From positions 1 through 54,416 of the forward strand of contig JAGVPT010000219.1 of NCBI GenBank assembly GCA_020052095.1: 54,416 nt of DNA, in the 5' to 3' direction. The translations under genes were made by a program, and so were the position numbers. The stretch comes from Bacteroidota bacterium. GTDB lineage: Bacteria; Bacteroidota; Ignavibacteria; UBA10030; UBA8401. The notes under the pieces are model-generated. The model did not search any database, was not told the origin of the DNA, and saw only the letters and a list, made by a program, of their open reading frames with translations. The first letter of the stretch is position 1. Each line of letters begins with the position of its first letter. Below, piece by piece: positions 1 to 54,416 of this stretch.

Positions 1-116
1 ATCTCATACACAGGCTAGAATCGCTTGGACTCAAAGTCACTGTGCAGGAACTCAACGAAGCCGCATAGTTCAAAGATAAGTGTATTTTCATAGCAGTTAG
101 GTAAGTTAAGTCACTA

Positions 117-1217
117 TTAAATGTCAGATTCAATCCGTTTCGGCAACGGTGTATTCATATGTGAAGAATCCATCTGTTTGATTTGTTTTGATAGCCTAAT
201 GGCATTATCCGTTAGATCTTTCACCGATCGTTTTAAGTAACGTGATTTTTTTAATTGTTCCACATTTTTTTCCATGTCTTCCGCAACCCACCCGCGACTC
301 CAACCTACGAAATGAAAGGGAGGTAATACAAATCCAAGATCAGTGAAAAATGTTCCCATCTGACCTGCTACTTGTTGAATGTTATCTTGTCCACCGGTAA
401 TTATAAATCCGGCTACTTTATTTTGAATTAGTATTTTGTTGTGCAAAGTAATCTGATTCTGAACACAATTCAGACGTTCACACATTTTAAAAAAGAGCGA
501 AGATGGATTTCCCCATCGGATTGGTGTTGCAACGAGAATCACATCTGCCCATAAGATCATGGAACGATACACCTCGGTCATTCCGTCGTTTGGATTTGCG
601 TCAGTGATTGAACACGGCCAGGTGCACGCTTGTTCGTGTATACTGTAATACCCTTCGCAAGCACGGAACTCAAGATCACGCAATTTCAGCAGTCTCGTTG
701 AAGCACTATGGTGTTGTTTAGCATGCTCTAATGATTGTAAGAGTGCATGTTCTGAAGTGGATTCCCGTGCAGCACCTTTGGCCATATTTGTTGTTGAGAT
801 GCCAAGAATATTGATTGAATCAGTGGTGGTTTGATATTGCAATGCTTTCAAGTCCTTAATTGCACTATGATCATGTTCTGCTCGTTTTGCACGTACGATT
901 GGCTGTTCTGACAGAAGAATCTGATCGTCGTGAATTTTTACATCGTATACCGACTGCTGGTCTAAGTATCCATCCGGTGCCTTTCCGGTTTTGATATTAT
1001 ATTCCCAGCCATGCCAGGGACATTGTATACAGAGCCCTTCAGAATGTTTTGTAATAATCCCCTTGCCAAGTGGCCCACCCTTATGCAGACAAGTATTGCC
1101 TATCGCCGTAATTTGGTCATCATAATGAAGGAGCAGAACTTTGGTATTCTGAAAATTGATAATCTGTTGAGATTCTTTCGGAAGATCACTCAATTTAAAG
1201 ATAGGAATGTAATTCAT
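117..1217 (-). CDS. Rieske [2Fe-2S] domain fused to a flavodoxin-fold NAD(P)H-dependent FMN reductase / iron-sulfur-flavoprotein-like domain
   Basis: 366-aa ORF. The N-terminus has Rieske ligand motifs CxH (CLHKGGPL) and CxxH (CPWHGWEY). The C-terminal half has a flavodoxin-like reductase pattern (INILGISTT, ADVILVATPIRWGN, AGFIITGGQD). Confidence 0.75.
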   Translation of the reverse strand: MNYIPIFKLSDLPKESQQIINFQNTKVLLLHYDDQITAIGNTCLHKGGPLGKGIITKHSEGLCIQCPWHGWEYNIKTGKAPDGYLDQQSVYDVKIHDDQILLSEQPIVRAKRAEHDHSAIKDLKALQYQTTTDSINILGISTTNMAKGAARESTSEHALLQSLEHAKQHHSASTRLLKLRDLEFRACEGYYSIHEQACTWPCSITDANPNDGMTEVYRSMILWADVILVATPIRWGNPSSLFFKMCERLNCVQNQITLHNKILIQNKVAGFIITGGQDNIQQVAGQMGTFFTDLGFVLPPFHFVGWSRGWVAEDMEKNVEQLKKSRYLKRSVKDLTDNAIRLSKQIKQMDSSHMNTPLPKRIESDI

Positions 1218-1469
1218 AGATTACCCGTTATTGGTGGATATGGCCTGCCCCCAAAAGATGATCCAATATAGTATATTGGAAACAATCAAGAAAGGAGGCG
1301 TGTCATGAGTCGGGAGCGTTATTCGGCAGAAGAGATCATCAATTGTATGCCATTTTTCCGTCCCTGCAATCACTTCCAGCGTTTGCTTAATCTTTCTCCT
1401 TGACTTTATTTCGCTTATTGGTATATTTCTATATAGATAACTCAGATGCCACCACAAAATTGAGGAGAA

Positions 1470-3962
1470 ATGACTCGACGAATTCTATTGTTACTGTGTT
1501 TCTATTGTTTCCTCTGCAATTCAAGTAGTGCGAATCTGAGCGCTTCTCAGGCGCAGACGCCAGAGCCAGATGCTGAAGGTCATGCTCTTGCAGAGGAGAG
1601 TAGACCAGTCTTCGCCTCATCGCTACCCCCCTTATTCGATCTCTCCCAACCTGTTTCTGATTCAACAGAGAAAGTAGCCGACGTAAATTCGTTCAGCACG
1701 GAAGCGCCAATACTCGCGAAAAACGGCACTGATAGTGCGACGGTCAACGCCGATTCCGCGGATGAGAGTGACGATCGGGTGATCGCCGTGCGCCTAGAGT
1801 CGGCGCGTCAGCATTATCTCTCCGCCCTTCAGGCACAGACAATAGGCGACTCACTCCTCTCCGTCGACGAATTTGAGCAGGCGATCGGCATTATGAACGA
1901 AATCAGCTATTATCCGGATATCGAAAACAGTGAGGAATACAACGAACTGAGCAGAAGTGTAGTTGAGGACTATGAGAAATACATTGCCAGCATTGATGAA
2001 GTTGGCCCTGAAAGTTCGATATTCGCCTTGAGGGAGAAGTTGAACCTCGACATCGATAAGATCGACCTCTCGAAGATCAAAATTCCAAATATCACCACTC
2101 CGGAAACGACCATTCCCCTTCAAATGAACGACCTTGTTGAGAAGAATATCCTTTTCTTTATGGACAAGGGACGGGATCATTTTGAACGATGGCTCTATCT
2201 TTCAGGGAAGTACTTTCCAACGATTTCCCGAATCTTCAAGGAAGAAGGTGTGCCGGAAGAAATGATGTATCTTTCGATGATGGAGAGCGGATTAAATCCA
2301 TCCGCACGCTCCTGGGCAAAGGCCGTAGGTTTATGGCAGTTCATGAAGGGAACCGGCAAGATTTACGGTTTGAGAGGGAATTATTGGTATGACGAGCGTC
2401 GAGACTTCGAGAAGGCGACACGTGCGGCAGCACGTTATCTCAAAGATCTGCACGAGCAATATGGTGACTGGCAACTGGCAATTGCAGGCTACAATTCCGG
2501 CGGAGGGAGAATCAATAGGGGAATTCGCAAAAGCCGGTCGAATGATTTTTGGACGATGCGTCGTTATCTGCCACGGGAAACAAGAAACTACGTTCCCCAG
2601 TACATCGCCGTATCGCTGATGTCGATGAACCCGGAAGCGTATGGATTTAAGGGAATTGGGCGCGCTGACAGTCTTGTGTTCGAGTACGTCACTGTTGACG
2701 ATTGTGTCGATCTCGACGTCCTCGCAGAATGTGCTCAGACGACCGCGGAGACGCTTCGCGAGCTGAACCCGGAATTGATTCAATGGTGCACGCCGCCAAA
2801 TTATAGAAGGTATAGACTGAGAATTCCTGCAGGATCGTCGGATGTTTTTTCCAAGAAGTACGCCGAGGTCCCTGACAATCAAAAACGGCAATGGGCGGAA
2901 CACAAGATACGCCGCGGGGACACGCCGGGCGCCATCGCGAGGAAGTACGGGATTGCAACATCAGTCTTGATGGAGGTCAACAAGCTCAACAAAAGGAGCA
3001 AGCTGAGGATTGGGAATTATCTCGTCATCCCTGTTTCGACAAAACGATTGATGGCCGCGAATGCACGGCCGCAGCAAGAACCGCGAGTACAAGAGCCCAC
3101 GCCGCGACCGAAGAAAATTGTCCCGCGAATTCAGCGAAGGCAAACGCTTGTCCCGGCGGGCCGCGACAAGCTCGCATACGTCGTGAAGAAGGGGGACACG
3201 CTTGGGCACATCGCGGAGTGGTTTGGCGTCCGAGCAAGCGATCTGCGCAATTGGAACAATATTCCCTACGGGCGATCGCTTCAAGTCGGCGCGACGGTAA
3301 ATGTCTGGATACCGTCAGAGAGACTGGAGCAGTACAGGAACATTGCTGTGATGAACTTCGACCAGAAGAACGCGTTGAAAAGACTTCCCGCGGCGAACAA
3401 GCGACCGAGTGTTAAGGTCGAAGAGCCTGTCGACGAACGGAATCACTGGGTCCAGCACAGGGTGAAGAAAGGGGAGACCCTCGATAAAATAGCCCGAGAT
3501 TACGCAGTAGCCATCGCAGACTTAAAGAGCTGGAACAAGCTTCACCGAAGCAAGATATTCGCCGGTCAAATCCTCGAAGTGTATGTTGCTCCGTCGGGCA
3601 ATCCTTCGCCAGAGTTATCGGCTGCCAGGAAACAGCATCAGGTTAAATCCGCGCTGGCCAAGCAGAAGACAATCACCCATAAGATTAAAAGAGGGGAAAC
3701 GCTGGAAAAAATTGCCGGACTGTACAATGTTTCTATCGCCGATCTGAAAAAATGGAACAGGCTTTCTTCCTCGAAAGTTCTGATAGGGAAAAAATTGAGA
3801 ATTCGACTCACGTCAGACAACTTTGAATATTATCGCGTCCGCACCGGCGACACACTGTGGGAAATATCAAGAAAATTTGGCGTGACTGTCAACGATATCC
3901 AACGATGGAATGACCTAGCAGAAGACATCCGAGTCGGGGACCGGATTGTCATACATCATTGA
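1470..3962 (+). CDS. mltD: Membrane-bound lytic murein transglycosylase D-like protein (SLT domain plus five LysM domains)
   Basis: 830-aa ORF with a signal peptide (MTRRILLLLCFYCFLC). SLT catalytic region: MMESGLNPSARSWAKAVGLWQFM ... AGYNSGGGRI. Five C-terminal LysM repeats (e.g. HKIRRGDTPGAIARKYG, YVVKKGDTLGHIAEWFG, HRVKKGETLDKIARDY, HKIKRGETLEKIAGLY, YRVRTGDTLWEISRKFG). Confidence 0.85.
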   Translation: MTRRILLLLCFYCFLCNSSSANLSASQAQTPEPDAEGHALAEESRPVFASSLPPLFDLSQPVSDSTEKVADVNSFSTEAPILAKNGTDSATVNADSADESDDRVIAVRLESARQHYLSALQAQTIGDSLLSVDEFEQAIGIMNEISYYPDIENSEEYNELSRSVVEDYEKYIASIDEVGPESSIFALREKLNLDIDKIDLSKIKIPNITTPETTIPLQMNDLVEKNILFFMDKGRDHFERWLYLSGKYFPTISRIFKEEGVPEEMMYLSMMESGLNPSARSWAKAVGLWQFMKGTGKIYGLRGNYWYDERRDFEKATRAAARYLKDLHEQYGDWQLAIAGYNSGGGRINRGIRKSRSNDFWTMRRYLPRETRNYVPQYIAVSLMSMNPEAYGFKGIGRADSLVFEYVTVDDCVDLDVLAECAQTTAETLRELNPELIQWCTPPNYRRYRLRIPAGSSDVFSKKYAEVPDNQKRQWAEHKIRRGDTPGAIARKYGIATSVLMEVNKLNKRSKLRIGNYLVIPVSTKRLMAANARPQQEPRVQEPTPRPKKIVPRIQRRQTLVPAGRDKLAYVVKKGDTLGHIAEWFGVRASDLRNWNNIPYGRSLQVGATVNVWIPSERLEQYRNIAVMNFDQKNALKRLPAANKRPSVKVEEPVDERNHWVQHRVKKGETLDKIARDYAVAIADLKSWNKLHRSKIFAGQILEVYVAPSGNPSPELSAARKQHQVKSALAKQKTITHKIKRGETLEKIAGLYNVSIADLKKWNRLSSSKVLIGKKLRIRLTSDNFEYYRVRTGDTLWEISRKFGVTVNDIQRWNDLAEDIRVGDRIVIHH

Positions 3963-4014
3963 GCGTGTTACCCGTTTGTTGCCCCACTGTTAAATCAAAA
4001 AATGTCAAAAAAAG

Positions 4015-4078
4015 TGCCACGCACTTTGCTGTACGTGGCACAAAGAAAGCGAGGACTCCACTATTTCAGTGGAGTCCA
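4015..4078. terminator. Two hairpins between convergent genes (probable bidirectional terminators)
   Basis: GTGCCACG (4015-4022) pairs with CGTGGCAC (4035-4042). GGACTCCACT (4054-4063) pairs with AGTGGAGTCC (4069-4078). They lie between the stop codons of the mltD-like gene (+) and the 1201-aa gene (-), with A/T runs on both sides. Confidence 0.5.
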
Positions 4079-4088
4079 TTAACGGTTC

Positions 4089-7000
4089 TTATTTCAACAT
4101 CATCATCTTCTTCGACGACGTGAAATCGCCCGCTGTGATGCGATAGATGTACATACCGGATGCGACTTGTGCACCAAACGCATTTCGGCCATCCCACACA
4201 ACTTCGTGGTAGCCTGCGTTGACCTTATCATTGACTAGTGTGCGAACTTCGCGTCCGAGGACGTCGTACACTTTCAACGATACGCCTGCATCTTTCGGCA
4301 ACGCAAAATTGATTGTGGTCGACGGGTTGAAGGGATTGGGGTAATTCTGCTCAAGAGCAAACGTCACAGGAATTCCGGCATTGGGAATTTCCTTCACGCC
4401 TGTCAAGATCTGGATCACTCCGCCAAGCGCAACGTAATCCTTCTGCGCTTGACGTGCATTCGCCATCAACTCGCCAAGATTATTTCCAACGACAAGCGCG
4501 AATGCGGCGCGCGCCGTGTCATTAACGGGAACCGTATACGGACCGACAGAAGAGAAAATACTCATGTCATTGGCTGCACCGCCATCGCCGTAGGTATTCG
4601 TAGCGCGGAAGCTCGAGATGTACACATATTTCGCGCTATCTGTTATCTTACCGGAATATACCTCGTTTGCTCCTACGGCAATTCGACCGCCTTTGAACAC
4701 CGTTTGGCTCAATGGAACAACGCCGATGAAATTCGCCGCAGGATCTTGGCGCTCGTAGGCAACATGAATCTTGAACGGCAAACCGCCATTCACGCCAGCG
4801 ATCGCGTTGGATGAATCTTTAACGATCTCTCCACGGTCATTTCCTGTGCTTGGAGTGATGTCGAAGTCAAAGAATGAACCCACGCGCAAAGCACTCAGCG
4901 CTGAGGCGCTTTGATTCAAAACCTTGAAGAGCAACATCATATAACCGTCTTTACCAGCCACAGTATCAGTGAGAGTCGTTTGATGAATCTTAATACCTAT
5001 CGGATTGGCCTGGTTGCCATCATCGTAGATTGTTGATGTGCGGGTTACCGATCCGATTTTTTCCACAGCAATCAAAGCCGCTGGACGGAGGCCTGGATTC
5101 CACGAAGGAGCGGCTTTGAAGCGCGCGGCATTTGAAACGTGGAATTGGTCGGTTGCAAAAATCATCGAGCCTTCATACAGACGGTCGGCGCCGTTAAACA
5201 AAAACCCTGTCGTATCCTGGTAGGCGTTTAACGCCCCGATGTGTCCAACGTTCGTAATAGCAGTCTTAAACTTTGGTGTTGCAACATTCACGACCTGCCT
5301 TGGAATAGTAACGATGACAAATCCGCCGATTGTGGCGGCGGCAGGTGAACCCTCGTTGAACTGCCCGGTCAAGACCACAGTTCCAGCCCCACTTCTCATC
5401 GGTGTTAATACTATTGTGAAGAGCGCACCGGAATCCTTTAACGCCTGCACGCCAGATGCCGCGACATTGACGAGTCCCGCGTTCACCATATTCGAAGAGA
5501 ATGCGTACCCTCCACTGATGCTCCCTATATTCCCCACGGTCTTGAATTTGAAAAGCGTTGAATCGAATTGCACGGTGAACTGGAACGCCGTTATTCCCAA
5601 TCCATTGACGTTGCCAACCATCGCCGGCAAAACAACATCGGTGCCCAGAAAAATCTTCGTCGTATCTTTAAAAGCGACGTTGATTTCGCCGCCGATATCA
5701 TCCGAATGTCTCATGATAACTTGGTACCCATCTTTGAATGGGGACGTTCCATCGAATTGGCTGGCAATGCCGGTTACCGTAAACGGTTGACGCGGAGGAT
5801 TCCCGTTCGCACTGCTCAAAGTGGGAACGCGCAGCGTCAAAGAATCCACGCCGTTATCCGTTATGGTGATATTTGTGCCTCCAGCTCCCGCGGCAGGCCA
5901 TGCCAAAGAAGAAGCTGTCAGGCGCACATGTTGGATGCGGACGAGCGAGTTCTCGAGCAATTCGCCCCTGCGATCCCAGGCAAGATCGCGGCACGTGATC
6001 AGTTTCGGAGCGGGCAAAGTTCCCGGGCCCAGATCTGTCACGGCTAGGTGAGTACCCGATGCACCGGGGATTCCAACCTGAATATGTCCGCTGAATGCGC
6101 CCAAAAGTCCGACGATCTGGTAGACACGACCGCGGAATGTCCTCCACGGCGCGGGAACAGACGCAACCGTAAATTCAATGAAGTCCATTCCGCCGAACTC
6201 ATCTTGAAGTACGATGTCGGAGCGGCTTGTCAGTACTGCTATCAAACTATCCTCTTGGGTACAAACTCCCTGCGTGCGAATTCCGTAACCAACCCAGAGG
6301 TTTACGCCGTTCGTATCAACAGCCCGCGGACCGGCAAGCGACATCTTCGTCAATCCTGCGAAGTAGCCCGTCTTCGCGCTTGTGAAAGTTGAATTAAGAT
6401 TATCAGTGACAGTGACATAATATTGTATTCTCTTACCGTCGCCGTTCGCTGAACCGGGAATAATGCCGCGGTACTTACCATTAATTGAGTCACCGGAAGT
6501 GCGTGTCATCACCACGACATTGTCCGCCCCTCCGTCGATGTTGTACTTCAAGCGCACACTATCCGATGGCACATATTGGTCATCCTGAACATCCGCAAAG
6601 ACTGTATCATTTTTCGACGCCAGCGGCACAAATTGGGTCCGAATGATGTTTCCAGCGAACGGCGCCAAGTTTATGGTCAACAAATTGCCGGTCTTATATG
6701 CGCCGAAACCATTATTGTCAATCATAACATAGAGTGTCATTGTACTGTCGGAAGCATTGTATTGAAGCTCCACATCTGCTCCATTGGAAGACGAATTAGC
6801 AGTCGCTCCAAGCGCAGGTGTGCTCCCAACTTTTACTGCACCAGCAAGACCGTACGATGCATTCAGCAATATCCCTTTGGCACCTCCTGCTGTTGCAGCG
6901 CTTTCTGCAGAGGCAATCCATTTTCTACCGGCTGCTTGAAGATATGTGATATCTGCTTGAAGTGCCGGCGTCACGGATGTTGGAACAGATTCCAAGCGTC

Positions 7001-7694
7001 CTCCCCCAGTACCGCTGTACCGTCGGATTGGTGATCCTGAGGATAGTCGTGATGTTAAGAAATCACCGCCCGGTGTCACTTGTGCAATGCCCGCCCCGGC
7101 ATCTTGGCCAGTAATTTTTATCGTGCCCGAATTTGTAAAAGTCGTACCATCGGAAGTTGTGAATGCTTGTACAGAATCTGTTCCGGAAGCATTTCCACCG
7201 GCATAAATAACCGTGCCCGTACCTGTTCCGGCGACATCAAATGCATCTCCAAACCGAGCAGATTCTTTCACCAAACCAGAAAACGCTACGGTCGGAACGG
7301 TCGCATTGTTATCGTCTGCCCAGCGATAAATTTTAAAGTTCTCAGTCAATCCGTTAAGTATAAGATTGCTGGCATACACAACACCGTCAGACGTTACTTC
7401 AATATCCTGAAGCACGCTGCCGCCGCCGCCTGTAATGCCGGTCGTATTTAATGAATCGAGCAGTGCGCCCGTGGCGGCATTGTACACATAAATCTTTGGA
7501 GCCCTTTGTGCGACGAGGTAATGTCCGGTTGCCGTATTCAGCGCGGCTCCACGGAAGTTGTCTCCTGTGGAGAAGATTGGCCACGTCCCCGCGCTTACTT
7601 TCCATACTTGAGTGAATTGCGCAGACGCGGTGCCGACCATCATCAAGAAGCACATCGCAAGCGCAACACCCAGAAAAATGTTTCGGTTTTTCAT
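4089..7694 (-). CDS. Large secreted protein of unknown function with a cohesin-like module and a T9SS C-terminal sorting domain
   Basis: 1201-aa ORF with a signal peptide (MKNRNIFLGVALAMCFLMMVGTASAQ). Cohesin-like segment at about aa 671-798 (GLGITAFQFTVQFDSTLFKFKTVG ... ALFTIVLTPMRSGAGTVVL). C-terminal NYPNPFNPSTTINF ... GMYIYRITAGDFTSSKKMMMLK is typical of Por_Secre_tail/FlgD-Ig-like T9SS sorting domains. Confidence 0.75.
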   Translation of the reverse strand: MKNRNIFLGVALAMCFLMMVGTASAQFTQVWKVSAGTWPIFSTGDNFRGAALNTATGHYLVAQRAPKIYVYNAATGALLDSLNTTGITGGGGSVLQDIEVTSDGVVYASNLILNGLTENFKIYRWADDNNATVPTVAFSGLVKESARFGDAFDVAGTGTGTVIYAGGNASGTDSVQAFTTSDGTTFTNSGTIKITGQDAGAGIAQVTPGGDFLTSRLSSGSPIRRYSGTGGGRLESVPTSVTPALQADITYLQAAGRKWIASAESAATAGGAKGILLNASYGLAGAVKVGSTPALGATANSSSNGADVELQYNASDSTMTLYVMIDNNGFGAYKTGNLLTINLAPFAGNIIRTQFVPLASKNDTVFADVQDDQYVPSDSVRLKYNIDGGADNVVVMTRTSGDSINGKYRGIIPGSANGDGKRIQYYVTVTDNLNSTFTSAKTGYFAGLTKMSLAGPRAVDTNGVNLWVGYGIRTQGVCTQEDSLIAVLTSRSDIVLQDEFGGMDFIEFTVASVPAPWRTFRGRVYQIVGLLGAFSGHIQVGIPGASGTHLAVTDLGPGTLPAPKLITCRDLAWDRRGELLENSLVRIQHVRLTASSLAWPAAGAGGTNITITDNGVDSLTLRVPTLSSANGNPPRQPFTVTGIASQFDGTSPFKDGYQVIMRHSDDIGGEINVAFKDTTKIFLGTDVVLPAMVGNVNGLGITAFQFTVQFDSTLFKFKTVGNIGSISGGYAFSSNMVNAGLVNVAASGVQALKDSGALFTIVLTPMRSGAGTVVLTGQFNEGSPAAATIGGFVIVTIPRQVVNVATPKFKTAITNVGHIGALNAYQDTTGFLFNGADRLYEGSMIFATDQFHVSNAARFKAAPSWNPGLRPAALIAVEKIGSVTRTSTIYDDGNQANPIGIKIHQTTLTDTVAGKDGYMMLLFKVLNQSASALSALRVGSFFDFDITPSTGNDRGEIVKDSSNAIAGVNGGLPFKIHVAYERQDPAANFIGVVPLSQTVFKGGRIAVGANEVYSGKITDSAKYVYISSFRATNTYGDGGAANDMSIFSSVGPYTVPVNDTARAAFALVVGNNLGELMANARQAQKDYVALGGVIQILTGVKEIPNAGIPVTFALEQNYPNPFNPSTTINFALPKDAGVSLKVYDVLGREVRTLVNDKVNAGYHEVVWDGRNAFGAQVASGMYIYRITAGDFTSSKKMMMLK

Positions 7695-7758
7695 AGTGTT
7701 TCCTCTTTCATTTAGTTAGTCATAAGAGATTGTATTCTTGCATTTCGCATTAATCGGG

Positions 7759-7795
7759 TTCACCACGCGCGGAGTATAACTCCGCGCGTGGTGAA
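7759..7795 (-). terminator. Perfect 17-bp hairpin downstream of the 932-aa gene (terminator or RNA-stability element; no clear U-tract)
   Basis: TTCACCACGCGCGGAGT (7759-7775), loop ATA, then ACTCCGCGCGTGGTGAA (7779-7795). It sits 13 nt after the stop at 7808. Confidence 0.45.
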
Positions 7796-7807
7796 TGCAC
7801 TTTCGAT

Positions 7808-10606
7808 TTATTTCAATAACATCATCTTCTTGATTTGTGAGAAGCTTCCCGCGCTCAAGCGATACAAGTAGACACCTGAGGCAACCTTATAGCCCTTAGC
7901 ATCGACGGCATTCCATGTTATGGTGTACCGTCCGGCGTTTTGCGCCGTTGCGACAAGCGTAGTGACTTCACGACCTGTGATGTCGTACACCTTCAGATCC
8001 ACGAAAGCGTTCTGAGGCAATTGGTACTCAATTGTCGTCGACGGGTTGAACGGGTTCGGATAATTCTGGAGCAAGTCGTATGTGGTCGGAATGTCTGAGA
8101 CCGTACCACCGACGCTTGTTACCGAATTAACCTTCGTCTCATTCAGTGAAACGTCCTGCAATTGAACGGAGATGTTCCCCGACGACTGCAACACCTCGGC
8201 CTCCACGGCAAGAATCTGTCCGCCGGCAACGAGGGCTTCAGCACTCGCCATCGCGATCAGAACCGAGCCGTCCTGAATGTTCGATTCGACGGCAAAGTCC
8301 TTTGTCAGGTTCGTGGTAATTACATTTCGAATCTTTAACGCTGTTGAATTATAGAGTAATTTCATTTCGGCTGAACGAAGACCGGCGAGGTTTTGGGGGA
8401 TGGAGATCGGGATCATCACGATCTGTCCGGCATTGCCACTTGCGGATGCAAGAATAATTGATAACGGTGCATCGCTCTTGCCGTCGGTATTCTGCAGCGG
8501 CGGCAACGATTGTTTCCATGGAAGATATGGAACCCTGCCCACTACATTCGCCAATATTAATCCTGCGTCAAACGCGTTCACCGCGAGTCCAGTGTGCGAG
8601 AGATTCACATCACCCGTAACGACCTGAACAGGTGTGAATTGGCGCAGCCTCACGACAAACTGTAAGATCCAAGAAGCGTCGAGGGCAGAAACCGTTCCAT
8701 TTCCCGTCACATCTCCCGTGCCGGCGTCAATTCCGACCTGACCGTTTGGATTGTAGCTTACGTCATCAACGTTTATCGACCAGGGCTTCGAACTGTCCGG
8801 AGCGAAGAACCAAACGGCATCAATAGAGACGCGGGGGCCTTTAATCTTTGGGCTTCCCGACGTAACTACCCAAGGCGTCCAGTGCGTGGAATCGCCTATA
8901 TTCCATTGATACAGATGCCACGAACCATCGCCCACAACAGGCAACCTCACCGACCGTTTGGTCGCAGGATCGCTCGGGTCATCGAGCCCGATTGCCACCA
9001 TTGTATGGGGGGGAGCGTTTCTCGTCCGCATCCAATATCCTACCCATCCCACTGCGCCGAGACTGTCGTTATTTGCGGTCGAACCGGTCCCGGAAAGCAA
9101 TCTCACTTCCCAGGGATTGACGGAGGCCGGATCATCCAGCAACGTCACTTCCAGCGAGCCTGTGCCGTTGAATGCCGCCAGAGGTGTTTGTTTCGCAGAG
9201 GACGAAGAACTGATGCCAACTGTGGAACCCGAAAAAGTCGGAACCTGATTGAAATGGCCGACGCCGGCGTCGAAATTATCCATAACTTTTACTGCGGTGC
9301 TCAACACCATGAAATCTCCGCTTTTCGTGGTCCACTTCGTGGGCGGCGTCGAAGGCGGGATGTACATGCGCACCCATTCACCACTTGGGTTGGCATAATA
9401 GATGTTGCCCAGAATGTCAATTCCGATGGAGTGGCTGCCGGAGGTGCTCGTCGCAGGCGTAAAGAGCTTTGTCGTAGTCTTGCCCGGAAAATCGAGCTTG
9501 AAGACTCCGCCATTTGCACCCCTAACTCTGCAGTAGATAGCGTCATCAGCGTTCGAAGCGAGATTGGCTCCGTGGAATAGATTGAGATGCGTAACGTTAT
9601 CCGGAAGCACAAGGGTATCCAGTTTGACGAATGTCGGCGATAATCGAACTACCTTCGTATAGCTGGCGGAAGACGTTCCAAACGAAATGTAAACGTATCC
9701 GGAGTCGTCCAACGCGACATCGCGCGTGTAGCCAGCCGCACCTGTACCCGTTGTGTCAACGACGAAGACGGTATCAATTGTCCCCGCAGGAAGTCTTCGA
9801 AGAACCACTCGGCCGTTTGCCATGAACAGTGTCGGGTCGCCGGCTCCATAAGCAAAGATGCCTTTCGGATCTTTGAATTTGCTGGTATCTTTGTGTGTCT
9901 GAATAAGGACGGTGTCACGATAAACGAAGATCGATTGCAGCGCCGAGCTCGTTACGTATTGTTGTCCATTGCGCGCGATGCTGATAAACCACGGGTCAAA
10001 ATCCGACGTCCCTTGAGGAAACAAAAATCGCGAGTATTCGGTGGCGAACGATCCGTTCGCGCGGGCCATGATCATACGCGCATAGCCGTAAGATGTGGTC
10101 GATTCAGTCATAATCAGATTACCAAACATCGGGCTCCCGGGGTCCTGGACCACTTCGATATCCCTGCTGGAAAGTCCTCCGCCGGAGAGAAGATACACAG
10201 AGTTTTGCCATGCCTGCACCCATCCAGTCGTCGAGTTGCCCGTGTCCGACGTGAAGACTTCGAAGGAATACCGGCCGGGAGAAACGAATTTCCCGGTGTT
10301 GTCCTTTCCATCCCATGAAACGCTATACTGTCCGGGGGCTACATTCGTAACGGTGTCGAGTGCCCGGACTCTTGCTCCTCCGGGGCCTCCGGCAAGTACC
10401 CATACCTCCACAGAATCTGCCCTACCGTTAAGGGCGAACCAAAGCCTCGCACCAGTTCCGTCGACAAAAGAACCATCGAATGATTTGGTCGAATCGGGGT
10501 CGCTGACACGCAAGCTCGAAGCATAGGTTCCCGCCTGCATCTCCGTGTTCAACCCGATCAGCAAAACCATGATTGCTGCATAGGTCAATACCAAATACTG
10601 TTTCAT
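7808..10606 (-). CDS. Secreted multidomain protein: FlgD-Ig-like, propeller-like, jelly-roll-like, dockerin-like, cohesin-like and T9SS C-terminal sorting domains
   Basis: 932-aa ORF with a signal peptide. FlgD-Ig-like YSVSWDGKDNTGKFVSPGRYSFEV. Two-segment dockerin-like GDVTGNGTVSALDASWILQFVV / GDVNLSHTGLAVNAFDAGLILANVVG (aa 629-690, nt 8537-8722). Cohesin-like aa 714-835 (nt 8102-8467). C-terminal sorting domain NYPNPFNPSTTIEY ... GVYLYRLSAGSFSQIKKMMLLK. Confidence 0.75.
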   Translation of the reverse strand: MKQYLVLTYAAIMVLLIGLNTEMQAGTYASSLRVSDPDSTKSFDGSFVDGTGARLWFALNGRADSVEVWVLAGGPGGARVRALDTVTNVAPGQYSVSWDGKDNTGKFVSPGRYSFEVFTSDTGNSTTGWVQAWQNSVYLLSGGGLSSRDIEVVQDPGSPMFGNLIMTESTTSYGYARMIMARANGSFATEYSRFLFPQGTSDFDPWFISIARNGQQYVTSSALQSIFVYRDTVLIQTHKDTSKFKDPKGIFAYGAGDPTLFMANGRVVLRRLPAGTIDTVFVVDTTGTGAAGYTRDVALDDSGYVYISFGTSSASYTKVVRLSPTFVKLDTLVLPDNVTHLNLFHGANLASNADDAIYCRVRGANGGVFKLDFPGKTTTKLFTPATSTSGSHSIGIDILGNIYYANPSGEWVRMYIPPSTPPTKWTTKSGDFMVLSTAVKVMDNFDAGVGHFNQVPTFSGSTVGISSSSSAKQTPLAAFNGTGSLEVTLLDDPASVNPWEVRLLSGTGSTANNDSLGAVGWVGYWMRTRNAPPHTMVAIGLDDPSDPATKRSVRLPVVGDGSWHLYQWNIGDSTHWTPWVVTSGSPKIKGPRVSIDAVWFFAPDSSKPWSINVDDVSYNPNGQVGIDAGTGDVTGNGTVSALDASWILQFVVRLRQFTPVQVVTGDVNLSHTGLAVNAFDAGLILANVVGRVPYLPWKQSLPPLQNTDGKSDAPLSIILASASGNAGQIVMIPISIPQNLAGLRSAEMKLLYNSTALKIRNVITTNLTKDFAVESNIQDGSVLIAMASAEALVAGGQILAVEAEVLQSSGNISVQLQDVSLNETKVNSVTSVGGTVSDIPTTYDLLQNYPNPFNPSTTIEYQLPQNAFVDLKVYDITGREVTTLVATAQNAGRYTITWNAVDAKGYKVASGVYLYRLSAGSFSQIKKMMLLK

Positions 10607-10961
10607 GGAAAACCTCCTCGTTAGTGTTCCGAGTTATTGGGTGAATTATATAGAAAAAAAATTGATTTCTGAATTTGAGACACTATTTCGTATGTCATCA
10701 AAGGCGCAGAAAAAAAGTTGAAAAATTATTTGAAATTCGTGTGTGTGGAAAGGGGCAAAGATGAAGCAAAGGTTAAGCGAAATGGTAGTAACAAAATCTG
10801 CATGTGTCCTCCATACAATCTATAGAATTAGAGAGAAGAAGAATTCCTTCACGCTGTAGGCTTTTATTGTAAGAGAGCAGTTTAAGAGTAACGCTGTAGA
10901 GCTACCAGTGAGACGTGCAGCATGAACAATTGAATATGAATAATCCGAATTTAAAAAGCAA

Positions 10962-13343
10962 ATGAAAAATTTAATGTTAAATCTTCTCAGCAGCCTTGTT
11001 TCTTTTTCGATTAGCTTGTATATTTGCCTTAGGTGTTCGAATATCCCACTGTTCAGGCTGTTCTACGATGTTCAACTATTCATCCATCGACTAAAATTCT
11101 TGCTTCTCACGTACTTTCATAGAGCTTCCTGTCGTAGTATTGTCTTTATTTGCATCGGTATGATTGCAGTTTCGCATTGCGGGATGGGATTGCTCAACGC
11201 GCAGTCGCTCGGAAAAACAGCGGACGATGACGGAACGAAGTACACTACTATCGGCAACCTTGGCATGACAATTACAAATTACGGAACGCTCGGCACCGGA
11301 TTTCTGACGTGGCCCACGCAGCCGTCGTGTGAATACCCGCGCGGCTCGCGCATTGAGCATTTGTTTCTCGGCGGCATTTGGGTTGGCGGAATATTGCACA
11401 ACGAAGGCGTGCCTCATGTCTCAACAGCTGCTGTTGACATTGGTACGGTGAAACGTTTGGCCGAAGGTTTTGAGATGACAAATGAGGTCGGATCATCAAT
11501 CCTACAGCGGTCATCACTGCCGGGAGATAGATTTTTTGACACATCGGCTGTCAGTCATCAAGATTTTCTGATGGATTTTACCGACCGCTACACTCGCAAC
11601 CCGCTTTCGGGGGATTCAATTCCAAACCACCAGCCGCTTGGCGTCACCATTCATCTTGAAAGCTATGCGTGGAATTTTCCCTTTGCCGATTTCTTCGTCA
11701 TATTGAATTACACAATCAAAAATGCGAGTAAGGACGTGATTGACGGATTGTACGTCGGGTTGTGGAGCAATGGCGTCGTTCGTAATACAAATCTTACTGG
11801 AAATCCACGCGGACGGGATTTCTACAATCACTCCGCTAAAGGATATGTTGATAGCCTTCGGTTGGGCTACACGTTTGATTATGACGGACAGCCATACGGA
11901 CCGGCTGCAAACAGTTACTATGGCGCGAAGCTGTTAGGAGCTGTGCCGTTTCCATTAAAGCGTGATTCTCTTGGCAACTATTTACCCAACTCGCCGATTG
12001 ATTCCCTCACCGATTTGCACAAGGACACCTATTACAACGGTTGGAAGTTCAACAACAGGTCGGGGAACACAAAAGCATATTTCTTTCCCACCGACGACAA
12101 CAACCCTGGCGATCCTTTTCTTGGAAAATATCAGCGACTCTCGACCCCAATGCCGAAACCAAATATTGAAGCGCTCGGTACGCCGGCAAACAAAGTAGTC
12201 TCAGACGGAATTACTCCCGGCGAAGCTCCGGGAAGTATGACGGATTTGGTTTCCGTCGGTCCGTTTAAATCGTTGGCACCCGGCGACAGCGTGCAAGTTG
12301 TGTTTGCAATTGTCTGCGCAAAAAAATCCGGTACGGGGGCAGCAGCCGACGACTACAAAAATCAGGCGCTTCGTAAGACACTTTATTCAAATGCAGGCTG
12401 GGCACAGCAAGCCTACAACGGCGAAGACTTGAACGGCAACAACAGGCTTGACCCGGGTGAAGACATTAACGGTGACGGCAATCTCAATCGCTTTACCCTG
12501 CCGCAGCCGCCTCGTCAACCACGGGTGAGAACAGTTGTCGAAAATCAGAAGGTGACAATCTACTGGGACCGGGCGCAAGCGGAAGAAAGCTTTGACCCGA
12601 TAAGCCGGAAGTACGATTTTGAAGGATACAGAATTTATCGCTCCAATCCCGGCGCAGATGTTCAGAACCAAGCTAATTTTCTCTTCTCAATGCAGCTCAT
12701 CGGTGAATTTGATAAGAAGGACGGCATCGGTTATGATGAAGGACTTGACACGACGAATATCAAGTTGAAGACACCGATGAGATTTCCTGGAGACACGGTC
12801 GAATATTGGTACCGTTATCCGCCGGTGAATGACAACATCACCACACTGAACGGGTGGCAATATTTATACGGCGTCTCCGCGTTTGATACCGGCGACTCGG
12901 CAAACGGACTGTCGAGTTTGGAAAGCGCGAAAATAATTCGGCGAGTTGTTCCCGGCGTTCTTCCAACCTCGGATAAAAATATAGAGATTGGTGTGTATCC
13001 GAATCCGTATTATGCCGGCGCTGCATGGGACGGCGGAACCGAGCGGACGAGAAAAATTTATTTCTACAATTTACCGGCATTGGCTGACGTGAAAATTTAC
13101 ACGCTGTCCGGCGACCTTGTTGCGGAATTTCGACACGATGCCTCGACGTACAACGGTAGCGGAATAAAATGGTTCGATGATTTTTCCGGATTGCTGGCGT
13201 CGCCGCAGTTTGCCGGAGGTGAGCATGCGTGGGATTTGATCACGAAGTTTGACCAGGCAATCGCGACCGGTTTGTATTTGTTCACAGTGAAAGACATGGC
13301 AACCGGCGACGTGAAGCGCGGCAAATTTGTCATCGTGAAGTGA
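10962..13343 (+). CDS. Secreted protein of unknown function with an acidic Ca-binding-like repeat and a divergent FlgD-Ig/T9SS-like C-terminus (start codon uncertain)
   Basis: 793-aa ORF. The first ~65 aa look like an over-extension, and a signal-like segment IGMIAVSHCGMGLLNAQS follows. DLNGNNRLDPGEDINGDGNLN resembles thrombospondin-type-3/EF-like Ca sites. The C-terminus (VKIYTLSGDLVAEF ... GLYLFTVKDMATGDVKRGKFVIVK) mirrors the last strands of the canonical sorting domains elsewhere in this window. Confidence 0.6.
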   Translation: MKNLMLNLLSSLVSFSISLYICLRCSNIPLFRLFYDVQLFIHRLKFLLLTYFHRASCRSIVFICIGMIAVSHCGMGLLNAQSLGKTADDDGTKYTTIGNLGMTITNYGTLGTGFLTWPTQPSCEYPRGSRIEHLFLGGIWVGGILHNEGVPHVSTAAVDIGTVKRLAEGFEMTNEVGSSILQRSSLPGDRFFDTSAVSHQDFLMDFTDRYTRNPLSGDSIPNHQPLGVTIHLESYAWNFPFADFFVILNYTIKNASKDVIDGLYVGLWSNGVVRNTNLTGNPRGRDFYNHSAKGYVDSLRLGYTFDYDGQPYGPAANSYYGAKLLGAVPFPLKRDSLGNYLPNSPIDSLTDLHKDTYYNGWKFNNRSGNTKAYFFPTDDNNPGDPFLGKYQRLSTPMPKPNIEALGTPANKVVSDGITPGEAPGSMTDLVSVGPFKSLAPGDSVQVVFAIVCAKKSGTGAAADDYKNQALRKTLYSNAGWAQQAYNGEDLNGNNRLDPGEDINGDGNLNRFTLPQPPRQPRVRTVVENQKVTIYWDRAQAEESFDPISRKYDFEGYRIYRSNPGADVQNQANFLFSMQLIGEFDKKDGIGYDEGLDTTNIKLKTPMRFPGDTVEYWYRYPPVNDNITTLNGWQYLYGVSAFDTGDSANGLSSLESAKIIRRVVPGVLPTSDKNIEIGVYPNPYYAGAAWDGGTERTRKIYFYNLPALADVKIYTLSGDLVAEFRHDASTYNGSGIKWFDDFSGLLASPQFAGGEHAWDLITKFDQAIATGLYLFTVKDMATGDVKRGKFVIVK

Positions 13344-13367
13344 AAGAGTGTTTTTATCAAAAGTAAC

Positions 13368-13387
13368 AGCCCCGCTACAGCGGGGCT
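13368..13387 (+). terminator. Intercistronic GC hairpin (attenuator or stability element; no U-tract)
   Basis: AGCCCCGC (13368-13375), loop TACA, then GCGGGGCT (13380-13387). It lies between the 793-aa and 754-aa genes. Confidence 0.35.
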
Positions 13388-13420
13388 CAAGTTATAATCA
13401 AAAATTACAAGGAGGAAAAT

Positions 13421-15685
13421 ATGAGAAAGCTTTTAGTGTTGGTGTGTGTTGCGATGATTGGATTGGCGAACGCATTTGCGCAAACTTATCCCATCCGGAC
13501 GCTTGTAGATATTCAAAAAGTTCCGCTCGACTCGCTGAAGGTTGCCGATTCACTCGGCATAGGCGCGAACGCGCGCTGGACATTGCAAATATCTCCTTTA
13601 ATGAATGATACAGTGACTGTGGTTGTTCTTGTAACTGTTCCACCTCGATTGATTACGTACACCGCAGGCGGAAGAACACTTGCAGTTGTTGATACCGGTG
13701 TGCTCGGCACACAGCCGTGGAGCGGGATTCTTGTGAGACTTTCTTCTGATTCTGCAACTGCAGACGCGGATGGCTTTTTCAACATTGAGCGAGGCGATAT
13801 TGTGAAGATGACGGGACAAATTCAGGAATTCCCGTCACCAAACAGCATGAATAGTCTTACCCAATTTGCGCCAATTCCAGGAATACAATTTGAAATCCTT
13901 TCCTCCGGTAACAAACTTCCTCCTCCCACTCCGAAGACTCTCGCCGATTTCAATATTGGGCCCAATCCCAATGGCAAAGTGATGTTCTCAACTGGTGAGC
14001 CGTTTGAAGGTAAAGAGGTAGTTTTCACAAATTTGACCGTTGGTCCTGCAGTAAATACCTCGCGCGGTACGTTCACCGTGTCTGATGCCTTGGGAAACAC
14101 GATGTCCGATTACGATTGGTCGTTCCATTTTTCACTTGGTCATGGGGGCACCGAGCTTATCGCAGGTGATCCGAATTACAAAGTGCCACCCGCAGGGACA
14201 AAGATTGACACGATACGAGGTTACATTTCTACTTCATCCGGTGGTGAGTCTACAAGAGGTTACAGGATTTGTCCGCTTTTTGTCGGCGACATAGTGTTCG
14301 GGAAAGTGGCTCCGGGAATAACGACACATCGTCGTAATCCTGTTATTGTCTCAAAAGATAGTTCGCCAATCATATCAGCGAAAGCGTTCAAGCAAACATT
14401 CGGTGCTGCCGGAGGAAGTTTGGCAACGGTGAAATTAGTTTACAGCGTGAACAACGGCGCATGGCAGGAAATTGTGATGGCTGCGACGCAGGTGACCGTT
14501 GATTCTACATACAAAGGCACGATACCTGCTCAGGCGGCGGGTAATACAGTCCGCTATTTCGTCAAAGTAACAGACTCTACAAATCAGGTGACAATGCTTG
14601 CCAACAGTGGCTCGCTTACTCAGTATGACACTTCAAAAGGATTCTTCTTCTACAAGTCCTTGGATCGGTCGGCTCAAAAATTGTTGTCGATCCGGGATAT
14701 TCAATACACCCCTTATCTCAACGGACGAAGTCCGTATGTTGGCGGAATTGATTCAGTCGGTGGCATTGTTACGGCAGATACGGCAAGTTTGCGCCTATCT
14801 CCGATTAGTACCGGCTCTGCAGGAACGAACGCATTCTACATCCAGAGCACGAACGCGCCGTGGAGCGGCTTGTGGCTTTCGGATACGGGTTCCGTGTTGT
14901 TGAAGCTCGGATTGAAGAACGGCGACAGTATCGTGGTCGCTGGCACGGTGGCTGAGAATTTTGATGTCACTCGCCTTGAGCGCATCACGTCATCGCGAAT
15001 CGTCTCAAGAAATAATCCGCTGCCCACGCCTGTGAAAATGAATACAGACGTATTCGGGGTTGCTGCGGCAAACGGAAATCTCAATGCGGAGCCTTACGAA
15101 GGAATGCTGGCGCAATTTGATTCGGTAGTTCTCACAGCATTATCGCCAAATTTTGATCAGCCGACTGAGTACGAAGTGAACAATAGCTCAAGCCCGATAC
15201 TTGTTCGACGAGACGGAAGAAATACCTATACGAACGATACAACCGCTGGACTCATTCAACTCAAGCTTGATACCAAGATTAAGTCGTTGATGGGAATAAT
15301 ATATTACAATAACAGTCGGTACAAAGTTGTTCCTCGTACTAATGCCGACTTTGTCGGGGTGCCGCTTGGCGTGAAAGTCAATCGCGAAGACTTTTTGCCG
15401 AAGCAATTCGCGCTCGACCAGAATTATCCGAACCCGTTCAACCCGGCAACGACAATTCGCTTCAGCATTCCGACCGAAGCAAAGGTGACGCTGAAGATTT
15501 ATAACGTTCTTGGTCAGGAAGTTGCGACGTTGTTGGACAACAATCAGTCGGCGGGAACGTACAGTGTTCGGTTCGATGCGTCATCGCTTGCAAGCGGTAT
15601 GTACCTCTACCGCATTACCGCTCAACGAGTTGAGTTGTCAACCGGTCAGTTTGTGCAAGTGAAGAAGATGTTGTTGGTGAAATAA
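13421..15685 (+). CDS. Secreted protein of unknown function with a canonical T9SS C-terminal sorting domain
   Basis: 754-aa ORF with RBS AAGGAGG 7 nt upstream and signal peptide MRKLLVLVCVAMIGLANAFAQ. Two modules resemble the OB/beta-sandwich modules of ExeM/NucH-type surface proteins (GFFNIERGDIVKMTGQIQEF; NGDSIVVAGTVAENFDVTRLE). Sorting domain: NYPNPFNPATTIRF ... GMYLYRITAQ ... VQVKKMLLVK. Confidence 0.7.
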   Translation: MRKLLVLVCVAMIGLANAFAQTYPIRTLVDIQKVPLDSLKVADSLGIGANARWTLQISPLMNDTVTVVVLVTVPPRLITYTAGGRTLAVVDTGVLGTQPWSGILVRLSSDSATADADGFFNIERGDIVKMTGQIQEFPSPNSMNSLTQFAPIPGIQFEILSSGNKLPPPTPKTLADFNIGPNPNGKVMFSTGEPFEGKEVVFTNLTVGPAVNTSRGTFTVSDALGNTMSDYDWSFHFSLGHGGTELIAGDPNYKVPPAGTKIDTIRGYISTSSGGESTRGYRICPLFVGDIVFGKVAPGITTHRRNPVIVSKDSSPIISAKAFKQTFGAAGGSLATVKLVYSVNNGAWQEIVMAATQVTVDSTYKGTIPAQAAGNTVRYFVKVTDSTNQVTMLANSGSLTQYDTSKGFFFYKSLDRSAQKLLSIRDIQYTPYLNGRSPYVGGIDSVGGIVTADTASLRLSPISTGSAGTNAFYIQSTNAPWSGLWLSDTGSVLLKLGLKNGDSIVVAGTVAENFDVTRLERITSSRIVSRNNPLPTPVKMNTDVFGVAAANGNLNAEPYEGMLAQFDSVVLTALSPNFDQPTEYEVNNSSSPILVRRDGRNTYTNDTTAGLIQLKLDTKIKSLMGIIYYNNSRYKVVPRTNADFVGVPLGVKVNREDFLPKQFALDQNYPNPFNPATTIRFSIPTEAKVTLKIYNVLGQEVATLLDNNQSAGTYSVRFDASSLASGMYLYRITAQRVELSTGQFVQVKKMLLVK

Positions 15686-15695
15686 TTTTCTCAAT

Positions 15696-15728
15696 AACCC
15701 TTCAAGGTCTATAAGACCTTGAAGGGTT
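15696..15728 (+). terminator. Perfect 14-bp intercistronic hairpin (partial terminator or processing site)
   Basis: AACCCTTCAAGGTC (15696-15709), loop TATAA, then GACCTTGAAGGGTT (15715-15728), followed by CTTCGTTTCC. It sits 12 nt before the next start codon. Confidence 0.4.
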
Positions 15729-15740
15729 CTTCGTTTCCGA

Positions 15741-17510
15741 ATGAAAAAATCTTTCGTTCATATTGTTCTGCTCACGCTCGGCATTCTCTTCGGAAGTTGC
15801 TCAAAGCATTACCCCGACGAGCCAAAACCGAATGGACTTCCGACAACTCGATTGTGGGTCTCTTCCGATACGTCATCAACGCTGGGTGAGACGTTTTCTC
15901 GCCAGCATTTGTATTGGTATGGCGAAGACCCTGACGGTAGAGTTGCAGGCTACTTATTGGCGGTCGGTAACTACACGCCGGTGTTGAAGAGGCTGCCTTC
16001 GCCAGACATGTTGAGATACGTTTGGACGACAAAGACCGATTCAATTGTCGCGCTGCCGTTGCTGCAGAAACGGGATACCTTTACCGTTGTCATTCGCGCA
16101 GTTGATAATCATTTCGAGTCCGCTTCAATTCCCAATGGTACACAAATTCGTTTGTTTCCTCAGCCGTTTTGGGATAAAGATACGAACGGTGTGTTCAGCG
16201 GCAGCGATGTTTCGTTGCCAACGCTCTCTGGCGCTGTGGACCCCAAGGGCGCAATCCAGCCGTTCCCGATTCGCAACACACCGCCGAGAGTGCAGTTTGC
16301 GGCAAACCCTGTTGATTCTGCCACCATTGAAGAGCCAGAGACGACATATACCGTTGCGTCTTTTTCGTGGGTAGGAACTGATGACGACGGCAACAATACG
16401 ATTGTCTCGTATAGAATCGCGCTAAACGATACAACGACTCCAAATAGCTGGTTCACATTGAATGGAACAACGAATCTCATTACGCTCGCTGTGCCTCGTT
16501 CCGTAAGCGATGCAGCATCGGACACAGTGAGTGCAGATGTGTACACCGGTACTTTTCCAAGCTTGCAGTATAAAGGCAAAATTTCAGGTTTGCGGTTAGA
16601 TAAATTAAATGTCTTGTTTTTGCAAGCTAAAGATATTGCGGGTGAGTATAGTCTGGCGAGAACAATGCCATCAACTGCCAAAAAGTGGTATGTGAAAAAG
16701 CCGAAAAGCAGAATGTTGGGAGTTGTTGACTTTAGCGATCAACGGCTTGACAAAAATGACATCACCAAGTTTTATAGAAACGTTCTGTCGGATAATAGCA
16801 TTCTCGATGGACAATTAGGTTCGTTTGATGTACTCGATATCGGATATGGTCTGACTGATAATGAGAAAAAATTCCAAACTATCAACCAGAAGTACGGGAG
16901 CTATGTTCCGGGAGCTATGAATCCGGCATTCATCTTAACGCTGAAACTGTTTGATGTAGTGTTTTGGTTCAGTGATCTTTCTCCCAGCATCAAGCCGGCA
17001 CAAGTTGGGTTATTCAATTATACATTAGGGGGAGGCAAGGTTATTTTCAGCACAACATTTGCGTCGAGTCTTGTGTACGGTGATATTCGAGCGTTAAATG
17101 ATTTTGCTCCGCTTGACAGTATAACGAGTGATGCTGTATCAACAACCCAAGACTCCACGAATGCTGAAAGCAGAATTCCTGTTGGTACGTATGTTCAGCC
17201 GTTTAATCCCTCGGATGGATACCCCTCTCTCGCGTTTGATAGTTTGGATGTGAAGGGACAGCCTATGGCAGGACTTTATCACAATTTGACGATGCGGCGA
17301 GTATACAAACGTGCGGATTCCAAATATATTTATCAACTCGAGCCGGCAAAAGGCGGCGCCCGATACAAAGGGACACCCGACGTTGCTGTCATCGACAATG
17401 CAAAGCGGTTTGTGCTCATCGCGCTGCCGCTTCATTTGCTTAACGGCAAACAGCGGAACCTTTCTGCATTTTTCAGAAAAGTTATTGTGGATGAATTTGG
17501 CATTAGGTAA
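15741..17510 (+). CDS. Probable surface lipoprotein of unknown function
   Basis: 589-aa ORF with a lipobox-like signal (MKKSFVHIVLLTLGILFGSC). Two repeats have the pattern W-x-G-x-D-x-D-G (LYWYGEDPDGRVAGY; FSWVGTDDDGNNTIVSY), typical of Ig/FN3-like modules. I recognised no catalytic motif. Confidence 0.6.
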   Translation: MKKSFVHIVLLTLGILFGSCSKHYPDEPKPNGLPTTRLWVSSDTSSTLGETFSRQHLYWYGEDPDGRVAGYLLAVGNYTPVLKRLPSPDMLRYVWTTKTDSIVALPLLQKRDTFTVVIRAVDNHFESASIPNGTQIRLFPQPFWDKDTNGVFSGSDVSLPTLSGAVDPKGAIQPFPIRNTPPRVQFAANPVDSATIEEPETTYTVASFSWVGTDDDGNNTIVSYRIALNDTTTPNSWFTLNGTTNLITLAVPRSVSDAASDTVSADVYTGTFPSLQYKGKISGLRLDKLNVLFLQAKDIAGEYSLARTMPSTAKKWYVKKPKSRMLGVVDFSDQRLDKNDITKFYRNVLSDNSILDGQLGSFDVLDIGYGLTDNEKKFQTINQKYGSYVPGAMNPAFILTLKLFDVVFWFSDLSPSIKPAQVGLFNYTLGGGKVIFSTTFASSLVYGDIRALNDFAPLDSITSDAVSTTQDSTNAESRIPVGTYVQPFNPSDGYPSLAFDSLDVKGQPMAGLYHNLTMRRVYKRADSKYIYQLEPAKGGARYKGTPDVAVIDNAKRFVLIALPLHLLNGKQRNLSAFFRKVIVDEFGIR

Positions 17511-20364
17511 GATTACAAAATTACAAGATTGCAAGATTCTGCGAGATATTGTTCTCTGTGTCTCTGTGGGTGTATTTCTTTTTTCACATGTTGCACGCGC
17601 ACAAAACACCGGTACAATCAAAGGTCGCGTCATTGATGAGAAGACGAATGAAGGTCTGCCGAGCGTCAACATCGTCATCAAAGGAACGTACTACGGCGCG
17701 GCGACTGACTTCGACGGCAACTATAAAATTGAGAAAATAAATCCTGGCACGTACAATATTGATGTTACACTACTGGGCTACAAAGCTGTTCAGTACACTG
17801 CGATAAAAGTCGAAGCCGGACAGACCGTTGAGCTTGACGTGAAAATGGCCGAGTCGGTTCTCTCGCTCGGCACCGAAGTCGTCATCGTCGGAGAGAAGCC
17901 GCTGTTCGACATTGAAGAAACGTCGAGCAAACATTCGATGAGGAGCGAAGACATTGCGGTCACTGCCGTGCGCGAAGTGAAAGACATTGTGGGATTGCAG
18001 ACCGGTGTTGTGCAGAGCGACAACGAAATCCATATTCGCGGAAGTCGAGGCTATGAAAACGCATATCTGGTGGATGGCATTTCGGTGCAGGACGTTCTCG
18101 GCGGAACCGGCTTCGGCTTACAGTTGAGCACTGAGGCAATTCAGGAAATGGAAGTCATCACCGGCGGTTACAATGCGGAGTACGGACAGGCAACGTCCGG
18201 CGTAGTGAACATCACGACGAAGGAAGGCGCGGACAAGTACAGCGGCGCTGTTTCATACAAGACGGATAAATTTTTTGGGGCTAAGTCGCGCGCGAATTTC
18301 AACACCGACATTACTGAAGCAAGCCTGAGCGGACCATTTCCGTTGGCGAATCTTGTCGTGCCGGGCACTCTCAGCTTCTTCGGAAATTTTTCTATGAACT
18401 TGACGGACGGATTCACGCGCTGGTCGGAAAAAATACGAAACGGAAAACCTGCCGGATATGAAAAGAGAGCGCCCAATCAATTGGTTTCATCTATCTTCAA
18501 CGGAAAAGATTTTGCGTTCAGGTTGGCGAACAGTTACGCATGGTCAACAAAACTTACGTGGAAGCCTTCTGCCACGGAAAAGTTGAGCTACTCGTACAAT
18601 CAATCTGTTGAAATAGACCAAAACACTGCGAGCGTGAAGACAACGCTCGAGCGCGAAGAGCCTCAGCCCGGCTATCAGTACGAGTTCAAAAACATTCTCG
18701 ACAGCGCCAACACCTTCACGAAAATCTACATCACGCATACGCTGGCATGGACTCAGACTCTCAGCCCGAAATCGTTTTATGAATTTCGCCTGAGCAGGTA
18801 CACCGCGCACGTTCGCGGCGATGCGAACGGCAAAGACTATACGGGTTACAGCGAACCGAGGGATATTGTGACATTTCCGATTCAGTATTACAACCGAGAC
18901 AGGGACACCGTGGGAATTATTCCCGGCGACGGATTTTATGATACCGGAAGTCCGTCCATCTGGCGCGACCACTACATTAACGAGTACACGCTGAAGTTCG
19001 ATTTCACAAATCATTTCACTGAGAAGAACAAGTTTAAGTCCGGCGTTGAGGCAAAGTTCCAAAACTTCCAGATGATTGACATCAATCAGCCGTGGATTAA
19101 GCCGCGCGGATTGAACAACGACATCTACCAAGTCAGCCCGGCGTCCGGCGCGCTGTATGCGCAAGACAATATTTTCATCAGCGGCATGGTGTTGAACTTC
19201 GGCTTGCGTTTCGATTACTGGTTCCCGGGAAAATTTGTTGATGACGCAATCAACAATCCGAATATCCAGCTTGCGTCGGACGACATTCGCCAAAAATACA
19301 ATGACCAAACGCTTACGCTCTTCGGTCGGCGATGGAAAGGACGGTTGAGTCCGCGCCTCGGTATCTCGCATCCTGTTTCCGACAACCAGACGTTGATTTT
19401 CTCGTACGGACATTTCTCGAAGCTGCCGCGCCCGACGTACGTCTATTCAAAGTTGACGGAGAGCAGCGCGCGTTCTTCAATCCAAACAATCGGCAATCCG
19501 AATCTAAATCCTGAAACAACCGTTCAGTACGAACTCGGCTTGCGCAATCAGATCACCGAAAACGACGTGTTGACAGTAACGGCGTACTACAAAGACATTT
19601 TTGATTACATCACCGCCCGCACCATCCGTGCAAAGAGTGTTCGCTTCTCCAGTGGGTCATACACGATGTATGTGAACGGCGACTACGCGCGCAATAGAGG
19701 TTTCGAGGTTGAGTACAGCAAACGCATCGGCAGAGTGTTTCGCGGAACCCTTTCCGGTTCGTATTCCATTTCTACCGGCAAGAGCTCTTCTGCAACGGAA
19801 GCGTTGTTCAATGTTGCGACAGCAGGAAGAGAAGCTTCGATAAAAGAGAGCTATGTTTCGTGGGACAGACCATTCCAGGCGTCGCTCAGCACGAACTTCA
19901 CCGTGCGGAAGAACGAGCCGCTGTTCGATTTTGCACCGGGGATTTTGGATGACTACAATCTCTACATTCGCTTCTTCTTCCAATCCGGCAAGCGCTATAC
20001 GGGCCAAATTTATACCGGCGTTACTGCGGAAGGTCGCCCCGAGTACACGTCCGATGTTGACCATCAATTGGAAGAAGTCGGTGAGAATTGGTTCTACATA
20101 AATTTCAATTTTGAAAAATACATTGACGCTGGCTTTGGAAAGTTTACCGTAAGCCTTGAAGTCCAAAATCTGTTGAACAACAAGAACTCGCAGGTAATCA
20201 ATCCTGTCACCGGACGAGCGTACGAATACGGCGATGATACCCCGCTGTCGTACAACGATCCGCGCTTTCCGCAGTTGCAGGGAATTATTCAGCCGTTTCC
20301 GTACAACCCGGCTCGTTATCTCAGTCCGCGCACAGCGAAGTTAGGAATCGCGTTCAGGTTCTAA
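17491..20364 (+). CDS. TonB-dependent outer-membrane receptor, SusC-like architecture (CarboxypepD_reg-like N-domain, plug, beta-barrel)
   Basis: I place the start at ATG 17491 (MNLALGKITK ... VARAQ signal); the track ORF from 17311 overlaps the upstream gene. N-domain: TIKGRVIDEKTNEGLPSVNIVIKGTYYGAATDFDGNYKI. Plug and barrel motifs are present, and the C-terminal aromatic residue (GIAFRF) is typical of outer-membrane barrels. Confidence 0.85.
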   Translation: MNLALGKITKLQDCKILRDIVLCVSVGVFLFSHVARAQNTGTIKGRVIDEKTNEGLPSVNIVIKGTYYGAATDFDGNYKIEKINPGTYNIDVTLLGYKAVQYTAIKVEAGQTVELDVKMAESVLSLGTEVVIVGEKPLFDIEETSSKHSMRSEDIAVTAVREVKDIVGLQTGVVQSDNEIHIRGSRGYENAYLVDGISVQDVLGGTGFGLQLSTEAIQEMEVITGGYNAEYGQATSGVVNITTKEGADKYSGAVSYKTDKFFGAKSRANFNTDITEASLSGPFPLANLVVPGTLSFFGNFSMNLTDGFTRWSEKIRNGKPAGYEKRAPNQLVSSIFNGKDFAFRLANSYAWSTKLTWKPSATEKLSYSYNQSVEIDQNTASVKTTLEREEPQPGYQYEFKNILDSANTFTKIYITHTLAWTQTLSPKSFYEFRLSRYTAHVRGDANGKDYTGYSEPRDIVTFPIQYYNRDRDTVGIIPGDGFYDTGSPSIWRDHYINEYTLKFDFTNHFTEKNKFKSGVEAKFQNFQMIDINQPWIKPRGLNNDIYQVSPASGALYAQDNIFISGMVLNFGLRFDYWFPGKFVDDAINNPNIQLASDDIRQKYNDQTLTLFGRRWKGRLSPRLGISHPVSDNQTLIFSYGHFSKLPRPTYVYSKLTESSARSSIQTIGNPNLNPETTVQYELGLRNQITENDVLTVTAYYKDIFDYITARTIRAKSVRFSSGSYTMYVNGDYARNRGFEVEYSKRIGRVFRGTLSGSYSISTGKSSSATEALFNVATAGREASIKESYVSWDRPFQASLSTNFTVRKNEPLFDFAPGILDDYNLYIRFFFQSGKRYTGQIYTGVTAEGRPEYTSDVDHQLEEVGENWFYINFNFEKYIDAGFGKFTVSLEVQNLLNNKNSQVINPVTGRAYEYGDDTPLSYNDPRFPQLQGIIQPFPYNPARYLSPRTAKLGIAFRF

Positions 20365-20367
20365 TTC

Positions 20368-20522
20368 AATGAGCAATGAACAATGAGCAATCAACAATTG
20401 AGGATTAACAATAAGAATAAGAATTTGTTGACGCGAGTTACAAATCGTAGCAGTCTGCGGAGAACTGTTCATTGTTCATTGCTCATTGTTATGTGTTCAT
20501 TATTCATTGTTCAATGTTCATT
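20368..20522. repeat. Inverted arrays of a heptanucleotide tandem repeat (AATGARC x5 and GTTCATT x8)
   Basis: Left array 20368-20402: AATGAGC AATGAAC AATGAGC AATCAAC AATTGAG. Right array 20467-20522: GTTCATT GTTCATT GCTCATT GTTATGT GTTCATT ATTCATT GTTCAAT GTTCATT. The units are reverse complements of each other, and a 19-nt perfect complementary stretch exists between the arms. Confidence 0.9.
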
Positions 20523-21543
20523 GTCTCAACTGGTGCCGAACCTTGGCGGACAGCGTTCCGGAATTTCAGCGTATCAATTTTTGAAGATTGGCGTGGATGC
20601 CCGCGGCTCTAGTATGGGCGAAGCGTACGTCGCCGTTGTTAATGATGTGTCGTCGTTGTACTGGAATCCCGCCGCCTTGGTCAATTACAACGGTGGTCGC
20701 GCTGTTGTAACGTCAACGATGGACGATCACGCCTCGACAAGTGAGTTCGCTATCGTCTCAGGTCAGACAATGGCGTCGCATACCCAATGGCTGGTGGATT
20801 TGCAGCACGAATTCTTCGGCGTGAGCTATTATCTTTCCTCCAGCGATGCTCTCGGTTTTGCAGTTACATTGCTTCATACCGACGATATGAAAGTGACGAC
20901 CGAAACCCAGCCGACGGGAGACGGAACGTACTTCTCGTACCAAGACATGGCAGTTGCCGCAACGTACTCACGAAAGATGACGGACCAGTTCAGTTTTGGC
21001 GCGACCATTCGCTACGTCCGCGAGACAATTGATGTGCTGCACATGGACGGAGTGTTGGTTGACCTCGGAACATTCTATTACATGGGACTCGGTTCGTCGC
21101 GCTTCGCAGTTGTTGTTTCAAATTTTGGCGCGAACGTTCAGCCGACCGGCACGGTGAAACGAAGCGACGGCTCCACGGTGAATAGCTTCCAGTCATTTTC
21201 GCCCCCGACAATGTTCAAATTAGGATACGCGCTTGAGCCGTGGCAAGATGAACACAATCGGCTGACGACCTCCGTCCAACTGAATCATCCAAATGACAAC
21301 GCGGAAAACGTTCGTCTCGGCGCAGAGTATGAATACGACAAAACGTTCTTCCTTCGCGTTGGTGTGAAGCGGACAATCGGAGAATCGTTCCTCGGCAAAG
21401 CGTCGTCAACGGCAGAAGATTATACATTCGGCGCCGGCGTGTTCGTTCCGCTCGGCATCATCAAAGCTTCGTTCGATTATGCGTTTGCCAATTTCAATGA
21501 CCTGGGTTCGGTGCATCGCATTACTGTTATGATAACGTACTGA
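20383..21543 (+). CDS. PorV/PorQ-family (FadL-fold-like) outer-membrane protein; start codon uncertain (alternative in-frame ATG at 20491)
   Basis: 386-aa ORF. FLKIGVDARGSSMGEAYVAVVNDVSSLYWNPAAL matches the conserved N-terminal PorV signature as I recall it (FL.I..D.R...MG.A.VA...D..S.YWNP). It has an alternating beta-strand pattern and a C-terminal aromatic residue (VMITY). Confidence 0.7.
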   Translation: MSNQQLRINNKNKNLLTRVTNRSSLRRTVHCSLLIVMCSLFIVQCSLSQLVPNLGGQRSGISAYQFLKIGVDARGSSMGEAYVAVVNDVSSLYWNPAALVNYNGGRAVVTSTMDDHASTSEFAIVSGQTMASHTQWLVDLQHEFFGVSYYLSSSDALGFAVTLLHTDDMKVTTETQPTGDGTYFSYQDMAVAATYSRKMTDQFSFGATIRYVRETIDVLHMDGVLVDLGTFYYMGLGSSRFAVVVSNFGANVQPTGTVKRSDGSTVNSFQSFSPPTMFKLGYALEPWQDEHNRLTTSVQLNHPNDNAENVRLGAEYEYDKTFFLRVGVKRTIGESFLGKASSTAEDYTFGAGVFVPLGIIKASFDYAFANFNDLGSVHRITVMITY

Positions 21544-21548
21544 ACAGC

Positions 21549-22646
21549 ATGAAACATTTTTTCTCCTTTATAGTAATTATGATTTTAGTTTCCGCGGGAT
21601 GTCAATTGCCGTACGACCCGAACAGATTACCGCCGGCAACCGATATTCCGACGGCAACTGATACATCGTACGTTCCAAAAGGAGAATGGGGGGGATTCAT
21701 TAAGCCGGTGGCAATCATCTACGGTCGCGATCAATTGTTCTATGTCGCCGATTATCTTGGCAATCGCATCGTCATCTTGAATCAAGCCGGACAAGAGTTA
21801 AGCAGGTTGGAAAATATCGTTCATCCTGCATCTATCGGACAAGATACACGCCTCGATTTAATTGTCGGCGCAGAAACACGCGAGCCGACAACCGGCGACA
21901 CAATTGGTGTTATCTTAAGAATAAAACTCGTGAACGCCTCGCACCTTCTCGATCAGGCTGAAATCGATACGATATGGAAGGAGCCGGCTCGTCCGCTGCG
22001 GCGCTTCGTCGGCATTGGTATTATTCCGAACGATGAGTATCTCGTCGTGCGCGACGGTCCGGACAACAGCAGCATCGTTGACCCCGATGCTCGCGTGCTG
22101 CGTTTCCGTTATGTGCACGTGAATGCAACGGCGCGGAAGGATTCGTTCATCACGTCGTTGGGAGATTTGCAATCGGGCGTTGGCGGTTCGATAGCAAACA
22201 TCAACCGCCCGACCGGCATTGCGACGTTTCCGGGCAGAGCAGATTTTATTTTGATTCAGCGAGCAGAAGGAATTCAGTACTCAGCAATCTGGATGGTGTA
22301 CTCGAAAACGTTCGATTTCGAAGGTTGGCTGCCAAAGTACGATCCGTCGCAGCCGGACCAGCGCAGCATTGATTTCGTTCGACCCAACCGATTTATCGAG
22401 CCGCGCGGTGTTGCAATAGACCGTCTTCGTTCTGATATTTTTATTGTCGATGCGTCTCAGGATAGCGTTGTCAAGTTTAACAGCCGCGGTGTGTTCAAGG
22501 GAGAGTCGTTTGGGAGAAAGAATTCGGTTGGAGGCGACCTCGACAATCCTCGCAGCGTGGCGATTGCAGAAAAAACTTTGTATGTGTGCGATTCGGATTC
22601 CCTTCGCGGACGCATTGTGTTATACAGACTTTCCACGGATTTCTGA
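21549..22646 (+). CDS. NHL-repeat beta-propeller lipoprotein
   Basis: 365-aa ORF with lipobox VSAGC. NHL-like repeats: LFYVADYLGNRIVILN, IFIVDASQDSVVKFN, LYVCDSDSLRGRIVLYRL. It starts 5 nt after the PorV-like stop. Confidence 0.65.
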   Translation: MKHFFSFIVIMILVSAGCQLPYDPNRLPPATDIPTATDTSYVPKGEWGGFIKPVAIIYGRDQLFYVADYLGNRIVILNQAGQELSRLENIVHPASIGQDTRLDLIVGAETREPTTGDTIGVILRIKLVNASHLLDQAEIDTIWKEPARPLRRFVGIGIIPNDEYLVVRDGPDNSSIVDPDARVLRFRYVHVNATARKDSFITSLGDLQSGVGGSIANINRPTGIATFPGRADFILIQRAEGIQYSAIWMVYSKTFDFEGWLPKYDPSQPDQRSIDFVRPNRFIEPRGVAIDRLRSDIFIVDASQDSVVKFNSRGVFKGESFGRKNSVGGDLDNPRSVAIAEKTLYVCDSDSLRGRIVLYRLSTDF

Positions 22647-22663
22647 GTCTCAATTCTCTTCCC

Positions 22664-23275
22664 TCATTTCTTCTTTTCGTAATTATACCGCCCTAATTCA
22701 AACAAATCATTTGCCCTGCTGTAGAAGTTCCCGCCCATTCTCGCAATCGGTCTGAGTTTCGCTTGGTCGATCGCCCCATTCGAGTACACTTCATCCTTCA
22801 CATGGAATTGGACAACCTCACCGATAATGAGGTCAGTCGGATCAGTACCTATCTCAAGATGTTTGTACAGGACGCACTCGCAGTTCACTTTGGATGTTTC
22901 GATGCGCGGCGTCCGGACTACGGTGCTTGCGACAAGGGTGAGTTTTGCCTGCTCGATTTCAGACATCCCCTCCGGAAAATCGGCCGAAGAGATATTCATT
23001 GAATGAACCAATTCGTCGGTCACGAGATTCACGACGAACTCCTTTTGGCGCAAAATATTTTCCGCCGTGTGTTTCATTTGGCCTTTTTTCCTTCCCACAG
23101 AGATCATGATCAGCGGGGGAGAGCCGGTAAGTGCATTGAAGAAACTGTACGGCGCAGCGTTGACGACGTTCCTATCATTCATCGACGTGACGAAGGCGAT
23201 GGGACGGGGGACGACGGCGCCCACCAAAAGGTTGTACGCATCGCGCGGAGAGAGTGTTCTTGGATCAATAGTCAT
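22664..23275 (-). CDS. Flavin reductase-like (FMN-binding split-barrel) protein
   Basis: 203-aa ORF. N-terminus LSPRDAYNLLVGAVVPRPIAFVTSMNDRNVVNAAPYSFFNA is the typical Flavin_Reduct domain pattern. It overlaps the upstream ABC ATPase gene by 11 nt. Confidence 0.75.
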   Translation of the reverse strand: MTIDPRTLSPRDAYNLLVGAVVPRPIAFVTSMNDRNVVNAAPYSFFNALTGSPPLIMISVGRKKGQMKHTAENILRQKEFVVNLVTDELVHSMNISSADFPEGMSEIEQAKLTLVASTVVRTPRIETSKVNCECVLYKHLEIGTDPTDLIIGEVVQFHVKDEVYSNGAIDQAKLRPIARMGGNFYSRANDLFELGRYNYEKKK

Positions 23276-24095
23276 TTGCTTTTTCCTTCAGAAATGGAAC
23301 AAAATCGCGCACAGTCGTTGCCACGGGGCGCTGACCGAAAAGCCGAGAAAGTCTCGACGATACCGGCAACTGAGCCTTTGCGTTCTTCATCGCCGCAGAT
23401 GCATCTGGCCGGATAAGGAAATGCGAAAGAGAACCATCGACCACACAACGCCCATCGCGGAGAATCAGAATTCGGTCACAGTGCTGAAATCCATATGCTG
23501 CGTCGTGGGTGACGAGGATGTAACCCTTGCCTCTCTTGCGGAGGAGGCTGAGCGCTTTCGCAAAGATGTTCTTCTCCGGCATGCTCAATCCGACGGTGGG
23601 CTCATCAAAGACTAAAAAAGGCGTGTCCATGGCAACGGCAGATGCGAGAGTAATTAACTTGCGCTGCGCAGCATGGAGGTCGTACGGATGTCGTTCGGCA
23701 TATTCCGACAAAGAAAACATTTCCATCGCATCCGCAACAAGATAATCGGCGTTGACTTTGGCGAGATTGGTCGGGCCGAAGGAAATCTCTTTACGGACCG
23801 TCGGCGAGAAGATTTGGTGTTCCGCCGATTGAAGAGAGACTGCAATATCTCCCGCCAATTCATGGAGCGCTCTTCCCTTCGTGATCTTCCCGGCGACATG
23901 AATTTTCCCTTGCTGGGGCGACAGCAGTCCGAGCAGCAGTTTCAGCAACGTAGATTTGCCTGCGCCATTCGCACCTGTCAGGACGGTTGTCGACGATTGA
24001 CCGAATTGCACACTAATATTCTGCAGAACGGGAGCAGCGGATCCGTAGTGAAACGTGACATCGCTTATGCTGATGTACGGCACTTCTTCATCCAT
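23265..24095 (-). CDS. ECF/cobalt-type ABC transporter ATP-binding protein (second ATPase)
   Basis: 276-aa ORF with Walker A GANGAGKST and Walker B LVFDEPT. Confidence 0.8.
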   Translation of the reverse strand: MDEEVPYISISDVTFHYGSAAPVLQNISVQFGQSSTTVLTGANGAGKSTLLKLLLGLLSPQQGKIHVAGKITKGRALHELAGDIAVSLQSAEHQIFSPTVRKEISFGPTNLAKVNADYLVADAMEMFSLSEYAERHPYDLHAAQRKLITLASAVAMDTPFLVFDEPTVGLSMPEKNIFAKALSLLRKRGKGYILVTHDAAYGFQHCDRILILRDGRCVVDGSLSHFLIRPDASAAMKNAKAQLPVSSRLSRLFGQRPVATTVRDFVPFLKEKANDY

Positions 24096-24877
24096 TCAAT
24101 AGTCTCTTTGAACAATAATGAAATGTGGTTCCGCCCGAGCGACCGCTGGACATCAATCAATTCCGGCAACGTGAGCGAGGATACGTCTATGTTGGAATTT
24201 AACAAATCGTGCGGCGTTCCAAGAAATTGCTGGCGACCGTTTTCCAGGAAGAGGACATGGTTACAGAGCTCAAACGTAGCGCTCATATTTTGTTCTATGA
24301 AAATGATTGTCGACGAACGTTTCGCGACGCGCAGAAAATCTATCAGATGTCGAACATGGTCTGCGTCGAGCGCCTGCGTCGGCTCGTCAAGAATGAACAA
24401 GCGAGGATGCTTCGCGGCTTCGCTCGCGATTGCGAGCATTTGGGTCTCACCCCCTGAAAGAGTTTTGGGATGACGATACCGGAGCCCGATGAGGTGAAAC
24501 GTTGAGAGCTGTTCTTCGATCCGCTCTCTCATGATATCACGTGGCACTCCGAACTGCTCCAACGAAAATGCGATTTCTTCCTCAACAGTTTCAGTAACTC
24601 CCGAAAGCTGCAACGATGCATCCTGAAACACGAAGCCGATTTCGGAAGTGCCAGGCGCCTGATCTTGAGCATCAAAAATCACCGTACCGGTCAGGCTCCC
24701 GCCCCGGAAATGTTTTTGGAGCAAACCGGCGAGGGCGTACGCAAAGGTGGTTTTACCCGCTTGCGAAGGTCCTATCACCCCCAAGGCCTGGCCATCCTGC
24801 AGATGAAGTGAGATGTGTTCGAAGCTGTTGCGCGCTTCTTGCTTATATCGAAATGAAAGGTCTTTGATTGTAATCAT
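24065..24877 (-). CDS. ECF/cobalt-type ABC transporter ATP-binding protein (first ATPase)
   Basis: 270-aa ORF with Walker A GPSQAGKTT, signature LSGGETQ and Walker B LFILDEPT. Confidence 0.8.
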   Translation of the reverse strand: MITIKDLSFRYKQEARNSFEHISLHLQDGQALGVIGPSQAGKTTFAYALAGLLQKHFRGGSLTGTVIFDAQDQAPGTSEIGFVFQDASLQLSGVTETVEEEIAFSLEQFGVPRDIMRERIEEQLSTFHLIGLRYRHPKTLSGGETQMLAIASEAAKHPRLFILDEPTQALDADHVRHLIDFLRVAKRSSTIIFIEQNMSATFELCNHVLFLENGRQQFLGTPHDLLNSNIDVSSLTLPELIDVQRSLGRNHISLLFKETIEWMKKCRTSA

Positions 24878-25557
24878 GGGAGGATAAAGCTCGCAACAAT
24901 GAGACCGAGGGACGAAAGGAGCAGGATCGCAATCGACAATTTGTCGAAAGGAGAGAGGGTAAGCGTGCGAAGGTAAATTTTTTCCGCCGGTGACTCAATG
25001 CCTTTAAATTCGAACGCCAGGCTTCGGTCGAGACCCTGTGAGATGGCAATAAGCATTACGGGGAGCAAAAGCGGGAAGATATTTTTCCATTTGTTGCCCA
25101 GGGATCGATTAGCATTATATCCCCGAAGTTGCTGGCCGATATACACCGCCTGAAACACATCGCGCAGGCTTTGAATAATCTCGAAAGAGAATATGAAGAG
25201 ATAATGAAGCCGGGACGGTATGGGAACTGTTCGCAGTCCCAGGCGAAAATCGGTTGGAGATCCCCCAAGGAGAACGATCACCAGCGGCGTAATGAGAAGA
25301 ACGAACCTGAGAGCGTATGCGAGTCCACGGGAGAATGGTGCGCCGAAGGCGGAATTTACGAGGAAAAGTAGAATTCCGATGGGCAGAATGTATAATGCAA
25401 TTTTCTTCCAGGCCTGTTTTCGCTTCCGGATCGATGAGGCTGCTGAAAGCAGAATCATCACCCCAACCATCTGCGTCGTCGGCGCGCCGAAAAGAGCGAT
25501 GACGAAAAAGAAGAGGATGAAGCACAATGATGTCAAAGGATGAAGTGTGCGATGCAC
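24874..25557 (-). CDS. ECF transporter transmembrane (T) component, CbiQ/EcfT family
   Basis: 227-aa polytopic membrane ORF. It shares a 4-nt overlap with the ATPase gene, and its position and size are typical of EcfT. Confidence 0.65.
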   Translation of the reverse strand: MHRTLHPLTSLCFILFFFVIALFGAPTTQMVGVMILLSAASSIRKRKQAWKKIALYILPIGILLFLVNSAFGAPFSRGLAYALRFVLLITPLVIVLLGGSPTDFRLGLRTVPIPSRLHYLFIFSFEIIQSLRDVFQAVYIGQQLRGYNANRSLGNKWKNIFPLLLPVMLIAISQGLDRSLAFEFKGIESPAEKIYLRTLTLSPFDKLSIAILLLSSLGLIVASFILP

Positions 25558-25560
25558 GAT

Positions 25561-26157
25561 TTACCTCACGGTGGATTGGGGAAACCGATTTCGGAGAGAG
25601 TCGGGCATCTGCATCAAAATAAAATACACCAGCACATACGACACGCACTTGTCGATAGGATCGGAGGCAAGTCCCTGGTACAAAACGCTTTTCTGCACAC
25701 TCTCGCCAATCGCACGAAAATAGAGAACGAGGAAATCTGTGCCTCCGAGCGTAATTCCCCCGAAGACGAAAGCCGAGATTGGCGCCGACACAAGGGCGGT
25801 GATAATTCCCTGAAACAGACCGAATGCAATCACCGTTGGGAGGGAGGAAAAACCATTCTTCGATGCAAAGTATCCGGCGCATGCACCAACCACGATCGAC
25901 ACCGGGGCAAAGAAGATCATCGCCGGGTTGAAAATTATGCCCGCGGCAACGTTGGACATCAATCCGCAGACCATGGCGGCATACATCCCGCAGATGGCAC
26001 CGATGAATATTGTTCCTACGGAATCGAGGTACAAAGGAATTTTTACTACGGCAGTCAATTCGCCCATGATGAGATTGATGCCGATCCCCACGGCGATAAG
26101 GGGAAGCGCGGCACCGGTAGTTTGGAGACGGAACCGTTCTTTCATTGATTGTTTCAT
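25561..26157 (-). CDS. ECF transporter substrate-specific (S) component-like membrane protein, substrate unknown
   Basis: I place the start at ATG 26157 (MKQSMKERFRLQTTGAALPLIAVGIGINLIMG). About 198 aa with 5-6 predicted TM helices. It lies immediately upstream of the T, A and A' genes. The track ORF extension to 26274 lacks a membrane-protein N-terminus. Confidence 0.6.
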   Translation of the reverse strand: MKQSMKERFRLQTTGAALPLIAVGIGINLIMGELTAVVKIPLYLDSVGTIFIGAICGMYAAMVCGLMSNVAAGIIFNPAMIFFAPVSIVVGACAGYFASKNGFSSLPTVIAFGLFQGIITALVSAPISAFVFGGITLGGTDFLVLYFRAIGESVQKSVLYQGLASDPIDKCVSYVLVYFILMQMPDSLRNRFPQSTVR

Positions 26158-26380
26158 GGCTGAACATAAGATAAAAAAAAGATACGAGATTAAAAGAAGT
26201 ACTTTATATATATTCACATACGCAACCGCATCCACATGTCCCGCACACACGCGATGGCTTTCTCTACTCAGCACTATTAGCTGGCTTCACAACTCACCAC
26301 ATTCTTCATCCTTGAATACGCCTACGTATGAGAACGGAATATACATACTACGACGTCCCGCACATTAACTCCGGCAAGAC

Positions 26381-26728
26381 ATGATTGTGCAATCCGCCAG
26401 AAAATATGCCGACAAAATTGCACTTCAAGACCTCAAAGAAACTCCGATTCCCAAAGTAACCTGCCATTTACTTCTCAAGAACATACTGACGTTCGGCGTC
26501 GCACTGAAAAACCTCGATGTGAAGGAACGGAGCCACATCGCCATCATTGGGGATAACCGAGTGAAGAGCGGCAAAAATGTTTTCCCAGAAGATAAAGAGA
26601 TATCTCGTACAGAAAAGCTAATATTGCGACGAGAAAACCTGAACGTCAGGGATGGGAATTTTAGAAGTTCAATTCAATGCGGACGCCTCGAAGCCATCTC
26701 GGAAATGTTCTGTCATTTGCCTTTCTGA
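26381..26728 (+). pseudogene. 5' remnant of an AMP-dependent (long-chain) acyl-CoA synthetase gene
   Basis: The first ~60 aa (SARKYADKIALQD ... FGVALKNLDVKERSHIAIIGDNR) match the conserved N-terminus of acyl-CoA ligases. The remainder is unrelated, and the ORF stops at 115 aa against about 550-600 expected. Confidence 0.55.
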
Positions 26729-26743
26729 GCCTCGGGCTCAGAA
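26723..26743. repeat. Small REP-like hairpin TTCTGAGCC-N3-GGCTCAGAA (second copy at 36081-36098)
   Basis: CCTTTCTGAGCCTCGGGCTCAGAAGGA here, against CCTTCTGAGCCTATGGCTCAGCAGGG at 36078-36103. Confidence 0.6.
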
Positions 26744-26773
26744 GGATTAATTCGCATGTTTGTGAGATAACTT

Positions 26774-27814
26774 CTAAAAGTGAACGGTCATTTCAAGTTC
26801 TGCTCCGCTTGAACTCAGCTTGGGAGCGATAGAGATGTCGAGCGATGTATCATTATTCGGCTTCGTAATGTCGAATCCTTCCGGGTGCGCCGCAATAACT
26901 CCAAACGAATATCCCAGCGCAATTCCGAGTGGCAAATCACTGTACCAATGCCACCCCTTGCTCACAAGACTCCCGCCGACAGCGCCGATGAGAATGTAAC
27001 TCACAGGCCGCATCCACTTCGCTTCGGGAAAATTCTCGCAGAGCACCGTTAGGGCGGCCGTAGTGGTGGCGATGTGTCCCGATGGGAAGGAATAGTACCT
27101 GGGCTGGTGTCGTTCGTAGTCGGCGAGGTTCGGGAAGGGGCGGACAGCGCCGCGGTTCCCCGTTGCAACTATTGGGCTTTCTCTTCCCGAGAGGCGCTTC
27201 AATACTTGAACAACGATGCCGGTGGCAAGAATCGCTTCAGTCATCTGGCTCGCCGTCTTCAGCGCCCGCGAATCATCCTCAATGAGTCCGTAAAGGGCCA
27301 AACTCCCCACAAATCCGAACTGATATTTCCCATCTCCGGCACGTATCAAGGCGTCGCTGAACGATCTGACCCGGCGAGATCCTGTTTCGTATTTGCGAGT
27401 GTTGCTGTAGGAGTTGCGGTCGATAACATAGAGAGCTCCTGTTACGGTCACGACACCGACAATAATCGGAACGCTTTCGACTTGGAAGGTGCGGGTGGCG
27501 AACAACGCCCAGTCGGATGGGATTTTCGTGAACATCGTATGCCATTGTAATGTGGCATCTGGGAGGGATTCCTCCGGAATATTTTCTTTTAGTTCTGTGG
27601 ATTCCGGAAGCACTTCAACATTCTGCAACTCATATTGAATAGGTGTGCGGTCATTTGAAGAAGAGATCGAATCCACCTCGGAGAAGGTCAAGTTGACGTC
27701 CGGGATCGTCGAACCGAACGACATGCACTTATTTGCCAAGAACGTGAGGGTCAGCGCTGTTAGGAAGTGCCGTATAAGAGAGAGCATCTTCGTTCGTCCG
27801 TTCATAATATTCAA
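26774..27814 (-). CDS. PAP2-superfamily phosphatase (membrane-associated)
   Basis: 346-aa ORF. PAP2 motifs: KRLSGRESP, FPSGH, SKGWHWYSD. Confidence 0.8.
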   Translation of the reverse strand: MNIMNGRTKMLSLIRHFLTALTLTFLANKCMSFGSTIPDVNLTFSEVDSISSSNDRTPIQYELQNVEVLPESTELKENIPEESLPDATLQWHTMFTKIPSDWALFATRTFQVESVPIIVGVVTVTGALYVIDRNSYSNTRKYETGSRRVRSFSDALIRAGDGKYQFGFVGSLALYGLIEDDSRALKTASQMTEAILATGIVVQVLKRLSGRESPIVATGNRGAVRPFPNLADYERHQPRYYSFPSGHIATTTAALTVLCENFPEAKWMRPVSYILIGAVGGSLVSKGWHWYSDLPLGIALGYSFGVIAAHPEGFDITKPNNDTSLDISIAPKLSSSGAELEMTVHF

Positions 27815-28725
27815 TTGAGATTAAGATTCAATACGATGCCGACGCCTCCCGGAATCAGCCCCGGAGCAACTGTCAATGCGTAGGAACCGTCTCTGCCAAA
27901 ATGGGCAATGTCATAACCTTCCGGGTGCGAAGCAATCATGCCAAACGTATAGCCTATCAAAAGGCCAAGTGGGTAATCGCTGTACCAGTGTATACCGGTA
28001 TTCACCATGCTTACGCCGATAAGGCCAATGAGCGTATAGCCGACTGGTCGAATCCATTTGAACTCGGGATAATTTTCGGCAATAACTACGACCGTTGAGA
28101 GCGACGTACAGATGTGTCCTGACGGAAACGCATCATAGTGCGGGACTTTCTTGTGATAGGTGATTTGATTGGGAAAGAAGCGCCAAATGCCGGTCGGGCT
28201 TGTCGCAACGAAGGGACTTTCCCGCCCGGTGACGTGCTTGATCACCTGGACTACAATTCCTCCCGCAAGTAATGCTTGTATTGCCTGGCTCGCTGTTCGC
28301 AGAGCGCGGTCATTGTCCATTGTAAGACCATAGACTGCATAGGCCGCCGCCAGGCTTAGTTGAGCTGTTCCATCACCGAAATTTGTAAAAAAATTGCTCG
28401 CAGATTTTATTGGCAGCGAACTTTCAGTCATTCGCTTCGATTCCTGCCATGTCGGCTCGTCGGTTGCAATCAGCATAGCGGTGAACACGGCGATCGTCGC
28501 ATAGGGAGTCACCTTATCTTCACGAAAAGTGATCTTGGAATATTTCATCCAATCGCTGGGCACTTTGGTCACCATATCATGCCAAGCGGGTCTGCCATCG
28601 AAGTGGTTTCGGACCAACTGAAGGGATAGGGATGAATCAGCGGTGGCAGACTGTTTGTCCGAGAGGCCAAGCGCCGGGGATGCTGAGGCTAAAAAGATTG
28701 CCATTAGACCCAGGATAAATCCCAT
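27811..28725 (-). CDS. PAP2-superfamily phosphatase, paralogue of the downstream gene
   Basis: 304-aa ORF. PAP2 motifs: KHVTGRESP, FPSGH, NTGIHWYSD. Shares a 4-nt overlap with the 26774-27814 gene. Confidence 0.8.
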   Translation of the reverse strand: MGFILGLMAIFLASASPALGLSDKQSATADSSLSLQLVRNHFDGRPAWHDMVTKVPSDWMKYSKITFREDKVTPYATIAVFTAMLIATDEPTWQESKRMTESSLPIKSASNFFTNFGDGTAQLSLAAAYAVYGLTMDNDRALRTASQAIQALLAGGIVVQVIKHVTGRESPFVATSPTGIWRFFPNQITYHKKVPHYDAFPSGHICTSLSTVVVIAENYPEFKWIRPVGYTLIGLIGVSMVNTGIHWYSDYPLGLLIGYTFGMIASHPEGYDIAHFGRDGSYALTVAPGLIPGGVGIVLNLNLN

Positions 28726-29563
28726 GCAATTGGGCGAAGTATCAACGAATGTCGGAGCGATAAAAGTCCTCTCTTGGGTTTGAAGTCGGCAAAAAATAAT
28801 GATTCAAAATTAGCAAAAAGAACGCTGGAATACAAGCTGAGGGGAAATTGGGTAATGTCTCACTTTAATTGGGACAGAGAGAGTCTCGTAGATCGCCCCA
28901 TCGATTCCTGACAGGCGTTGTCACTTTGTTTCCGACAGCCTGTGTGAAAAGTACTGTCAAAAATTTTCAGTGGGAAAATTTTTCAACTGGGCCCTCTATT
29001 TCAATTGTTCCCGTTTGCGAAATGTTCGTTTGGTGTAACCTTTTCCCCACAGTGCTCACATTTGCCAAATTCTCCATCGGGAAAAATTACTTTTTGCACA
29101 GTCTGCCTCGTCCAAAGAAAGTAACCTCAGCCAAAGGCTGATGAGTCTCTGGCTCAAAAGAAATCTGTCGAAATCGTAACGCACGGATTCAATCCCAACC
29201 GCACGTGACGACAATTTCAGTGCATCAAGATGGGTTAGATCCGGCGCATTGAAGGGGAGCACCGAAATTGAAACCCTTCAATTGAATCCTTCCCCCCAGA
29301 ACACCCGACGATTTCGACGTGACCCGGCCAATGCTGGTGTGATGAGCTCGGAATCGGCGGCGCTGTGCGGAGGGGGCGATGCGCGCGTTAAGAAAACGGC
29401 TGGCTTGCGGGGTGGCGTGTGTGAGCCGTTTTCTTCGGCATGTGCGATGGGAAGCATCGCAAGGGTTCTCCCTAAGGGATCCCTTTGGGACGATTCCGAA
29501 AAGCTCTCTTTGCTTCTTTCTCTGGCATCAGAGAACGAAGAGAGTTGGATGGGCTGGAAATAG

Positions 29564-29591
29564 AAAAGGCGGGGGATTGCTCCTCCGCCTT
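29564..29591 (-). terminator. Rho-independent terminator of the PDZ gene
   Basis: Minus strand reads AAGGCGGAGGAGCAATCCCCCGCCTTTT. The GC stem is followed by a T-run, 19 nt after the stop at 29610. Confidence 0.7.
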
Positions 29592-29609
29592 CATCGATTG
29601 CAGATATCG

Positions 29610-30566
29610 TTATATAGTAATTCGCCTCGCAACATTTTTGATTCGTTCAATTCTCAACTGGAGATCCCTCATGTCCGGCAGCGATCTCCGCAAGTGCATT
29701 TTTAGATTTTCAAAGTCGCCGTGCGGAATTGCATTCATTTCAAATTCCCTCATCATCTCCCCATCGGGTAGATTCTCGAAATGAAAATTGAATGACGACG
29801 GTTCAATGTCCTGCTCCTCGATTTCCACCGTCAAGATCTTGTTCGCCCCTTTTCTGAGGACCTCAATCTCCAGCTTATCGCCTTTGTCGGTGTCTTCCGC
29901 TGCTTCGTTGAGGTCCCGGATATCCTCCACGGAGCTTTTATTGACCTTCGTAATGACGTCACCGGCTCTGAACCCTGCCTTCTCGCCTGTGCTTTTCTTT
30001 TCAACCTTCTCTACGAGGACCCCTTTGCCATTCGGCGCGCCGAAGTATTCGCCGAGTTGTTCGTTCAGCTCAGAAAGGCGCAATCCCCACATCCCGGATT
30101 TTCCAAAGATCGCCATGTGCGGTGCGCGCGGCGCCGTGGCGGCGAATCCTTCATTGAAATTTCTGCGCCGAGGTTTGCCGACAGCAATGGCGAGCGATTT
30201 CTTTTCGTTGTTCCGCAACACAACGATCGTGGTTCTTGACCCGGCATTCGCTTTTTGCACCGCTCGGAGGAGATCGTCCGCATCGTCAATTTTTCTGCCA
30301 TTGAATTCGACGATGACGTCTCCTTCTTTGACTCCCGCAGAATCAGCAGGGCTTTTCTCCACGACATCGTTGACGTATGCACCTTCATCGCTTTTCAGAT
30401 CTTTTTTCTTCGCGATCTTTGGTGAAATATCCTGAATCGAAACACCTAGCCACCCGCCTTTCTGGCCTTCGCCGGGTTTGGGATTCTTCTCCACCGCGAA
30501 GGCGGCTGAACTGGTGAATCCCATCAAAAATGCCAGCAACACAACCGCGGCTATAGTTGTTCTCAT
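29610..30566 (-). CDS. Periplasmic protein with two PDZ domains (no protease domain)
   Basis: I place the start at ATG 30566 (RBS GAGGAG upstream; signal MRTTIAAVVLLAFLMGFTSSAAFA); the track ORF starts at a GTG 36 nt upstream. PDZ 1: GGWLGVSIQD ... SPADSAGVKEGDVIVEFNGRKI. PDZ 2: GVLVEKVEKKSTGEKAGFRAGDVITKVN. Confidence 0.75.
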   Translation of the reverse strand: MRTTIAAVVLLAFLMGFTSSAAFAVEKNPKPGEGQKGGWLGVSIQDISPKIAKKKDLKSDEGAYVNDVVEKSPADSAGVKEGDVIVEFNGRKIDDADDLLRAVQKANAGSRTTIVVLRNNEKKSLAIAVGKPRRRNFNEGFAATAPRAPHMAIFGKSGMWGLRLSELNEQLGEYFGAPNGKGVLVEKVEKKSTGEKAGFRAGDVITKVNKSSVEDIRDLNEAAEDTDKGDKLEIEVLRKGANKILTVEIEEQDIEPSSFNFHFENLPDGEMMREFEMNAIPHGDFENLKMHLRRSLPDMRDLQLRIERIKNVARRITI

Positions 30567-30781
30567 AAAACACTCCTCACTAGTTGGTGGATAGCAACAC
30601 ACATCGTGTATCGGCTCATCGTTCCTAAAATATAGACGAGGAAGATACGGAATTGTTCCCGTCTATCTTTGGGAGCGCTGAACTGTGAGGGAGGGAGTAT
30701 TAATTGTGATTTACCAGAAACCCGGTCATATCAATAAATGATCGGAAATGCAAGAATTGCCCCGGTATTGGGATCGCGGCA

Positions 30782-33229
30782 CTAGGTTCTCTTACCTTCG
30801 AATGCCTGCCATCGAATGTTAAACTCGCGGAGCTTTTGGTCAACGAGATTATTCACGGTTTCGGCCTCAAAGGTTCCATCACCCCTCTGCGTTCCGGCTT
30901 TCTTGCCGGTAAGTATCTCGAGACCTTCGTCAACCGTCTCCACGACGTAGATATGGAACTTCCTATTCTTTACGGCATCGATAACGTCTTCGCGAAGCAT
31001 CAAATCCCCGACATTGTGGAGGGGAATCATCACCCCCTGGGATCCGGTGAGACCGCGGGCCATGCAGACGTCATAGAAGCCCTCGATTTTCAAATTGACC
31101 CCGCCGATAGACTGGATTTCACCTTTCTGATTGACAGAACCCGTAACGGCGATATCCTGCCGTAAAGGAATTTCGGCGAGACTGGAAAGAATCGCATAAA
31201 TTTCTGTCGAAGAAGCGCTATCGCCGTCAACACCGCCGTACGATTGTTCGAACGTGATGCTCGCATTCATGACGAGAGGTTTGTGCTGGGCAAATCTGCC
31301 GTGAAAAAATCCGCTGATGATCGCGACGCCCTTGTTATGCGTAGGCCCGCTCAGCTCGGCTTCCCGGTCGATGTTGATGATGCCCGATCGCCCCAGCGAA
31401 GTCTTTGCGGTGATACGTGATGGTTTTCCGAAGGCATGTTCTCCCAGATCGTACACCGAGAGCCCGTTCACTTGTCCGACAACTGCCCCTGTTGTGTCAA
31501 TCATGATGGAGCCATCAATGATCATCTCCTGGATCTTGTCTTCCGCGAGCCTCACACGGTAGGTCCGCTCGCGAATTGCTCCCTCGACATGCTTGAAGGA
31601 CACAATCTGTGACTTTTCCTGTTGCGCCCAGTAATTGGATTCCAGGATAACGTCGGTTATGACATTGAAGCGCGTGGAGATCTTCTTCTGCCGTCCTGAG
31701 AGCCTGACGCCAAATTCTATGATTTGTGCCATTGCAGACGCATCGAAGGGAAGAAGGTGCTCATCGTCGCAGGTCATTTTAATAAACCCAAGATATTGTT
31801 CGATCGCGTCGCGGTCCTTCACCATTTCAGAATCAAAGTCGGCGCGAATCTTGAAGATTTTCTTAAAATCATCATCCCGGAAATAGAGCATGCGATAGAT
31901 CTCAGCATCGCCGATCATGATCACTTTCACATCCAGCTCGATCGGCTCTGGTTTCATCCCGGAAGGTGCAAAGCCAAAGAGCGGCTCATAGGTGTGAATT
32001 TCGACCTTACCGGTCCGCAGAGTCCGTTTCAAGTCCTGCCACAGCCATGGTTCCACGATAGCGTCGAGGGCGTTCAGCACGAGATAACCGCCATTTGCTC
32101 GAATAAGAGAACCAGCCTTTATTTGCGTGAAGTCGGTTTTCCATACTCCGCCTTGTTCCAATTGGCGCTCGACAGTCCCGAAGATATTTTTGTACTTCGG
32201 ATTGGTCTCAATGACGATCGGAATAGTCTTCGTGTCAGAATTGTCAACAAAGAGATTGACCTCGACACTGCGGAGCAACTCTTCGGCGATTTCTGCGGTT
32301 GGCCCGGTCTGCTTGTCCTGCGTTTTCTTGAATTGGTCCAGGTTGCGTACGATGAATTCGCGGACATCGAGAAGGTAGCGGCCGGTTTTTTCGCTCGTGA
32401 ATTTCGTCTTGAGATGATCAATTCCTTCATCGAGAATCGGCATAACCATTTTTGTGTCAAGTTCGGATAGCGAATCCTGGATTTTCTTTTCGATATTGCG
32501 AAGTTCGCGAAAGATGGTCATCATCTGTTTTTCCAATGTCGCGTAATTACTCTTTAGCGTCTCGTACTCCTCCTTTGGGAAGCCTCCTTTCTGGACAAGG
32601 AGTTCCACTTGTTCGATGCTCACCGGTTTCTTGTCGATGACCGGTACAATGTCAGGTCGTACCGCGTTCCCCACCTGCACTTGCACGACATTGAAACCTC
32701 GCTCCGTCACTTTCTTCTCAAATTCTGCCAGCACACTCTTCTGCCTGTCGCCGAAATGTTCCATCAGCGATTTTCGCGCATTCTGGTACCGCTGACTCTC
32801 AAATAACGCGGGGATATTACGAAGAAGTTCAGTGACGAACGTCTCCACGTCCTCTTTAAACATCTTCCCCTGACCGGCGGGAAATGTCAGAGCTATCGGC
32901 ATGTCGGGGTTCTTGAAATTGAAAACGTAGCAAAAATCGCTGAGCTCGACTTTCGTTCGCTCAAATGCCTGGAGCATACGTTTGATCGTCGTGGTGCGTC
33001 CGGTTCCTGAAAGACCAGTGACGAAAATGTTGTAACCAAAATGCTTCATCTCCAAACCCACACGGAGAGATCGCAATGCCCGTTCCTGTCCGACAATATC
33101 CCTGCTCGGTTTTAGCTGCTCGCTCGATTCTACTTTTAACAATTTTGGATCACATTGCCATCGAAGCTTATCGGCAGGGAGAGGACGGTGGAGGGGTGAT
33201 GGTTTTAGTGCTGATTTCTTCAGTTTCAT
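30782..33229 (-). CDS. Lon-related AAA+ ATP-dependent protease (S16 family, lon_rel/LonC/YcbZ-like)
   Basis: 815-aa ORF with Walker A-like GLSGTGRTT. The C-terminal Lon proteolytic domain has DGDSASSTEIYAILSSL (catalytic Ser) and GGVNLKIEG (catalytic Lys). Confidence 0.8.
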   Translation of the reverse strand: MKLKKSALKPSPLHRPLPADKLRWQCDPKLLKVESSEQLKPSRDIVGQERALRSLRVGLEMKHFGYNIFVTGLSGTGRTTTIKRMLQAFERTKVELSDFCYVFNFKNPDMPIALTFPAGQGKMFKEDVETFVTELLRNIPALFESQRYQNARKSLMEHFGDRQKSVLAEFEKKVTERGFNVVQVQVGNAVRPDIVPVIDKKPVSIEQVELLVQKGGFPKEEYETLKSNYATLEKQMMTIFRELRNIEKKIQDSLSELDTKMVMPILDEGIDHLKTKFTSEKTGRYLLDVREFIVRNLDQFKKTQDKQTGPTAEIAEELLRSVEVNLFVDNSDTKTIPIVIETNPKYKNIFGTVERQLEQGGVWKTDFTQIKAGSLIRANGGYLVLNALDAIVEPWLWQDLKRTLRTGKVEIHTYEPLFGFAPSGMKPEPIELDVKVIMIGDAEIYRMLYFRDDDFKKIFKIRADFDSEMVKDRDAIEQYLGFIKMTCDDEHLLPFDASAMAQIIEFGVRLSGRQKKISTRFNVITDVILESNYWAQQEKSQIVSFKHVEGAIRERTYRVRLAEDKIQEMIIDGSIMIDTTGAVVGQVNGLSVYDLGEHAFGKPSRITAKTSLGRSGIINIDREAELSGPTHNKGVAIISGFFHGRFAQHKPLVMNASITFEQSYGGVDGDSASSTEIYAILSSLAEIPLRQDIAVTGSVNQKGEIQSIGGVNLKIEGFYDVCMARGLTGSQGVMIPLHNVGDLMLREDVIDAVKNRKFHIYVVETVDEGLEILTGKKAGTQRGDGTFEAETVNNLVDQKLREFNIRWQAFEGKRT

Positions 33230-33314
33230 GTTTAATCAGTAAACGGTGATCAGTAAACAGTCGTCAGTAGTCGGGGACGGGCGATATCCAGCGCCCGGCA
33301 CCTTACACCCACAG

Positions 33315-34424
33315 TTAGTCTCCGAAACTGATACCCAAGTCCCTTGCAGTCAAAACCGTGTCGCAATTGGGTGGTACGGTTTTCATGCGATGGGTTGCGT
33401 CAGCAAGCGGGACGTAGCGGACAGTTGGGGGATCGAGCGCGACCATGACCCCCGATTTTCCCTCATCCAACGCTCGTATTGCCGCGGCGCCAAAACGAAG
33501 CGAAATAAGTCTGTCGAACGTGGTCGGCGCGCCGCCGCGGAGGAGATGCCCGAGCACGACAACACGAGTCTCTTTTCCAGTAAGGTCTTGGATTTGATGT
33601 GCGACCGTCTCGCCGATTCCTCCAAGACGCTCTGCCCTTCCTAATTCTTTTCCAATGACTGACGTTGAACCTCCAATAGCTTTGGCGCCTTCAGCGACAA
33701 CGACGATCGAAAAATAGCGGTGTCCTCTATCTCTATCTTTTATTTTTGCCGCGACTTTGTTGATATCGTAAGGAATTTCCGGTATTAGAATTACATCCGC
33801 CGTTCCAGAAATTCCGCTGTTGAGTGCGATCCATCCGGCGTATCTTCCCATCACTTCAACGACCATCACTCTCTGGTGGGCTTGCGCGGTAGAATGAAGC
33901 CGGCCGATGCAATCCGTTGCGAAGGACACTGCGGTGTCAAAACCGAACGTGATGACGGTTTTGTCGAGATCGTTGTCGATCGTTTTCGGGACACCGATTA
34001 CGCGCAGCCCTTTTTTTGCAAACTCGTTGGCAATGGAGAGAGAACCATCCCCGCCGATAGCGATCAACGCATCAATCTTCATCTTTTTGAAGGCACGCAG
34101 TATTTCATCCGAACGGTCCTTCTCGTACCACTTGTCCCCCTTCCCCTTTGTCGGATATTTTAACGGATTTCCTTTGTTCGTCGTGCCCAATATCGTTCCA
34201 CCGAGATGCGTGATACCGCGAACGTTCTTGCGTGTCAGACGAATCACTCCACCCTCAGGATATCGTTCCGGGAGGAAGAGGCCGTTGTAACCGTCGCGAA
34301 TGCCATAGACTTCCCAGCCCCGCTTTTCTGCTGAAACCACGGCCGCGCGAATGACTGCGTTTAGTCCGGGAGCGTCGCCGCCGCCGGTGTTGATTGCGAT
34401 TCGTTTGATTTTGGATTTACTCAT
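33315..34424 (-). CDS. pfkA: 6-phosphofructokinase (ATP versus PPi specificity not resolved)
   Basis: 369-aa ORF with GGDAPGLNAVIRA, IGGDGS and GVPKTIDND. It has Gly at the position-104 equivalent (ATP-like) but Lys at the position-124 equivalent (seen in PPi-type and some actinobacterial ATP-type enzymes). Confidence 0.85.
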   Translation of the reverse strand: MSKSKIKRIAINTGGGDAPGLNAVIRAAVVSAEKRGWEVYGIRDGYNGLFLPERYPEGGVIRLTRKNVRGITHLGGTILGTTNKGNPLKYPTKGKGDKWYEKDRSDEILRAFKKMKIDALIAIGGDGSLSIANEFAKKGLRVIGVPKTIDNDLDKTVITFGFDTAVSFATDCIGRLHSTAQAHQRVMVVEVMGRYAGWIALNSGISGTADVILIPEIPYDINKVAAKIKDRDRGHRYFSIVVVAEGAKAIGGSTSVIGKELGRAERLGGIGETVAHQIQDLTGKETRVVVLGHLLRGGAPTTFDRLISLRFGAAAIRALDEGKSGVMVALDPPTVRYVPLADATHRMKTVPPNCDTVLTARDLGISFGD

Positions 34425-34644
34425 TTCGATTCCTCCTGAGAGAGATTACCCTCGTAGACTTGGTTTGGCCACAGAGGCACACCCTGGGGCCAGATCCCAT
34501 TCTATTGCGCCGCCAACCCTGCGGCCGATTGGTGAGAATGTAAAGATACCTCCCCATAATTGCAACGTGAAAATGAAGCCGAGTGATCAAAGCCGAGTGA
34601 TCGAATAGCTGGTCTAAAAGGAAGTGATCATGAGGTCACCGCCC

Positions 34645-34783
34645 AAATGAGCCCGCTATATGCAAGTCGTTTACCAAGTGATGCCATGACTTTGTCAATT
34701 GGATTGCCGAGAATTGAGAGAATGCCACGGCCAAAATAGGAGAAGTCATGGCATCACTATTAAATGAGCCCATTATTTGCAGA
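34645..34783. repeat. 16-bp inverted repeat bracketed by a direct repeat, upstream of the URO-D-family gene
   Basis: Inverted repeat AGTGATGCCATGACTT (34677-34692) / AAGTCATGGCATCACT (34743-34758). Direct repeat AAATGAGCCC-N2-TAT-N-TGCA at 34645 and 34762. A further tandem AGCCGAGTGATC x2 lies just upstream (about 34576-34605). Confidence 0.8.
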
Positions 34784-34874
34784 TTCTCCTTCTTGAAATT
34801 CTTGATCTCTTTGTCTACATTCATCTACGATAATTCTCGTTCGGACACATCACTTCGATACTCGCCATCGTCCC

Positions 34875-36050
34875 ATGACATCGAAACAGAGAGTAAACAC
34901 CGCAATGAAAATGAAGTCGCCGGACCGCGTGCCGGTCATGTGCCAAATTTCGATAGGGCACTACTTTCTCCACTCCGGCGTGAATCCGATGGACATATGG
35001 TACAGCGCAGAAGGATTTGCCGAGGCGCTCGTGAACCTTCAACGTCGGTACGACTTTGACGGCATTCTCGTCAACCTTCCCGGCCGAGATCCGAATTACG
35101 AGAAACAGATCGATCGCATTGATCGGCACGATGGCGAGAATATTGTTCGCTGGAAGAATGGAAATTATACGGTAGTGCCTGCCGCGGACAACCCACATTA
35201 TTATATGAAGGACGGCAGCCGTTACTTTCCGACGTTTGAGGAAATCCAACCGGAAGAACTCTTCTATGTCGAACCGTGGGACATTTCCGACATCACATAT
35301 CCCTACACATGGGGATTTGAAAAGGAGGCACGTCCGTTCGACGAATTCTTCCCTCCGTACCACTCCGATACAATCAAAGCGGTCATGGCGAGAGTCGGCG
35401 ACACCGTTTCAGTTCATTCCGAAGTTTTTTCTCCCTGGTCTCAATTTATGGAATTACTCAACTATGAAAATGCCTTGATGGCGATTGTCGACGATCCCGG
35501 AAAATCGCAAGCATGTCTTGAACGCTTAACGGAAGGAGCGGTTGATCTTGGGAAAAGACAAGCTGCCTGCGGTGTCGACGCGATTCTGATCTCCTCTGCC
35601 TTTGCGGGATCCGGATTGATTTCCCGCAAACACTACGAGGACTTCGTCCTTCCCTACGAAGGGCGGATTGTAAAAGAAATTCAGGAAGAATTCCCAATAC
35701 CGGTTTATACTCATACCTGCGGGAGCATCGGTGATCGGCTCGATTTAATGATGGCGACCGGGACAAACGGGATAGACACACTTGACCCGCCGCCGCTTGG
35801 TACCGTCGACCTTGAAGAGGCGAAGAGGGTCCTTGGGGGTAAGACGTTCATCAAAGGGAATATCGATCCAGTCCACACACTGTTATTCGGAAATTTGAGC
35901 GAGGTGAAGGAAGATGTCCGAAAGCGCATCTCCATCGGGATGCCGGGGGGTGGCTATATTTTGAGTTCCGCATGTTCCGTGGCGCCGCAGACGCCGACGG
36001 AAAATATTGAAGTTCTTGTGCCGCTTGCGAAGGAGTTTGGAACGTATTAG
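34875..36050 (+). CDS. Uroporphyrinogen decarboxylase (URO-D) family protein (MtaA/CmuA-like fold; substrate unknown)
   Basis: 391-aa ORF. N-terminus RVNTAMKMKSPDRVPVM and C-terminus GGGYILSSACSVAPQTPTENI fit the URO-D/methyltransferase family pattern. Confidence 0.6.
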   Translation: MTSKQRVNTAMKMKSPDRVPVMCQISIGHYFLHSGVNPMDIWYSAEGFAEALVNLQRRYDFDGILVNLPGRDPNYEKQIDRIDRHDGENIVRWKNGNYTVVPAADNPHYYMKDGSRYFPTFEEIQPEELFYVEPWDISDITYPYTWGFEKEARPFDEFFPPYHSDTIKAVMARVGDTVSVHSEVFSPWSQFMELLNYENALMAIVDDPGKSQACLERLTEGAVDLGKRQAACGVDAILISSAFAGSGLISRKHYEDFVLPYEGRIVKEIQEEFPIPVYTHTCGSIGDRLDLMMATGTNGIDTLDPPPLGTVDLEEAKRVLGGKTFIKGNIDPVHTLLFGNLSEVKEDVRKRISIGMPGGGYILSSACSVAPQTPTENIEVLVPLAKEFGTY

Positions 36051-36195
36051 AATCTATATCAAAAAGGTGCTAATCAATCCTTCTGAGCCTATGGCTCAGC
36101 AGGGCGAATGGCAGAGCATTTCTAAGAAATCTTCTAGCGTTAGTAGATGATCTTCGACCGGACGTCTCTCGGTCTCAATGCGATTCGAAAATCGT

Positions 36196-36228
36196 GCGCC
36201 AGTCCGAAGGACCCCTTCGGACTGGCGC
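36196..36228 (+). other. Perfect 15-bp intercistronic hairpin
   Basis: GCGCCAGTCCGAAGG, loop ACC, then CCTTCGGACTGGCGC. It lies between the URO-D-family gene and the sugar-binding protein gene. Confidence 0.7.
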
Positions 36229-36277
36229 ATCAGCCTGTGGCAGAGCAATCGTAAATCGTAACTCAAAGGGCACTTCG

Positions 36278-37207
36278 ATGACCAGACCTCTTTCACTCCT
36301 TCTCACGCTGGCTATTTGTTCTCTTCTCATCCCCTCATGCACGAAAAAAGAAGAAGGGGGGCATGCGAAGATCATTGGCGTGACGCTTTTAACGCGGGGT
36401 CATGTTTTTTATAAAGACCTTGAGGAGGGACTTCGCACCGAGGCGGTGAAAAATAACTATGAGCTTATCGTTACCGCCGGCGAATTCGACCTTGGGAAAC
36501 AAATAGCACAAATAGAGGACTTCGTCGCGCGGAAGGTCGACGCGATTATCGTGTGTCCGGTCGATTCCAAAGGAATTGGCAGTGGGATAAGAAAAGCGAA
36601 TCAAGCAAAAATCCCGGTGTTCACCGCCGACATCGCAGCTTTTGAAGGCGACGTCGTTAGTCACATTGCATCAGATAATGAGCTCGGGGGAAAACGAGCA
36701 GCAGAGTATCTTGCGAAAGTATTGCACGGCAAAGGTAAGATCGCGATCATCAATCAGCCGACAGTCACTTCCGTACTCGATCGCATAGCCGGATTCAAGA
36801 AGGAGCTCGAGAAATTCCCCGATATAACGGTTGTAGCCGACGTCAATGGCGACGGCGTTCGGGACCGCTCGTTACAGGTGTCGTCGGATATTCTGCAAGC
36901 GCATCCCGACTTAGATGGCATTTTTGGAATTAATGATGATTCGGCTCTTGGAGCGCTCGACGCCGTCCAACAATTTAAACGGAAAAATGTAGTCATTATC
37001 GGCTACGACGCGACACCGCCTGCCGTCGCCGCAATTCTTAGAAATACTTCCTTGAAAGCCGACGTGGTCCAGTACCCAAAGAAAATCGGCTCATCAACTA
37101 TATCCGCCATCAAAGATTATTTTGCCGGCTACTCTGTAGAGAAGCGTTACGCCGTCGAAGTCGGAATCGTAGACAGGGAAGCTCTCCGGAAAATACCGGT
37201 CCAATAA
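36278..37207 (+). CDS. Sugar ABC transporter substrate-binding protein (CUT2, RbsB-like), probable lipoprotein
   Basis: I place the start at ATG 36278 (MTRPLSLLLTLAICSLLIPSC). The periplasmic-binding-protein/LacI-type fold pattern is present (IGVTLLTRGHVFY ... VDAIIVCPVDS ... IPVFTADI). Confidence 0.75.
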   Translation: MTRPLSLLLTLAICSLLIPSCTKKEEGGHAKIIGVTLLTRGHVFYKDLEEGLRTEAVKNNYELIVTAGEFDLGKQIAQIEDFVARKVDAIIVCPVDSKGIGSGIRKANQAKIPVFTADIAAFEGDVVSHIASDNELGGKRAAEYLAKVLHGKGKIAIINQPTVTSVLDRIAGFKKELEKFPDITVVADVNGDGVRDRSLQVSSDILQAHPDLDGIFGINDDSALGALDAVQQFKRKNVVIIGYDATPPAVAAILRNTSLKADVVQYPKKIGSSTISAIKDYFAGYSVEKRYAVEVGIVDREALRKIPVQ

Positions 37208-37209
37208 GC

Positions 37210-38712
37210 ATGTCCGCTCTTTTGCGTCTGGAAGGAATCTGCAAACATTACCCCGGCGTTCGCGCTCTCGACGAGGTCACGGTGGAATTGTGTTCGGGAG
37301 AAGTTCATTGTATCGTCGGGGAGAATGGCGCCGGCAAATCGACTCTCATCAAGATCCTCTCCGGTGCGCTCCACAGAGACCGAGGCGAAATCCTAATTAA
37401 TGGTGCAAGGGTAACGATAGATTCACCTACGGACGCACTACGGCAGGGCGTCGCAGTAATTTATCAGGATTTCAAGCTCGTGCCTGAATTGTCCGTCGCC
37501 GAGAATATTTTCCTGGGCAAAGAACCGATTCAAGAAACAATGCCTTTCATCGACTATGCCTCGATGCATCGAAATGCGCGAGCTCAATTACTCCAGCTCG
37601 GTGAAGAAATCGATACGACGCTCGCCGTTAGTACGCTCAGCGCAGCTCAACAGCAAATTGTAGAGATTGCAAAAGCCCTTTCGCAACGAGTACGCATACT
37701 TGCATTTGATGAACCTTCCGCCGCTCTGACCGAACGCGAACTGCTTAAGCTCTTTGCAATTATTCGACGGCTAACTTCGGAGGGGGTGGGGATCATGTAC
37801 ATCTCGCACCGGCTGGATGAGATATTTGAGATCGGAGACCGTGTCACTGTTATACGGGATGGCAGGGTTGTCAACACTTCCCCAATAATTACGGTGAATA
37901 AGAAGAGCCTTATTCAATTGATGGTCGGGCGCAAACTCGAGGATGAATTCCCAAACGTTGCGTTAACACGGAGCGAAGAGATCCTTCGCGTCGAAAATAT
38001 CAGCGCCGGTATTCTCCGCAACATCAACTTCTCTTTGCACCGGGGAGAAATTCTCGGTTTTGCAGGATTAGTTGGGGCAGGACGCACTGAGATCGCGCGC
38101 ATAATTTTTGGGGCCGATGTGAAAGAGACGGGCTCAATTTTTCTCCGCGGAAAAGAAATAAGCCCACGCTCTCCGCGTGAGGCGATCGACGTGGGAATTG
38201 GCCTTCTCACCGAAAACCGCAATCGCCTTGGACTGATTACAGAGATGAAGGTTGGGGAGAACATTTCACTTTCCAGCCTCAATGGGCTCCTCAAGGGGCC
38301 GTTTCTCGACAAGGTCAAAGAAGTGCAGACGGCCCGGCGCTTCGTACATCAACTCCACATCAAGACCCCGGACGTCAATGAATCCGTTGAAAACCTCAGT
38401 GGAGGGAATCGCCAGAAGGTGATTCTTGCCCGATGGCTTGCCACAAAATCGAAGGTGTTGATCTTTGATGAGCCGACAGCCGGCATCGATGTCGGAGCAA
38501 AATATGAGATTTATGTATTGATGAAGAAGCTCGCGCAAGATGGAGTCGGTGTTATTATGATTTCATCAGATCTTCCGGAACTCCTTGGCTTGTGCGACAG
38601 GATCATCGTAATGCACGACGGGCGGATCACTGGTGAACTGGATCGTGACGCGGCAACACAGGAAAAGATCATGGCGCTCGCAACTCTGGAGGGAGACGTG
38701 CGATGGTCATGA
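37210..38712 (+). CDS. Sugar ABC transporter ATP-binding protein with duplicated ATPase domains (RbsA/MglA-like)
   Basis: 500-aa ORF. Motifs: GENGAGKST, LSAAQQQ, AFDEPS, and a second set GLVGAGRTE, LSGGNRQK, IFDEPT. Confidence 0.85.
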   Translation: MSALLRLEGICKHYPGVRALDEVTVELCSGEVHCIVGENGAGKSTLIKILSGALHRDRGEILINGARVTIDSPTDALRQGVAVIYQDFKLVPELSVAENIFLGKEPIQETMPFIDYASMHRNARAQLLQLGEEIDTTLAVSTLSAAQQQIVEIAKALSQRVRILAFDEPSAALTERELLKLFAIIRRLTSEGVGIMYISHRLDEIFEIGDRVTVIRDGRVVNTSPIITVNKKSLIQLMVGRKLEDEFPNVALTRSEEILRVENISAGILRNINFSLHRGEILGFAGLVGAGRTEIARIIFGADVKETGSIFLRGKEISPRSPREAIDVGIGLLTENRNRLGLITEMKVGENISLSSLNGLLKGPFLDKVKEVQTARRFVHQLHIKTPDVNESVENLSGGNRQKVILARWLATKSKVLIFDEPTAGIDVGAKYEIYVLMKKLAQDGVGVIMISSDLPELLGLCDRIIVMHDGRITGELDRDAATQEKIMALATLEGDVRWS

Positions 38713-39662
38713 GCAATAGCTCAAGAACTCTGTCGTCTGTCCTGGGAAAATTCGGCATTGGAATGACCTTGCTCGTCGAAGTCATTCTTTTTTCGCAGTT
38801 CTCTGCATATTTTTTCACTGCAGAAAACATTCTAAACGTCTCGCTGCAACTCTCCATCACCGCAATTATTGCTGCAGGGATGACGTTCGTAATCCTCACG
38901 TCGGGAATAGATTTATCGGTCGGCGCGCTGGTCGCGTTTACAGGGGTCATCGCTACGAGCGTTTTGAAATTATCGATTCCACTTCTTATATCATTTCCAT
39001 TGGCAATTGTAGTCGGATTGTTGATCGGCGTCTGTTCGGGCGCATTCGCAGGAGTATGTGTTACACGGTTTTCAATCACGCCGTTCATCGCTACTCTCGC
39101 GTTAATGACTATCTTTCGCGGCGCTGCTTACATGTATACCGACGGGAGACCTATTTGGGGATTGCCGCCGGAGTTTAGCCTCCTTGCGAGCGGGCGTCTC
39201 TTCGGAATTCCCATTCCGACATTGATCACGATTTGTGTGTACGGTGCGGGGTATCTCGTATTGCATTGGACGCGCTTTGGCCGCTATGTTTATGCCGTTG
39301 GGGGGAACAGAGAAGCCGCGCGTCTTGCAGGCATTAACACGAATCGAGTTTTGGTTTCCGTTTATGCGATTTGCGGCGTATTGACGTCGCTCAGCGGAAT
39401 TCTCCTGGCGGCTCGAGTCAATTCAGGACAGCCGAACGCGGGACTGATGTACGAACTGGATGTGATTGCGGCGGTAGTTGTCGGGGGAACAAGTCTCTCC
39501 GGCGGTCGCGGCACGATTGTGGGGACGCTCCTCGGTGCAGTTCTCATCGGAGTTCTGCGCAATGGACTAAATCTATTGAACGTCAATTCGTATGTGCAAC
39601 AAGTTGTAGTCGGGCTGGTAATACTGGTTACGGTTATGATGGATCAGTCGAAAAAGAAATGA
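38703..39662 (+). CDS. Sugar ABC transporter permease (RbsC-like, CUT2)
   Basis: 319-aa polytopic ORF overlapping the ATPase stop by 10 nt. Typical branched-chain/ribose permease pattern (GIDLSVGA ... GGTSLSGGRGT). Confidence 0.8.
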   Translation: MVMSNSSRTLSSVLGKFGIGMTLLVEVILFSQFSAYFFTAENILNVSLQLSITAIIAAGMTFVILTSGIDLSVGALVAFTGVIATSVLKLSIPLLISFPLAIVVGLLIGVCSGAFAGVCVTRFSITPFIATLALMTIFRGAAYMYTDGRPIWGLPPEFSLLASGRLFGIPIPTLITICVYGAGYLVLHWTRFGRYVYAVGGNREAARLAGINTNRVLVSVYAICGVLTSLSGILLAARVNSGQPNAGLMYELDVIAAVVVGGTSLSGGRGTIVGTLLGAVLIGVLRNGLNLLNVNSYVQQVVVGLVILVTVMMDQSKKK

Positions 39663-39679
39663 GAATAGAGAGTTCTCAA

Positions 39680-40152
39680 GGGCATGAATGCGCTTTTGAG
39701 TACCAGCGCTGTTTCCGTCCCCGGCCCTGAAGGGCCGGGCAAAGGAATGCTCTTGCCAAGAAAGTATCGGCCCAAGAAGCAGTTCGGCCAAGAAACCGTT
39801 TCGTTTGTTGTTAGAAAACGATTAGCCCGACCCTTCGGGGTCGGGCCATGAATACGCAGTCGAATACAACATTGGCCCGACCATTCATGGTCGGCCAAGA
39901 GAATTGTCGGTCCAAGAAGGCTCTGGCCAAGCAAAGATTGTCGCTAGGGAGCGTCTCGTTAAATTTTAATCCGCGACTTGCCCGACCATTCATGGTCGAG
40001 CAATGAACGCACAAACAATTTCACGATGCCCACTCAGGGGAACAGAAAGGAAGCTCTCGATACACAAATCTCGATGTTGAAGATGACAATGGCCCGACCA
40101 TTCATGGTCGGGCGCTCGATGCACGCACAATTTCCATAATGCCCTTCAGGGC
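39680..40152. repeat. REP-containing module, left of the RAYT gene (4 REP palindromes)
   Basis: REP core GCCCGACC-N4-6-GGTCGGGC at 39825-39846, 39874-39896, 39980-40001 and 40091-40113. Further hairpins GGGCATGAATGC and CCGGCCCTGAAGGGCCGG. The module ends with TTTCCATAATGCCCTTCAGGGC. Confidence 0.85.
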
Positions 40153-40172
40153 ATTACAAAAAAGGGGGGAGT

Positions 40173-40613
40173 ATGGCACAAACATATTACAAGATTTGGA
40201 TTCATCTCATTTGGGCAACGAAGGAACGTCGGCCTGTCATGCAAAAAGAAACTCGCGAAAAGATTCTTCACCATATACGGGAAACGGCGATGAAAGAAGG
40301 TTACCATATCGATACGATTAACGGAGTTGCCGACCATCTTCATTGCCTGATTTCACTGAGTCCAAGATTTTCGATCAGCGAAGTGATGAATAAATTGAAA
40401 GGCGAGTCCTCTCATTGGATAAATTCTGAAAAGATCACACGAGGTCGATTTGCATGGCAAGGCGGGTTTGCCGCGTTCTCGGTCAGCGCATCGCAGGTAC
40501 ATAGAGTGCGAAGGTACATTCTTAACCAGGAAAAGCATCACCAGAAAACCTCGTTCGCTGAGGAGGTGGACAGATTTGTGAAATTGTACAACGCAGATGG
40601 AGAAAGGGCATGA
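40173..40613 (+). CDS. REP-associated tyrosine transposase (RAYT; IS200/IS605-like Y1 HUH transposase)
   Basis: 146-aa ORF. N-terminus YYKIWIHLIWATKERRPVM, HUH motif DHLHCLI, and catalytic Tyr motif YILNQ (YxxxQ). Confidence 0.85.
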   Translation: MAQTYYKIWIHLIWATKERRPVMQKETREKILHHIRETAMKEGYHIDTINGVADHLHCLISLSPRFSISEVMNKLKGESSHWINSEKITRGRFAWQGGFAAFSVSASQVHRVRRYILNQEKHHQKTSFAEEVDRFVKLYNADGERA

Positions 40614-40893
40614 ATGCCCTTTTGGGTACCAGCGTTGTTTCCGTCCCCGGCCCTGAAGGGCCAGGCAAAGGAAGGCTCATGCAAGGAAGTATCGGCCCAT
40701 AGAAATTTCGGGCCAATAAAGGACCGGCCCAAGAAGCGGTTCGGCCAAGAAACCGTTTCGTTTATTGTTAGAAAACGATTAGCCCGACCATCTAGGGTCG
40801 GGCCATGAATGTGCAGTCGAATACAACATTGGCCCAACCGTTCATGGTTGGGCAACCGAGGAGCAAGCCCATTTTCCATATGCCCTTCAGGGC
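40606..40893. repeat. REP-containing module, right of the RAYT gene (direct repeat of the left module; 2 REP palindromes)
   Basis: GGGCATGAATGCCCTTTTGGGTACCAGCG ... CCGGCCCTGAAGGGCC ... GGCCAAGAAACCGTTTCGTTTATTGTTAGAAAACGATTAGCCCGACC is collinear with 39680-39900. REPs at 40782-40803 and 40831-40853. It ends with TTTCCATATGCCCTTCAGGGC. Confidence 0.85.
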
Positions 40894-40953
40894 CTCAGTG
40901 GGTCGACAAATCACGGTCGAAATATCAAGGCGATAACACCAACGGAGACCTCA

Positions 40954-43900
40954 ATGAAAAGAATAATTCTTCTTGTGATCGGATTCGTATTTCCATCCAC
41001 CAATTTTGCTCAAACCAATGTTGATAGGGTCATCCACGCAATTGATTCGATGACGATCGTCTCAATCAACGATTGGAAAATGAGCTCCGACCTTAAGTTC
41101 GGGACTGTACTCGGAGACCCACGAAGGCCCGATTTTGACGATTCAAAATGGGAGACGCTGAAACTTGACCAATCGGTTTATCCGGATTCTTGTTGGTTAA
41201 GAAAAGAAATTGTTCTCCCGGAATATATCCTGGGCAGCCGGGTCGGTGGGACGGTCAAACTCCTCGTGTCTATCGATGATTACGGCTACATGTGGATCAA
41301 CGGCGAGGAGAAAGGATTTTTTCCGTGGGACGGGGACTTTGTACTTACGAAAGCCGCCAAACCGGGGGATCGATTTCTTGTTGCCATCCGCGCCATTAAT
41401 ACTGGAGGTCCGCTCAGAATATTGAGGGCCGATATAGAAACAGCAAGCGCCGATTCGGCCCGTCAGATTATCAAAGACTTTTCGTTGAGCGTGCGCGTCG
41501 GTCAGACGCTGTTGAGTTTCGACACCAGGCAATCGTCGTCGTACGAAAAAAAGGTTCAGGACCCCGGCATCGACAGATCCAAAATCGATAAAGCCGAGAA
41601 GGTAAAACTCAACGAACTACTCCAGAGACAGGTTGCTCGTGTAGATATCGCCGCCCTAGGTTCCGCGTCTCTTGAAAAATTCATAGCGTCACTGAACGAT
41701 GTCCGTTCGAAATTGAAAGCAGTGGCAGAGTACGCCAAACGTTTTACGCTCTGTTTCGATGCCAACGCACACATCGACGCAGCATGGCTCTGGCGTGAGA
41801 AAGAAACAGTGGAAGTGTGCAAGAATACATTTACGTCCGTCTTGGATATGATGGATACGCGTCCGGACTTCACGTACACTCAAAGCGCAGCGGCATATTA
41901 TGACTGGATGGAACAGAAATATCCTGAGGTATTCAACAGAATTCAGCGCAGGGTGAAAGATGGAAGATGGGAAATTGTGGGAGGGATGTGGGTGGAGCCG
42001 GACTGCAATCTGCCAAGCGGAGAAGCGTGGATGCATCACCTGCTCTTTGCGAAGAAATATTTTCAGAAGAAGCTCGGAGTCGATGTGAAAATCGGTTGGA
42101 ATCCCGATTCGTTCGGCTACAACTGGAACATGCCGCAGTTTTACCGGAATGCCGGCATCGATGCATTCATCACACAAAAGATTGGCTGGAATGACACAAA
42201 TGTTTTTCCCCACCGCGTTTTTTGGTGGGAAGGTCCGGATGGATCCCGGATTCTCACATACTTTCCGTACGACTATGTGAACGACGTCGCGCAGCCGCTC
42301 GGGCTGGCCGGATGGATGCGCCAATTTGAGGCGAACACCGGTTATACTAAAATGATGGTGCTGTATGGTGTTGGCGACCACGGCGGAGGTCCAACGAACG
42401 AAATGCTCGACCGCATTGAACGCCTGAAACACCTCGATATCTACCCAAAGGTAGAGTACAGCACTGCAACCCAATATCTTGATTGGCTAAAAAAACAGAA
42501 TCCTGCTGAAATCCCTACCTGGAGAGACGAACTCTATCTTGAATACCACCAGGGTACGTTTACGACGCAGGCAAAGATGAAATCGTTCAATCGACGGAAC
42601 GAAGCACTTCTTTCGAATGCGGAGAAGTATTCTTCGATTGCGACGATGTTTGGGAAGAAGTACGGCCAGTCAAATCTCGACGCAGCATGGAAGAATCTCC
42701 TCTTCAACCAATTTCACGACATACTCCCAGGATCCAGCATTCGTGAAGTCTACATAGACGCAACTGAACGGCACGAGGCGGCGAATGAAACCGCTGCATT
42801 CGACCTCAAGAAATCAATCGAAGCAATCGCGTCGAATATCAACACTTCAAAGATGAAGAAGGGAATACCGATCATTGTCTTTAATCCATTATCGTGGGAG
42901 CGGTCCGACGTCGCTGGGTTGAAATTGCAGCAGGGAGATCTGAGCGATTATGCGCTCTTCGATGCGCAAGGGAAAGAGATCGCAACACAAATCGTGTACA
43001 AGGGTGCTTTGGATCGAGAATTAATATTTATTGCAGAGGGGATTCCCTCTGTTGGTTTTAAGACATTTGAACTAAAGAAACAAAAAACAAAGACAGCGAT
43101 AGCGGCGCCTGCAAGTTCGGTCTCAGCCATCGAGAATGAATACTTTCGCGTGCTTGTCGGCCAGGATTCCGGTTGGGTGCAGAGCATCGTCGACAAGAGA
43201 AATGGAAAAGAAATCTTGAGTGGGAGTGGAAACAAACTCCAGCTCCTGGAGGATAGGCCAAAACAATGGGATGCTTGGAACGTTGGATGGACGGGGCGAG
43301 AATATCCGTCGAAATTGCGGCGAATTGAAGTGGTAGAACGCGGGCCGGTGAGAACGGTGCTGCGCGTCGAGCGGGACTGCCTCGGACCGAGTTTCACACG
43401 GGACTATCCTACCCACGATTTCCCTAGCTCATTCTTTACCCAGGATATCGTACTGTACAACGGTATCGACCGTATCGATTTTGCGACCGATGTTGATTGG
43501 TGGGAAGAGAAGACGATGCTGAAAGTTGCATTCCCCCTCGCGGTTAGCGACACCATGGCAACGTACGAAATCCCGTACGGCTCAATTCAGCGCTCGACAC
43601 AATTGCGCAGTAGTTGGGAAAAGGCAAAAGTTGAAGTCCCCGCGGCGCGATGGGCGGACATCTCGCAAAAAGAATACGGCGTGAGCTTGCTTAACAGATC
43701 AAAGTACGGTTACGACATTAAAGGCAACACAATGCGCTTATCGTTGTTGCGTTCCCCAAAGTGGCCCGATGCGACGGCCGACCGGGGCAAACACTCGATT
43801 GAGTACAGCCTTTATCCGCACCCCGGAAACTGGAAAGAAGCAAACACAGTTGCCCGTGGCTACGAGATTAACAATCCGTTGATCGTCGCGCCGACCACCA

Positions 43901-44187
43901 ATCATGCAGGAAAACTACCGGAATCAAGTTCGTTTGCTCGACTCATGCCGGCGAATCTTGTTCTGACGACTATCAAGAAGGCGGAAGATTCAGACGCATG
44001 GACTATCCAGTGGTATGACTCAAAGGGAGAGGATTCGGAAGCCATATTGACGTTGCCTCAAGTTCCGAAGCAAGTTGTTTTGACGAATTTCCTGGAGGAA
44101 GATGGTCCATCTTTGGCATTTGAGAAGAACGTGGTCAAAGTGCCGACGAAAATGAATTCTGTCGTGACGGTGAAGATAATATTCTAG
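40954..44187 (+). CDS. GH38 alpha-mannosidase (secreted)
   Basis: 1077-aa ORF with a signal peptide (MKRIILLVIGFVFPSTNFAQ). GH38 motifs: HIDAAWLW, GGMWVEPDCNLPSGE, FGYNWNMPQ, YGVGDHGGGP, EYHQGTFTTQ. Confidence 0.85.
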   Translation: MKRIILLVIGFVFPSTNFAQTNVDRVIHAIDSMTIVSINDWKMSSDLKFGTVLGDPRRPDFDDSKWETLKLDQSVYPDSCWLRKEIVLPEYILGSRVGGTVKLLVSIDDYGYMWINGEEKGFFPWDGDFVLTKAAKPGDRFLVAIRAINTGGPLRILRADIETASADSARQIIKDFSLSVRVGQTLLSFDTRQSSSYEKKVQDPGIDRSKIDKAEKVKLNELLQRQVARVDIAALGSASLEKFIASLNDVRSKLKAVAEYAKRFTLCFDANAHIDAAWLWREKETVEVCKNTFTSVLDMMDTRPDFTYTQSAAAYYDWMEQKYPEVFNRIQRRVKDGRWEIVGGMWVEPDCNLPSGEAWMHHLLFAKKYFQKKLGVDVKIGWNPDSFGYNWNMPQFYRNAGIDAFITQKIGWNDTNVFPHRVFWWEGPDGSRILTYFPYDYVNDVAQPLGLAGWMRQFEANTGYTKMMVLYGVGDHGGGPTNEMLDRIERLKHLDIYPKVEYSTATQYLDWLKKQNPAEIPTWRDELYLEYHQGTFTTQAKMKSFNRRNEALLSNAEKYSSIATMFGKKYGQSNLDAAWKNLLFNQFHDILPGSSIREVYIDATERHEAANETAAFDLKKSIEAIASNINTSKMKKGIPIIVFNPLSWERSDVAGLKLQQGDLSDYALFDAQGKEIATQIVYKGALDRELIFIAEGIPSVGFKTFELKKQKTKTAIAAPASSVSAIENEYFRVLVGQDSGWVQSIVDKRNGKEILSGSGNKLQLLEDRPKQWDAWNVGWTGREYPSKLRRIEVVERGPVRTVLRVERDCLGPSFTRDYPTHDFPSSFFTQDIVLYNGIDRIDFATDVDWWEEKTMLKVAFPLAVSDTMATYEIPYGSIQRSTQLRSSWEKAKVEVPAARWADISQKEYGVSLLNRSKYGYDIKGNTMRLSLLRSPKWPDATADRGKHSIEYSLYPHPGNWKEANTVARGYEINNPLIVAPTTNHAGKLPESSSFARLMPANLVLTTIKKAEDSDAWTIQWYDSKGEDSEAILTLPQVPKQVVLTNFLEEDGPSLAFEKNVVKVPTKMNSVVTVKIIF

Positions 44188-44357
44188 AATTCCAGAACCG
44201 CCAAGACGCCATAACGCCAGAAAGGCAAGAGTGCATTTTTTCTTCCGTGTTTCCGTGCTGATCTACCTTGGAACGCGAGGTTGACTGTTTGAAGCAGGCA
44301 TCACGCCAAAAAACCATTGCGAACGAGAAAGAATTTCTCTATATTAAATAAAGTTTT

Positions 44358-44432
44358 GGGGTCGTAGCTCAGTTTGGTTAGAGCGCCTGCCTGTCACGCA
44401 GGAAGTCGCGAGTTCGAGTCTCGTCGGCCCCG
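44358..44432 (+). tRNA. tRNA-Asp (anticodon GTC)
   Basis: Cloverleaf read by eye. Acceptor GGGGTCG/CGGCCCC (one G-U pair). D-arm GCTC-AGTTTGGTTA-GAGC. Anticodon arm CCTGC-CTGTCAC-GCAGG. T-arm GCGAG-TTCGAGT-CTCGT. Discriminator G. CCA is not encoded. Confidence 0.9.
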
Positions 44433-44437
44433 CTTCC

Positions 44438-44556
44438 AAAACGACACGACTTAGCGAGCCCGAATGGGCGCAGCTAAGCCGTTTGTCGTTTTGAGAACCC
44501 CGACGAAGCGACTTGTCCGCCGCAGTGCAACGGAGGCGGAAGCGTAGTCGGGGTTG
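44438..44556 (+). other. Two long hairpins immediately 3' of tRNA-Asp
   Basis: Hairpin A: AAAACGACA..CTTAGC / GCTAAG..TGTCGTTTT (44438-44492). Hairpin B: AACCCCGAC ... GTCGGGGTT (44497-44556) with an inner CCGCC/GGCGG stem. Confidence 0.7.
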
Positions 44557-44862
44557 GCACCGAATAGAACATTTTTCCAGAATGCCCAAAGAAATTTGGG
44601 CATCTCTGTTTGCGGCGTGTTGACATTCCCAGTTGAATTTCCCATGTTCCCGTACACGCGTTTACCCCGGATGCAACGGGTGACCTGCCCCCACAGATAA
44701 TCCAATGAGGTATATTGGAAGCATTTAAAAGAGTAGTGGTCGAATGAGCAGCAAGAAGCGTCTTGCCGAAGTGCTTATCAAGAACCTGCAGAGGGCAAGG
44801 TGCCGCTGACCGTGAGAGAAGATCCCTCAGAGGCAGTTGTCAGCCCTTGAAGAAGTAAAAGC

Positions 44863-45795
44863 ATGAACCATCACCGCAGCGCTATGTCCAGGATATTATC
44901 TGCGTTCGTCATTACCACCCTTTTTCATTTATCCCTTCTCTCTTTCAACATTCCCAAGGGAGATGTGCGACAAGTGAGCGGGAATGGACTGAGTAAACAT
45001 GACTCGCTTGACGGACGCAAGATCCTCTTTGGGTATGCCAATGATGACTTTCTCCTTGAAACTCAGGTTAATAGTCTTCTTGGGACAAAACTTTTTCCTT
45101 CACGCGATGATCACATCTCCGGAACTCTTTTTCTTTTCGCACTCTTTTGTGAGAATGGGAAGTCGTATAGGGCTGATATCGTTTATCACACATTGACCGA
45201 CCGCGCAACGCTTTTTCGGGCTGATCTCCTCGCGCTTGGCGTCACACTTGAAAAAGAAGACCGCCCAATATTGTACGAATTGGGCCTTGGAGCTCATCTT
45301 CTGGGCAATCTCGGCGGAGAGTCTCTCCAAAATAACTTTCATAGAATCTTTGGATACAGAAAAGTATTTCTCAACTATGATAACAGTCTTCGGGGAGGGA
45401 TAAGACTTTCCGGCAGAGCAGAATATCTATTGCGATGCCTGAATGATCAGATCCAAGTGCTACCCTTTTCCTCCGTTCTCTATTCGACTAACTCATTGCT
45501 AAACTCGTTTTGCTTCGGTGTGTCTGACTATGTGCGAGTTGGCAACTTTCACTTCGATGGTACTGTCGGTTATGCTTCCCGATACAAGATTGCCCCTCCG
45601 CTCGAGCATATTTTTGGCAGTGCAATGTATTATGGGATCTTGGGAGAGACCAATCTCGGTGCAAACTGCAGTTTGGCCTGTTGGATCACGAAAGGCCAGT
45701 TCGGGCTAGAAAACGAATATCACTTTGGAATGAATATAGGATGGATAATGGGTGCTGTTCGTCCAACGAGATTGAAAGATGTAGCCTTTCCATAG
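44863..45795 (+). CDS. Hypothetical secreted/outer-membrane protein (weak LpxR/DUF2219-like pattern)
   Basis: 310-aa ORF with a hydrophobic N-terminus. It has an alternating beta-strand-like sequence, ends in an aromatic residue (DVAFP), and YANDDF ... DDHISGT loosely recalls the lipid A deacylase family N-terminus. Confidence 0.4.
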   Translation: MNHHRSAMSRILSAFVITTLFHLSLLSFNIPKGDVRQVSGNGLSKHDSLDGRKILFGYANDDFLLETQVNSLLGTKLFPSRDDHISGTLFLFALFCENGKSYRADIVYHTLTDRATLFRADLLALGVTLEKEDRPILYELGLGAHLLGNLGGESLQNNFHRIFGYRKVFLNYDNSLRGGIRLSGRAEYLLRCLNDQIQVLPFSSVLYSTNSLLNSFCFGVSDYVRVGNFHFDGTVGYASRYKIAPPLEHIFGSAMYYGILGETNLGANCSLACWITKGQFGLENEYHFGMNIGWIMGAVRPTRLKDVAFP

Positions 45796-46008
45796 GTCCC
45801 ATCGCTGACATTGACATTCCCCTCTGAATTTCGAATATTGCCGAGCAAACATTGACCCCAGCTCCAACGGGGACTCCTATGTGCGGCGAATAAATAGTGC
45901 AAGGAACTTAGAAGCCTCTGTTGGCGAAAGCCGGCAGAGGCTTCTTCATTGTAACCAGAGGGCCTCATCATCCCGGTCAAAGATGGAACTACTGCACTGA
46001 GGCGCAAA

Positions 46009-47139
46009 ATGAAGAACAAATGCATTTCCAAATTAGGGAGCAATGTTCTCCTCACCGTTATGCTTATCGAAGCTATCCTCAATGCTGGTTGTGAGAAAAG
46101 CACGGAACCGCAGAAGCCGCCGGACACAACAAAACCGGCCGCACTCTGTACTCTGTTATCAGTAGAGCAGAATGGACCAACGCTCAATCTTAGCTGCGGT
46201 AATTACACTCTTAAGAGAACAAACATCAAGTACGACGAGTACAATGAAATGAAGGCCTTCGATTTTATATATACATGTCCGGGCTCATCAGAGACATATT
46301 CCGGTAACATTTACGGCATCACTTGGTCCTGGATGATGGTTATTGCCTTCGATGCGATGATAAATGGAGAGTCCTGTCTTTATCCACCGGGCCGATTACC
46401 TGCTGTGGGTTGGGTAAGACAGTCCGCAGGAACATACAATTGCCTGCGTGCGGTATCGCTCGTCGGCGCCAATGTGGAGATCGTCGTAGGAACGCAGGGA
46501 ATAATACGGCGAACAACTGATGGTGGAGAAACTTGGACAAGTCAATTGAGTGGGACGACGAGTATTCTCGAAGAAGTGTGTTTTACCGACGCCAACACTG
46601 GAGTAGTTGTGGGATGGGGGGGGACCATACTCCGCACCACAGTTGGCGGGACAACTTGGTTGGGTCAATCAAGTGGGACTACAAATATTCTGTACAGTGT
46701 CTTTTTCACCGATGCCAACACAGGCACTGCGGTAGGCCAAGGTGGGAAAATACTCCGCACGACGAACGGCGGGGCAACATGGACGAATCAATCGAGTGGG
46801 ACAACGATATGGCTCGGGGCCGTTTGTTTCACGGACGCCAACACAGGCACTGTGGTGGGAGAGAATGGCACAATACTCCGCACGACGAACGGTGGGGCAG
46901 CATGGGCGAATCAATCGAGTGGAACGCCGCTATTCCTTAATGGCGTTTTTTTCGTGAATGCCAGCACCGGTGCTGTCGTAGGGACTGACGGTACAATACT
47001 CCGTACAACAGATGGCGGAACAACTTGGACTAGCCAGTCAAGTGGTATATGGGAACCTCTATCCGATGTTTGGTTCAGTGGTATTAACGCGGGTACGGCC
47101 GTGGGAAGCGGTGGAATTATTCTCCACAAGACGCAGTAG
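46009..47139 (+). CDS. BNR/Ycf48-like beta-propeller lipoprotein
   Basis: 376-aa ORF with lipobox LNAGC. Five consecutive ~41-aa repeats of ILRTT(N/D)GG(A/T)TW(T)NQSSGTT ... F(T)DANTGT(A/V)VG. Confidence 0.75.
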   Translation: MKNKCISKLGSNVLLTVMLIEAILNAGCEKSTEPQKPPDTTKPAALCTLLSVEQNGPTLNLSCGNYTLKRTNIKYDEYNEMKAFDFIYTCPGSSETYSGNIYGITWSWMMVIAFDAMINGESCLYPPGRLPAVGWVRQSAGTYNCLRAVSLVGANVEIVVGTQGIIRRTTDGGETWTSQLSGTTSILEEVCFTDANTGVVVGWGGTILRTTVGGTTWLGQSSGTTNILYSVFFTDANTGTAVGQGGKILRTTNGGATWTNQSSGTTIWLGAVCFTDANTGTVVGENGTILRTTNGGAAWANQSSGTPLFLNGVFFVNASTGAVVGTDGTILRTTDGGTTWTSQSSGIWEPLSDVWFSGINAGTAVGSGGIILHKTQ

Positions 47140-47441
47140 ACGTAGATTGGGAGTGTTCCAGAGAGTGCATCAAAGGGTACGACGTGGCCTGGCGTTATTG
47201 TCACGCCATACATGTCCAGTGGTGCCTCCGCCGGAAGGCTGCTTCGCGCAGCGGGTATCCCAGTGTATGGTATCTCAGGAATGTTTACGGACATGGATGA
47301 GGTTCGCCCCCACGGGAAAGATGAACGCCTTTGTCTGAAGGAATTCTACAAGGGGGTCGAGTTCACTTATAGATTCATTAATGCTCTGATTTCCGGTTCA
47401 TAAACACTCGAGCTTATGACATCTGTTGATGTAACAAATCG

Positions 47442-47523
47442 GGTAGAATAATGGCGGGCATTTGGCACAATCAGACATGTCCGTCATTGTCTTTCAACCT
47501 GGAATGAAGGAACAACAGGGTTC
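47442..47523 (+). ncRNA. Conserved ~85-nt noncoding element, copy 1 (candidate small RNA; family unknown)
   Basis: Collinear with 52748-52836: GGTAGA..AATA(A)TGGCGGRCATTYGGYACAWTCAGRMATGTCCGTCWTTGTCTTTCA..GGAAT.AAGGAAC.ACAGGGTTC. An upstream conserved CTGTTGAKG box precedes both copies. Confidence 0.4.
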
Positions 47524-47555
47524 TGCAAGTCCCCCGTTCGCCCCGCAAGTTTGAT

Positions 47556-47799
47556 GAAGTCGTCCCGACCAGTCGGGAAGTCTCGTCGGCCCCGCTAGTT
47601 TGATGAAGTCGTCCCGACTAGTCGGGAAGTCTCGTTTATCCGCCATCTTTTTGGCGGATCAGCCCCACAAGCATTAAGAAGAAGCCGTCCATTTGGGATG
47701 GCTTCGCTTTTTTATGGGAGCTGATCGTGCGGGAAGTCGTCCCGACCTATGATCGGGAAGTCTCGTTTACCCGCCATCTTATTGGCGGGTCGGCCCCGC
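47556..47799 (+). repeat. Cluster of three tRNA-Asp-3'-derived hairpin repeats (copies 1-3)
   Basis: Copies at 47556-47595, 47605-47668 and 47733-47799. The core is GAAGTCG-[TCCCGAC..GTCGGGA hairpin]-AGTCTCG-([CCGCCA..TGGCGG hairpin])-TCGGCCCCGC. Removing the hairpins leaves the tRNA-Asp 3' sequence GAAGTCG..AGTCTCGTCGGCCCCGC. Confidence 0.85.
47681..47714 (+). terminator. Rho-independent terminator inside the repeat cluster
   Basis: GAAGCCGTCC, loop ATTTG, then GGATGGCTTC, followed by GCTTTTTTA. Confidence 0.65.
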
Positions 47800-47990
47800 A
47801 AAAACAAATCAATCTCGCCATTGTTCCCTCCCGCAAGATCACCAAGACCAGCCTTTTTTAAAATAATTTTTAGCAGACTGTTAGCAATCTGTGCTGGGCA
47901 GATCCCACGGTTGTAGTATCAACAAACCTCAGACGAGATTTGATAATTTCATTCGGAGCTCCGGTACCCGGTCTTAAGGTGAATGAACCC

Positions 47991-49136
47991 CTACTTCCCG
48001 GCATCAACGAATAGGGTCAAATACTCGTGGAACGTAAACATCCTGTTTCGCTTTCCGCCAGTCGTCTCTTTCAGGACCCCAAGCTTAACGAAGTCCCGGA
48101 TGAACACGTTTGCGGTCGCAGGGGTTACATTCAACATCACTCCAACGTCGGCGGCGGTGACCCGTGGCGACTTATACAAATGAGTAATTAATTGCTGCGC
48201 CCGTGGAAATTTCGATCCCAGTGTGATTAAACGGTGTGACTCGATATCTTCTCTCAGCGCAAGGATACTCTTAAACGTTGCGATTCCTTGCTTTGATGTC
48301 TCTGTTACGGCAACGAGAAAAAATCTGATCCACTGCAACAGGTCATTGGCAGTTCTTGCTCTTGTGAGATTGTCGTAGTACACGGACTTATGTTTTTCAA
48401 AGTAGGACGAAAGATACAATATGGGCTTCGACAGGATGTTGTTACTAACAAGGTATAACGTGATTAGAAGCCGGCCAAGCCTTCCGTTTCCATCGAGGAA
48501 CGGATGGATAGCTTCAAACTGGTAATGCGCGATCGCAATCCTTATTAGATCGGGCAACTGGATCTTATCGTTGTGGAGGAAGTTCTCCAGGTCACTCATG
48601 AGTCCGGAGACTTCGGTGTGCTGAGGGGGGATGAAAACGGCGTCCTTGATCGTTGCTCCTCCGATCCAGCTTTGGCTTTTCCTGTATTCACCGGGCAATT
48701 TTGCCTTTCCACGTACACCGCTCATCAGGATCTGATGGGTTTCGTTTAGAAGCCGGGTAGAGATGGGGACATCCTTGAGCCTTTTGATAGCATGGTTCAT
48801 CGCCCTGATGTAGTTCTGAACCTCTTGCCAGTCGTCTCTCTTCTCAACACCGACATCCGCTTTCTTCATTACCACCTCTTCCATCTCTGTTCTTGTTCCT
48901 TCAATCCGGCTTGAGGTGGTTGCCTCCTTTACCACATGCATGCGAATGAAAATGTCGATATCCGGAACGTGCGAGGAGAACGCATTGAGTTCTCCCAGTT
49001 TGAGATTTGCTTCGGCGAGAAGGGAATTGACCATCGTATCCGACCAGGTCCACTCGGTATTGATTTTGGTTGGAGTGAAACTCTTGTACTGGTATTGTTG
49101 GGTATATGTGCCCGCTTTGAAGTTCTCGAGAGTCAC
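47991..49136 (-). CDS. Fic family protein (class II auto-inhibited AMPylase-type) with a C-terminal winged-helix domain
   Basis: 381-aa ORF. Fic motif HPFLDGNGRLGR. N-terminal inhibitory motif SSRIEG ((S/T)xxxE(G/N)). C-terminal wHTH-like LITHLYKSPRVTAADVGVMLNVTPATANVFIRDFVKLGVL. Confidence 0.85.
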   Translation of the reverse strand: MTLENFKAGTYTQQYQYKSFTPTKINTEWTWSDTMVNSLLAEANLKLGELNAFSSHVPDIDIFIRMHVVKEATTSSRIEGTRTEMEEVVMKKADVGVEKRDDWQEVQNYIRAMNHAIKRLKDVPISTRLLNETHQILMSGVRGKAKLPGEYRKSQSWIGGATIKDAVFIPPQHTEVSGLMSDLENFLHNDKIQLPDLIRIAIAHYQFEAIHPFLDGNGRLGRLLITLYLVSNNILSKPILYLSSYFEKHKSVYYDNLTRARTANDLLQWIRFFLVAVTETSKQGIATFKSILALREDIESHRLITLGSKFPRAQQLITHLYKSPRVTAADVGVMLNVTPATANVFIRDFVKLGVLKETTGGKRNRMFTFHEYLTLFVDAGK

Positions 49137-49152
49137 GTGTGTGTTATCCTGA

Positions 49153-49219
49153 CTAAAATATGGATTTCCTTATTTTAGGTAATGAGCATAAACTAAAATA
49201 AGAATTTTCTTGTTTTAGT
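49153..49219. promoter_or_regulatory. Two AT-rich inverted repeats just upstream of the Fic start codon (candidate operators)
   Basis: CTAAAATA (49153-49160) / TATTTTAG (49171-49178). ACTAAAATAAGAA (49192-49204) / TTCTTGTTTTAGT (49207-49219). Both share the CTAAAA core. Confidence 0.45.
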
Positions 49220-49482
49220 CAAGCAAAAAGTAGGAAATAGGAGATGATTCTGGCAAGCGTCGCAGATTCAGTCGCGCAGTGAGTAAGAGATGTTCGACAT
49301 GTAACAAATATGACAAATAATGCATATATGACATCGGAAACGGTCGTTCGAATTACAAATCAGGGAAATCCCAGTTCTAGCCATTGTGAAAATCCTACCT
49401 TGTTGGCAGATTAGTTAGCACCCTTCCAATTAATGCACCCAACCTCCCGAATATGAGACGATACACCTGCGTGGCGACGCAG

Positions 49483-49540
49483 GAAGTCGTCCCGATCTAT
49501 GATCGGGAAGTCTCGGGTGCCCGCCATCTTTTTGGCGGGG
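49483..49540 (+). repeat. tRNA-Asp-derived hairpin repeat, copy 4 (a degenerate anticodon arm lies just upstream)
   Basis: CCTGCGTGGCGACGCAGGAAGTCG-TCCCGATCTATGATCGGGA-AGTCTCG-GGTGCCCGCCATCTTTTTGGCGGGG. The 13-nt ACGCAGGAAGTCG is identical to the tRNA. Confidence 0.85.
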
Positions 49541-49828
49541 AAAGAACATCCCCAGACTTCTTTATCGAATAGAATGCCTAAAGAAATTTGGGCATTTCTA
49601 TATTTGGCGTGATCGGGGCACTGCTTGATTCAGAAGTCGTGTTGACATTCCCTGAAACTAATCCCACATCTGCACAGACACATTGACCCAGCTAATCTCT
49701 ACAGCGATAATCTCTGCAGCGATTCATAAGTTGTTGCCTTCCAGTTTCCAATTTCCTACCTTGCTGATCAAAATCGCATAACAACAAGGAAAAGTTCTGA
49801 TTCCAACTTCACCCAAAGGAGGTGTCTT

Positions 49829-52654
49829 ATGAAGAACCGTTCGCTTCTCATGGTTTGTTTCTCAATTCTTCTGACGCTAATAACGATAAGTGAATCGGGA
49901 GCTCAGGAAAGGCGATTCAATCTCTCTGAAATGTTAGGCCCTGACACTGCTATCACAATCGGTTCACTCGATAATGGTCTCACCTTCTATATTAAAGAGA
50001 ATAAGAAGCCGGAGAAGCGTGCTGAACTGCGGCTGGTGGTGAACGCCGGTTCGGTGCTGGAGGACGATGATCAGCAGGGATTGGCCCACTTTGTTGAACA
50101 TATGGCTTTCAACGGCACAAAGAGTTTTCCCAAACAGGAGATCATCGACTTTCTCGAAAAGTATGGCGTCCGCTTCGGACCGCATCTGAACGCGTACACC
50201 AGCTTCGATCAAACGGTCTATATGCTGCAAGTGCCCACAGATTCACCCATGGTTGTGCAAAAGGGTTTCAAAATCCTTCAGGAATGGGCTAACGCCATAT
50301 CTTTTAACGAGAAGGAAATTGATAAGGAGCGGGGGGTTCTGGTTGAAGAGTGGAGACTTGGTCAGGGTGCCTATGAACGTATATCCAACAAACACTATCC
50401 GGTCATATTTCATCAATCTCAATATGCAAAACGCCTCCCGATTGGGAAAAAAGAAGTGCTCGATACTTCCTCATATGAATCGATTCGCCGTTTCTATCGC
50501 CAATGGTATCGGCCGAATCTGATGGCGGTTGTCGCCGTCGGCGATTTTAACAAATCCGAGATCGAGAAATTGATCAGGGACGATTTTACTGCACTAAGAA
50601 ATCCGGACTCAACAAGAGCACGTCCGAAATACACTTTGCCAGACCATCAGGTCTCTCTCGCCTCTGTCGCAACTGATCCTGAAATGAATTTTTCAACTGT
50701 TCAGGTTCTCTTTAAACGTAATCTTGAAGAACAAAAAAGTGTGGCTGCGCACCGCCGCTACCTCCTCAATCAAATTTATGACGGAATGCTCAACGCGCGA
50801 TTGACGGAACGCATGCGCCAATCAGACCCACCCTACGTTTTTGCCTACAGCGGAAACAACCGTTTTGTCGGTGAAAAAGAGGCGTATGTGCTCTATGTCG
50901 GCGTGAAGGATAAAGAGATTGCCAGGGGACTTGAAGCTATTCTCACCGAAGCATTCAAAGTAAAACAGCACGGATTCACTGCGACCGAATTGGAACGACA
51001 AAAGAAAGAGATTCTTCGAAACATTGAGCAGGCGTACCGGGAGCGGGACAAGACCGAATCACGTTCCTCCGCGGATGAATTTATTCGGAATTTTCTGCAA
51101 GATGAAGCGATCCCGGGGGTTGCTGTCGAACGAGATCTGTCCAACTACTTTGTTCCGAATGTTACACTTGCCGAAATCAACAGCCTGGCAGCTATCCGAT
51201 TAAACGATGGTAATCGTGTCGTGACCGTTTCCTCACCAAAGAAGGATGGGTTTGTTCCTCCGACAGAAAATGAAGTACTCAAAATATTGGAGGAAGCAAG
51301 TACCAAAAAAGTTGAGGCATACGTGGACAACATCATCACGAAACCTTTGATCGAGAAAAAACCGAAACCCGGCACGGTTGCCAAGACAAAAGAGATCAAG
51401 GAATATTCAATTACAGAATGGACACTTTCGAATGGGGCACGGGTCATTCTTAAGCCTACTGATTTCAAAAATGATGAAATCGTGTTTTCTGCCTATAGCC
51501 GGGGAGGAACATCATTGGCTTCAGACAAGGATTTTATCTCGGCAGCGAATGCAGCCGCAACAATCTCTGAAGGAGGCGTAGGGGAATTTGATGCCACAAC
51601 GCTGAGGAAGCTGCTTGCCGGAAAGATTGTGAGTGTCAACCCGGGTATTAGTGAATTAAGCGAGAACTTCTCAGGAAGCGCCTCTCCAGAAGATCTTGAA
51701 ACGCTTTTCCAGCTTGTTCACCTCTATTTTACCTCGCCGCGTAAAGATACTGCAGCCACACAAGCGTATCTTGCGAGACAAAAGGCGTTTGTCGAAAACA
51801 ACAGGCTGAGTCCGGAATCTGCATTCCGGGATACGTTCTATGTCACGACGTCACAGTACCACTTCCGTTCGCGGCCAATGACGGTGAAAATTCTTGATGA
51901 ATACAACTTTGATCGCGCTATCGCGTTTTATAAAGACCGGTACGCTGATGCAAGTGATTTCATCTTTTTCTTCATTGGAAATTTCGATCTTGTAAAAATG
52001 AAGCCGTTTGTAGAACAATATCTTGCCAGCCTGCCAAATCTGAAACGAAAAGAGTCCTGGCGAGATGTGAATCGTATTTCACCAAAGGGCGTGATTGAAA
52101 AGGAAGTTCGAAAGGGAATAGATCCAAAGAGCTATGTGTTGATGTCCTTTACCGGATCCTTTGAATGGAACCTCCAGAATCTATTTGATTTTCAGGCTAT
52201 GACCGAAGTGTTGGACATCAAATTAAGAGAAGTAATTCGAGAAGATAAGAGCGGTACGTATGGAGTTGATGTCAGCGGTTCGCCGTCATTCTTCCCGCGC
52301 AAGGAATATTCGATCACTATATGGTTCGGATGTGCACCGGAGCGGGTCAAAGAGTTGACCCAGGCTGTGTTGCAACAGATCGATTCGATCAAGCTGAAGC
52401 AACCCGAACAGATCTACATGGATAAAGTCAAGGAGATGACCAGAAGGGAACTGCAAGTTAATAAAAGAGAAAACCGTTGGTGGTTATCAACCCTGAGAAG
52501 GTTCTATGCAAATGGAGAAGATTTACCGCCATTGTCTCAGGTTGAAAAGATGATTGAGAATCTTTCCGGAACAGCCATCCAGACGGCAGTCTCACGCTAT
52601 TTCAATATGAAAAACTATGTCCGTGTAGTTCTTTTCCCGGAAAAAAAGGAATAA
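49829..52654 (+). CDS. M16 (pitrilysin/insulinase) family zinc peptidase, two-halves-in-one polypeptide
   Basis: 941-aa ORF with a signal peptide. It carries the inverted zinc motif HxxEH (GLAHFVEHMAFNGT). Confidence 0.85.
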   Translation: MKNRSLLMVCFSILLTLITISESGAQERRFNLSEMLGPDTAITIGSLDNGLTFYIKENKKPEKRAELRLVVNAGSVLEDDDQQGLAHFVEHMAFNGTKSFPKQEIIDFLEKYGVRFGPHLNAYTSFDQTVYMLQVPTDSPMVVQKGFKILQEWANAISFNEKEIDKERGVLVEEWRLGQGAYERISNKHYPVIFHQSQYAKRLPIGKKEVLDTSSYESIRRFYRQWYRPNLMAVVAVGDFNKSEIEKLIRDDFTALRNPDSTRARPKYTLPDHQVSLASVATDPEMNFSTVQVLFKRNLEEQKSVAAHRRYLLNQIYDGMLNARLTERMRQSDPPYVFAYSGNNRFVGEKEAYVLYVGVKDKEIARGLEAILTEAFKVKQHGFTATELERQKKEILRNIEQAYRERDKTESRSSADEFIRNFLQDEAIPGVAVERDLSNYFVPNVTLAEINSLAAIRLNDGNRVVTVSSPKKDGFVPPTENEVLKILEEASTKKVEAYVDNIITKPLIEKKPKPGTVAKTKEIKEYSITEWTLSNGARVILKPTDFKNDEIVFSAYSRGGTSLASDKDFISAANAAATISEGGVGEFDATTLRKLLAGKIVSVNPGISELSENFSGSASPEDLETLFQLVHLYFTSPRKDTAATQAYLARQKAFVENNRLSPESAFRDTFYVTTSQYHFRSRPMTVKILDEYNFDRAIAFYKDRYADASDFIFFFIGNFDLVKMKPFVEQYLASLPNLKRKESWRDVNRISPKGVIEKEVRKGIDPKSYVLMSFTGSFEWNLQNLFDFQAMTEVLDIKLREVIREDKSGTYGVDVSGSPSFFPRKEYSITIWFGCAPERVKELTQAVLQQIDSIKLKQPEQIYMDKVKEMTRRELQVNKRENRWWLSTLRRFYANGEDLPPLSQVEKMIENLSGTAIQTAVSRYFNMKNYVRVVLFPEKKE

Positions 52655-52747
52655 GCTATTATTCTTTGACCGGTAAAATTTCTTATTGAACCCGGCGGTA
52701 AGCATTTCGATTGCTGGCAAGTGGCATGTATCTCATGCTGTTGAGGT

Positions 52748-52836
52748 GGTAGATGATAGGAATATGGCGGACATTCGGTACATTCAGGAATGTCCGTCTT
52801 TGTCTTTCACCGTGGAATCAAGGAACGACAGGGTTC
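52748..52836 (+). ncRNA. Conserved ~85-nt noncoding element, copy 2
   Basis: See copy 1. Perfect 8-bp stem GGACATTC/GAATGTCC here. In copy 1 the corresponding stem carries an A-to-G change on the 5' arm that keeps pairing as G-U. Confidence 0.4.
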
Positions 52837-53054
52837 GCTGAGACCAGTGCTGCGTCTCTGCGTTGATGATGTTCTTCAGGATGCGGAAGCCCAAAAAGCC
52901 AAGTGCTATCAAAAGTGTTTATCGTTAAGTTGATTCACAACTCACAGTTTTTATCACCGAGGCGAGTGGTTACCAGTTCGGTTACTGCGAGATGTTTTCT
53001 TACAGTATTTGTTTTCCGAAGACTCTGAATCAGACGAAAATTAAGGACTAGGAT

Positions 53055-53110
53055 CGCCTGTCACCCAGGAAGTCGTCCCGAATAGTCGGGAAGTCTGGTT
53101 TATCCGCCGC
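53055..53110 (+). repeat. tRNA-Asp-derived hairpin repeat, copy 5 (retains the anticodon loop CTGTCAC)
   Basis: GCCTGTCACCCAGGAAGTCG matches the tRNA GCCTGTCACGCAGGAAGTCG at 19 of 20 positions. It is followed by the TCCCGAATAGTCGGGA hairpin and AGTCTGGTTTATCCGCCGC. Confidence 0.8.
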
Positions 53111-53162
53111 TTACCGTTACTCCATCTCCATCGGCTGCATTTGCTTTGACTACACCATGTAT

Positions 53163-53608
53163 CTAGACACCCATGCTCGCTCCGTATCCGTCGTTGCTGA
53201 ATGTGTTGTTAGGTACGGCGCTGTTCAGCGTAATTGCGGTGTCAGAGTCCAATTCATTCACCGTCAGTGCATTGAACGTCGTCGCTCCGATTATTGACGC
53301 AGCAGCGGTGATTGTCAACACAACGGTTGAAGTTCCTGCAGAAAAGGTGCCGTTGTTCGTCCAATTTCCGAAGAGGACAATATTTGCCGAACCGCCGGCC
53401 CACATAACAATCTGCCTTGCCTGCTCGTCGAATGGTTCACGCCGAGCTCCATCATCGGCAGCGTGGCTCCTGCATCAGATGCTATCGAGCGCTGTTCTGT
53501 AATGAAACATGGGCCTGCGACGATAGCCATTTTTGAAGTCACCCCTTGCTGCTTTTGTTGATCATAACCCTCTCTTAACCATTCGAAAAATAAAATAGAT
53601 CGCTGCAT
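53163..53608 (-). pseudogene. Possible frameshifted fragment of a beta-helix/adhesin-type gene
   Basis: Two overlapping minus-strand ORFs lie in different frames. The 80-aa ORF reads GGSANIVLFGNWTNNGTFSAGTSTVVLT ... GATTFNALTVN, typical of repetitive surface proteins. There is no signal peptide and no full-length frame. Confidence 0.3.
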
Positions 53609-53986
53609 TACTTAAAGTACCGGATCACGTATTTTCCGTAAATGTGATGCAGACACGAGATGCCCGGCGTTCAAACAGTTAATTTCGCGATATCCAATCG
53701 TTGTTTGGACGAAAACGGACCAGATGAGGTGGTAGCGGCCGCATCAGGATCTGGGGAAAAGGGGCACGGATGTGATCATACATCAGCAGCAACGTTCAAG
53801 AAGAACCTCTATAATGGGGTCGTTCTCTAAAACAGATGGTTTCTTCATAATATCGACTGATTCGCAATTCACGGAGAAGGCAGAAATATCCGTCCGCGGT
53901 AATTCTAATGAACTCGTTTAAAAGCGCGCGCAAAGTGCGAATTCCGGATCGGGACGGTTTCATCAATTGTTTTCAAAAAAAGTACT

Positions 53987-54070
53987 TGACTCGAGCAGGA
54001 AAATTCGCTAAAATATAAACATTTACATGTCCAATGTAAACGCTTACATATGGCATGTAAACGCTTACAA
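53987..54070 (+). promoter_or_regulatory. Sigma-70-type promoter followed by two LacI/cre-type operator palindromes
   Basis: TTGACT (53987-53992), a 17-nt spacer, then TAAAAT (54010-54015). TGTAAACGCTTACA occurs at 54036-54049 and again at 54057-54070 (21-bp spacing), matching the cre-like consensus TGWAANCGNTNWCA. A third partial palindrome, TTTACAT-N5-ATGTAAA, lies at 54023-54041. Confidence 0.6.
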
Positions 54071-54207
54071 TTATTTTAGAAAATGAGGATAGTCATGTCG
54101 TACAGCGACATCCACAGAGAGATTCTTCGCCGCGCCTGATGTAAGCACCTGATAAAAAATTGCTCTACCTAATCAATTTTCTAATAACAACACCTATGGA
54201 GGTTTCT

Positions 54208-54416
54208 ATGAGAAATTTTGTGATCAAGATTTCTATCCCTCTCTTTATCGTCATTCTCTGCTTGGGTTTGACGATGAAAGTTCAAGCTCAATTCGACGAT
54301 CCGGCCTCGGTTACTGCAAAGAACGCAGCTAGTGCCGTGGTACTAGATGGAAAGCTTGATGAAGCGGATTGGGCCACAACCCCAACGTTACTGTTTGGTC
54401 CCGGTGCGTTTTTGAA
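54208..54416 (+). CDS. Secreted protein, 5' partial at window end (CBM9-like N-terminus)
   Basis: ATG 54208 is preceded by GGAGG. Signal peptide MRNFVIKISIPLFIVILCLGLTMKVQAQ. LDGKLDEADWA resembles the start of family-9 carbohydrate-binding modules. The reading frame is open to the end of the window. Confidence 0.5.
   Translation, partial: MRNFVIKISIPLFIVILCLGLTMKVQAQFDDPASVTAKNAASAVVLDGKLDEADWATTPTLLFGPGAFL

Follow-up and report, generated by a model that had tools for sequence, protein, structure and literature searches.

The window, by which we mean the whole 54,416-nucleotide stretch of DNA that was analyzed, contains six closely packed genes on the + strand, here called g1 to g6 (Table 1). 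A check of the open reading frames found all six at the coordinates given in the first-pass annotation, with spacings from g1 to g6 of +77, +55, –20 (an overlap), +18, and +5 nt. The longest reading frame for g1 begins at position 10962, which the annotation had taken as the start, but homology begins only near residue 67–83. The real start is probably at 11100 or 11160; the database gene call uses the latter, and the TTG at 11100, which is in frame, would give a better signal peptide.

The hairpins in the gaps between g1 and g2 and between g2 and g3 have no good U-tract, as had been noted, and the second may be an attenuator or an RNA-stabilizing element. Next to the non-coding region upstream of g1 is an insertion, specific to the lineage, that carries two T9SS cargo genes on the minus strand. 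We found no riboswitch or other Rfam family in the non-coding region, and the frequency of sigma-70-like matches was not above that in shuffled sequence.

Table 1. Features of the six-gene cluster (positions in the window)
Feature	Position	Strand	Remarks
Upstream non-coding region	10607–11159	+	Presumed promoter of the cluster
g1, X-tail protein, 727 aa	11160–13343	+	ATG 11160; alternatives TTG 11100, ATG 10962
g1 N-terminal beta-supersandwich	about 11226–12420	+	
g1 Asp/Asn/Gly-rich loop	12426–12494	+	DLNGNNRLDPGEDINGDGNLNRF; possible calcium-binding loop
g1 Fn3-like "LPQPP" domain	12498 to about 12960	+	
g1 X-type C-terminal domain	12993–13340	+	Very C-terminus
Hairpin, g1/g2 gap	13368–13387	+	GC-rich, 8 bp; without U-tract
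g2, T9SS type-A cargo, 754 aa	13421–15685	+	Non-catalytic binding-type domains
Hairpin, g2/g3 gap	15696–15728	+	Perfect, 15 bp; then weak T-rich tail
g3, lipoprotein, 589 aa	15741–17510	+	Lipobox Cys20, codon at 15798
g4, TonB-dependent transporter, 957 aa	17491–20364	+	Overlaps g3 by 20 nt
g4 CarboxypepD_reg N-terminal extension	about 17614–17883	+	
g4 TonB-box-like motif EVVIVGEKP	17875–17901	+	Conserved form EVVI(V/I)GEKP
g5, PorV/PorQ-family (FadL-like) outer-membrane barrel, 386 aa	20383–21543	+	PorV motif 20578–20670
g6, NHL beta-propeller lipoprotein, 365 aa	21549–22646	+	Lipobox Cys18, codon at 21600

The order of the six genes was identical in every related locus that was long enough (L001–L022 and L023–L101), including the divergent L021, in which g3 is 28% identical, and the Zixibacteria-type L104 and L108. 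The cluster thus spans Ignavibacteria-type genomes and Zixibacteria, and g1 has relatives in at least 578 species-level genomes. The genes that flank the cluster are housekeeping genes and are not conserved along with it. We conclude that the conserved gene order is more than chance, and the operon-like grouping suggested earlier stands as a cluster conserved in synteny. The loss of synteny in relatives that the first-pass annotation had named as grounds for rejection was not seen.

Proteins of the cluster

By its sequence, g4 is a genuine TonB-dependent transporter that is not a member of the SusC family. It contains CarboxypepD_reg, Plug, and TonB_dep_Rec barrel domains (Pfam) and has the highest conservation of the six proteins (mean column conservation of 0.68), which peaks in its N-terminal extension, TonB-box-like motif, and plug. 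The SusC model TIGR04056 matched only the N-terminal part (80 bits versus a cut-off of 368), and there was no SusC chain among the PDB matches. The first-pass annotation was correct in calling g4 a TonB receptor with a CarboxypepD_reg N-domain, but not in calling it SusC-type. Because g4 is outside the SusC family, the missing SusD is not anomalous in itself. A Pfam search of the six proteins found no SusD-family or catalytic domain in any of them, in agreement with the first reading.

Model scores identify g5 as a generic member of the PorV/PorQ family, of which the lineage has several paralogues. It passed the family model NF033709 (198 bits versus a cut-off of 90) and missed the cut-offs for PorV (83 versus 250), PorQ (73 versus 220), and PorV2 (64 versus 325). 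It matched Flavobacterium johnsoniae PorV (6h3i_F, E=1.1e-5), and its PorV-type N-terminal motif is conserved. The PorV signature and the status of a paralogue, both proposed at the outset, were thereby confirmed; g5 is below the PorV equivalog cut-off and is not the canonical single-copy porV. Clustered at 50%, the g5 family comprises 5,600 representatives.

The canonical T9SS tail of g2 and the lipoboxes of g3 and g6, all recognized in the first-pass annotation, held up. The C-terminal domain of g2 begins near position 15422 (Por_Secre_tail E=1.3e-11) and was above the cut-offs of PF18962 (45.1 bits, cut-off 27) and TIGR04183 (41.5 bits, cut-off 23). Residues 448–569 were similar to the ExeM/NucH N-terminal region (E=3.8e-7); a CBM56 match was weak, and OB-fold matches in orthologues were faint. 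g2 is the one member that varies: it was undetected in L045, L047, L051, and L054 and is duplicated in L066. In g3, C20 was invariant in 38 sequences. The AF2 model of g3 (pLDDT of 87.3) shows three domains of Fn3/Ig-like type and, at the C-terminus, an alpha/beta domain whose fold is class-I glutamine-amidotransferase-like and which has no conserved catalytic Cys. There was no Pfam or NCBIfam family for g3, which is kept in synteny, including in Zixibacteria (26% identity). g6 matched solved NHL propellers (E=2.9e-10), as expected from the earlier call, and the "GC" of its lipobox is the majority residue across orthologues. The lipoprotein export signals of g3 and g6 are weak.

g1 has a distinct, conserved type of C-terminal domain, here called X-type, that is separate from the type-A T9SS tails. 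There was no Pfam family for g1, which has over 1,665 relatives in the database; of the best 120 listed, none has a functional name. In the AF2 model of g1 (pLDDT of 79.8), the N-terminal domain is similar to the N-domains, themselves non-catalytic, of GH94 and GH116 enzymes (TM of about 0.22 in the model comparison), and there is no alpha/alpha barrel. The X-type domain ranks with the best-conserved segments of g1 and has the motif VYPNPY..W...F.NLP...I.IYTL.GD.V...H...GGEHAWDL.T....GLYLF.V...G..GKF.I[VI]K. The g1 tail matched T9SS models weakly (TIGR04183, E=0.075; PorZ C-terminus, E=0.0019), and in a profile-profile comparison it matched type-A tails over the first 39 columns (87% probability, E=3.9e-6). 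Profiles for the two types detected 107 X-type and 118 type-A reading frames with zero cross-hits, and exactly one X-type reading frame was present in 107 of the 109 sequences scanned (108 loci and the window). The first-pass annotation had called this tail divergent, which it is, but had missed that it is a class of its own, coupled to a barrel and a transporter.

PorU and PorZ, through their C-terminal domains, were the only named matches of the X-type domain. The sole PDB match was the PorU domain (E=0.0022), and with NCBIfam models, six of eight X-type members matched the PorZ C-terminus (best E=2.4e-7) and four of eight that of PorU. In the T9SS of Porphyromonas gingivalis, PorU and PorZ are the two proteins whose C-terminal domain is not removed; they remain bound to PorV and PorQ (PMC10947112). 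This similarity (E of 1e-3 to 1e-7) and the high conservation of the domain suggest that it is retained, and we propose that it would be a docking domain for the g5 barrel and that g5 would be its anchor.

The X-type domain in other phyla

In genomes, the X-type domain is strictly coupled to a TonB transporter and a PorV/PorQ-family barrel. We examined 80 more loci, which represent at least eight phylum-level lineages, and found an almost invariant gene order of TonB transporter, X-tail protein, and PorV/PorQ barrel (a triad). An X-type reading frame was directly upstream of the barrel gene in 63 of 64 cases, the single exception being an artifact of overlapping reading frames, and a CarboxypepD_reg TonB transporter was directly upstream of that X-type frame in 53 of 54. 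An HMM whose only input was the g1 orthologues in six-gene clusters, run on these 80 independently fetched loci, matched 87/87 X-type and 0/87 type-A reading frames. The Fn3-like domain is common to g1 and the X-tail proteins of the fetched loci and was also matched by the g1-based HMM. Among the lineages labelled were Calditrichota, Marinimicrobia, KSB1, Zhuqueibacterota, Stahlbacteria, WOR-3, Kryptoniota, and Ignavibacteria, the last including Melioribacter roseus.

Triads are multi-copy. Some single loci had two or three in tandem, and genomes had several paralogous barrels, each with its own X-tail protein. Some triads were beside GH16, GH130, GH2, CBM9, or sugar ABC genes: one was accompanied by LacI, a sugar ABC transporter, GH130, and GH2 (L107), and another was flanked by T9SS-secreted CBM9 and GH16 proteins (L175). 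The cluster in the window differs from the triads in gene order, with g1 first and g2 and g3 lying between it and the g4–g5 pair. One MAG assembly (CAYHRX01) has both a 5.2-kb locus with g1 and the start of g2 (L034) and a separate triad locus (L153).

g3 and g6 are outside the widely conserved core trio. The first-pass annotation had put the NHL lipoprotein, with the PorV paralogue, in the post-receptor position of its module; g6, conserved in the Ignavibacteria-type loci and in the Zixibacteria-like L108 and not called in L104, was absent from the triad loci. It is an accessory component and may be a lid or a binding protein. BtuG is a beta-propeller, and by analogy g3 and g6 could act as lids as in BtuG-type systems. 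Non-SusC transporters of Bacteroides have conserved adjacent surface partners other than SusD, namely the lipoprotein lids BtuG, XusB, HmuY, and six uncharacterized families (bioRxiv 10.1101/2023.03.17.533168), and in this they are like g4. In contrast to those lids, the universal partner here is the X-tail protein, with a T9SS-type tail and a barrel as its anchor.

A proposed uptake complex and its alternatives

We believe, with a probability of roughly 0.6, that the six genes specify an uptake complex of the outer membrane with g4 at its center and g1 as a T9SS-delivered, barrel-anchored partner, in parallel to SusC/SusD. g1, which is not a lipoprotein, would be the main extracellular partner of g4. 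Export of g1 is apparently through the T9SS, and the protein would retain its unusual C-terminal domain uncleaved and dock through it on g5, the dedicated barrel encoded next to the transporter, much as PorZ docks on PorQ and PorU on PorV. The folds of g1, g2, g3, and g6 are of binding type only (supersandwich, Fn3, OB/CBM-like, and NHL propeller); these proteins would bind a ligand at the cell surface and pass it to g4, which would import it with TonB energy. We infer the retention of the domain, the docking on g5, the lid or capture role, and the import function. The conserved adjacency of the genes could also stem from co-regulation and need not mean a physical complex. The nutrient role is carried over from the paralogous triads, as the cluster in the window has no enzyme, regulator, or inner-membrane transporter. 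This picture is compatible with the earlier suggestion of a capture/uptake or cargo-anchoring module, and we, too, found no published description of the arrangement.

The proposed complex is similar in parts to several known systems. As in the SusC/SusD (RagA/RagB) pairs and "utilisomes" of Bacteroidota polysaccharide utilization loci, a gene for a CarboxypepD_reg-type TonB transporter is beside one or more genes for extracellular partners, and the triad is modular, multi-copy, at times in tandem, and near genes for glycoside hydrolases, carbohydrate-binding proteins, regulators, and inner-membrane sugar transporters. However, the transporters score 59–80 bits against the SusC cut-off of 368, there is no SusD, and the partner, of roughly 700–1,600 aa and no known family, always occurs with a PorV/PorQ-family barrel gene; in addition, the copy in the window is without CAZymes or a regulator. 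Type-B C-terminal-domain cargo is anchored at the surface by an adjacently encoded PorP/SprF-like barrel (PMC9143113), likewise a special class of C-terminal domain coupled genetically to a dedicated neighboring barrel. Here, in contrast, the barrel is PorV/PorQ (NF033709), the X-type domain is closer to type A and PorU/PorZ, and the set has a TonB-dependent transporter as its obligatory third member. BamG is a 14-strand FadL-type barrel, conserved across FCB phyla, that serves not as a transporter but as a docking pillar for the surface lipoprotein BamH (PMC12611786, PMC12578637). It provides a parallel for a FadL-type barrel as the dock of an extracellular protein, but g5 had no NF053685 match at E ≤ 0.1 and no BamG chain in a PDB sequence search, and its partners and genomic context are unrelated to BamA.

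A less probable alternative places the cluster within the T9SS itself, as a housekeeping set equivalent, in Ignavibacteria, to the components for late-stage attachment. g4, g1, and g5 would then correspond to PorF, PorZ, and PorQ and would handle a surface glycolipid or glycan for cargo attachment, with no nutrient import. The PorQ-PorZ and PorV-PorU complexes of the P. gingivalis T9SS (PMC10947112, PMC12704123) also pair a PorV/PorQ-family barrel with a surface protein that has such a C-terminal domain, and the PorZ C-terminus is the best match of the X-type domain. PorF (PG0534) is a TonB-receptor-like protein of the same functional set that is required for normal T9SS output; its mutant resembles porQ and porZ mutants, and its authors suggest glycan import for A-LPS biogenesis or linkage (PMC5445135, PMC12704123). 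For several g5 relatives the PorQ model gives a better score than the PorV model, and the cluster, conserved in Ignavibacteria-type genomes and Zixibacteria, had no second copy within the fetched flanks, which are without enzymes or regulators. Its wide conservation among housekeeping genes is also compatible with a structural or secretion-related role. On the other side, g1, g4, and g5 all miss the equivalog models. g1 matches PorZ at its C-terminus only (16.7 bits versus a cut-off of 260), has a predicted supersandwich in place of the two PorZ propellers, and has no PorU peptidase domain, and g5 is far under the PorQ cut-off. Unlike the P. gingivalis genes, the three genes of the triads are adjacent and multi-copy, with paralogous units in nutrient- and glycan-utilization loci.

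We consider it improbable that g5 is a FadL-type hydrophobic channel or a general PorV shuttle among co-located surface proteins that form no specific complex. In favor of this, some databases name g5 relatives "long-subunit fatty acid transport protein", and g5 has a weak Toluene_X/FadL match below the cut-off (E=3.6e-6). However, the PorV-type motif is kept, the coupling to the X-type domain and the transporter holds in at least eight phylum-level lineages, and several barrels per genome, each with an X-tail protein, are unlike a single general shuttle.

Similarly improbable is a surface-adhesion or cell-envelope assembly in which T9SS-displayed binding proteins are held on outer-membrane barrels and g4 is a platform without transport: the four non-barrel proteins have binding or scaffold folds only, and in one clade (33/74 loci) an SLT-LysM lytic transglycosylase gene is directly upstream of g1 on the same strand (136–534 nt, in place of the insertion), but this neighbor is missing in the more distant clade and separated from g1 by the insertion in the window, the conserved parts of g4 point to an energized transporter, and paralogous triads are beside glycoside hydrolases and sugar ABC importers.

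We regard the transporter, X-tail protein, and barrel as a modular unit that is reused, including in glycan-utilization loci, by FCB-type phyla with few or no SusC/SusD pairs. The cluster in the window contains the conserved version found across Ignavibacteria-type and Zixibacteria genomes, and the trio may take the role of SusD in the sugar-utilization loci of many SusD-poor phyla.

The six-gene cluster and its surroundings

The cluster at 10962-22646 is made up of six plus-strand open reading frames (ORFs), here g1 to g6 in gene order, with spacings of +77, +55, -20, +18 and +5 nt. These positions held up, and so did most of the domain calls in the first-pass annotation when checked by profile searches. 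The start of g1 was one part that did not: the long ORF shows homology only from about residue 67-83 onwards, and the database has a 727-aa gene that begins at 11160, indicating that g1 probably starts at TTG 11100 or ATG 11160 and not at 10962. The U-tract-poor hairpins noted earlier between genes are indeed present. They may act as attenuators or stabilise the RNA, giving unequal expression inside the operon.

Features of the window in and around the six-gene cluster
Feature	Position	Strand	Remark
Rieske [2Fe-2S] domain fused to FMN-reductase domain	117-1217	minus	
SLT-LysM transglycosylase gene	1470-3962		separated from g1 by the two cargo genes at 4089-10606
Two large T9SS type-A cargo genes	4089-7694, 7808-10606	minus	one with Cohesin and DUF5689 domains
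g1, X-tail protein	10962-13343	plus	start of the long ORF
Hairpin, 8-bp GC-rich	13368-13387		between g1 and g2; without a proper U-tract
g2, T9SS type-A cargo	13421-15685	plus	
Hairpin, perfect 15-bp	15696-15728		between g2 and g3; without a proper U-tract
g3, lipoprotein	15741-17510	plus	
g4, TonB-dependent transporter	17491-20364	plus	
g5, PorV/PorQ-family barrel	20383-21543	plus	
g6, lipoprotein	21549-22646	plus	
Flavin reductase and ECF-type module	22664-26274	minus	two ABC ATPases and CbiQ; downstream neighbours of the cluster
Two tandem PAP2 phosphatase paralogues	26774-28725	minus	
LonB/LonC-like protease	30782-33229	minus	
IS200-like Y1 transposase gene	40173-40613		just upstream of the next two features
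GH38 alpha-mannosidase gene	40954-44187		
tRNA-Asp	44358-44433		
Fic/DOC-family protein with Fic_N domain	47991-49136	minus	

The cluster contains neither a SusD nor an enzyme. The first-pass annotation had proposed the absence of SusD and had recognised no catalytic motif in the four non-barrel proteins, and no SusD-family or catalytic Pfam or NCBIfam model matched any of g1-g6. No linked CAZymes or regulator were found within 10962-22646 or in conserved flanks. The cluster has neither of the two marks of a SusC/SusD-type polysaccharide utilisation locus, an adjacent SusD/RagB-family lipoprotein and linked CAZymes or a regulator.

The same six genes were found in the same order in every related locus long enough to tell. 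A g3 query against species-representative genomes gave 22 loci, and a g1 alignment query gave at least 578 genomes, the best 80 of which were all labelled as Ignavibacteria-type metagenome-assembled genomes (MAGs) or had vague or evidently mislabelled names. Comparison of the six proteins with these loci by tblastn showed that the arrangement is not peculiar to the window, so the condition that would have refuted the first-pass reading, a lack of synteny among relatives, does not hold. Identity to the proteins of the window was highest for g1 (44-75%), g4 (48-75%) and g5 (45-77%), and lower for g3 (25-64%), g6 (27-67%) and g2 (26-59%). The cluster is also held by two Zixibacteria-type contigs, L104 and L108 (36% identity for g1, 41% for g4 and 38% for g5).

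The variable member of the cluster is g2, which is fast-evolving and dispensable. It was undetected in four loci (L045, L047, L051 and L054) and duplicated in L066, where about 5 kb of extra sequence between g2 and g3 holds a second g2 paralogue of 1,043 aa. Loci L068 and L089 share with L066 the additional sequence of about 5 kb at this place. In L045 the g3-like gene is enlarged to 870 aa, and one extra gene follows g6.

The flanks of the related loci are housekeeping genes and are not conserved, for example 2-oxoacid dehydrogenase and lipoyl synthase genes (L072) or tRNA-modification and carboxyltransferase genes (L102). No second copies of any cluster gene were found in the fetched flanks. 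In one clade g1 is directly preceded by an SLT-LysM gene at a distance of 136-534 nt (33 of the 74 related loci), and the two cargo genes that intervene in the window therefore look like a lineage-specific insertion. On the 3' side of the cluster, L104 and L108 have B12-binding and pterin-binding genes, with an S-methyltransferase gene in L108 only. The downstream neighbours in the window, L104 and L108 hint at a cofactor link, with no riboswitch or other support. Vitamin B12 as the ligand, an idea that came from the nearby ECF/CbiQ genes and the B12-binding and methionine-synthase-like genes of the Zixibacteria contigs, was dropped as unsupported, and no riboswitch or other RNA element, sought as a substrate clue, was found 5' of g1.

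Proteins of the cluster

The product of g4 is a TonB-dependent transporter that lies outside the SusC family. It has CarboxypepD_reg, Plug (PF07715, 39.9 bits against a cut-off of 23.9) and 22-strand TonB_dep_Rec barrel (PF00593, 78.8 against 27) domains. A TonB-box-like motif, EVVI(V/I)GEKPLFD, links the N-terminal extension to the plug, and 60-90% of 58 orthologues conserve it; by its resemblance to Bacteroidota TonB boxes, EVVI(V/I)GEKP is a putative TonB box. The earlier label "SusC-type" had to be given up: g4 scored 80.3 bits on TIGR04056, over residues 42-259 only, against a cut-off of 368.25, and no SusC chain was among its PDB matches at E<=1e-3.

The four non-barrel proteins (g1, g2, g3 and g6) look like binding or scaffold proteins, based on their fold and domain signals. 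PDB sequence searches of g1, g2 and g3 gave nothing useful, and Pfam searches with sub-segments of the three gave only weak CBM56 and Ig-like matches. The AF2 model of g1 (pLDDT 79.8) has an N-terminal beta-supersandwich, a long helix, an Asp/Asn/Gly-rich loop that is possibly a calcium-binding loop, an Fn3-like domain and a C-terminal beta-sandwich. Its best fold matches (TM ~0.22) were N-domains, without a catalytic role, from GH94 phosphorylases and GH116 glucosidases. We rejected a catalytic g1 because the matches were limited to that supersandwich and the model is without an alpha/alpha barrel; the many invariant polar residues of the N-domain may leave room for an unrecognised activity.

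The g2 protein ends in a canonical T9SS type-A tail, as first proposed (PF18962, 45.1 bits against 27, E=1.3e-11; TIGR04183, 41.5 against 23). Its other signals were of binding type only: an ExeM/NucH N-terminal-like region, a weak CBM56 match and, in orthologues, faint OB-fold matches. The calls of g3 and g6 as lipoproteins were also sound. The signal peptide of g3 ends ...LFGS-C20, with C20 invariant in 38 sequences, and that of g6 ends ...VSAG-C18, with "GC" the majority residue across orthologues. In the AF2 model of g3 (pLDDT 87.3), three Fn3/Ig-like domains are joined to a C-terminal alpha/beta domain whose fold is like that of class-I glutamine amidotransferases. A conserved Cys/His triad is missing, and a catalytic g3 was rejected. 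The NHL propeller proposed for g6 was supported by phmmer matches to solved NHL domains (E=2.9e-10, three stretches); the Pfam NHL score of g6 was below the cut-off (18.2 against 20), and the orthologue in L072 reached E=7e-8.

The g5 protein is a PorV/PorQ-family barrel with the PorV N-terminal motif, in agreement with the first-pass call (NF033709, 198 bits against 90; PF19572, 36.4 against 27, residues 61-99). It is neither PorV proper (NF033710, 82.8 bits against 250, and only E=1.1e-5 to the solved F. johnsoniae PorV), nor PorQ (NF033711, 72.6 against 220), nor PorV2 (NF052325, 64.4 against 325). BamG was rejected, with no NF053685 match at E<=0.1 and no BamG chain in the PDB sequence search. 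An exhaustive search for distant g5 relatives gave 5,600 representatives, all closer to g5 than to F. johnsoniae PorV, and each of the ten relatives tested was a generic NF033709 protein that did not reach the PorV, PorQ or PorV2 cut-offs. Two stretches of g5, an N-terminal extension of about 32 aa (residues 1-32) and an insertion of about 22 aa at about 104-126, are absent from most orthologues, and the true start codon may lie further downstream.

A separate class of C-terminal domain and its gene neighbours

The C-terminus of g1 forms its own domain class, which we call X-type; a protein that ends in it is an X-tail protein. The first-pass description, a divergent T9SS tail, fits the relationship to type-A tails but missed the separate class. 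The g1 tail scored 13 bits (whole protein) or 20.5 bits (isolated domain) on the type-A model TIGR04183, which has a cut-off of 23, and profile-profile alignment with hhalign joined the two over the first 39 columns at E=3.9e-6. The X-type domain is among the best-conserved parts of g1. It is marked by insertions and by motifs of its own: a W that follows PNPY, then NLP, a conserved His and WDL.T, with GKF.I[VI]K at the extreme C-terminus.

The X-type and type-A classes did not overlap in the loci scanned. Among 109 sequences (108 loci and the window), 107 had exactly one X-type ORF. The X-type HMM found 107 ORFs and the type-A HMM 118, and no ORF was picked up by both. To avoid circularity, an HMM made from the g1 orthologues of the six-gene cluster only was run on 80 separately fetched loci. 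It recovered every one of the 87 X-type ORFs there, and of the 87 type-A ORFs it matched none.

The sole PDB match of the X-type profile was the C-terminal domain of PorU (6za2_A residues 1083-1141, E=0.0022), with a WDL(T/S) motif in common. Among NCBIfam models, X-type domains matched the PorZ C-terminus in six of eight members (best E=2.4e-7), the PorU C-terminus in four of eight, and the generic type-A model in six of eight. PorU and PorZ keep their C-terminal domain uncleaved. Both belong to the T9SS and remain on the cell surface through binding to PorV and PorQ (PMC10947112, PMC12704123).

X-type domains are coupled near-obligately, in genomes, to a PorV/PorQ-family barrel and a TonB transporter with an intact plug and a TonB-box-like motif. 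Three loci of g5 relatives (L105, L106 and L107) encode a CarboxypepD_reg-Plug TonB transporter, then a 900-1,100-aa protein of no known family that ends in a g1-type domain, and then the barrel, an arrangement that we call a triad. The 80 loci each surround a relative of a single distant barrel (P0499). The labels of their MAGs are Calditrichota, Marinimicrobia/Neomarinimicrobiota, KSB1, Zhuqueibacterota, Stahlbacteria, WOR-3, Kryptoniota and Ignavibacteriales/Melioribacteraceae, and Melioribacter roseus is among them. An X-type ORF was directly upstream of 63 of the 64 barrels with enough upstream sequence, the one exception being an ORF-overlap artefact, and a TonB transporter was directly upstream of the X-type ORF in 53 of 54 cases. 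Seven loci have two or three triads in tandem (L136, L139, L143, L145, L146, L168 and L182).

The triad proteins resemble those of the window in class. The transporters are likewise outside the SusC family (59 bits on TIGR04056 for L186), the barrels are generic PorV/PorQ-family proteins and the X-tail proteins belong to no named family. The g1-orthologue HMM also matched an Fn3-like "LPQPP" domain common to the triad X-tail proteins, indicating that g1 is a short member of one protein family. There was no homology beyond the C-terminal domain between g2 and the type-A cargo genes that adjoin triads. N-terminal parts of the family are highly variable. One member is an unusually long 1,611-aa protein with "two-component regulator propeller" (Reg_prop) repeats (L169:1577-6409), and L162 has two consecutive X-tail proteins. 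Eleven loci, mostly Marinimicrobia-labelled (L147-L149, L152, L157, L158, L160 and L162-L165), have a gap of about 1.3 kb between the X-tail gene and the barrel, presumably one extra gene.

Some triads are found in glycan-utilisation contexts. In a Calditrichaceae MAG (L107/L110), a LacI regulator and a T9SS cargo gene are on one side of the triad, and a sugar ABC importer, GH130, a laminin-G T9SS cargo and GH2 are on the other. In a Melioribacteraceae locus (L175), the triad is flanked by genes for two T9SS-secreted proteins, one with CBM9 and one with GH16-malectin. Both settings are those of a utilisation locus, with the triad in the position of SusC/SusD. The CAZymes and regulators are linked only to these paralogous triad loci (L107, L175), not to the cluster of the window.

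Several genomes have more than one copy of this system. In assembly CAYHRX01, the 5.2-kb locus L034 carries g1 and the beginning of g2 from the six-gene cluster, and a triad is present at another locus (L153). Two triads occur in MAG clean1178 (L166, L177) and four, on three contigs, in RSWS12 (L125, L143 with two, and L180). These copies indicate that g5 is one of several paralogues and not a lone canonical porV, an objection that the first-pass annotation had raised against itself. Paralogous barrels in Ignavibacteria, together with the one MAG that has both cluster genes and a distinct triad, led us to reject the idea that g5 is the sole PorV-family gene. The canonical shuttle PorV was not located in these genomes.

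Proposed role and its significance

The first-pass annotation had suggested a capture/uptake or cargo-anchoring module. We propose that g1 would be exported by the T9SS, keep its C-terminal domain, and dock through that domain on g5. The g1-g5 pair would then sit beside or over g4 and, with g2, g3 and g6, capture a ligand for TonB-driven import. There are precedents for a surface protein on a barrel (PorQ-PorZ and PorV-PorU complexes; PMC10947112), for a dedicated barrel anchor (type-B cargo on adjacent PorP-like barrels; PMC9143113), for a FadL-type barrel, BamG, that holds BamH (PMC12611786, PMC12578637), and for non-SusD lids on non-SusC transporters (bioRxiv 10.1101/2023.03.17.533168).

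The six-gene cluster could instead have a housekeeping role related to the T9SS, as a counterpart of PorF, PorZ and PorQ, since it is conserved across Ignavibacteria-type and Zixibacteria genomes, sits amid housekeeping genes and contains no enzymes. PorF (PG0534/Fjoh_0118) is TonB-receptor-like and needed for normal T9SS output, and its mutant phenotype is like those of porQ and porZ mutants (PMC5445135, PMC12704123). However, g5 is below the PorQ cut-off and g1 is without the PorZ body: it scored 16.7 bits on NF052228 (cut-off 260), at the C-terminus only, and its model has a supersandwich and Fn3 domain and no propellers, where PorZ has two beta-propellers and a C-terminal domain, so that membership in the PorF/PorZ/PorQ set is not supported. 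Common ancestry of that set with the triads is an attractive possibility.

The most far-reaching interpretation, to which we give a probability of about 0.4, is that the trio of transporter, X-tail protein and barrel is an unrecognised, multi-phylum counterpart of SusC/SusD, in which the partner is tethered non-covalently to its own barrel through a retained, third class of C-terminal domain, and that PorF, PorZ and PorQ of P. gingivalis are a specialised descendant of the same ancestral trio. A TonB transporter with a surface partner, and a T9SS cargo with a dedicated barrel anchor, are known already, and we rate the trio as a variant of both with a wide phylogenetic reach. No published account of such a trio was found in the full-text literature searched, which has most subscription journals outside its coverage. 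A triad (L186) is present in a cultured organism, Melioribacter roseus, which makes the model directly testable.

SusC/SusD pairs define glycan uptake in Bacteroidota and serve as a marker for predicting utilisation loci. Ignavibacteriales, Kapabacteria, Calditrichota and Marinimicrobia encode many T9SS-secreted hydrolases. Nonetheless, Ignavibacteriales gene clusters contain few susCD genes and Kapabacteria contain none (PMC10576277). For these phyla, which are abundant but poorly represented in culture, a conserved trio would provide a second marker of substrate-uptake loci. It would also mean that the T9SS has a third kind of C-terminal domain, paired with a cognate barrel, physically link secretion and import, and suggest for PorF, PorQ and PorZ an origin and a role that can be tested. 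The trio bears directly on substrate import by SusD-poor FCB lineages and, if the far-reaching interpretation is true, would explain the import of oligomers by these lineages (Ignavibacteria, Calditrichota, Marinimicrobia, Zixibacteria and KSB1 among them).

Follow-up and report, generated by a model that had tools for sequence, protein, structure and literature searches.

Among the described systems closest to the locus reported here is the GIY-YIG nuclease SegB of phages T4 and T6, which, like the nuclease of our module, is encoded by a free-standing gene beside tRNA genes. SegB, which is sited among tRNA genes, recognizes a TΨC stem-loop motif (PMC2330249), and its site is centered on this motif, the exact segment missing from the pseudo-tRNA copies described below. 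SegB also drives tandem segmental amplification of tRNA loci via homologous recombination (PMC13096335). The arrays arise by nuclease- and recombination-dependent tandem amplification of a tRNA-plus-nuclease segment, truncated gene copies included. Hairpin-substituted pseudo-tRNAs are not described for SegB in the accessible parts of these two sources (PMC2330249; PMC13096335).

Partial tRNA duplicates (attL/attR) that terminate integrase-borne genomic islands (PMC9897764) resemble the module in that a direct repeat of the tRNA 3′ part bounds an insert downstream of an intact tRNA, that the homology often starts at the anticodon or T loop and that defence-gene islets are marked. The att duplicates are contiguous tRNA copies, whereas in the module a fixed 8-nt segment is exchanged for a conserved hairpin; in contrast to att islands, most module loci are also without an integrase, and their usual cargo is one tiny nuclease gene. 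By sequence the module proteins match UPF0213 proteins (BH0048, EF2693), and their predicted fold matches that of UPF0213 as well as Slx1. According to the titles of PDB entries 6seh and 6sei, branched DNA is a substrate of Slx1-Slx4. SLX1 works with SLX4 in repair and has no tRNA-gene link, unlike the module nuclease, and no such function or genomic context was found for bacterial UPF0213 in the literature searched.

Integron attC cassettes are like the module in forming an array beside a fixed anchor, with each cassette ending in a foldable imperfect palindrome and with cargo that includes defence or toxin-antitoxin genes, a likeness that is architectural only. No IntI was noticed at module loci, where the anchor is a tRNA gene, and the module hairpin is much shorter than attC and appears to lack R/L boxes and extrahelical bases. 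REP/BIME elements are, like the module hairpin, short GC-rich palindromes, and the REPs of the DNA analyzed here share CCCGAC with it. REPs are dispersed, intergenic and dependent on RAYT, whereas the module hairpin is found at fixed tRNA-derived coordinates in loci without RAYT.

Results

Hairpin-Substituted Copies of tRNA-Asp

The window analyzed is the whole 54,416-nt stretch of contig JAGVPT010000219.1 (assembly GCA_020052095.1) from a Bacteroidota bacterium (Ignavibacteria; UBA10030; UBA8401). Its sole tRNA according to ARAGORN and the Rfam tRNA model (68.8 bits) is a genuine tRNA-Asp(GTC) gene at 44358–44433 on the + strand, which is the anchor and the sequence source for the pseudo copies. 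GAAGTCGTCCCGA has exactly five exact occurrences in the window, all on the + strand, at 47556, 47605, 47733, 49483, and 53069, and TCGGGAAGTCTCG is present at places matching these five. In each copy the 8 nt CGAGTTCG, which correspond to canonical positions 50–57 and so cover the 5′ strand of the T stem as well as one half of the TΨC loop (G53-T54-T55-C56), are swapped for TCCCGA-loop-TCGGGA, and the flanks from the tRNA-Asp 3′ half are retained. This hairpin was seen solely in the five copies within the window. The preliminary description had reported five + strand elements with tRNA-Asp 3′ flanks, derived from the 3′ part of this tRNA, in which a palindrome takes the place of the T-stem and loop segment. 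The exact pattern matches and the covariance model R1 described below bear this out, the same 8 nt being replaced in all five copies.

With the hairpin masked, the pattern GAAGTCG-N5-25-AGTCTSG matched the window six times against 0.05 expected, at the tRNA and the five copies only, and none of 100 shuffles gave six matches. The similarity to tRNA-Asp, for which chance had been raised as a concern, is thus above chance once the hairpins are masked. The pattern TCRGCCCCRC matched four times against 0.29 expected, at the tRNA and copies 1–3 only. No window copy was called as a tRNA by ARAGORN or with Rfam RF00005 (E up to 5), and none can be a functional tRNA, since all lack a 5′ half and have other sequence in place of the loop and the 5′ strand of the T stem; the earlier view that they are not functional tRNAs holds. 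All five are found less than 9 kb from tRNA-Asp, in its own orientation and 3.1–8.7 kb downstream, where the typical distance in the family is below 1.5 kb.

Individual Copies and Their Neighbors

An acceptor 3′-strand remnant, CGTTCGCCCCGC, is located at 47535–47546 on the + strand, just after a T-arm-like GGGTTCTGCAAGTCCC (repeat family D4; sequence reading). This "copy 0" was overlooked in the preliminary description and, according to the repeat search, forms the first unit of a 49-bp tandem that continues through copy 1 into copy 2. Copy 1 (47547–47596, + strand; R1 59.2 bits, E 4.7e-12; exact patterns) consists of GAAGTCG, a hairpin at 47563–47578 and then AGTCTCGTCGGCCCCGC; it is without a second hairpin and carries AGTCTCGTCGGCCCCGCT with 18/18 identity (repeat family D11). 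Copy 2 (47600–47668, + strand; R1 35.6 bits) has hairpin 1 at 47612–47627, hairpin 2 at 47638–47659 and a degenerate acceptor strand, TCAGCCCCAC. Directly 3′ of it, at the terminator position of family modules, the terminator scan found a strong terminator-like hairpin and T-run with a 10-bp stem and a GCTTTTTTAT tail (47681–47715, + strand). Copy 2 together with this terminator had an RNA fold z-score of -5.5, and copies 1 and 5 showed no gain in folding over shuffled sequences (z -0.5 and -0.6).

Copy 3 (47724–47799, + strand; R1 38.9 bits; repeat family D2) has hairpin 1 at 47740–47758, hairpin 2 at 47770–47789 and TCGGCCCCGC intact. Copy 4 (49466–49540, + strand; R1 41.2 bits) has hairpin 1 at 49490–49508 and hairpin 2 at 49520–49539; an anticodon-arm-like stem, CCTGCG-TGGCGA-CGCAGG, is located at 49466–49483 and the acceptor strand is gone. 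The repeat search placed these two copies in family D2 as a 61-nt direct repeat of 90% identity that brackets a Fic/SoFic-type defence gene at 47991–49136 on the - strand (Pfam Fic_N and Fic; PADLOC SoFic model, E 8.4e-118), so that SoFic is cargo between copy 3 as left and copy 4 as right direct repeat. Copy 5 (53056–53109, + strand; R1 38.6 bits; family D10) comprises the anticodon loop and stem, hairpin 1 at 53076–53091 and AGTCTGG, and its GCCTGTCACCCAGGAAGTCG, which covers the anticodon loop and stem, is identical to tRNA-Asp at 19 of 20 positions (repeat family D10). The second hairpin, CCGCCA-TCTTWT-TGGCGG, is complete in copies 2, 3, and 4 and reduced to its 5′ arm in copy 5. The sequence accordingly agrees with what had been noted earlier about the second hairpin and its remnant, the 19/20 identity of the copy 5 anticodon loop and the anticodon-arm-like stem of copy 4.

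No GIY-YIG gene or remnant was found in the window between 44.4 and 53.3 kb (tblastn; HMM on all ORFs of at least 15 aa, best E 0.5). The sole GIY-YIG trace is in-frame stops within the loops of copies 2–5 (SRPD*, SRPDL*, SRPE*). Judged by sequence, the window copies are orphans and partly decayed, and it is family membership alone that links them to the nuclease described below. Pfam found no integrase in the window ORFs tested around the copies, nor did phmmer with the integrase of locus L002, a single-sequence search of limited sensitivity.

The Module in Other Organisms

At least 120 loci matched in a metagenome scan with a pattern of the hairpin and 4–5 bases to either side of it, and four further loci came from genomes. 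Among the matches listed, 135 of 179 hairpin matches had a tRNA-type 3′ flank, and these were found in at least 91 loci with a median GC of 36%. The carriers are low-GC FCB-type bacteria (Ignavibacteria/Bacteroidota-like). The family is therefore widespread, and the confinement to one locus that had been considered for the copies does not apply. Covariance model R1, built from 38 non-window sequences, detected exactly the five copies in the window (36–59 bits, E 5e-12 to 1.5e-6); apart from the 3′ half of the tRNA, there was no other credible match.

The replacement is precise. Flank positions were assigned to tRNA nt 50/51 and 59/60 in about 50 cases of tRNA-Asp, and in tRNA-Gly modules the equivalent 8 nt are replaced. 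The window copies match the same family definition, with tRNA sequence kept to nt 50/51 and again from 59/60 and the hairpin in between. Modules are anchored at tRNA-Asp and also at tRNA-Gly and tRNA-Val. A complete locus is ordered tRNA, terminator, GIY-YIG gene (80–90 aa), hairpin-bearing pseudo-3′-half, terminator, and a terminator-like site within 95 nt was found for 57 of 116 family modules compared to 22 of 400 random controls. The units are frequently in tandem (for example L083, L086, L098, L117, and L124), and the direct repeat can continue past the tRNA into terminator or flanking sequence, with 44 bp in L004 and about 65 bp in L006.

Several variants were observed. The 5′ pseudo copies end in the T loop after GTTCG, and deletion derivatives retain only ..FDHAGGRPE* of the nuclease (L026, L048). 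In pseudo-tRNAs upstream of the true tRNA gene the same hairpin substitutes for the D arm or the anticodon arm, and elsewhere in the family additional hairpins are inserted ahead of the acceptor strand. Other cargo bracketed by modules includes AbiEii/AbiEi (L075) and an integrase islet (L011). No pair of empty and filled sites was found among the loci, and the mobility of the cassette is for this reason putative. Neither Rfam 15 nor the literature searches returned a hairpin-substituted pseudo-tRNA module, in agreement with the preliminary description, which did not recognize the element as a described one.

The Hairpin

The hairpin has a stem of 6–9 bp and a loop of 2–10 nt. Since the metagenomic sample was picked by the hairpin pattern, the six core base pairs are invariant by choice and not by observation. 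The seventh base pair was Watson-Crick in 49 of 51 cases, whereas shuffling gave a mean of 19 and a maximum of 32. Four pair types were found at this position (UA 11, AU 8, GC 6, CG 4), and a G-U pair in none of the 51. The hairpin stem covaries and is under structural selection. No conserved structure was found outside the hairpin.

The Associated GIY-YIG Nuclease

The link to a small GIY-YIG nuclease gene, itself absent from the window, had been missed in the preliminary description. Among the matches listed for the related loci, 69 GIY-YIG ORFs were found in 58 loci. A hairpin overlaps the 3′ end of the gene or lies within 60 nt of it for at least 54 ORFs, with the stop codon inside the hairpin in 27, and a same-strand tRNA is located within 400 nt upstream of 43. 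The tRNA variable loop together with the hairpin often supplies the end of the nuclease reading frame (..GGRP[D/E]) and its stop. The same layout was found around P0012, a homolog picked by protein similarity only, which makes it a check free of the bias from hairpin selection; the pseudo-tRNA of this locus is full-length and has hairpins at both the D and the T position.

The catalytic residues are kept in 58 ORFs, with invariant Y5, Y16, G18, R26, H30, and E62. Sequence matches of the nuclease were to 1zg2 (E 5.8e-9) and 1ywl (E 6.5e-7), and Foldseek matched its predicted fold to 1zg2, the Slx1 entries 6seh and 7cq3 and I-TevI (1ln0); the closest solved structures are thus UPF0213 BH0048, Slx1 and the I-TevI catalytic domain. 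Sequence matches and predicted fold together identify the associated nuclease as an SLX1/UPF0213-type GIY-YIG protein of 80–90 aa. It consists of the catalytic domain and is devoid of a DNA-binding domain. The tRNA-encoded C-terminal tail is predicted to be disordered (pLDDT below 50, residues 82–86). The NCBIfam group I intron endonuclease model scored far below its cutoff on the related-locus proteins.

Discussion

The window elements are probably orphan and partly decayed copies of a module often found next to tRNA-Asp, a cassette generated by putative nuclease-driven duplication. Read in this way, they would be the relics and boundary repeats of a nuclease-driven segmental duplication or cassette insertion at tRNA-Asp. 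By analogy with SegB, the nuclease would promote breakage of the tRNA gene within its TΨC region or close to it, and recombinational repair would duplicate part of the tRNA on either side, leading to spread or amplification of the cassette. A hairpin allele without the TΨC motif would prevent both recutting and tRNA folding, and the hairpin would interrupt the homology able to delete the cassette. The repeated modules would then act as boundaries where more cargo lands. The nuclease gene of the window would have been lost, leaving the 49-bp tandem of copies 0–2, the repeat pair of copies 3 and 4 around SoFic and the distal relic copy 5. Cleavage in the TΨC region is presumed because exactly this motif is missing from the pseudo copies and because SegB offers a precedent. 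As the intact tRNA beside the nuclease keeps the presumed target, self-cleavage would have to be tolerated or prevented.

Some observations do not fit this reading easily. Destruction of a target site would by itself leave unexplained why the same TCCCGA stem is used across tRNA types, and also the replacement of D and anticodon arms and the extra hairpins before the acceptor strand. The bare catalytic nuclease is without a DNA-binding domain, unlike SegB: the phage protein SegB includes a DNA-binding region, whereas the module proteins are chromosomal, of the SLX1/UPF0213 clade and made up of the catalytic domain alone. A preference of the nuclease for branched or stem-loop DNA, by analogy with Slx1, would give the conserved hairpin a rationale. 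It is conceivable, though we do not favor it, that the hairpin is more than a scar and is where a tRNA-anchored cassette system does its work. In such a system the nuclease would recognize the extruded TCCCGA hairpin in DNA or at the 3′ end of its own transcript, the tRNA flanks would, as homology or guide, direct breaks and recombination to the tRNA gene, and integron-like arrays (nuclease, SoFic, AbiE) would be formed of cassettes that each end in a hairpin-bearing pseudo-tRNA.

The copies could also be att duplicates, i.e., attR-type cores left by serial tyrosine-integrase islands at tRNA-Asp, with the hairpin as the attP/attB of one islet family. Partial tRNA genes are known integration products (PMC9897764), a defence gene is bracketed by copies 3 and 4, a tyrosine-integrase islet in L011 (integrase, HATPase, DUF4325) has a hairpin module on either side, the direct repeat exceeding 70 nt, and in L002 and L005 a prophage integrase is located immediately upstream of the GIY-YIG gene. 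The tRNA homology moreover begins at the anticodon loop in copy 5 and many modules, as it does in the genuine prophage att of L005. The T arm of that att (5902–5946) is, however, normal, and integrase cores are contiguous blocks of identity, whereas 8 nt are replaced in all window copies. An integrase was found in only 3 of 127 loci (L002, L005, L011; single-sequence search with the L002 integrase) and the same search gave none in the window; a loop that varies from 2 to 10 nt fits a fixed recombinase overlap region poorly, and neither the hairpins at D and anticodon positions nor the close tie between module and GIY-YIG 3′ end is explained. We regard this origin as unlikely. Of the earlier suggestion of serial att duplication followed by REP colonization, the att-like boundary repeats stand, in copies 3 and 4 around SoFic, but the REP colonization does not. 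A functional RNA is a still less probable explanation, whether it serves the nuclease mRNA as a 3′-UTR or operon element or acts, through a nuclease-binding hairpin, as a tRNA-like decoy, inhibitor or guide, in arrays comparable to type III toxin-antitoxin repeats. The covarying stem, the stop codon in the loop and the tandem arrays of 49–168-nt units adjoining a small nuclease gene are consistent with it, as is the location of the module within a transcription unit that runs from the tRNA promoter to a terminator; the tRNA terminator is followed within a few nt by the start codon of the GIY-YIG gene, which leaves no room for a separate promoter. We also count for it that the tRNA-like flanks of L007 are near-identical to the tRNA where the neighboring terminator has diverged, and that a prokaryotic Slx1-like domain is fused to the tRNA methylase TrmH (PMC1564403). 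Against it, G-U pairs are lacking at the seventh position (0/51), and the stem, a perfect palindrome that reads the same on either strand, is an equally good fit to DNA recognition. Structure is conserved only in the hairpin, copies 1 and 5 fold like shuffles, and the window copies are degenerate and without a partner gene.

That REP-like palindromes, moved by the RAYT at 40 kb, secondarily colonized old att remnants of tRNA-Asp is very improbable. The window REPs, GCCCGACC-N6-GGTCGGGC, have CCCGAC in common with hairpin 1 of copies 1–3, and a relative, L131, has GTCCCGATATATCGGGAC amid GC-rich palindromes whose surroundings have no relation to a tRNA. Yet at least 91 loci, all without RAYT, have the hairpin at one and the same position of the tRNA, which makes the shared CCCGAC a family-wide property of the hairpin and not a local gain, and which argues against the earlier proposal of REP-like hairpins as later colonizers. 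RAYT was found in none of the 127 loci, where one sequence loosely fits the REP pattern; TCCCGAC outside the five copies is not enriched in the window (10 matches against 8.3 expected); and the stem base differs (T...A compared to G...C), with inner bases that vary across the family. A dispersed tRNA-derived MITE or SINE, also proposed before, finds no support among the known copies, which all adjoin their cognate tRNA; no TIR or TSD was seen. We give practically no credence to chance similarity, or to local scrambling or duplication without wider meaning. All copies are within 9 kb of the tRNA and copies 0–2 are a simple 49-bp tandem, as such an origin would have it, but it is refuted by the six masked-hairpin matches against 0.05 expected, by the detection of the copies with R1 from other organisms (E 5e-12 to 1.5e-6) and by the same module in more than 90 loci elsewhere.

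If the family is as it appears, it is a widespread, seemingly unnoticed chromosomal counterpart of the phage Seg-type associations of nucleases with tRNA genes. No description of the precise replacement of single arms of duplicated tRNA genes by one conserved hairpin was found in the literature searched. The module offers a context for orphan bacterial UPF0213/SLX1-like nucleases and a testable hypothesis, namely that a bare GIY-YIG domain of about 85 aa locates its substrate via a hairpin or branched structure. Pseudo-tRNA fragments of this kind may mislead tRNA annotation as well as tools that find island boundaries from direct repeats of tRNA fragments. The modules also flag a hot spot for defence genes, with SoFic in the window and AbiE in L075. 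For the bacterium studied here, the window elements would be non-functional relics that record the history of insertions downstream of tRNA-Asp.

The Pseudo-tRNA Copies Belong to a Widespread Family

The only tRNA gene in the window, tRNA-Asp(GTC), is located on the + strand at positions 44358-44433. The sequence GAAGTCGTCCCGA occurs exactly five times, on the same strand and 3' of tRNA-Asp (47556, 47605, 47733, 49483, and 53069), and TCGGGAAGTCTCG was found at positions matching these five sites. Alignment to tRNA-Asp showed that GAAGTCG (variable loop and first T-stem base) and AGTCTCG (end of the T loop and T-stem 3' strand) are kept in every copy; the acceptor 3' strand is also retained in copies 1-3. 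With the hairpin masked, the pattern GAAGTCG-N5-25-AGTCTSG matched the window six times compared to 0.05 expected, and these matches were the tRNA and the five copies only. The likeness to tRNA-Asp is therefore not at chance level. None of the copies was called as a tRNA in a tRNA search of the window, in agreement with the preliminary description, where they were considered non-functional as tRNAs. Its details on the anticodon-arm-like stem of copy 4, the anticodon loop of copy 5, and the second hairpin were found to be correct by inspection of the sequence and its repeats. To this list we add an acceptor-strand remnant, termed copy 0 (47535-47546), located at the start of a 49-bp tandem that consists of copy 0, copy 1, and copy 2. 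Copy 2 is followed by a terminator-like hairpin and T-run at 47681-47715.

A search with the hairpin and four to five flanking bases on each side identified four loci in species-representative genomes, labelled Ignavibacteriaceae, Bacteroidetes, Cloacimonadota, and Methanomassiliicoccaceae. The genome scan used the AAGTCG variant, which is rarer, most family members having GGTCG; this pattern is too strict, so that the scan undercounts and the taxonomic breadth at genome level is underestimated. The same approach gave matches in at least 120 metagenome contigs. A tRNA-type 3' flank was present in 135 of 179 exact matches, corresponding to 91 loci with a median GC content of 36%, while the remaining exact matches were mostly chance occurrences in GC-rich coding DNA (loci with a median GC content of 63%).

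A covariance model (R1) was built from 38 foreign sequences, none of them from the window. On the 54 kb, R1 detected exactly the five copies (59, 41, 39, 39, and 36 bits; E 5e-12 to 1.5e-6) along with the 3' half of tRNA-Asp itself, and nothing else credible. Since a model made from foreign sequences detects all five, the window copies belong to a widespread family, and together with the 91 loci elsewhere this shows that the family is not confined to one locus. Together with the hairpin-masked count it also excludes chance similarity. A weak R1 match (20.5 bits, E 0.005) at 36524-36571, inside the ORF 36194-37207, is without the TCCCGA stem and is probably due to chance.

Viral contigs gave no match with the AGTCG variant and a single match with the general pattern (L128), where a GIY-YIG gene, the hairpin, and a terminator were again found. 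The module is essentially chromosomal. One locus (L001), on the contig CAVYIY010000008.1 (678 kb, labelled Methanomassiliicoccaceae archaeon), has a hairpin pseudo-tRNA-Asp, a bacterial-type terminator, and tRNA-Asp, which could reflect either mis-binning or a real archaeal occurrence.

The source organism of the window, an FCB-group bacterium, encodes T9SS sorting domains. The best matches to its M16 peptidase came from MAGs labelled Bacteroidota or Ignavibacteriales, and the closest orthologs (55-62% identical) showed neither synteny nor a tRNA-Asp at their loci. Upstream of one M16 peptidase ortholog (L131, 9740-9860) a cluster of GC-rich palindromes, including GTCCCGATATATCGGGAC and GCCCCGACATAGTCGGGGC, was found with no tRNA context; relatives thus have similar stems among their ordinary intergenic palindromes.

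The Module Adjoins a Small GIY-YIG Nuclease Gene

In L002/L005, L004, L006, L007, and dozens of metagenome loci a small ORF has the hairpin at its 3' end, and conservation analysis and Pfam (PF01541) revealed GIY...YIG...R...H...E motifs in this ORF. The canonical order is an intact tRNA-Asp, usually a terminator, a GIY-YIG ORF of 80-90 aa, CACGCAGGAGGTCG-hairpin-AGTCTCGTCGGCCCCGC, and a terminator, with the start codon of the ORF a few nucleotides past the tRNA terminator. We identified 69 GIY-YIG ORFs in 58 loci. At least 54 of the 69 ends were overlapped by the hairpin or lay no more than 60 nucleotides from it, and 27 ORFs had their stop codon within the hairpin. The tail of these 27, ..(H)AGGRP(D/E), is translated tRNA anticodon-stem/variable-loop sequence followed by the first hairpin arm. 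A same-strand tRNA was located within 400 nucleotides upstream of 43 ORFs and was mainly Asp-GTC, but also Gly-GCC, Gly-CCC, or Val-TAC. About half of the modules were followed by a terminator-like hairpin and T-run (57/116 compared to 22/400 random controls).

The association was also found from the protein side. For an unbiased check a homolog, P0012, was picked by protein similarity alone, and its locus (L134) had the same architecture as the canonical module. A homolog from a more distant GIY-YIG clade, P0013, is encoded in tandem units of about 438 bp (L137, 1-960), in which the pseudo-tRNA T loop GGGTTC|GAATCCC is split by a different hairpin. Disruption of the T loop therefore seems to be general and not bound to the TCCCGA sequence. 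The locus of the still more distant P0014 (L136) had no tRNA context.

A sequence search of the PDB gave UPF0213 BH0048 (E 6e-9) and EF2693, followed by SLX1, and the predicted fold resembles BH0048, Slx1-Slx4, the catalytic domain of I-TevI, and the N-terminal domain of UvrC. Slx1-Slx4 is a nuclease acting on branched DNA. The AlphaFold model has a mean pLDDT of 87.6, with a disordered tRNA-encoded tail. The nuclease is a bare catalytic domain, and assignment to the Seg/I-TevI type, which carries DNA-binding modules, was rejected. Defence-system and NCBIfam models gave no meaningful match to the nuclease. No remnants of a GIY-YIG gene were found by a search of the window; two weak HMM matches (E 4-6), both in an 80-nt repeat present at 47444 and 52757, are neither independent nor significant.

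The Hairpin Replaces a Defined tRNA Segment

The hairpin flanks were mapped onto the neighboring true tRNA. For hairpins at the T position, sequence is kept to nucleotide 50/51 of the gene and resumes at nucleotide 59/60 in about 50 tRNA-Asp cases, and the equivalent 8 nucleotides are replaced in tRNA-Gly modules. In standard tRNA numbering, as we mapped it, canonical positions 50-57 are missing, and with them G53-T54-T55-C56, the motif that is most conserved among tRNA genes. TCCCGA...TCGGGA also replaces other arms, namely in arrays of full-length or 5' pseudo-tRNAs that immediately precede the true gene. The 3' strand of the D-stem is replaced in L117, L127, L094, L098, L086, L028, and L134, and the anticodon arm in L048/L026, L074, and L120, as well as in a four-copy tRNA-Val array of L074. 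The 5' pseudo copies end inside the T loop, past GTTCG (L048) or GGTTC (L074). Window copies 2-4 have a second hairpin, which separates the T-stem 3' strand from the acceptor strand; hairpins of other sequence are found at this place in L037, L089, and L017.

The six core pairs of the stem were fixed by the search pattern and are therefore uninformative on conservation. Beyond them, where the pattern imposed nothing, the 7th pair was Watson-Crick in 49 of 51 hairpins with at least five inner bases (shuffle mean 19, maximum 32) and the 8th in 21 of 22. On alignment A2 the 7th pair was UA in 11, AU in 8, GC in 6, and CG in 4 sequences, and double changes were in excess over both shuffled and slid controls. 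The inner spacer varied from 2 to 10 nucleotides. A paired stem around a variable spacer indicates that hairpin formation is selected, and not a duplex site of fixed spacing. G-T pairs were absent from the 7th position, and either strand gives the same stem sequence, so that DNA and RNA both fit as the selected form.

Signs of Module Duplication and Amplification, and Cargo Between Modules

The direct repeat with the pseudo-tRNA 3' part does not stop where the tRNA does but continues into the adjoining terminator or flank; its length is 44 bp in L004 and roughly 65 bp in L006. This is the outcome expected of a single crossover or break repair in the tRNA 3' region. Tandem nuclease units were common (L083, L086, L098, L108, L117, and L124). 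Solo arrays without the nuclease were found in L023 (several copies at 105-bp spacing) and L054 (four at 83 bp), and in a deletion derivative, seen in L026 and L048, just the last ORF codons are left before the hairpin.

In the window, copies 3 and 4 are 90% identical over 61 nucleotides and form direct repeats around a SoFic-type Fic gene on the - strand (47991-49136; PADLOC SoFic model, E 8.4e-118), which gives this region the look of a small defence islet. L075 is a second case of module-bracketed defence cargo: the order there is tRNA-Asp, module, GIY-YIG gene, module, followed by an AbiEii toxin/AbiEi antitoxin pair on the opposite strand (2618-4944), located between two hairpin pseudo-tRNA-Asp modules. 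In L011 two modules enclose a tyrosine-integrase islet, and the direct repeat exceeds 70 nucleotides. The repeat copies of L011 (1100-1200 and 4180-4280) differ by an inverted terminator loop (cccCTCGCGggg compared to cccGCGAGGggg), a flip-flop-like difference within a palindrome. In L006, some 1.3 kb away from the pseudo-tRNA cluster, an Rfam abiF RNA match (2523-2570, - strand; 41.3 bits, above the gathering score) adjoins an AAA-ATPase/PDDEXK_9 gene.

Other Repeats in the Window

The window carries a RAYT-type Y1 transposase gene (40173-40613; Pfam Y1_Tnp, E 4e-30) with duplicated REP-like palindrome blocks on both sides (39678-40900). The blocks 39678-39898 and 40604-40855 are 84-91% identical, and the REP consensus is GCCCGACC-N6-GGTCGGGC. 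The preliminary description had named, as one possibility, that REP-like hairpins colonised tRNA remnants. This is rejected: no RAYT gene was present in 127 loci, just one sequence was loosely REP-like, and the window has no dispersed copies of the hairpin.

The 80-nt repeat (47444-47523 and 52757-52836; 83% identity) includes a long hairpin (GGCGGRCAT...ATGTCCGTC), in which a G-U pair of one copy is A-U in the other. One of the two shortly precedes the pseudo-tRNA copy 0 and the other copy 5, and the repeat was absent from all other loci searched. A 41-nt motif with the palindrome ATGCCCAAAGAAATTTGGGCAT is present at 44579-44619, 145 nucleotides past the tRNA, and at 49571-49611, 30 nucleotides past copy 4. 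TTGACATTCCC follows the first directly (44620) and the second about 35 nucleotides downstream (49645); with a further occurrence at 45811 there are three in all, each about 200 nucleotides upstream of an ORF. The 41-nt motif was considered as a sign of a long direct repeat, for which the similarity is too short; it may be regulatory, and with TTGACATTCCC it may represent a shared promoter or operator. Four tandem 123-nt repeats (46576-47067) in the ORF 46009-47139 encode BNR/Ycf48-like protein repeats (Pfam PSII_BNR).

Possible Origin and Function of the Module

SegB of phage T4 is described as a GIY-YIG enzyme encoded among tRNA genes, with the TΨC stem-loop motif as the conserved core of its site (PMC2330249), and for phage T6 SegB nuclease activity together with homologous recombination is reported to amplify segments of the tRNA/segB region in tandem (PMC13096335). 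By analogy, we propose that the small nucleases favor breakage at or close to the TΨC region of the adjoining tRNA gene, and that recombination repair leaves partial duplications on either side. A hairpin allele devoid of the TΨC motif would not be recut and would form no tRNA, and it would interrupt the homology through which the cassette could be deleted. In L117, L094, and L127 full-length pseudo-tRNAs share the T-position hairpin with the nuclease-linked copy and look like tRNA duplicates converted from it. The window copies would be the orphans that remained once the nuclease gene had been deleted and other DNA inserted.

This break-and-repair model has weak points, as the window is without the nuclease gene, the true tRNA retains the presumed target, and the enzyme has no obvious DNA-binding part. 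Moreover, site destruction alone fails to explain that one conserved hairpin is reused at the D and anticodon positions. Given these gaps, the hairpin might instead be the recognition element of a tRNA-gene-anchored cassette system, a reading that we regard as unlikely. Duplicated integrase att sites would account for the bracketing of islets but for neither the substitution nor the coupling to a nuclease, and such an origin of the copies is rather improbable; the prophage at tRNA-Asp in L005 has a genuine att with a normal T arm, in contrast to the modules. That the module acts as a functional RNA, be it a 3'-UTR element, a decoy, or a guide, fits the covariation and the position within a transcription unit; we consider it quite improbable.

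The preliminary description did not recognise the copies as a described element, which agrees with the searches made here. No Rfam 15 family corresponds to the module: tRNA was the sole family matched in the window, at the gathering threshold and with E up to 5, and in 15 loci at the gathering threshold. In full-text literature searches on GIY-YIG, UPF0213, and tRNA genes or fragments we found no description of GIY-YIG-linked hairpin-substituted pseudo-tRNAs. Partial tRNA genes are known to arise from integration (attR sites) and CRISPR activity (PMC9897764), and the sole hint of a tRNA link in a 2006 survey of GIY-YIG proteins is an Slx1-like/TrmH fusion (PMC1564403). The module can be seen as a tRNA locus associated with a nuclease, combined with boundary repeats made of tRNA fragments, both of them known, and it has a conserved structural feature that neither explains.
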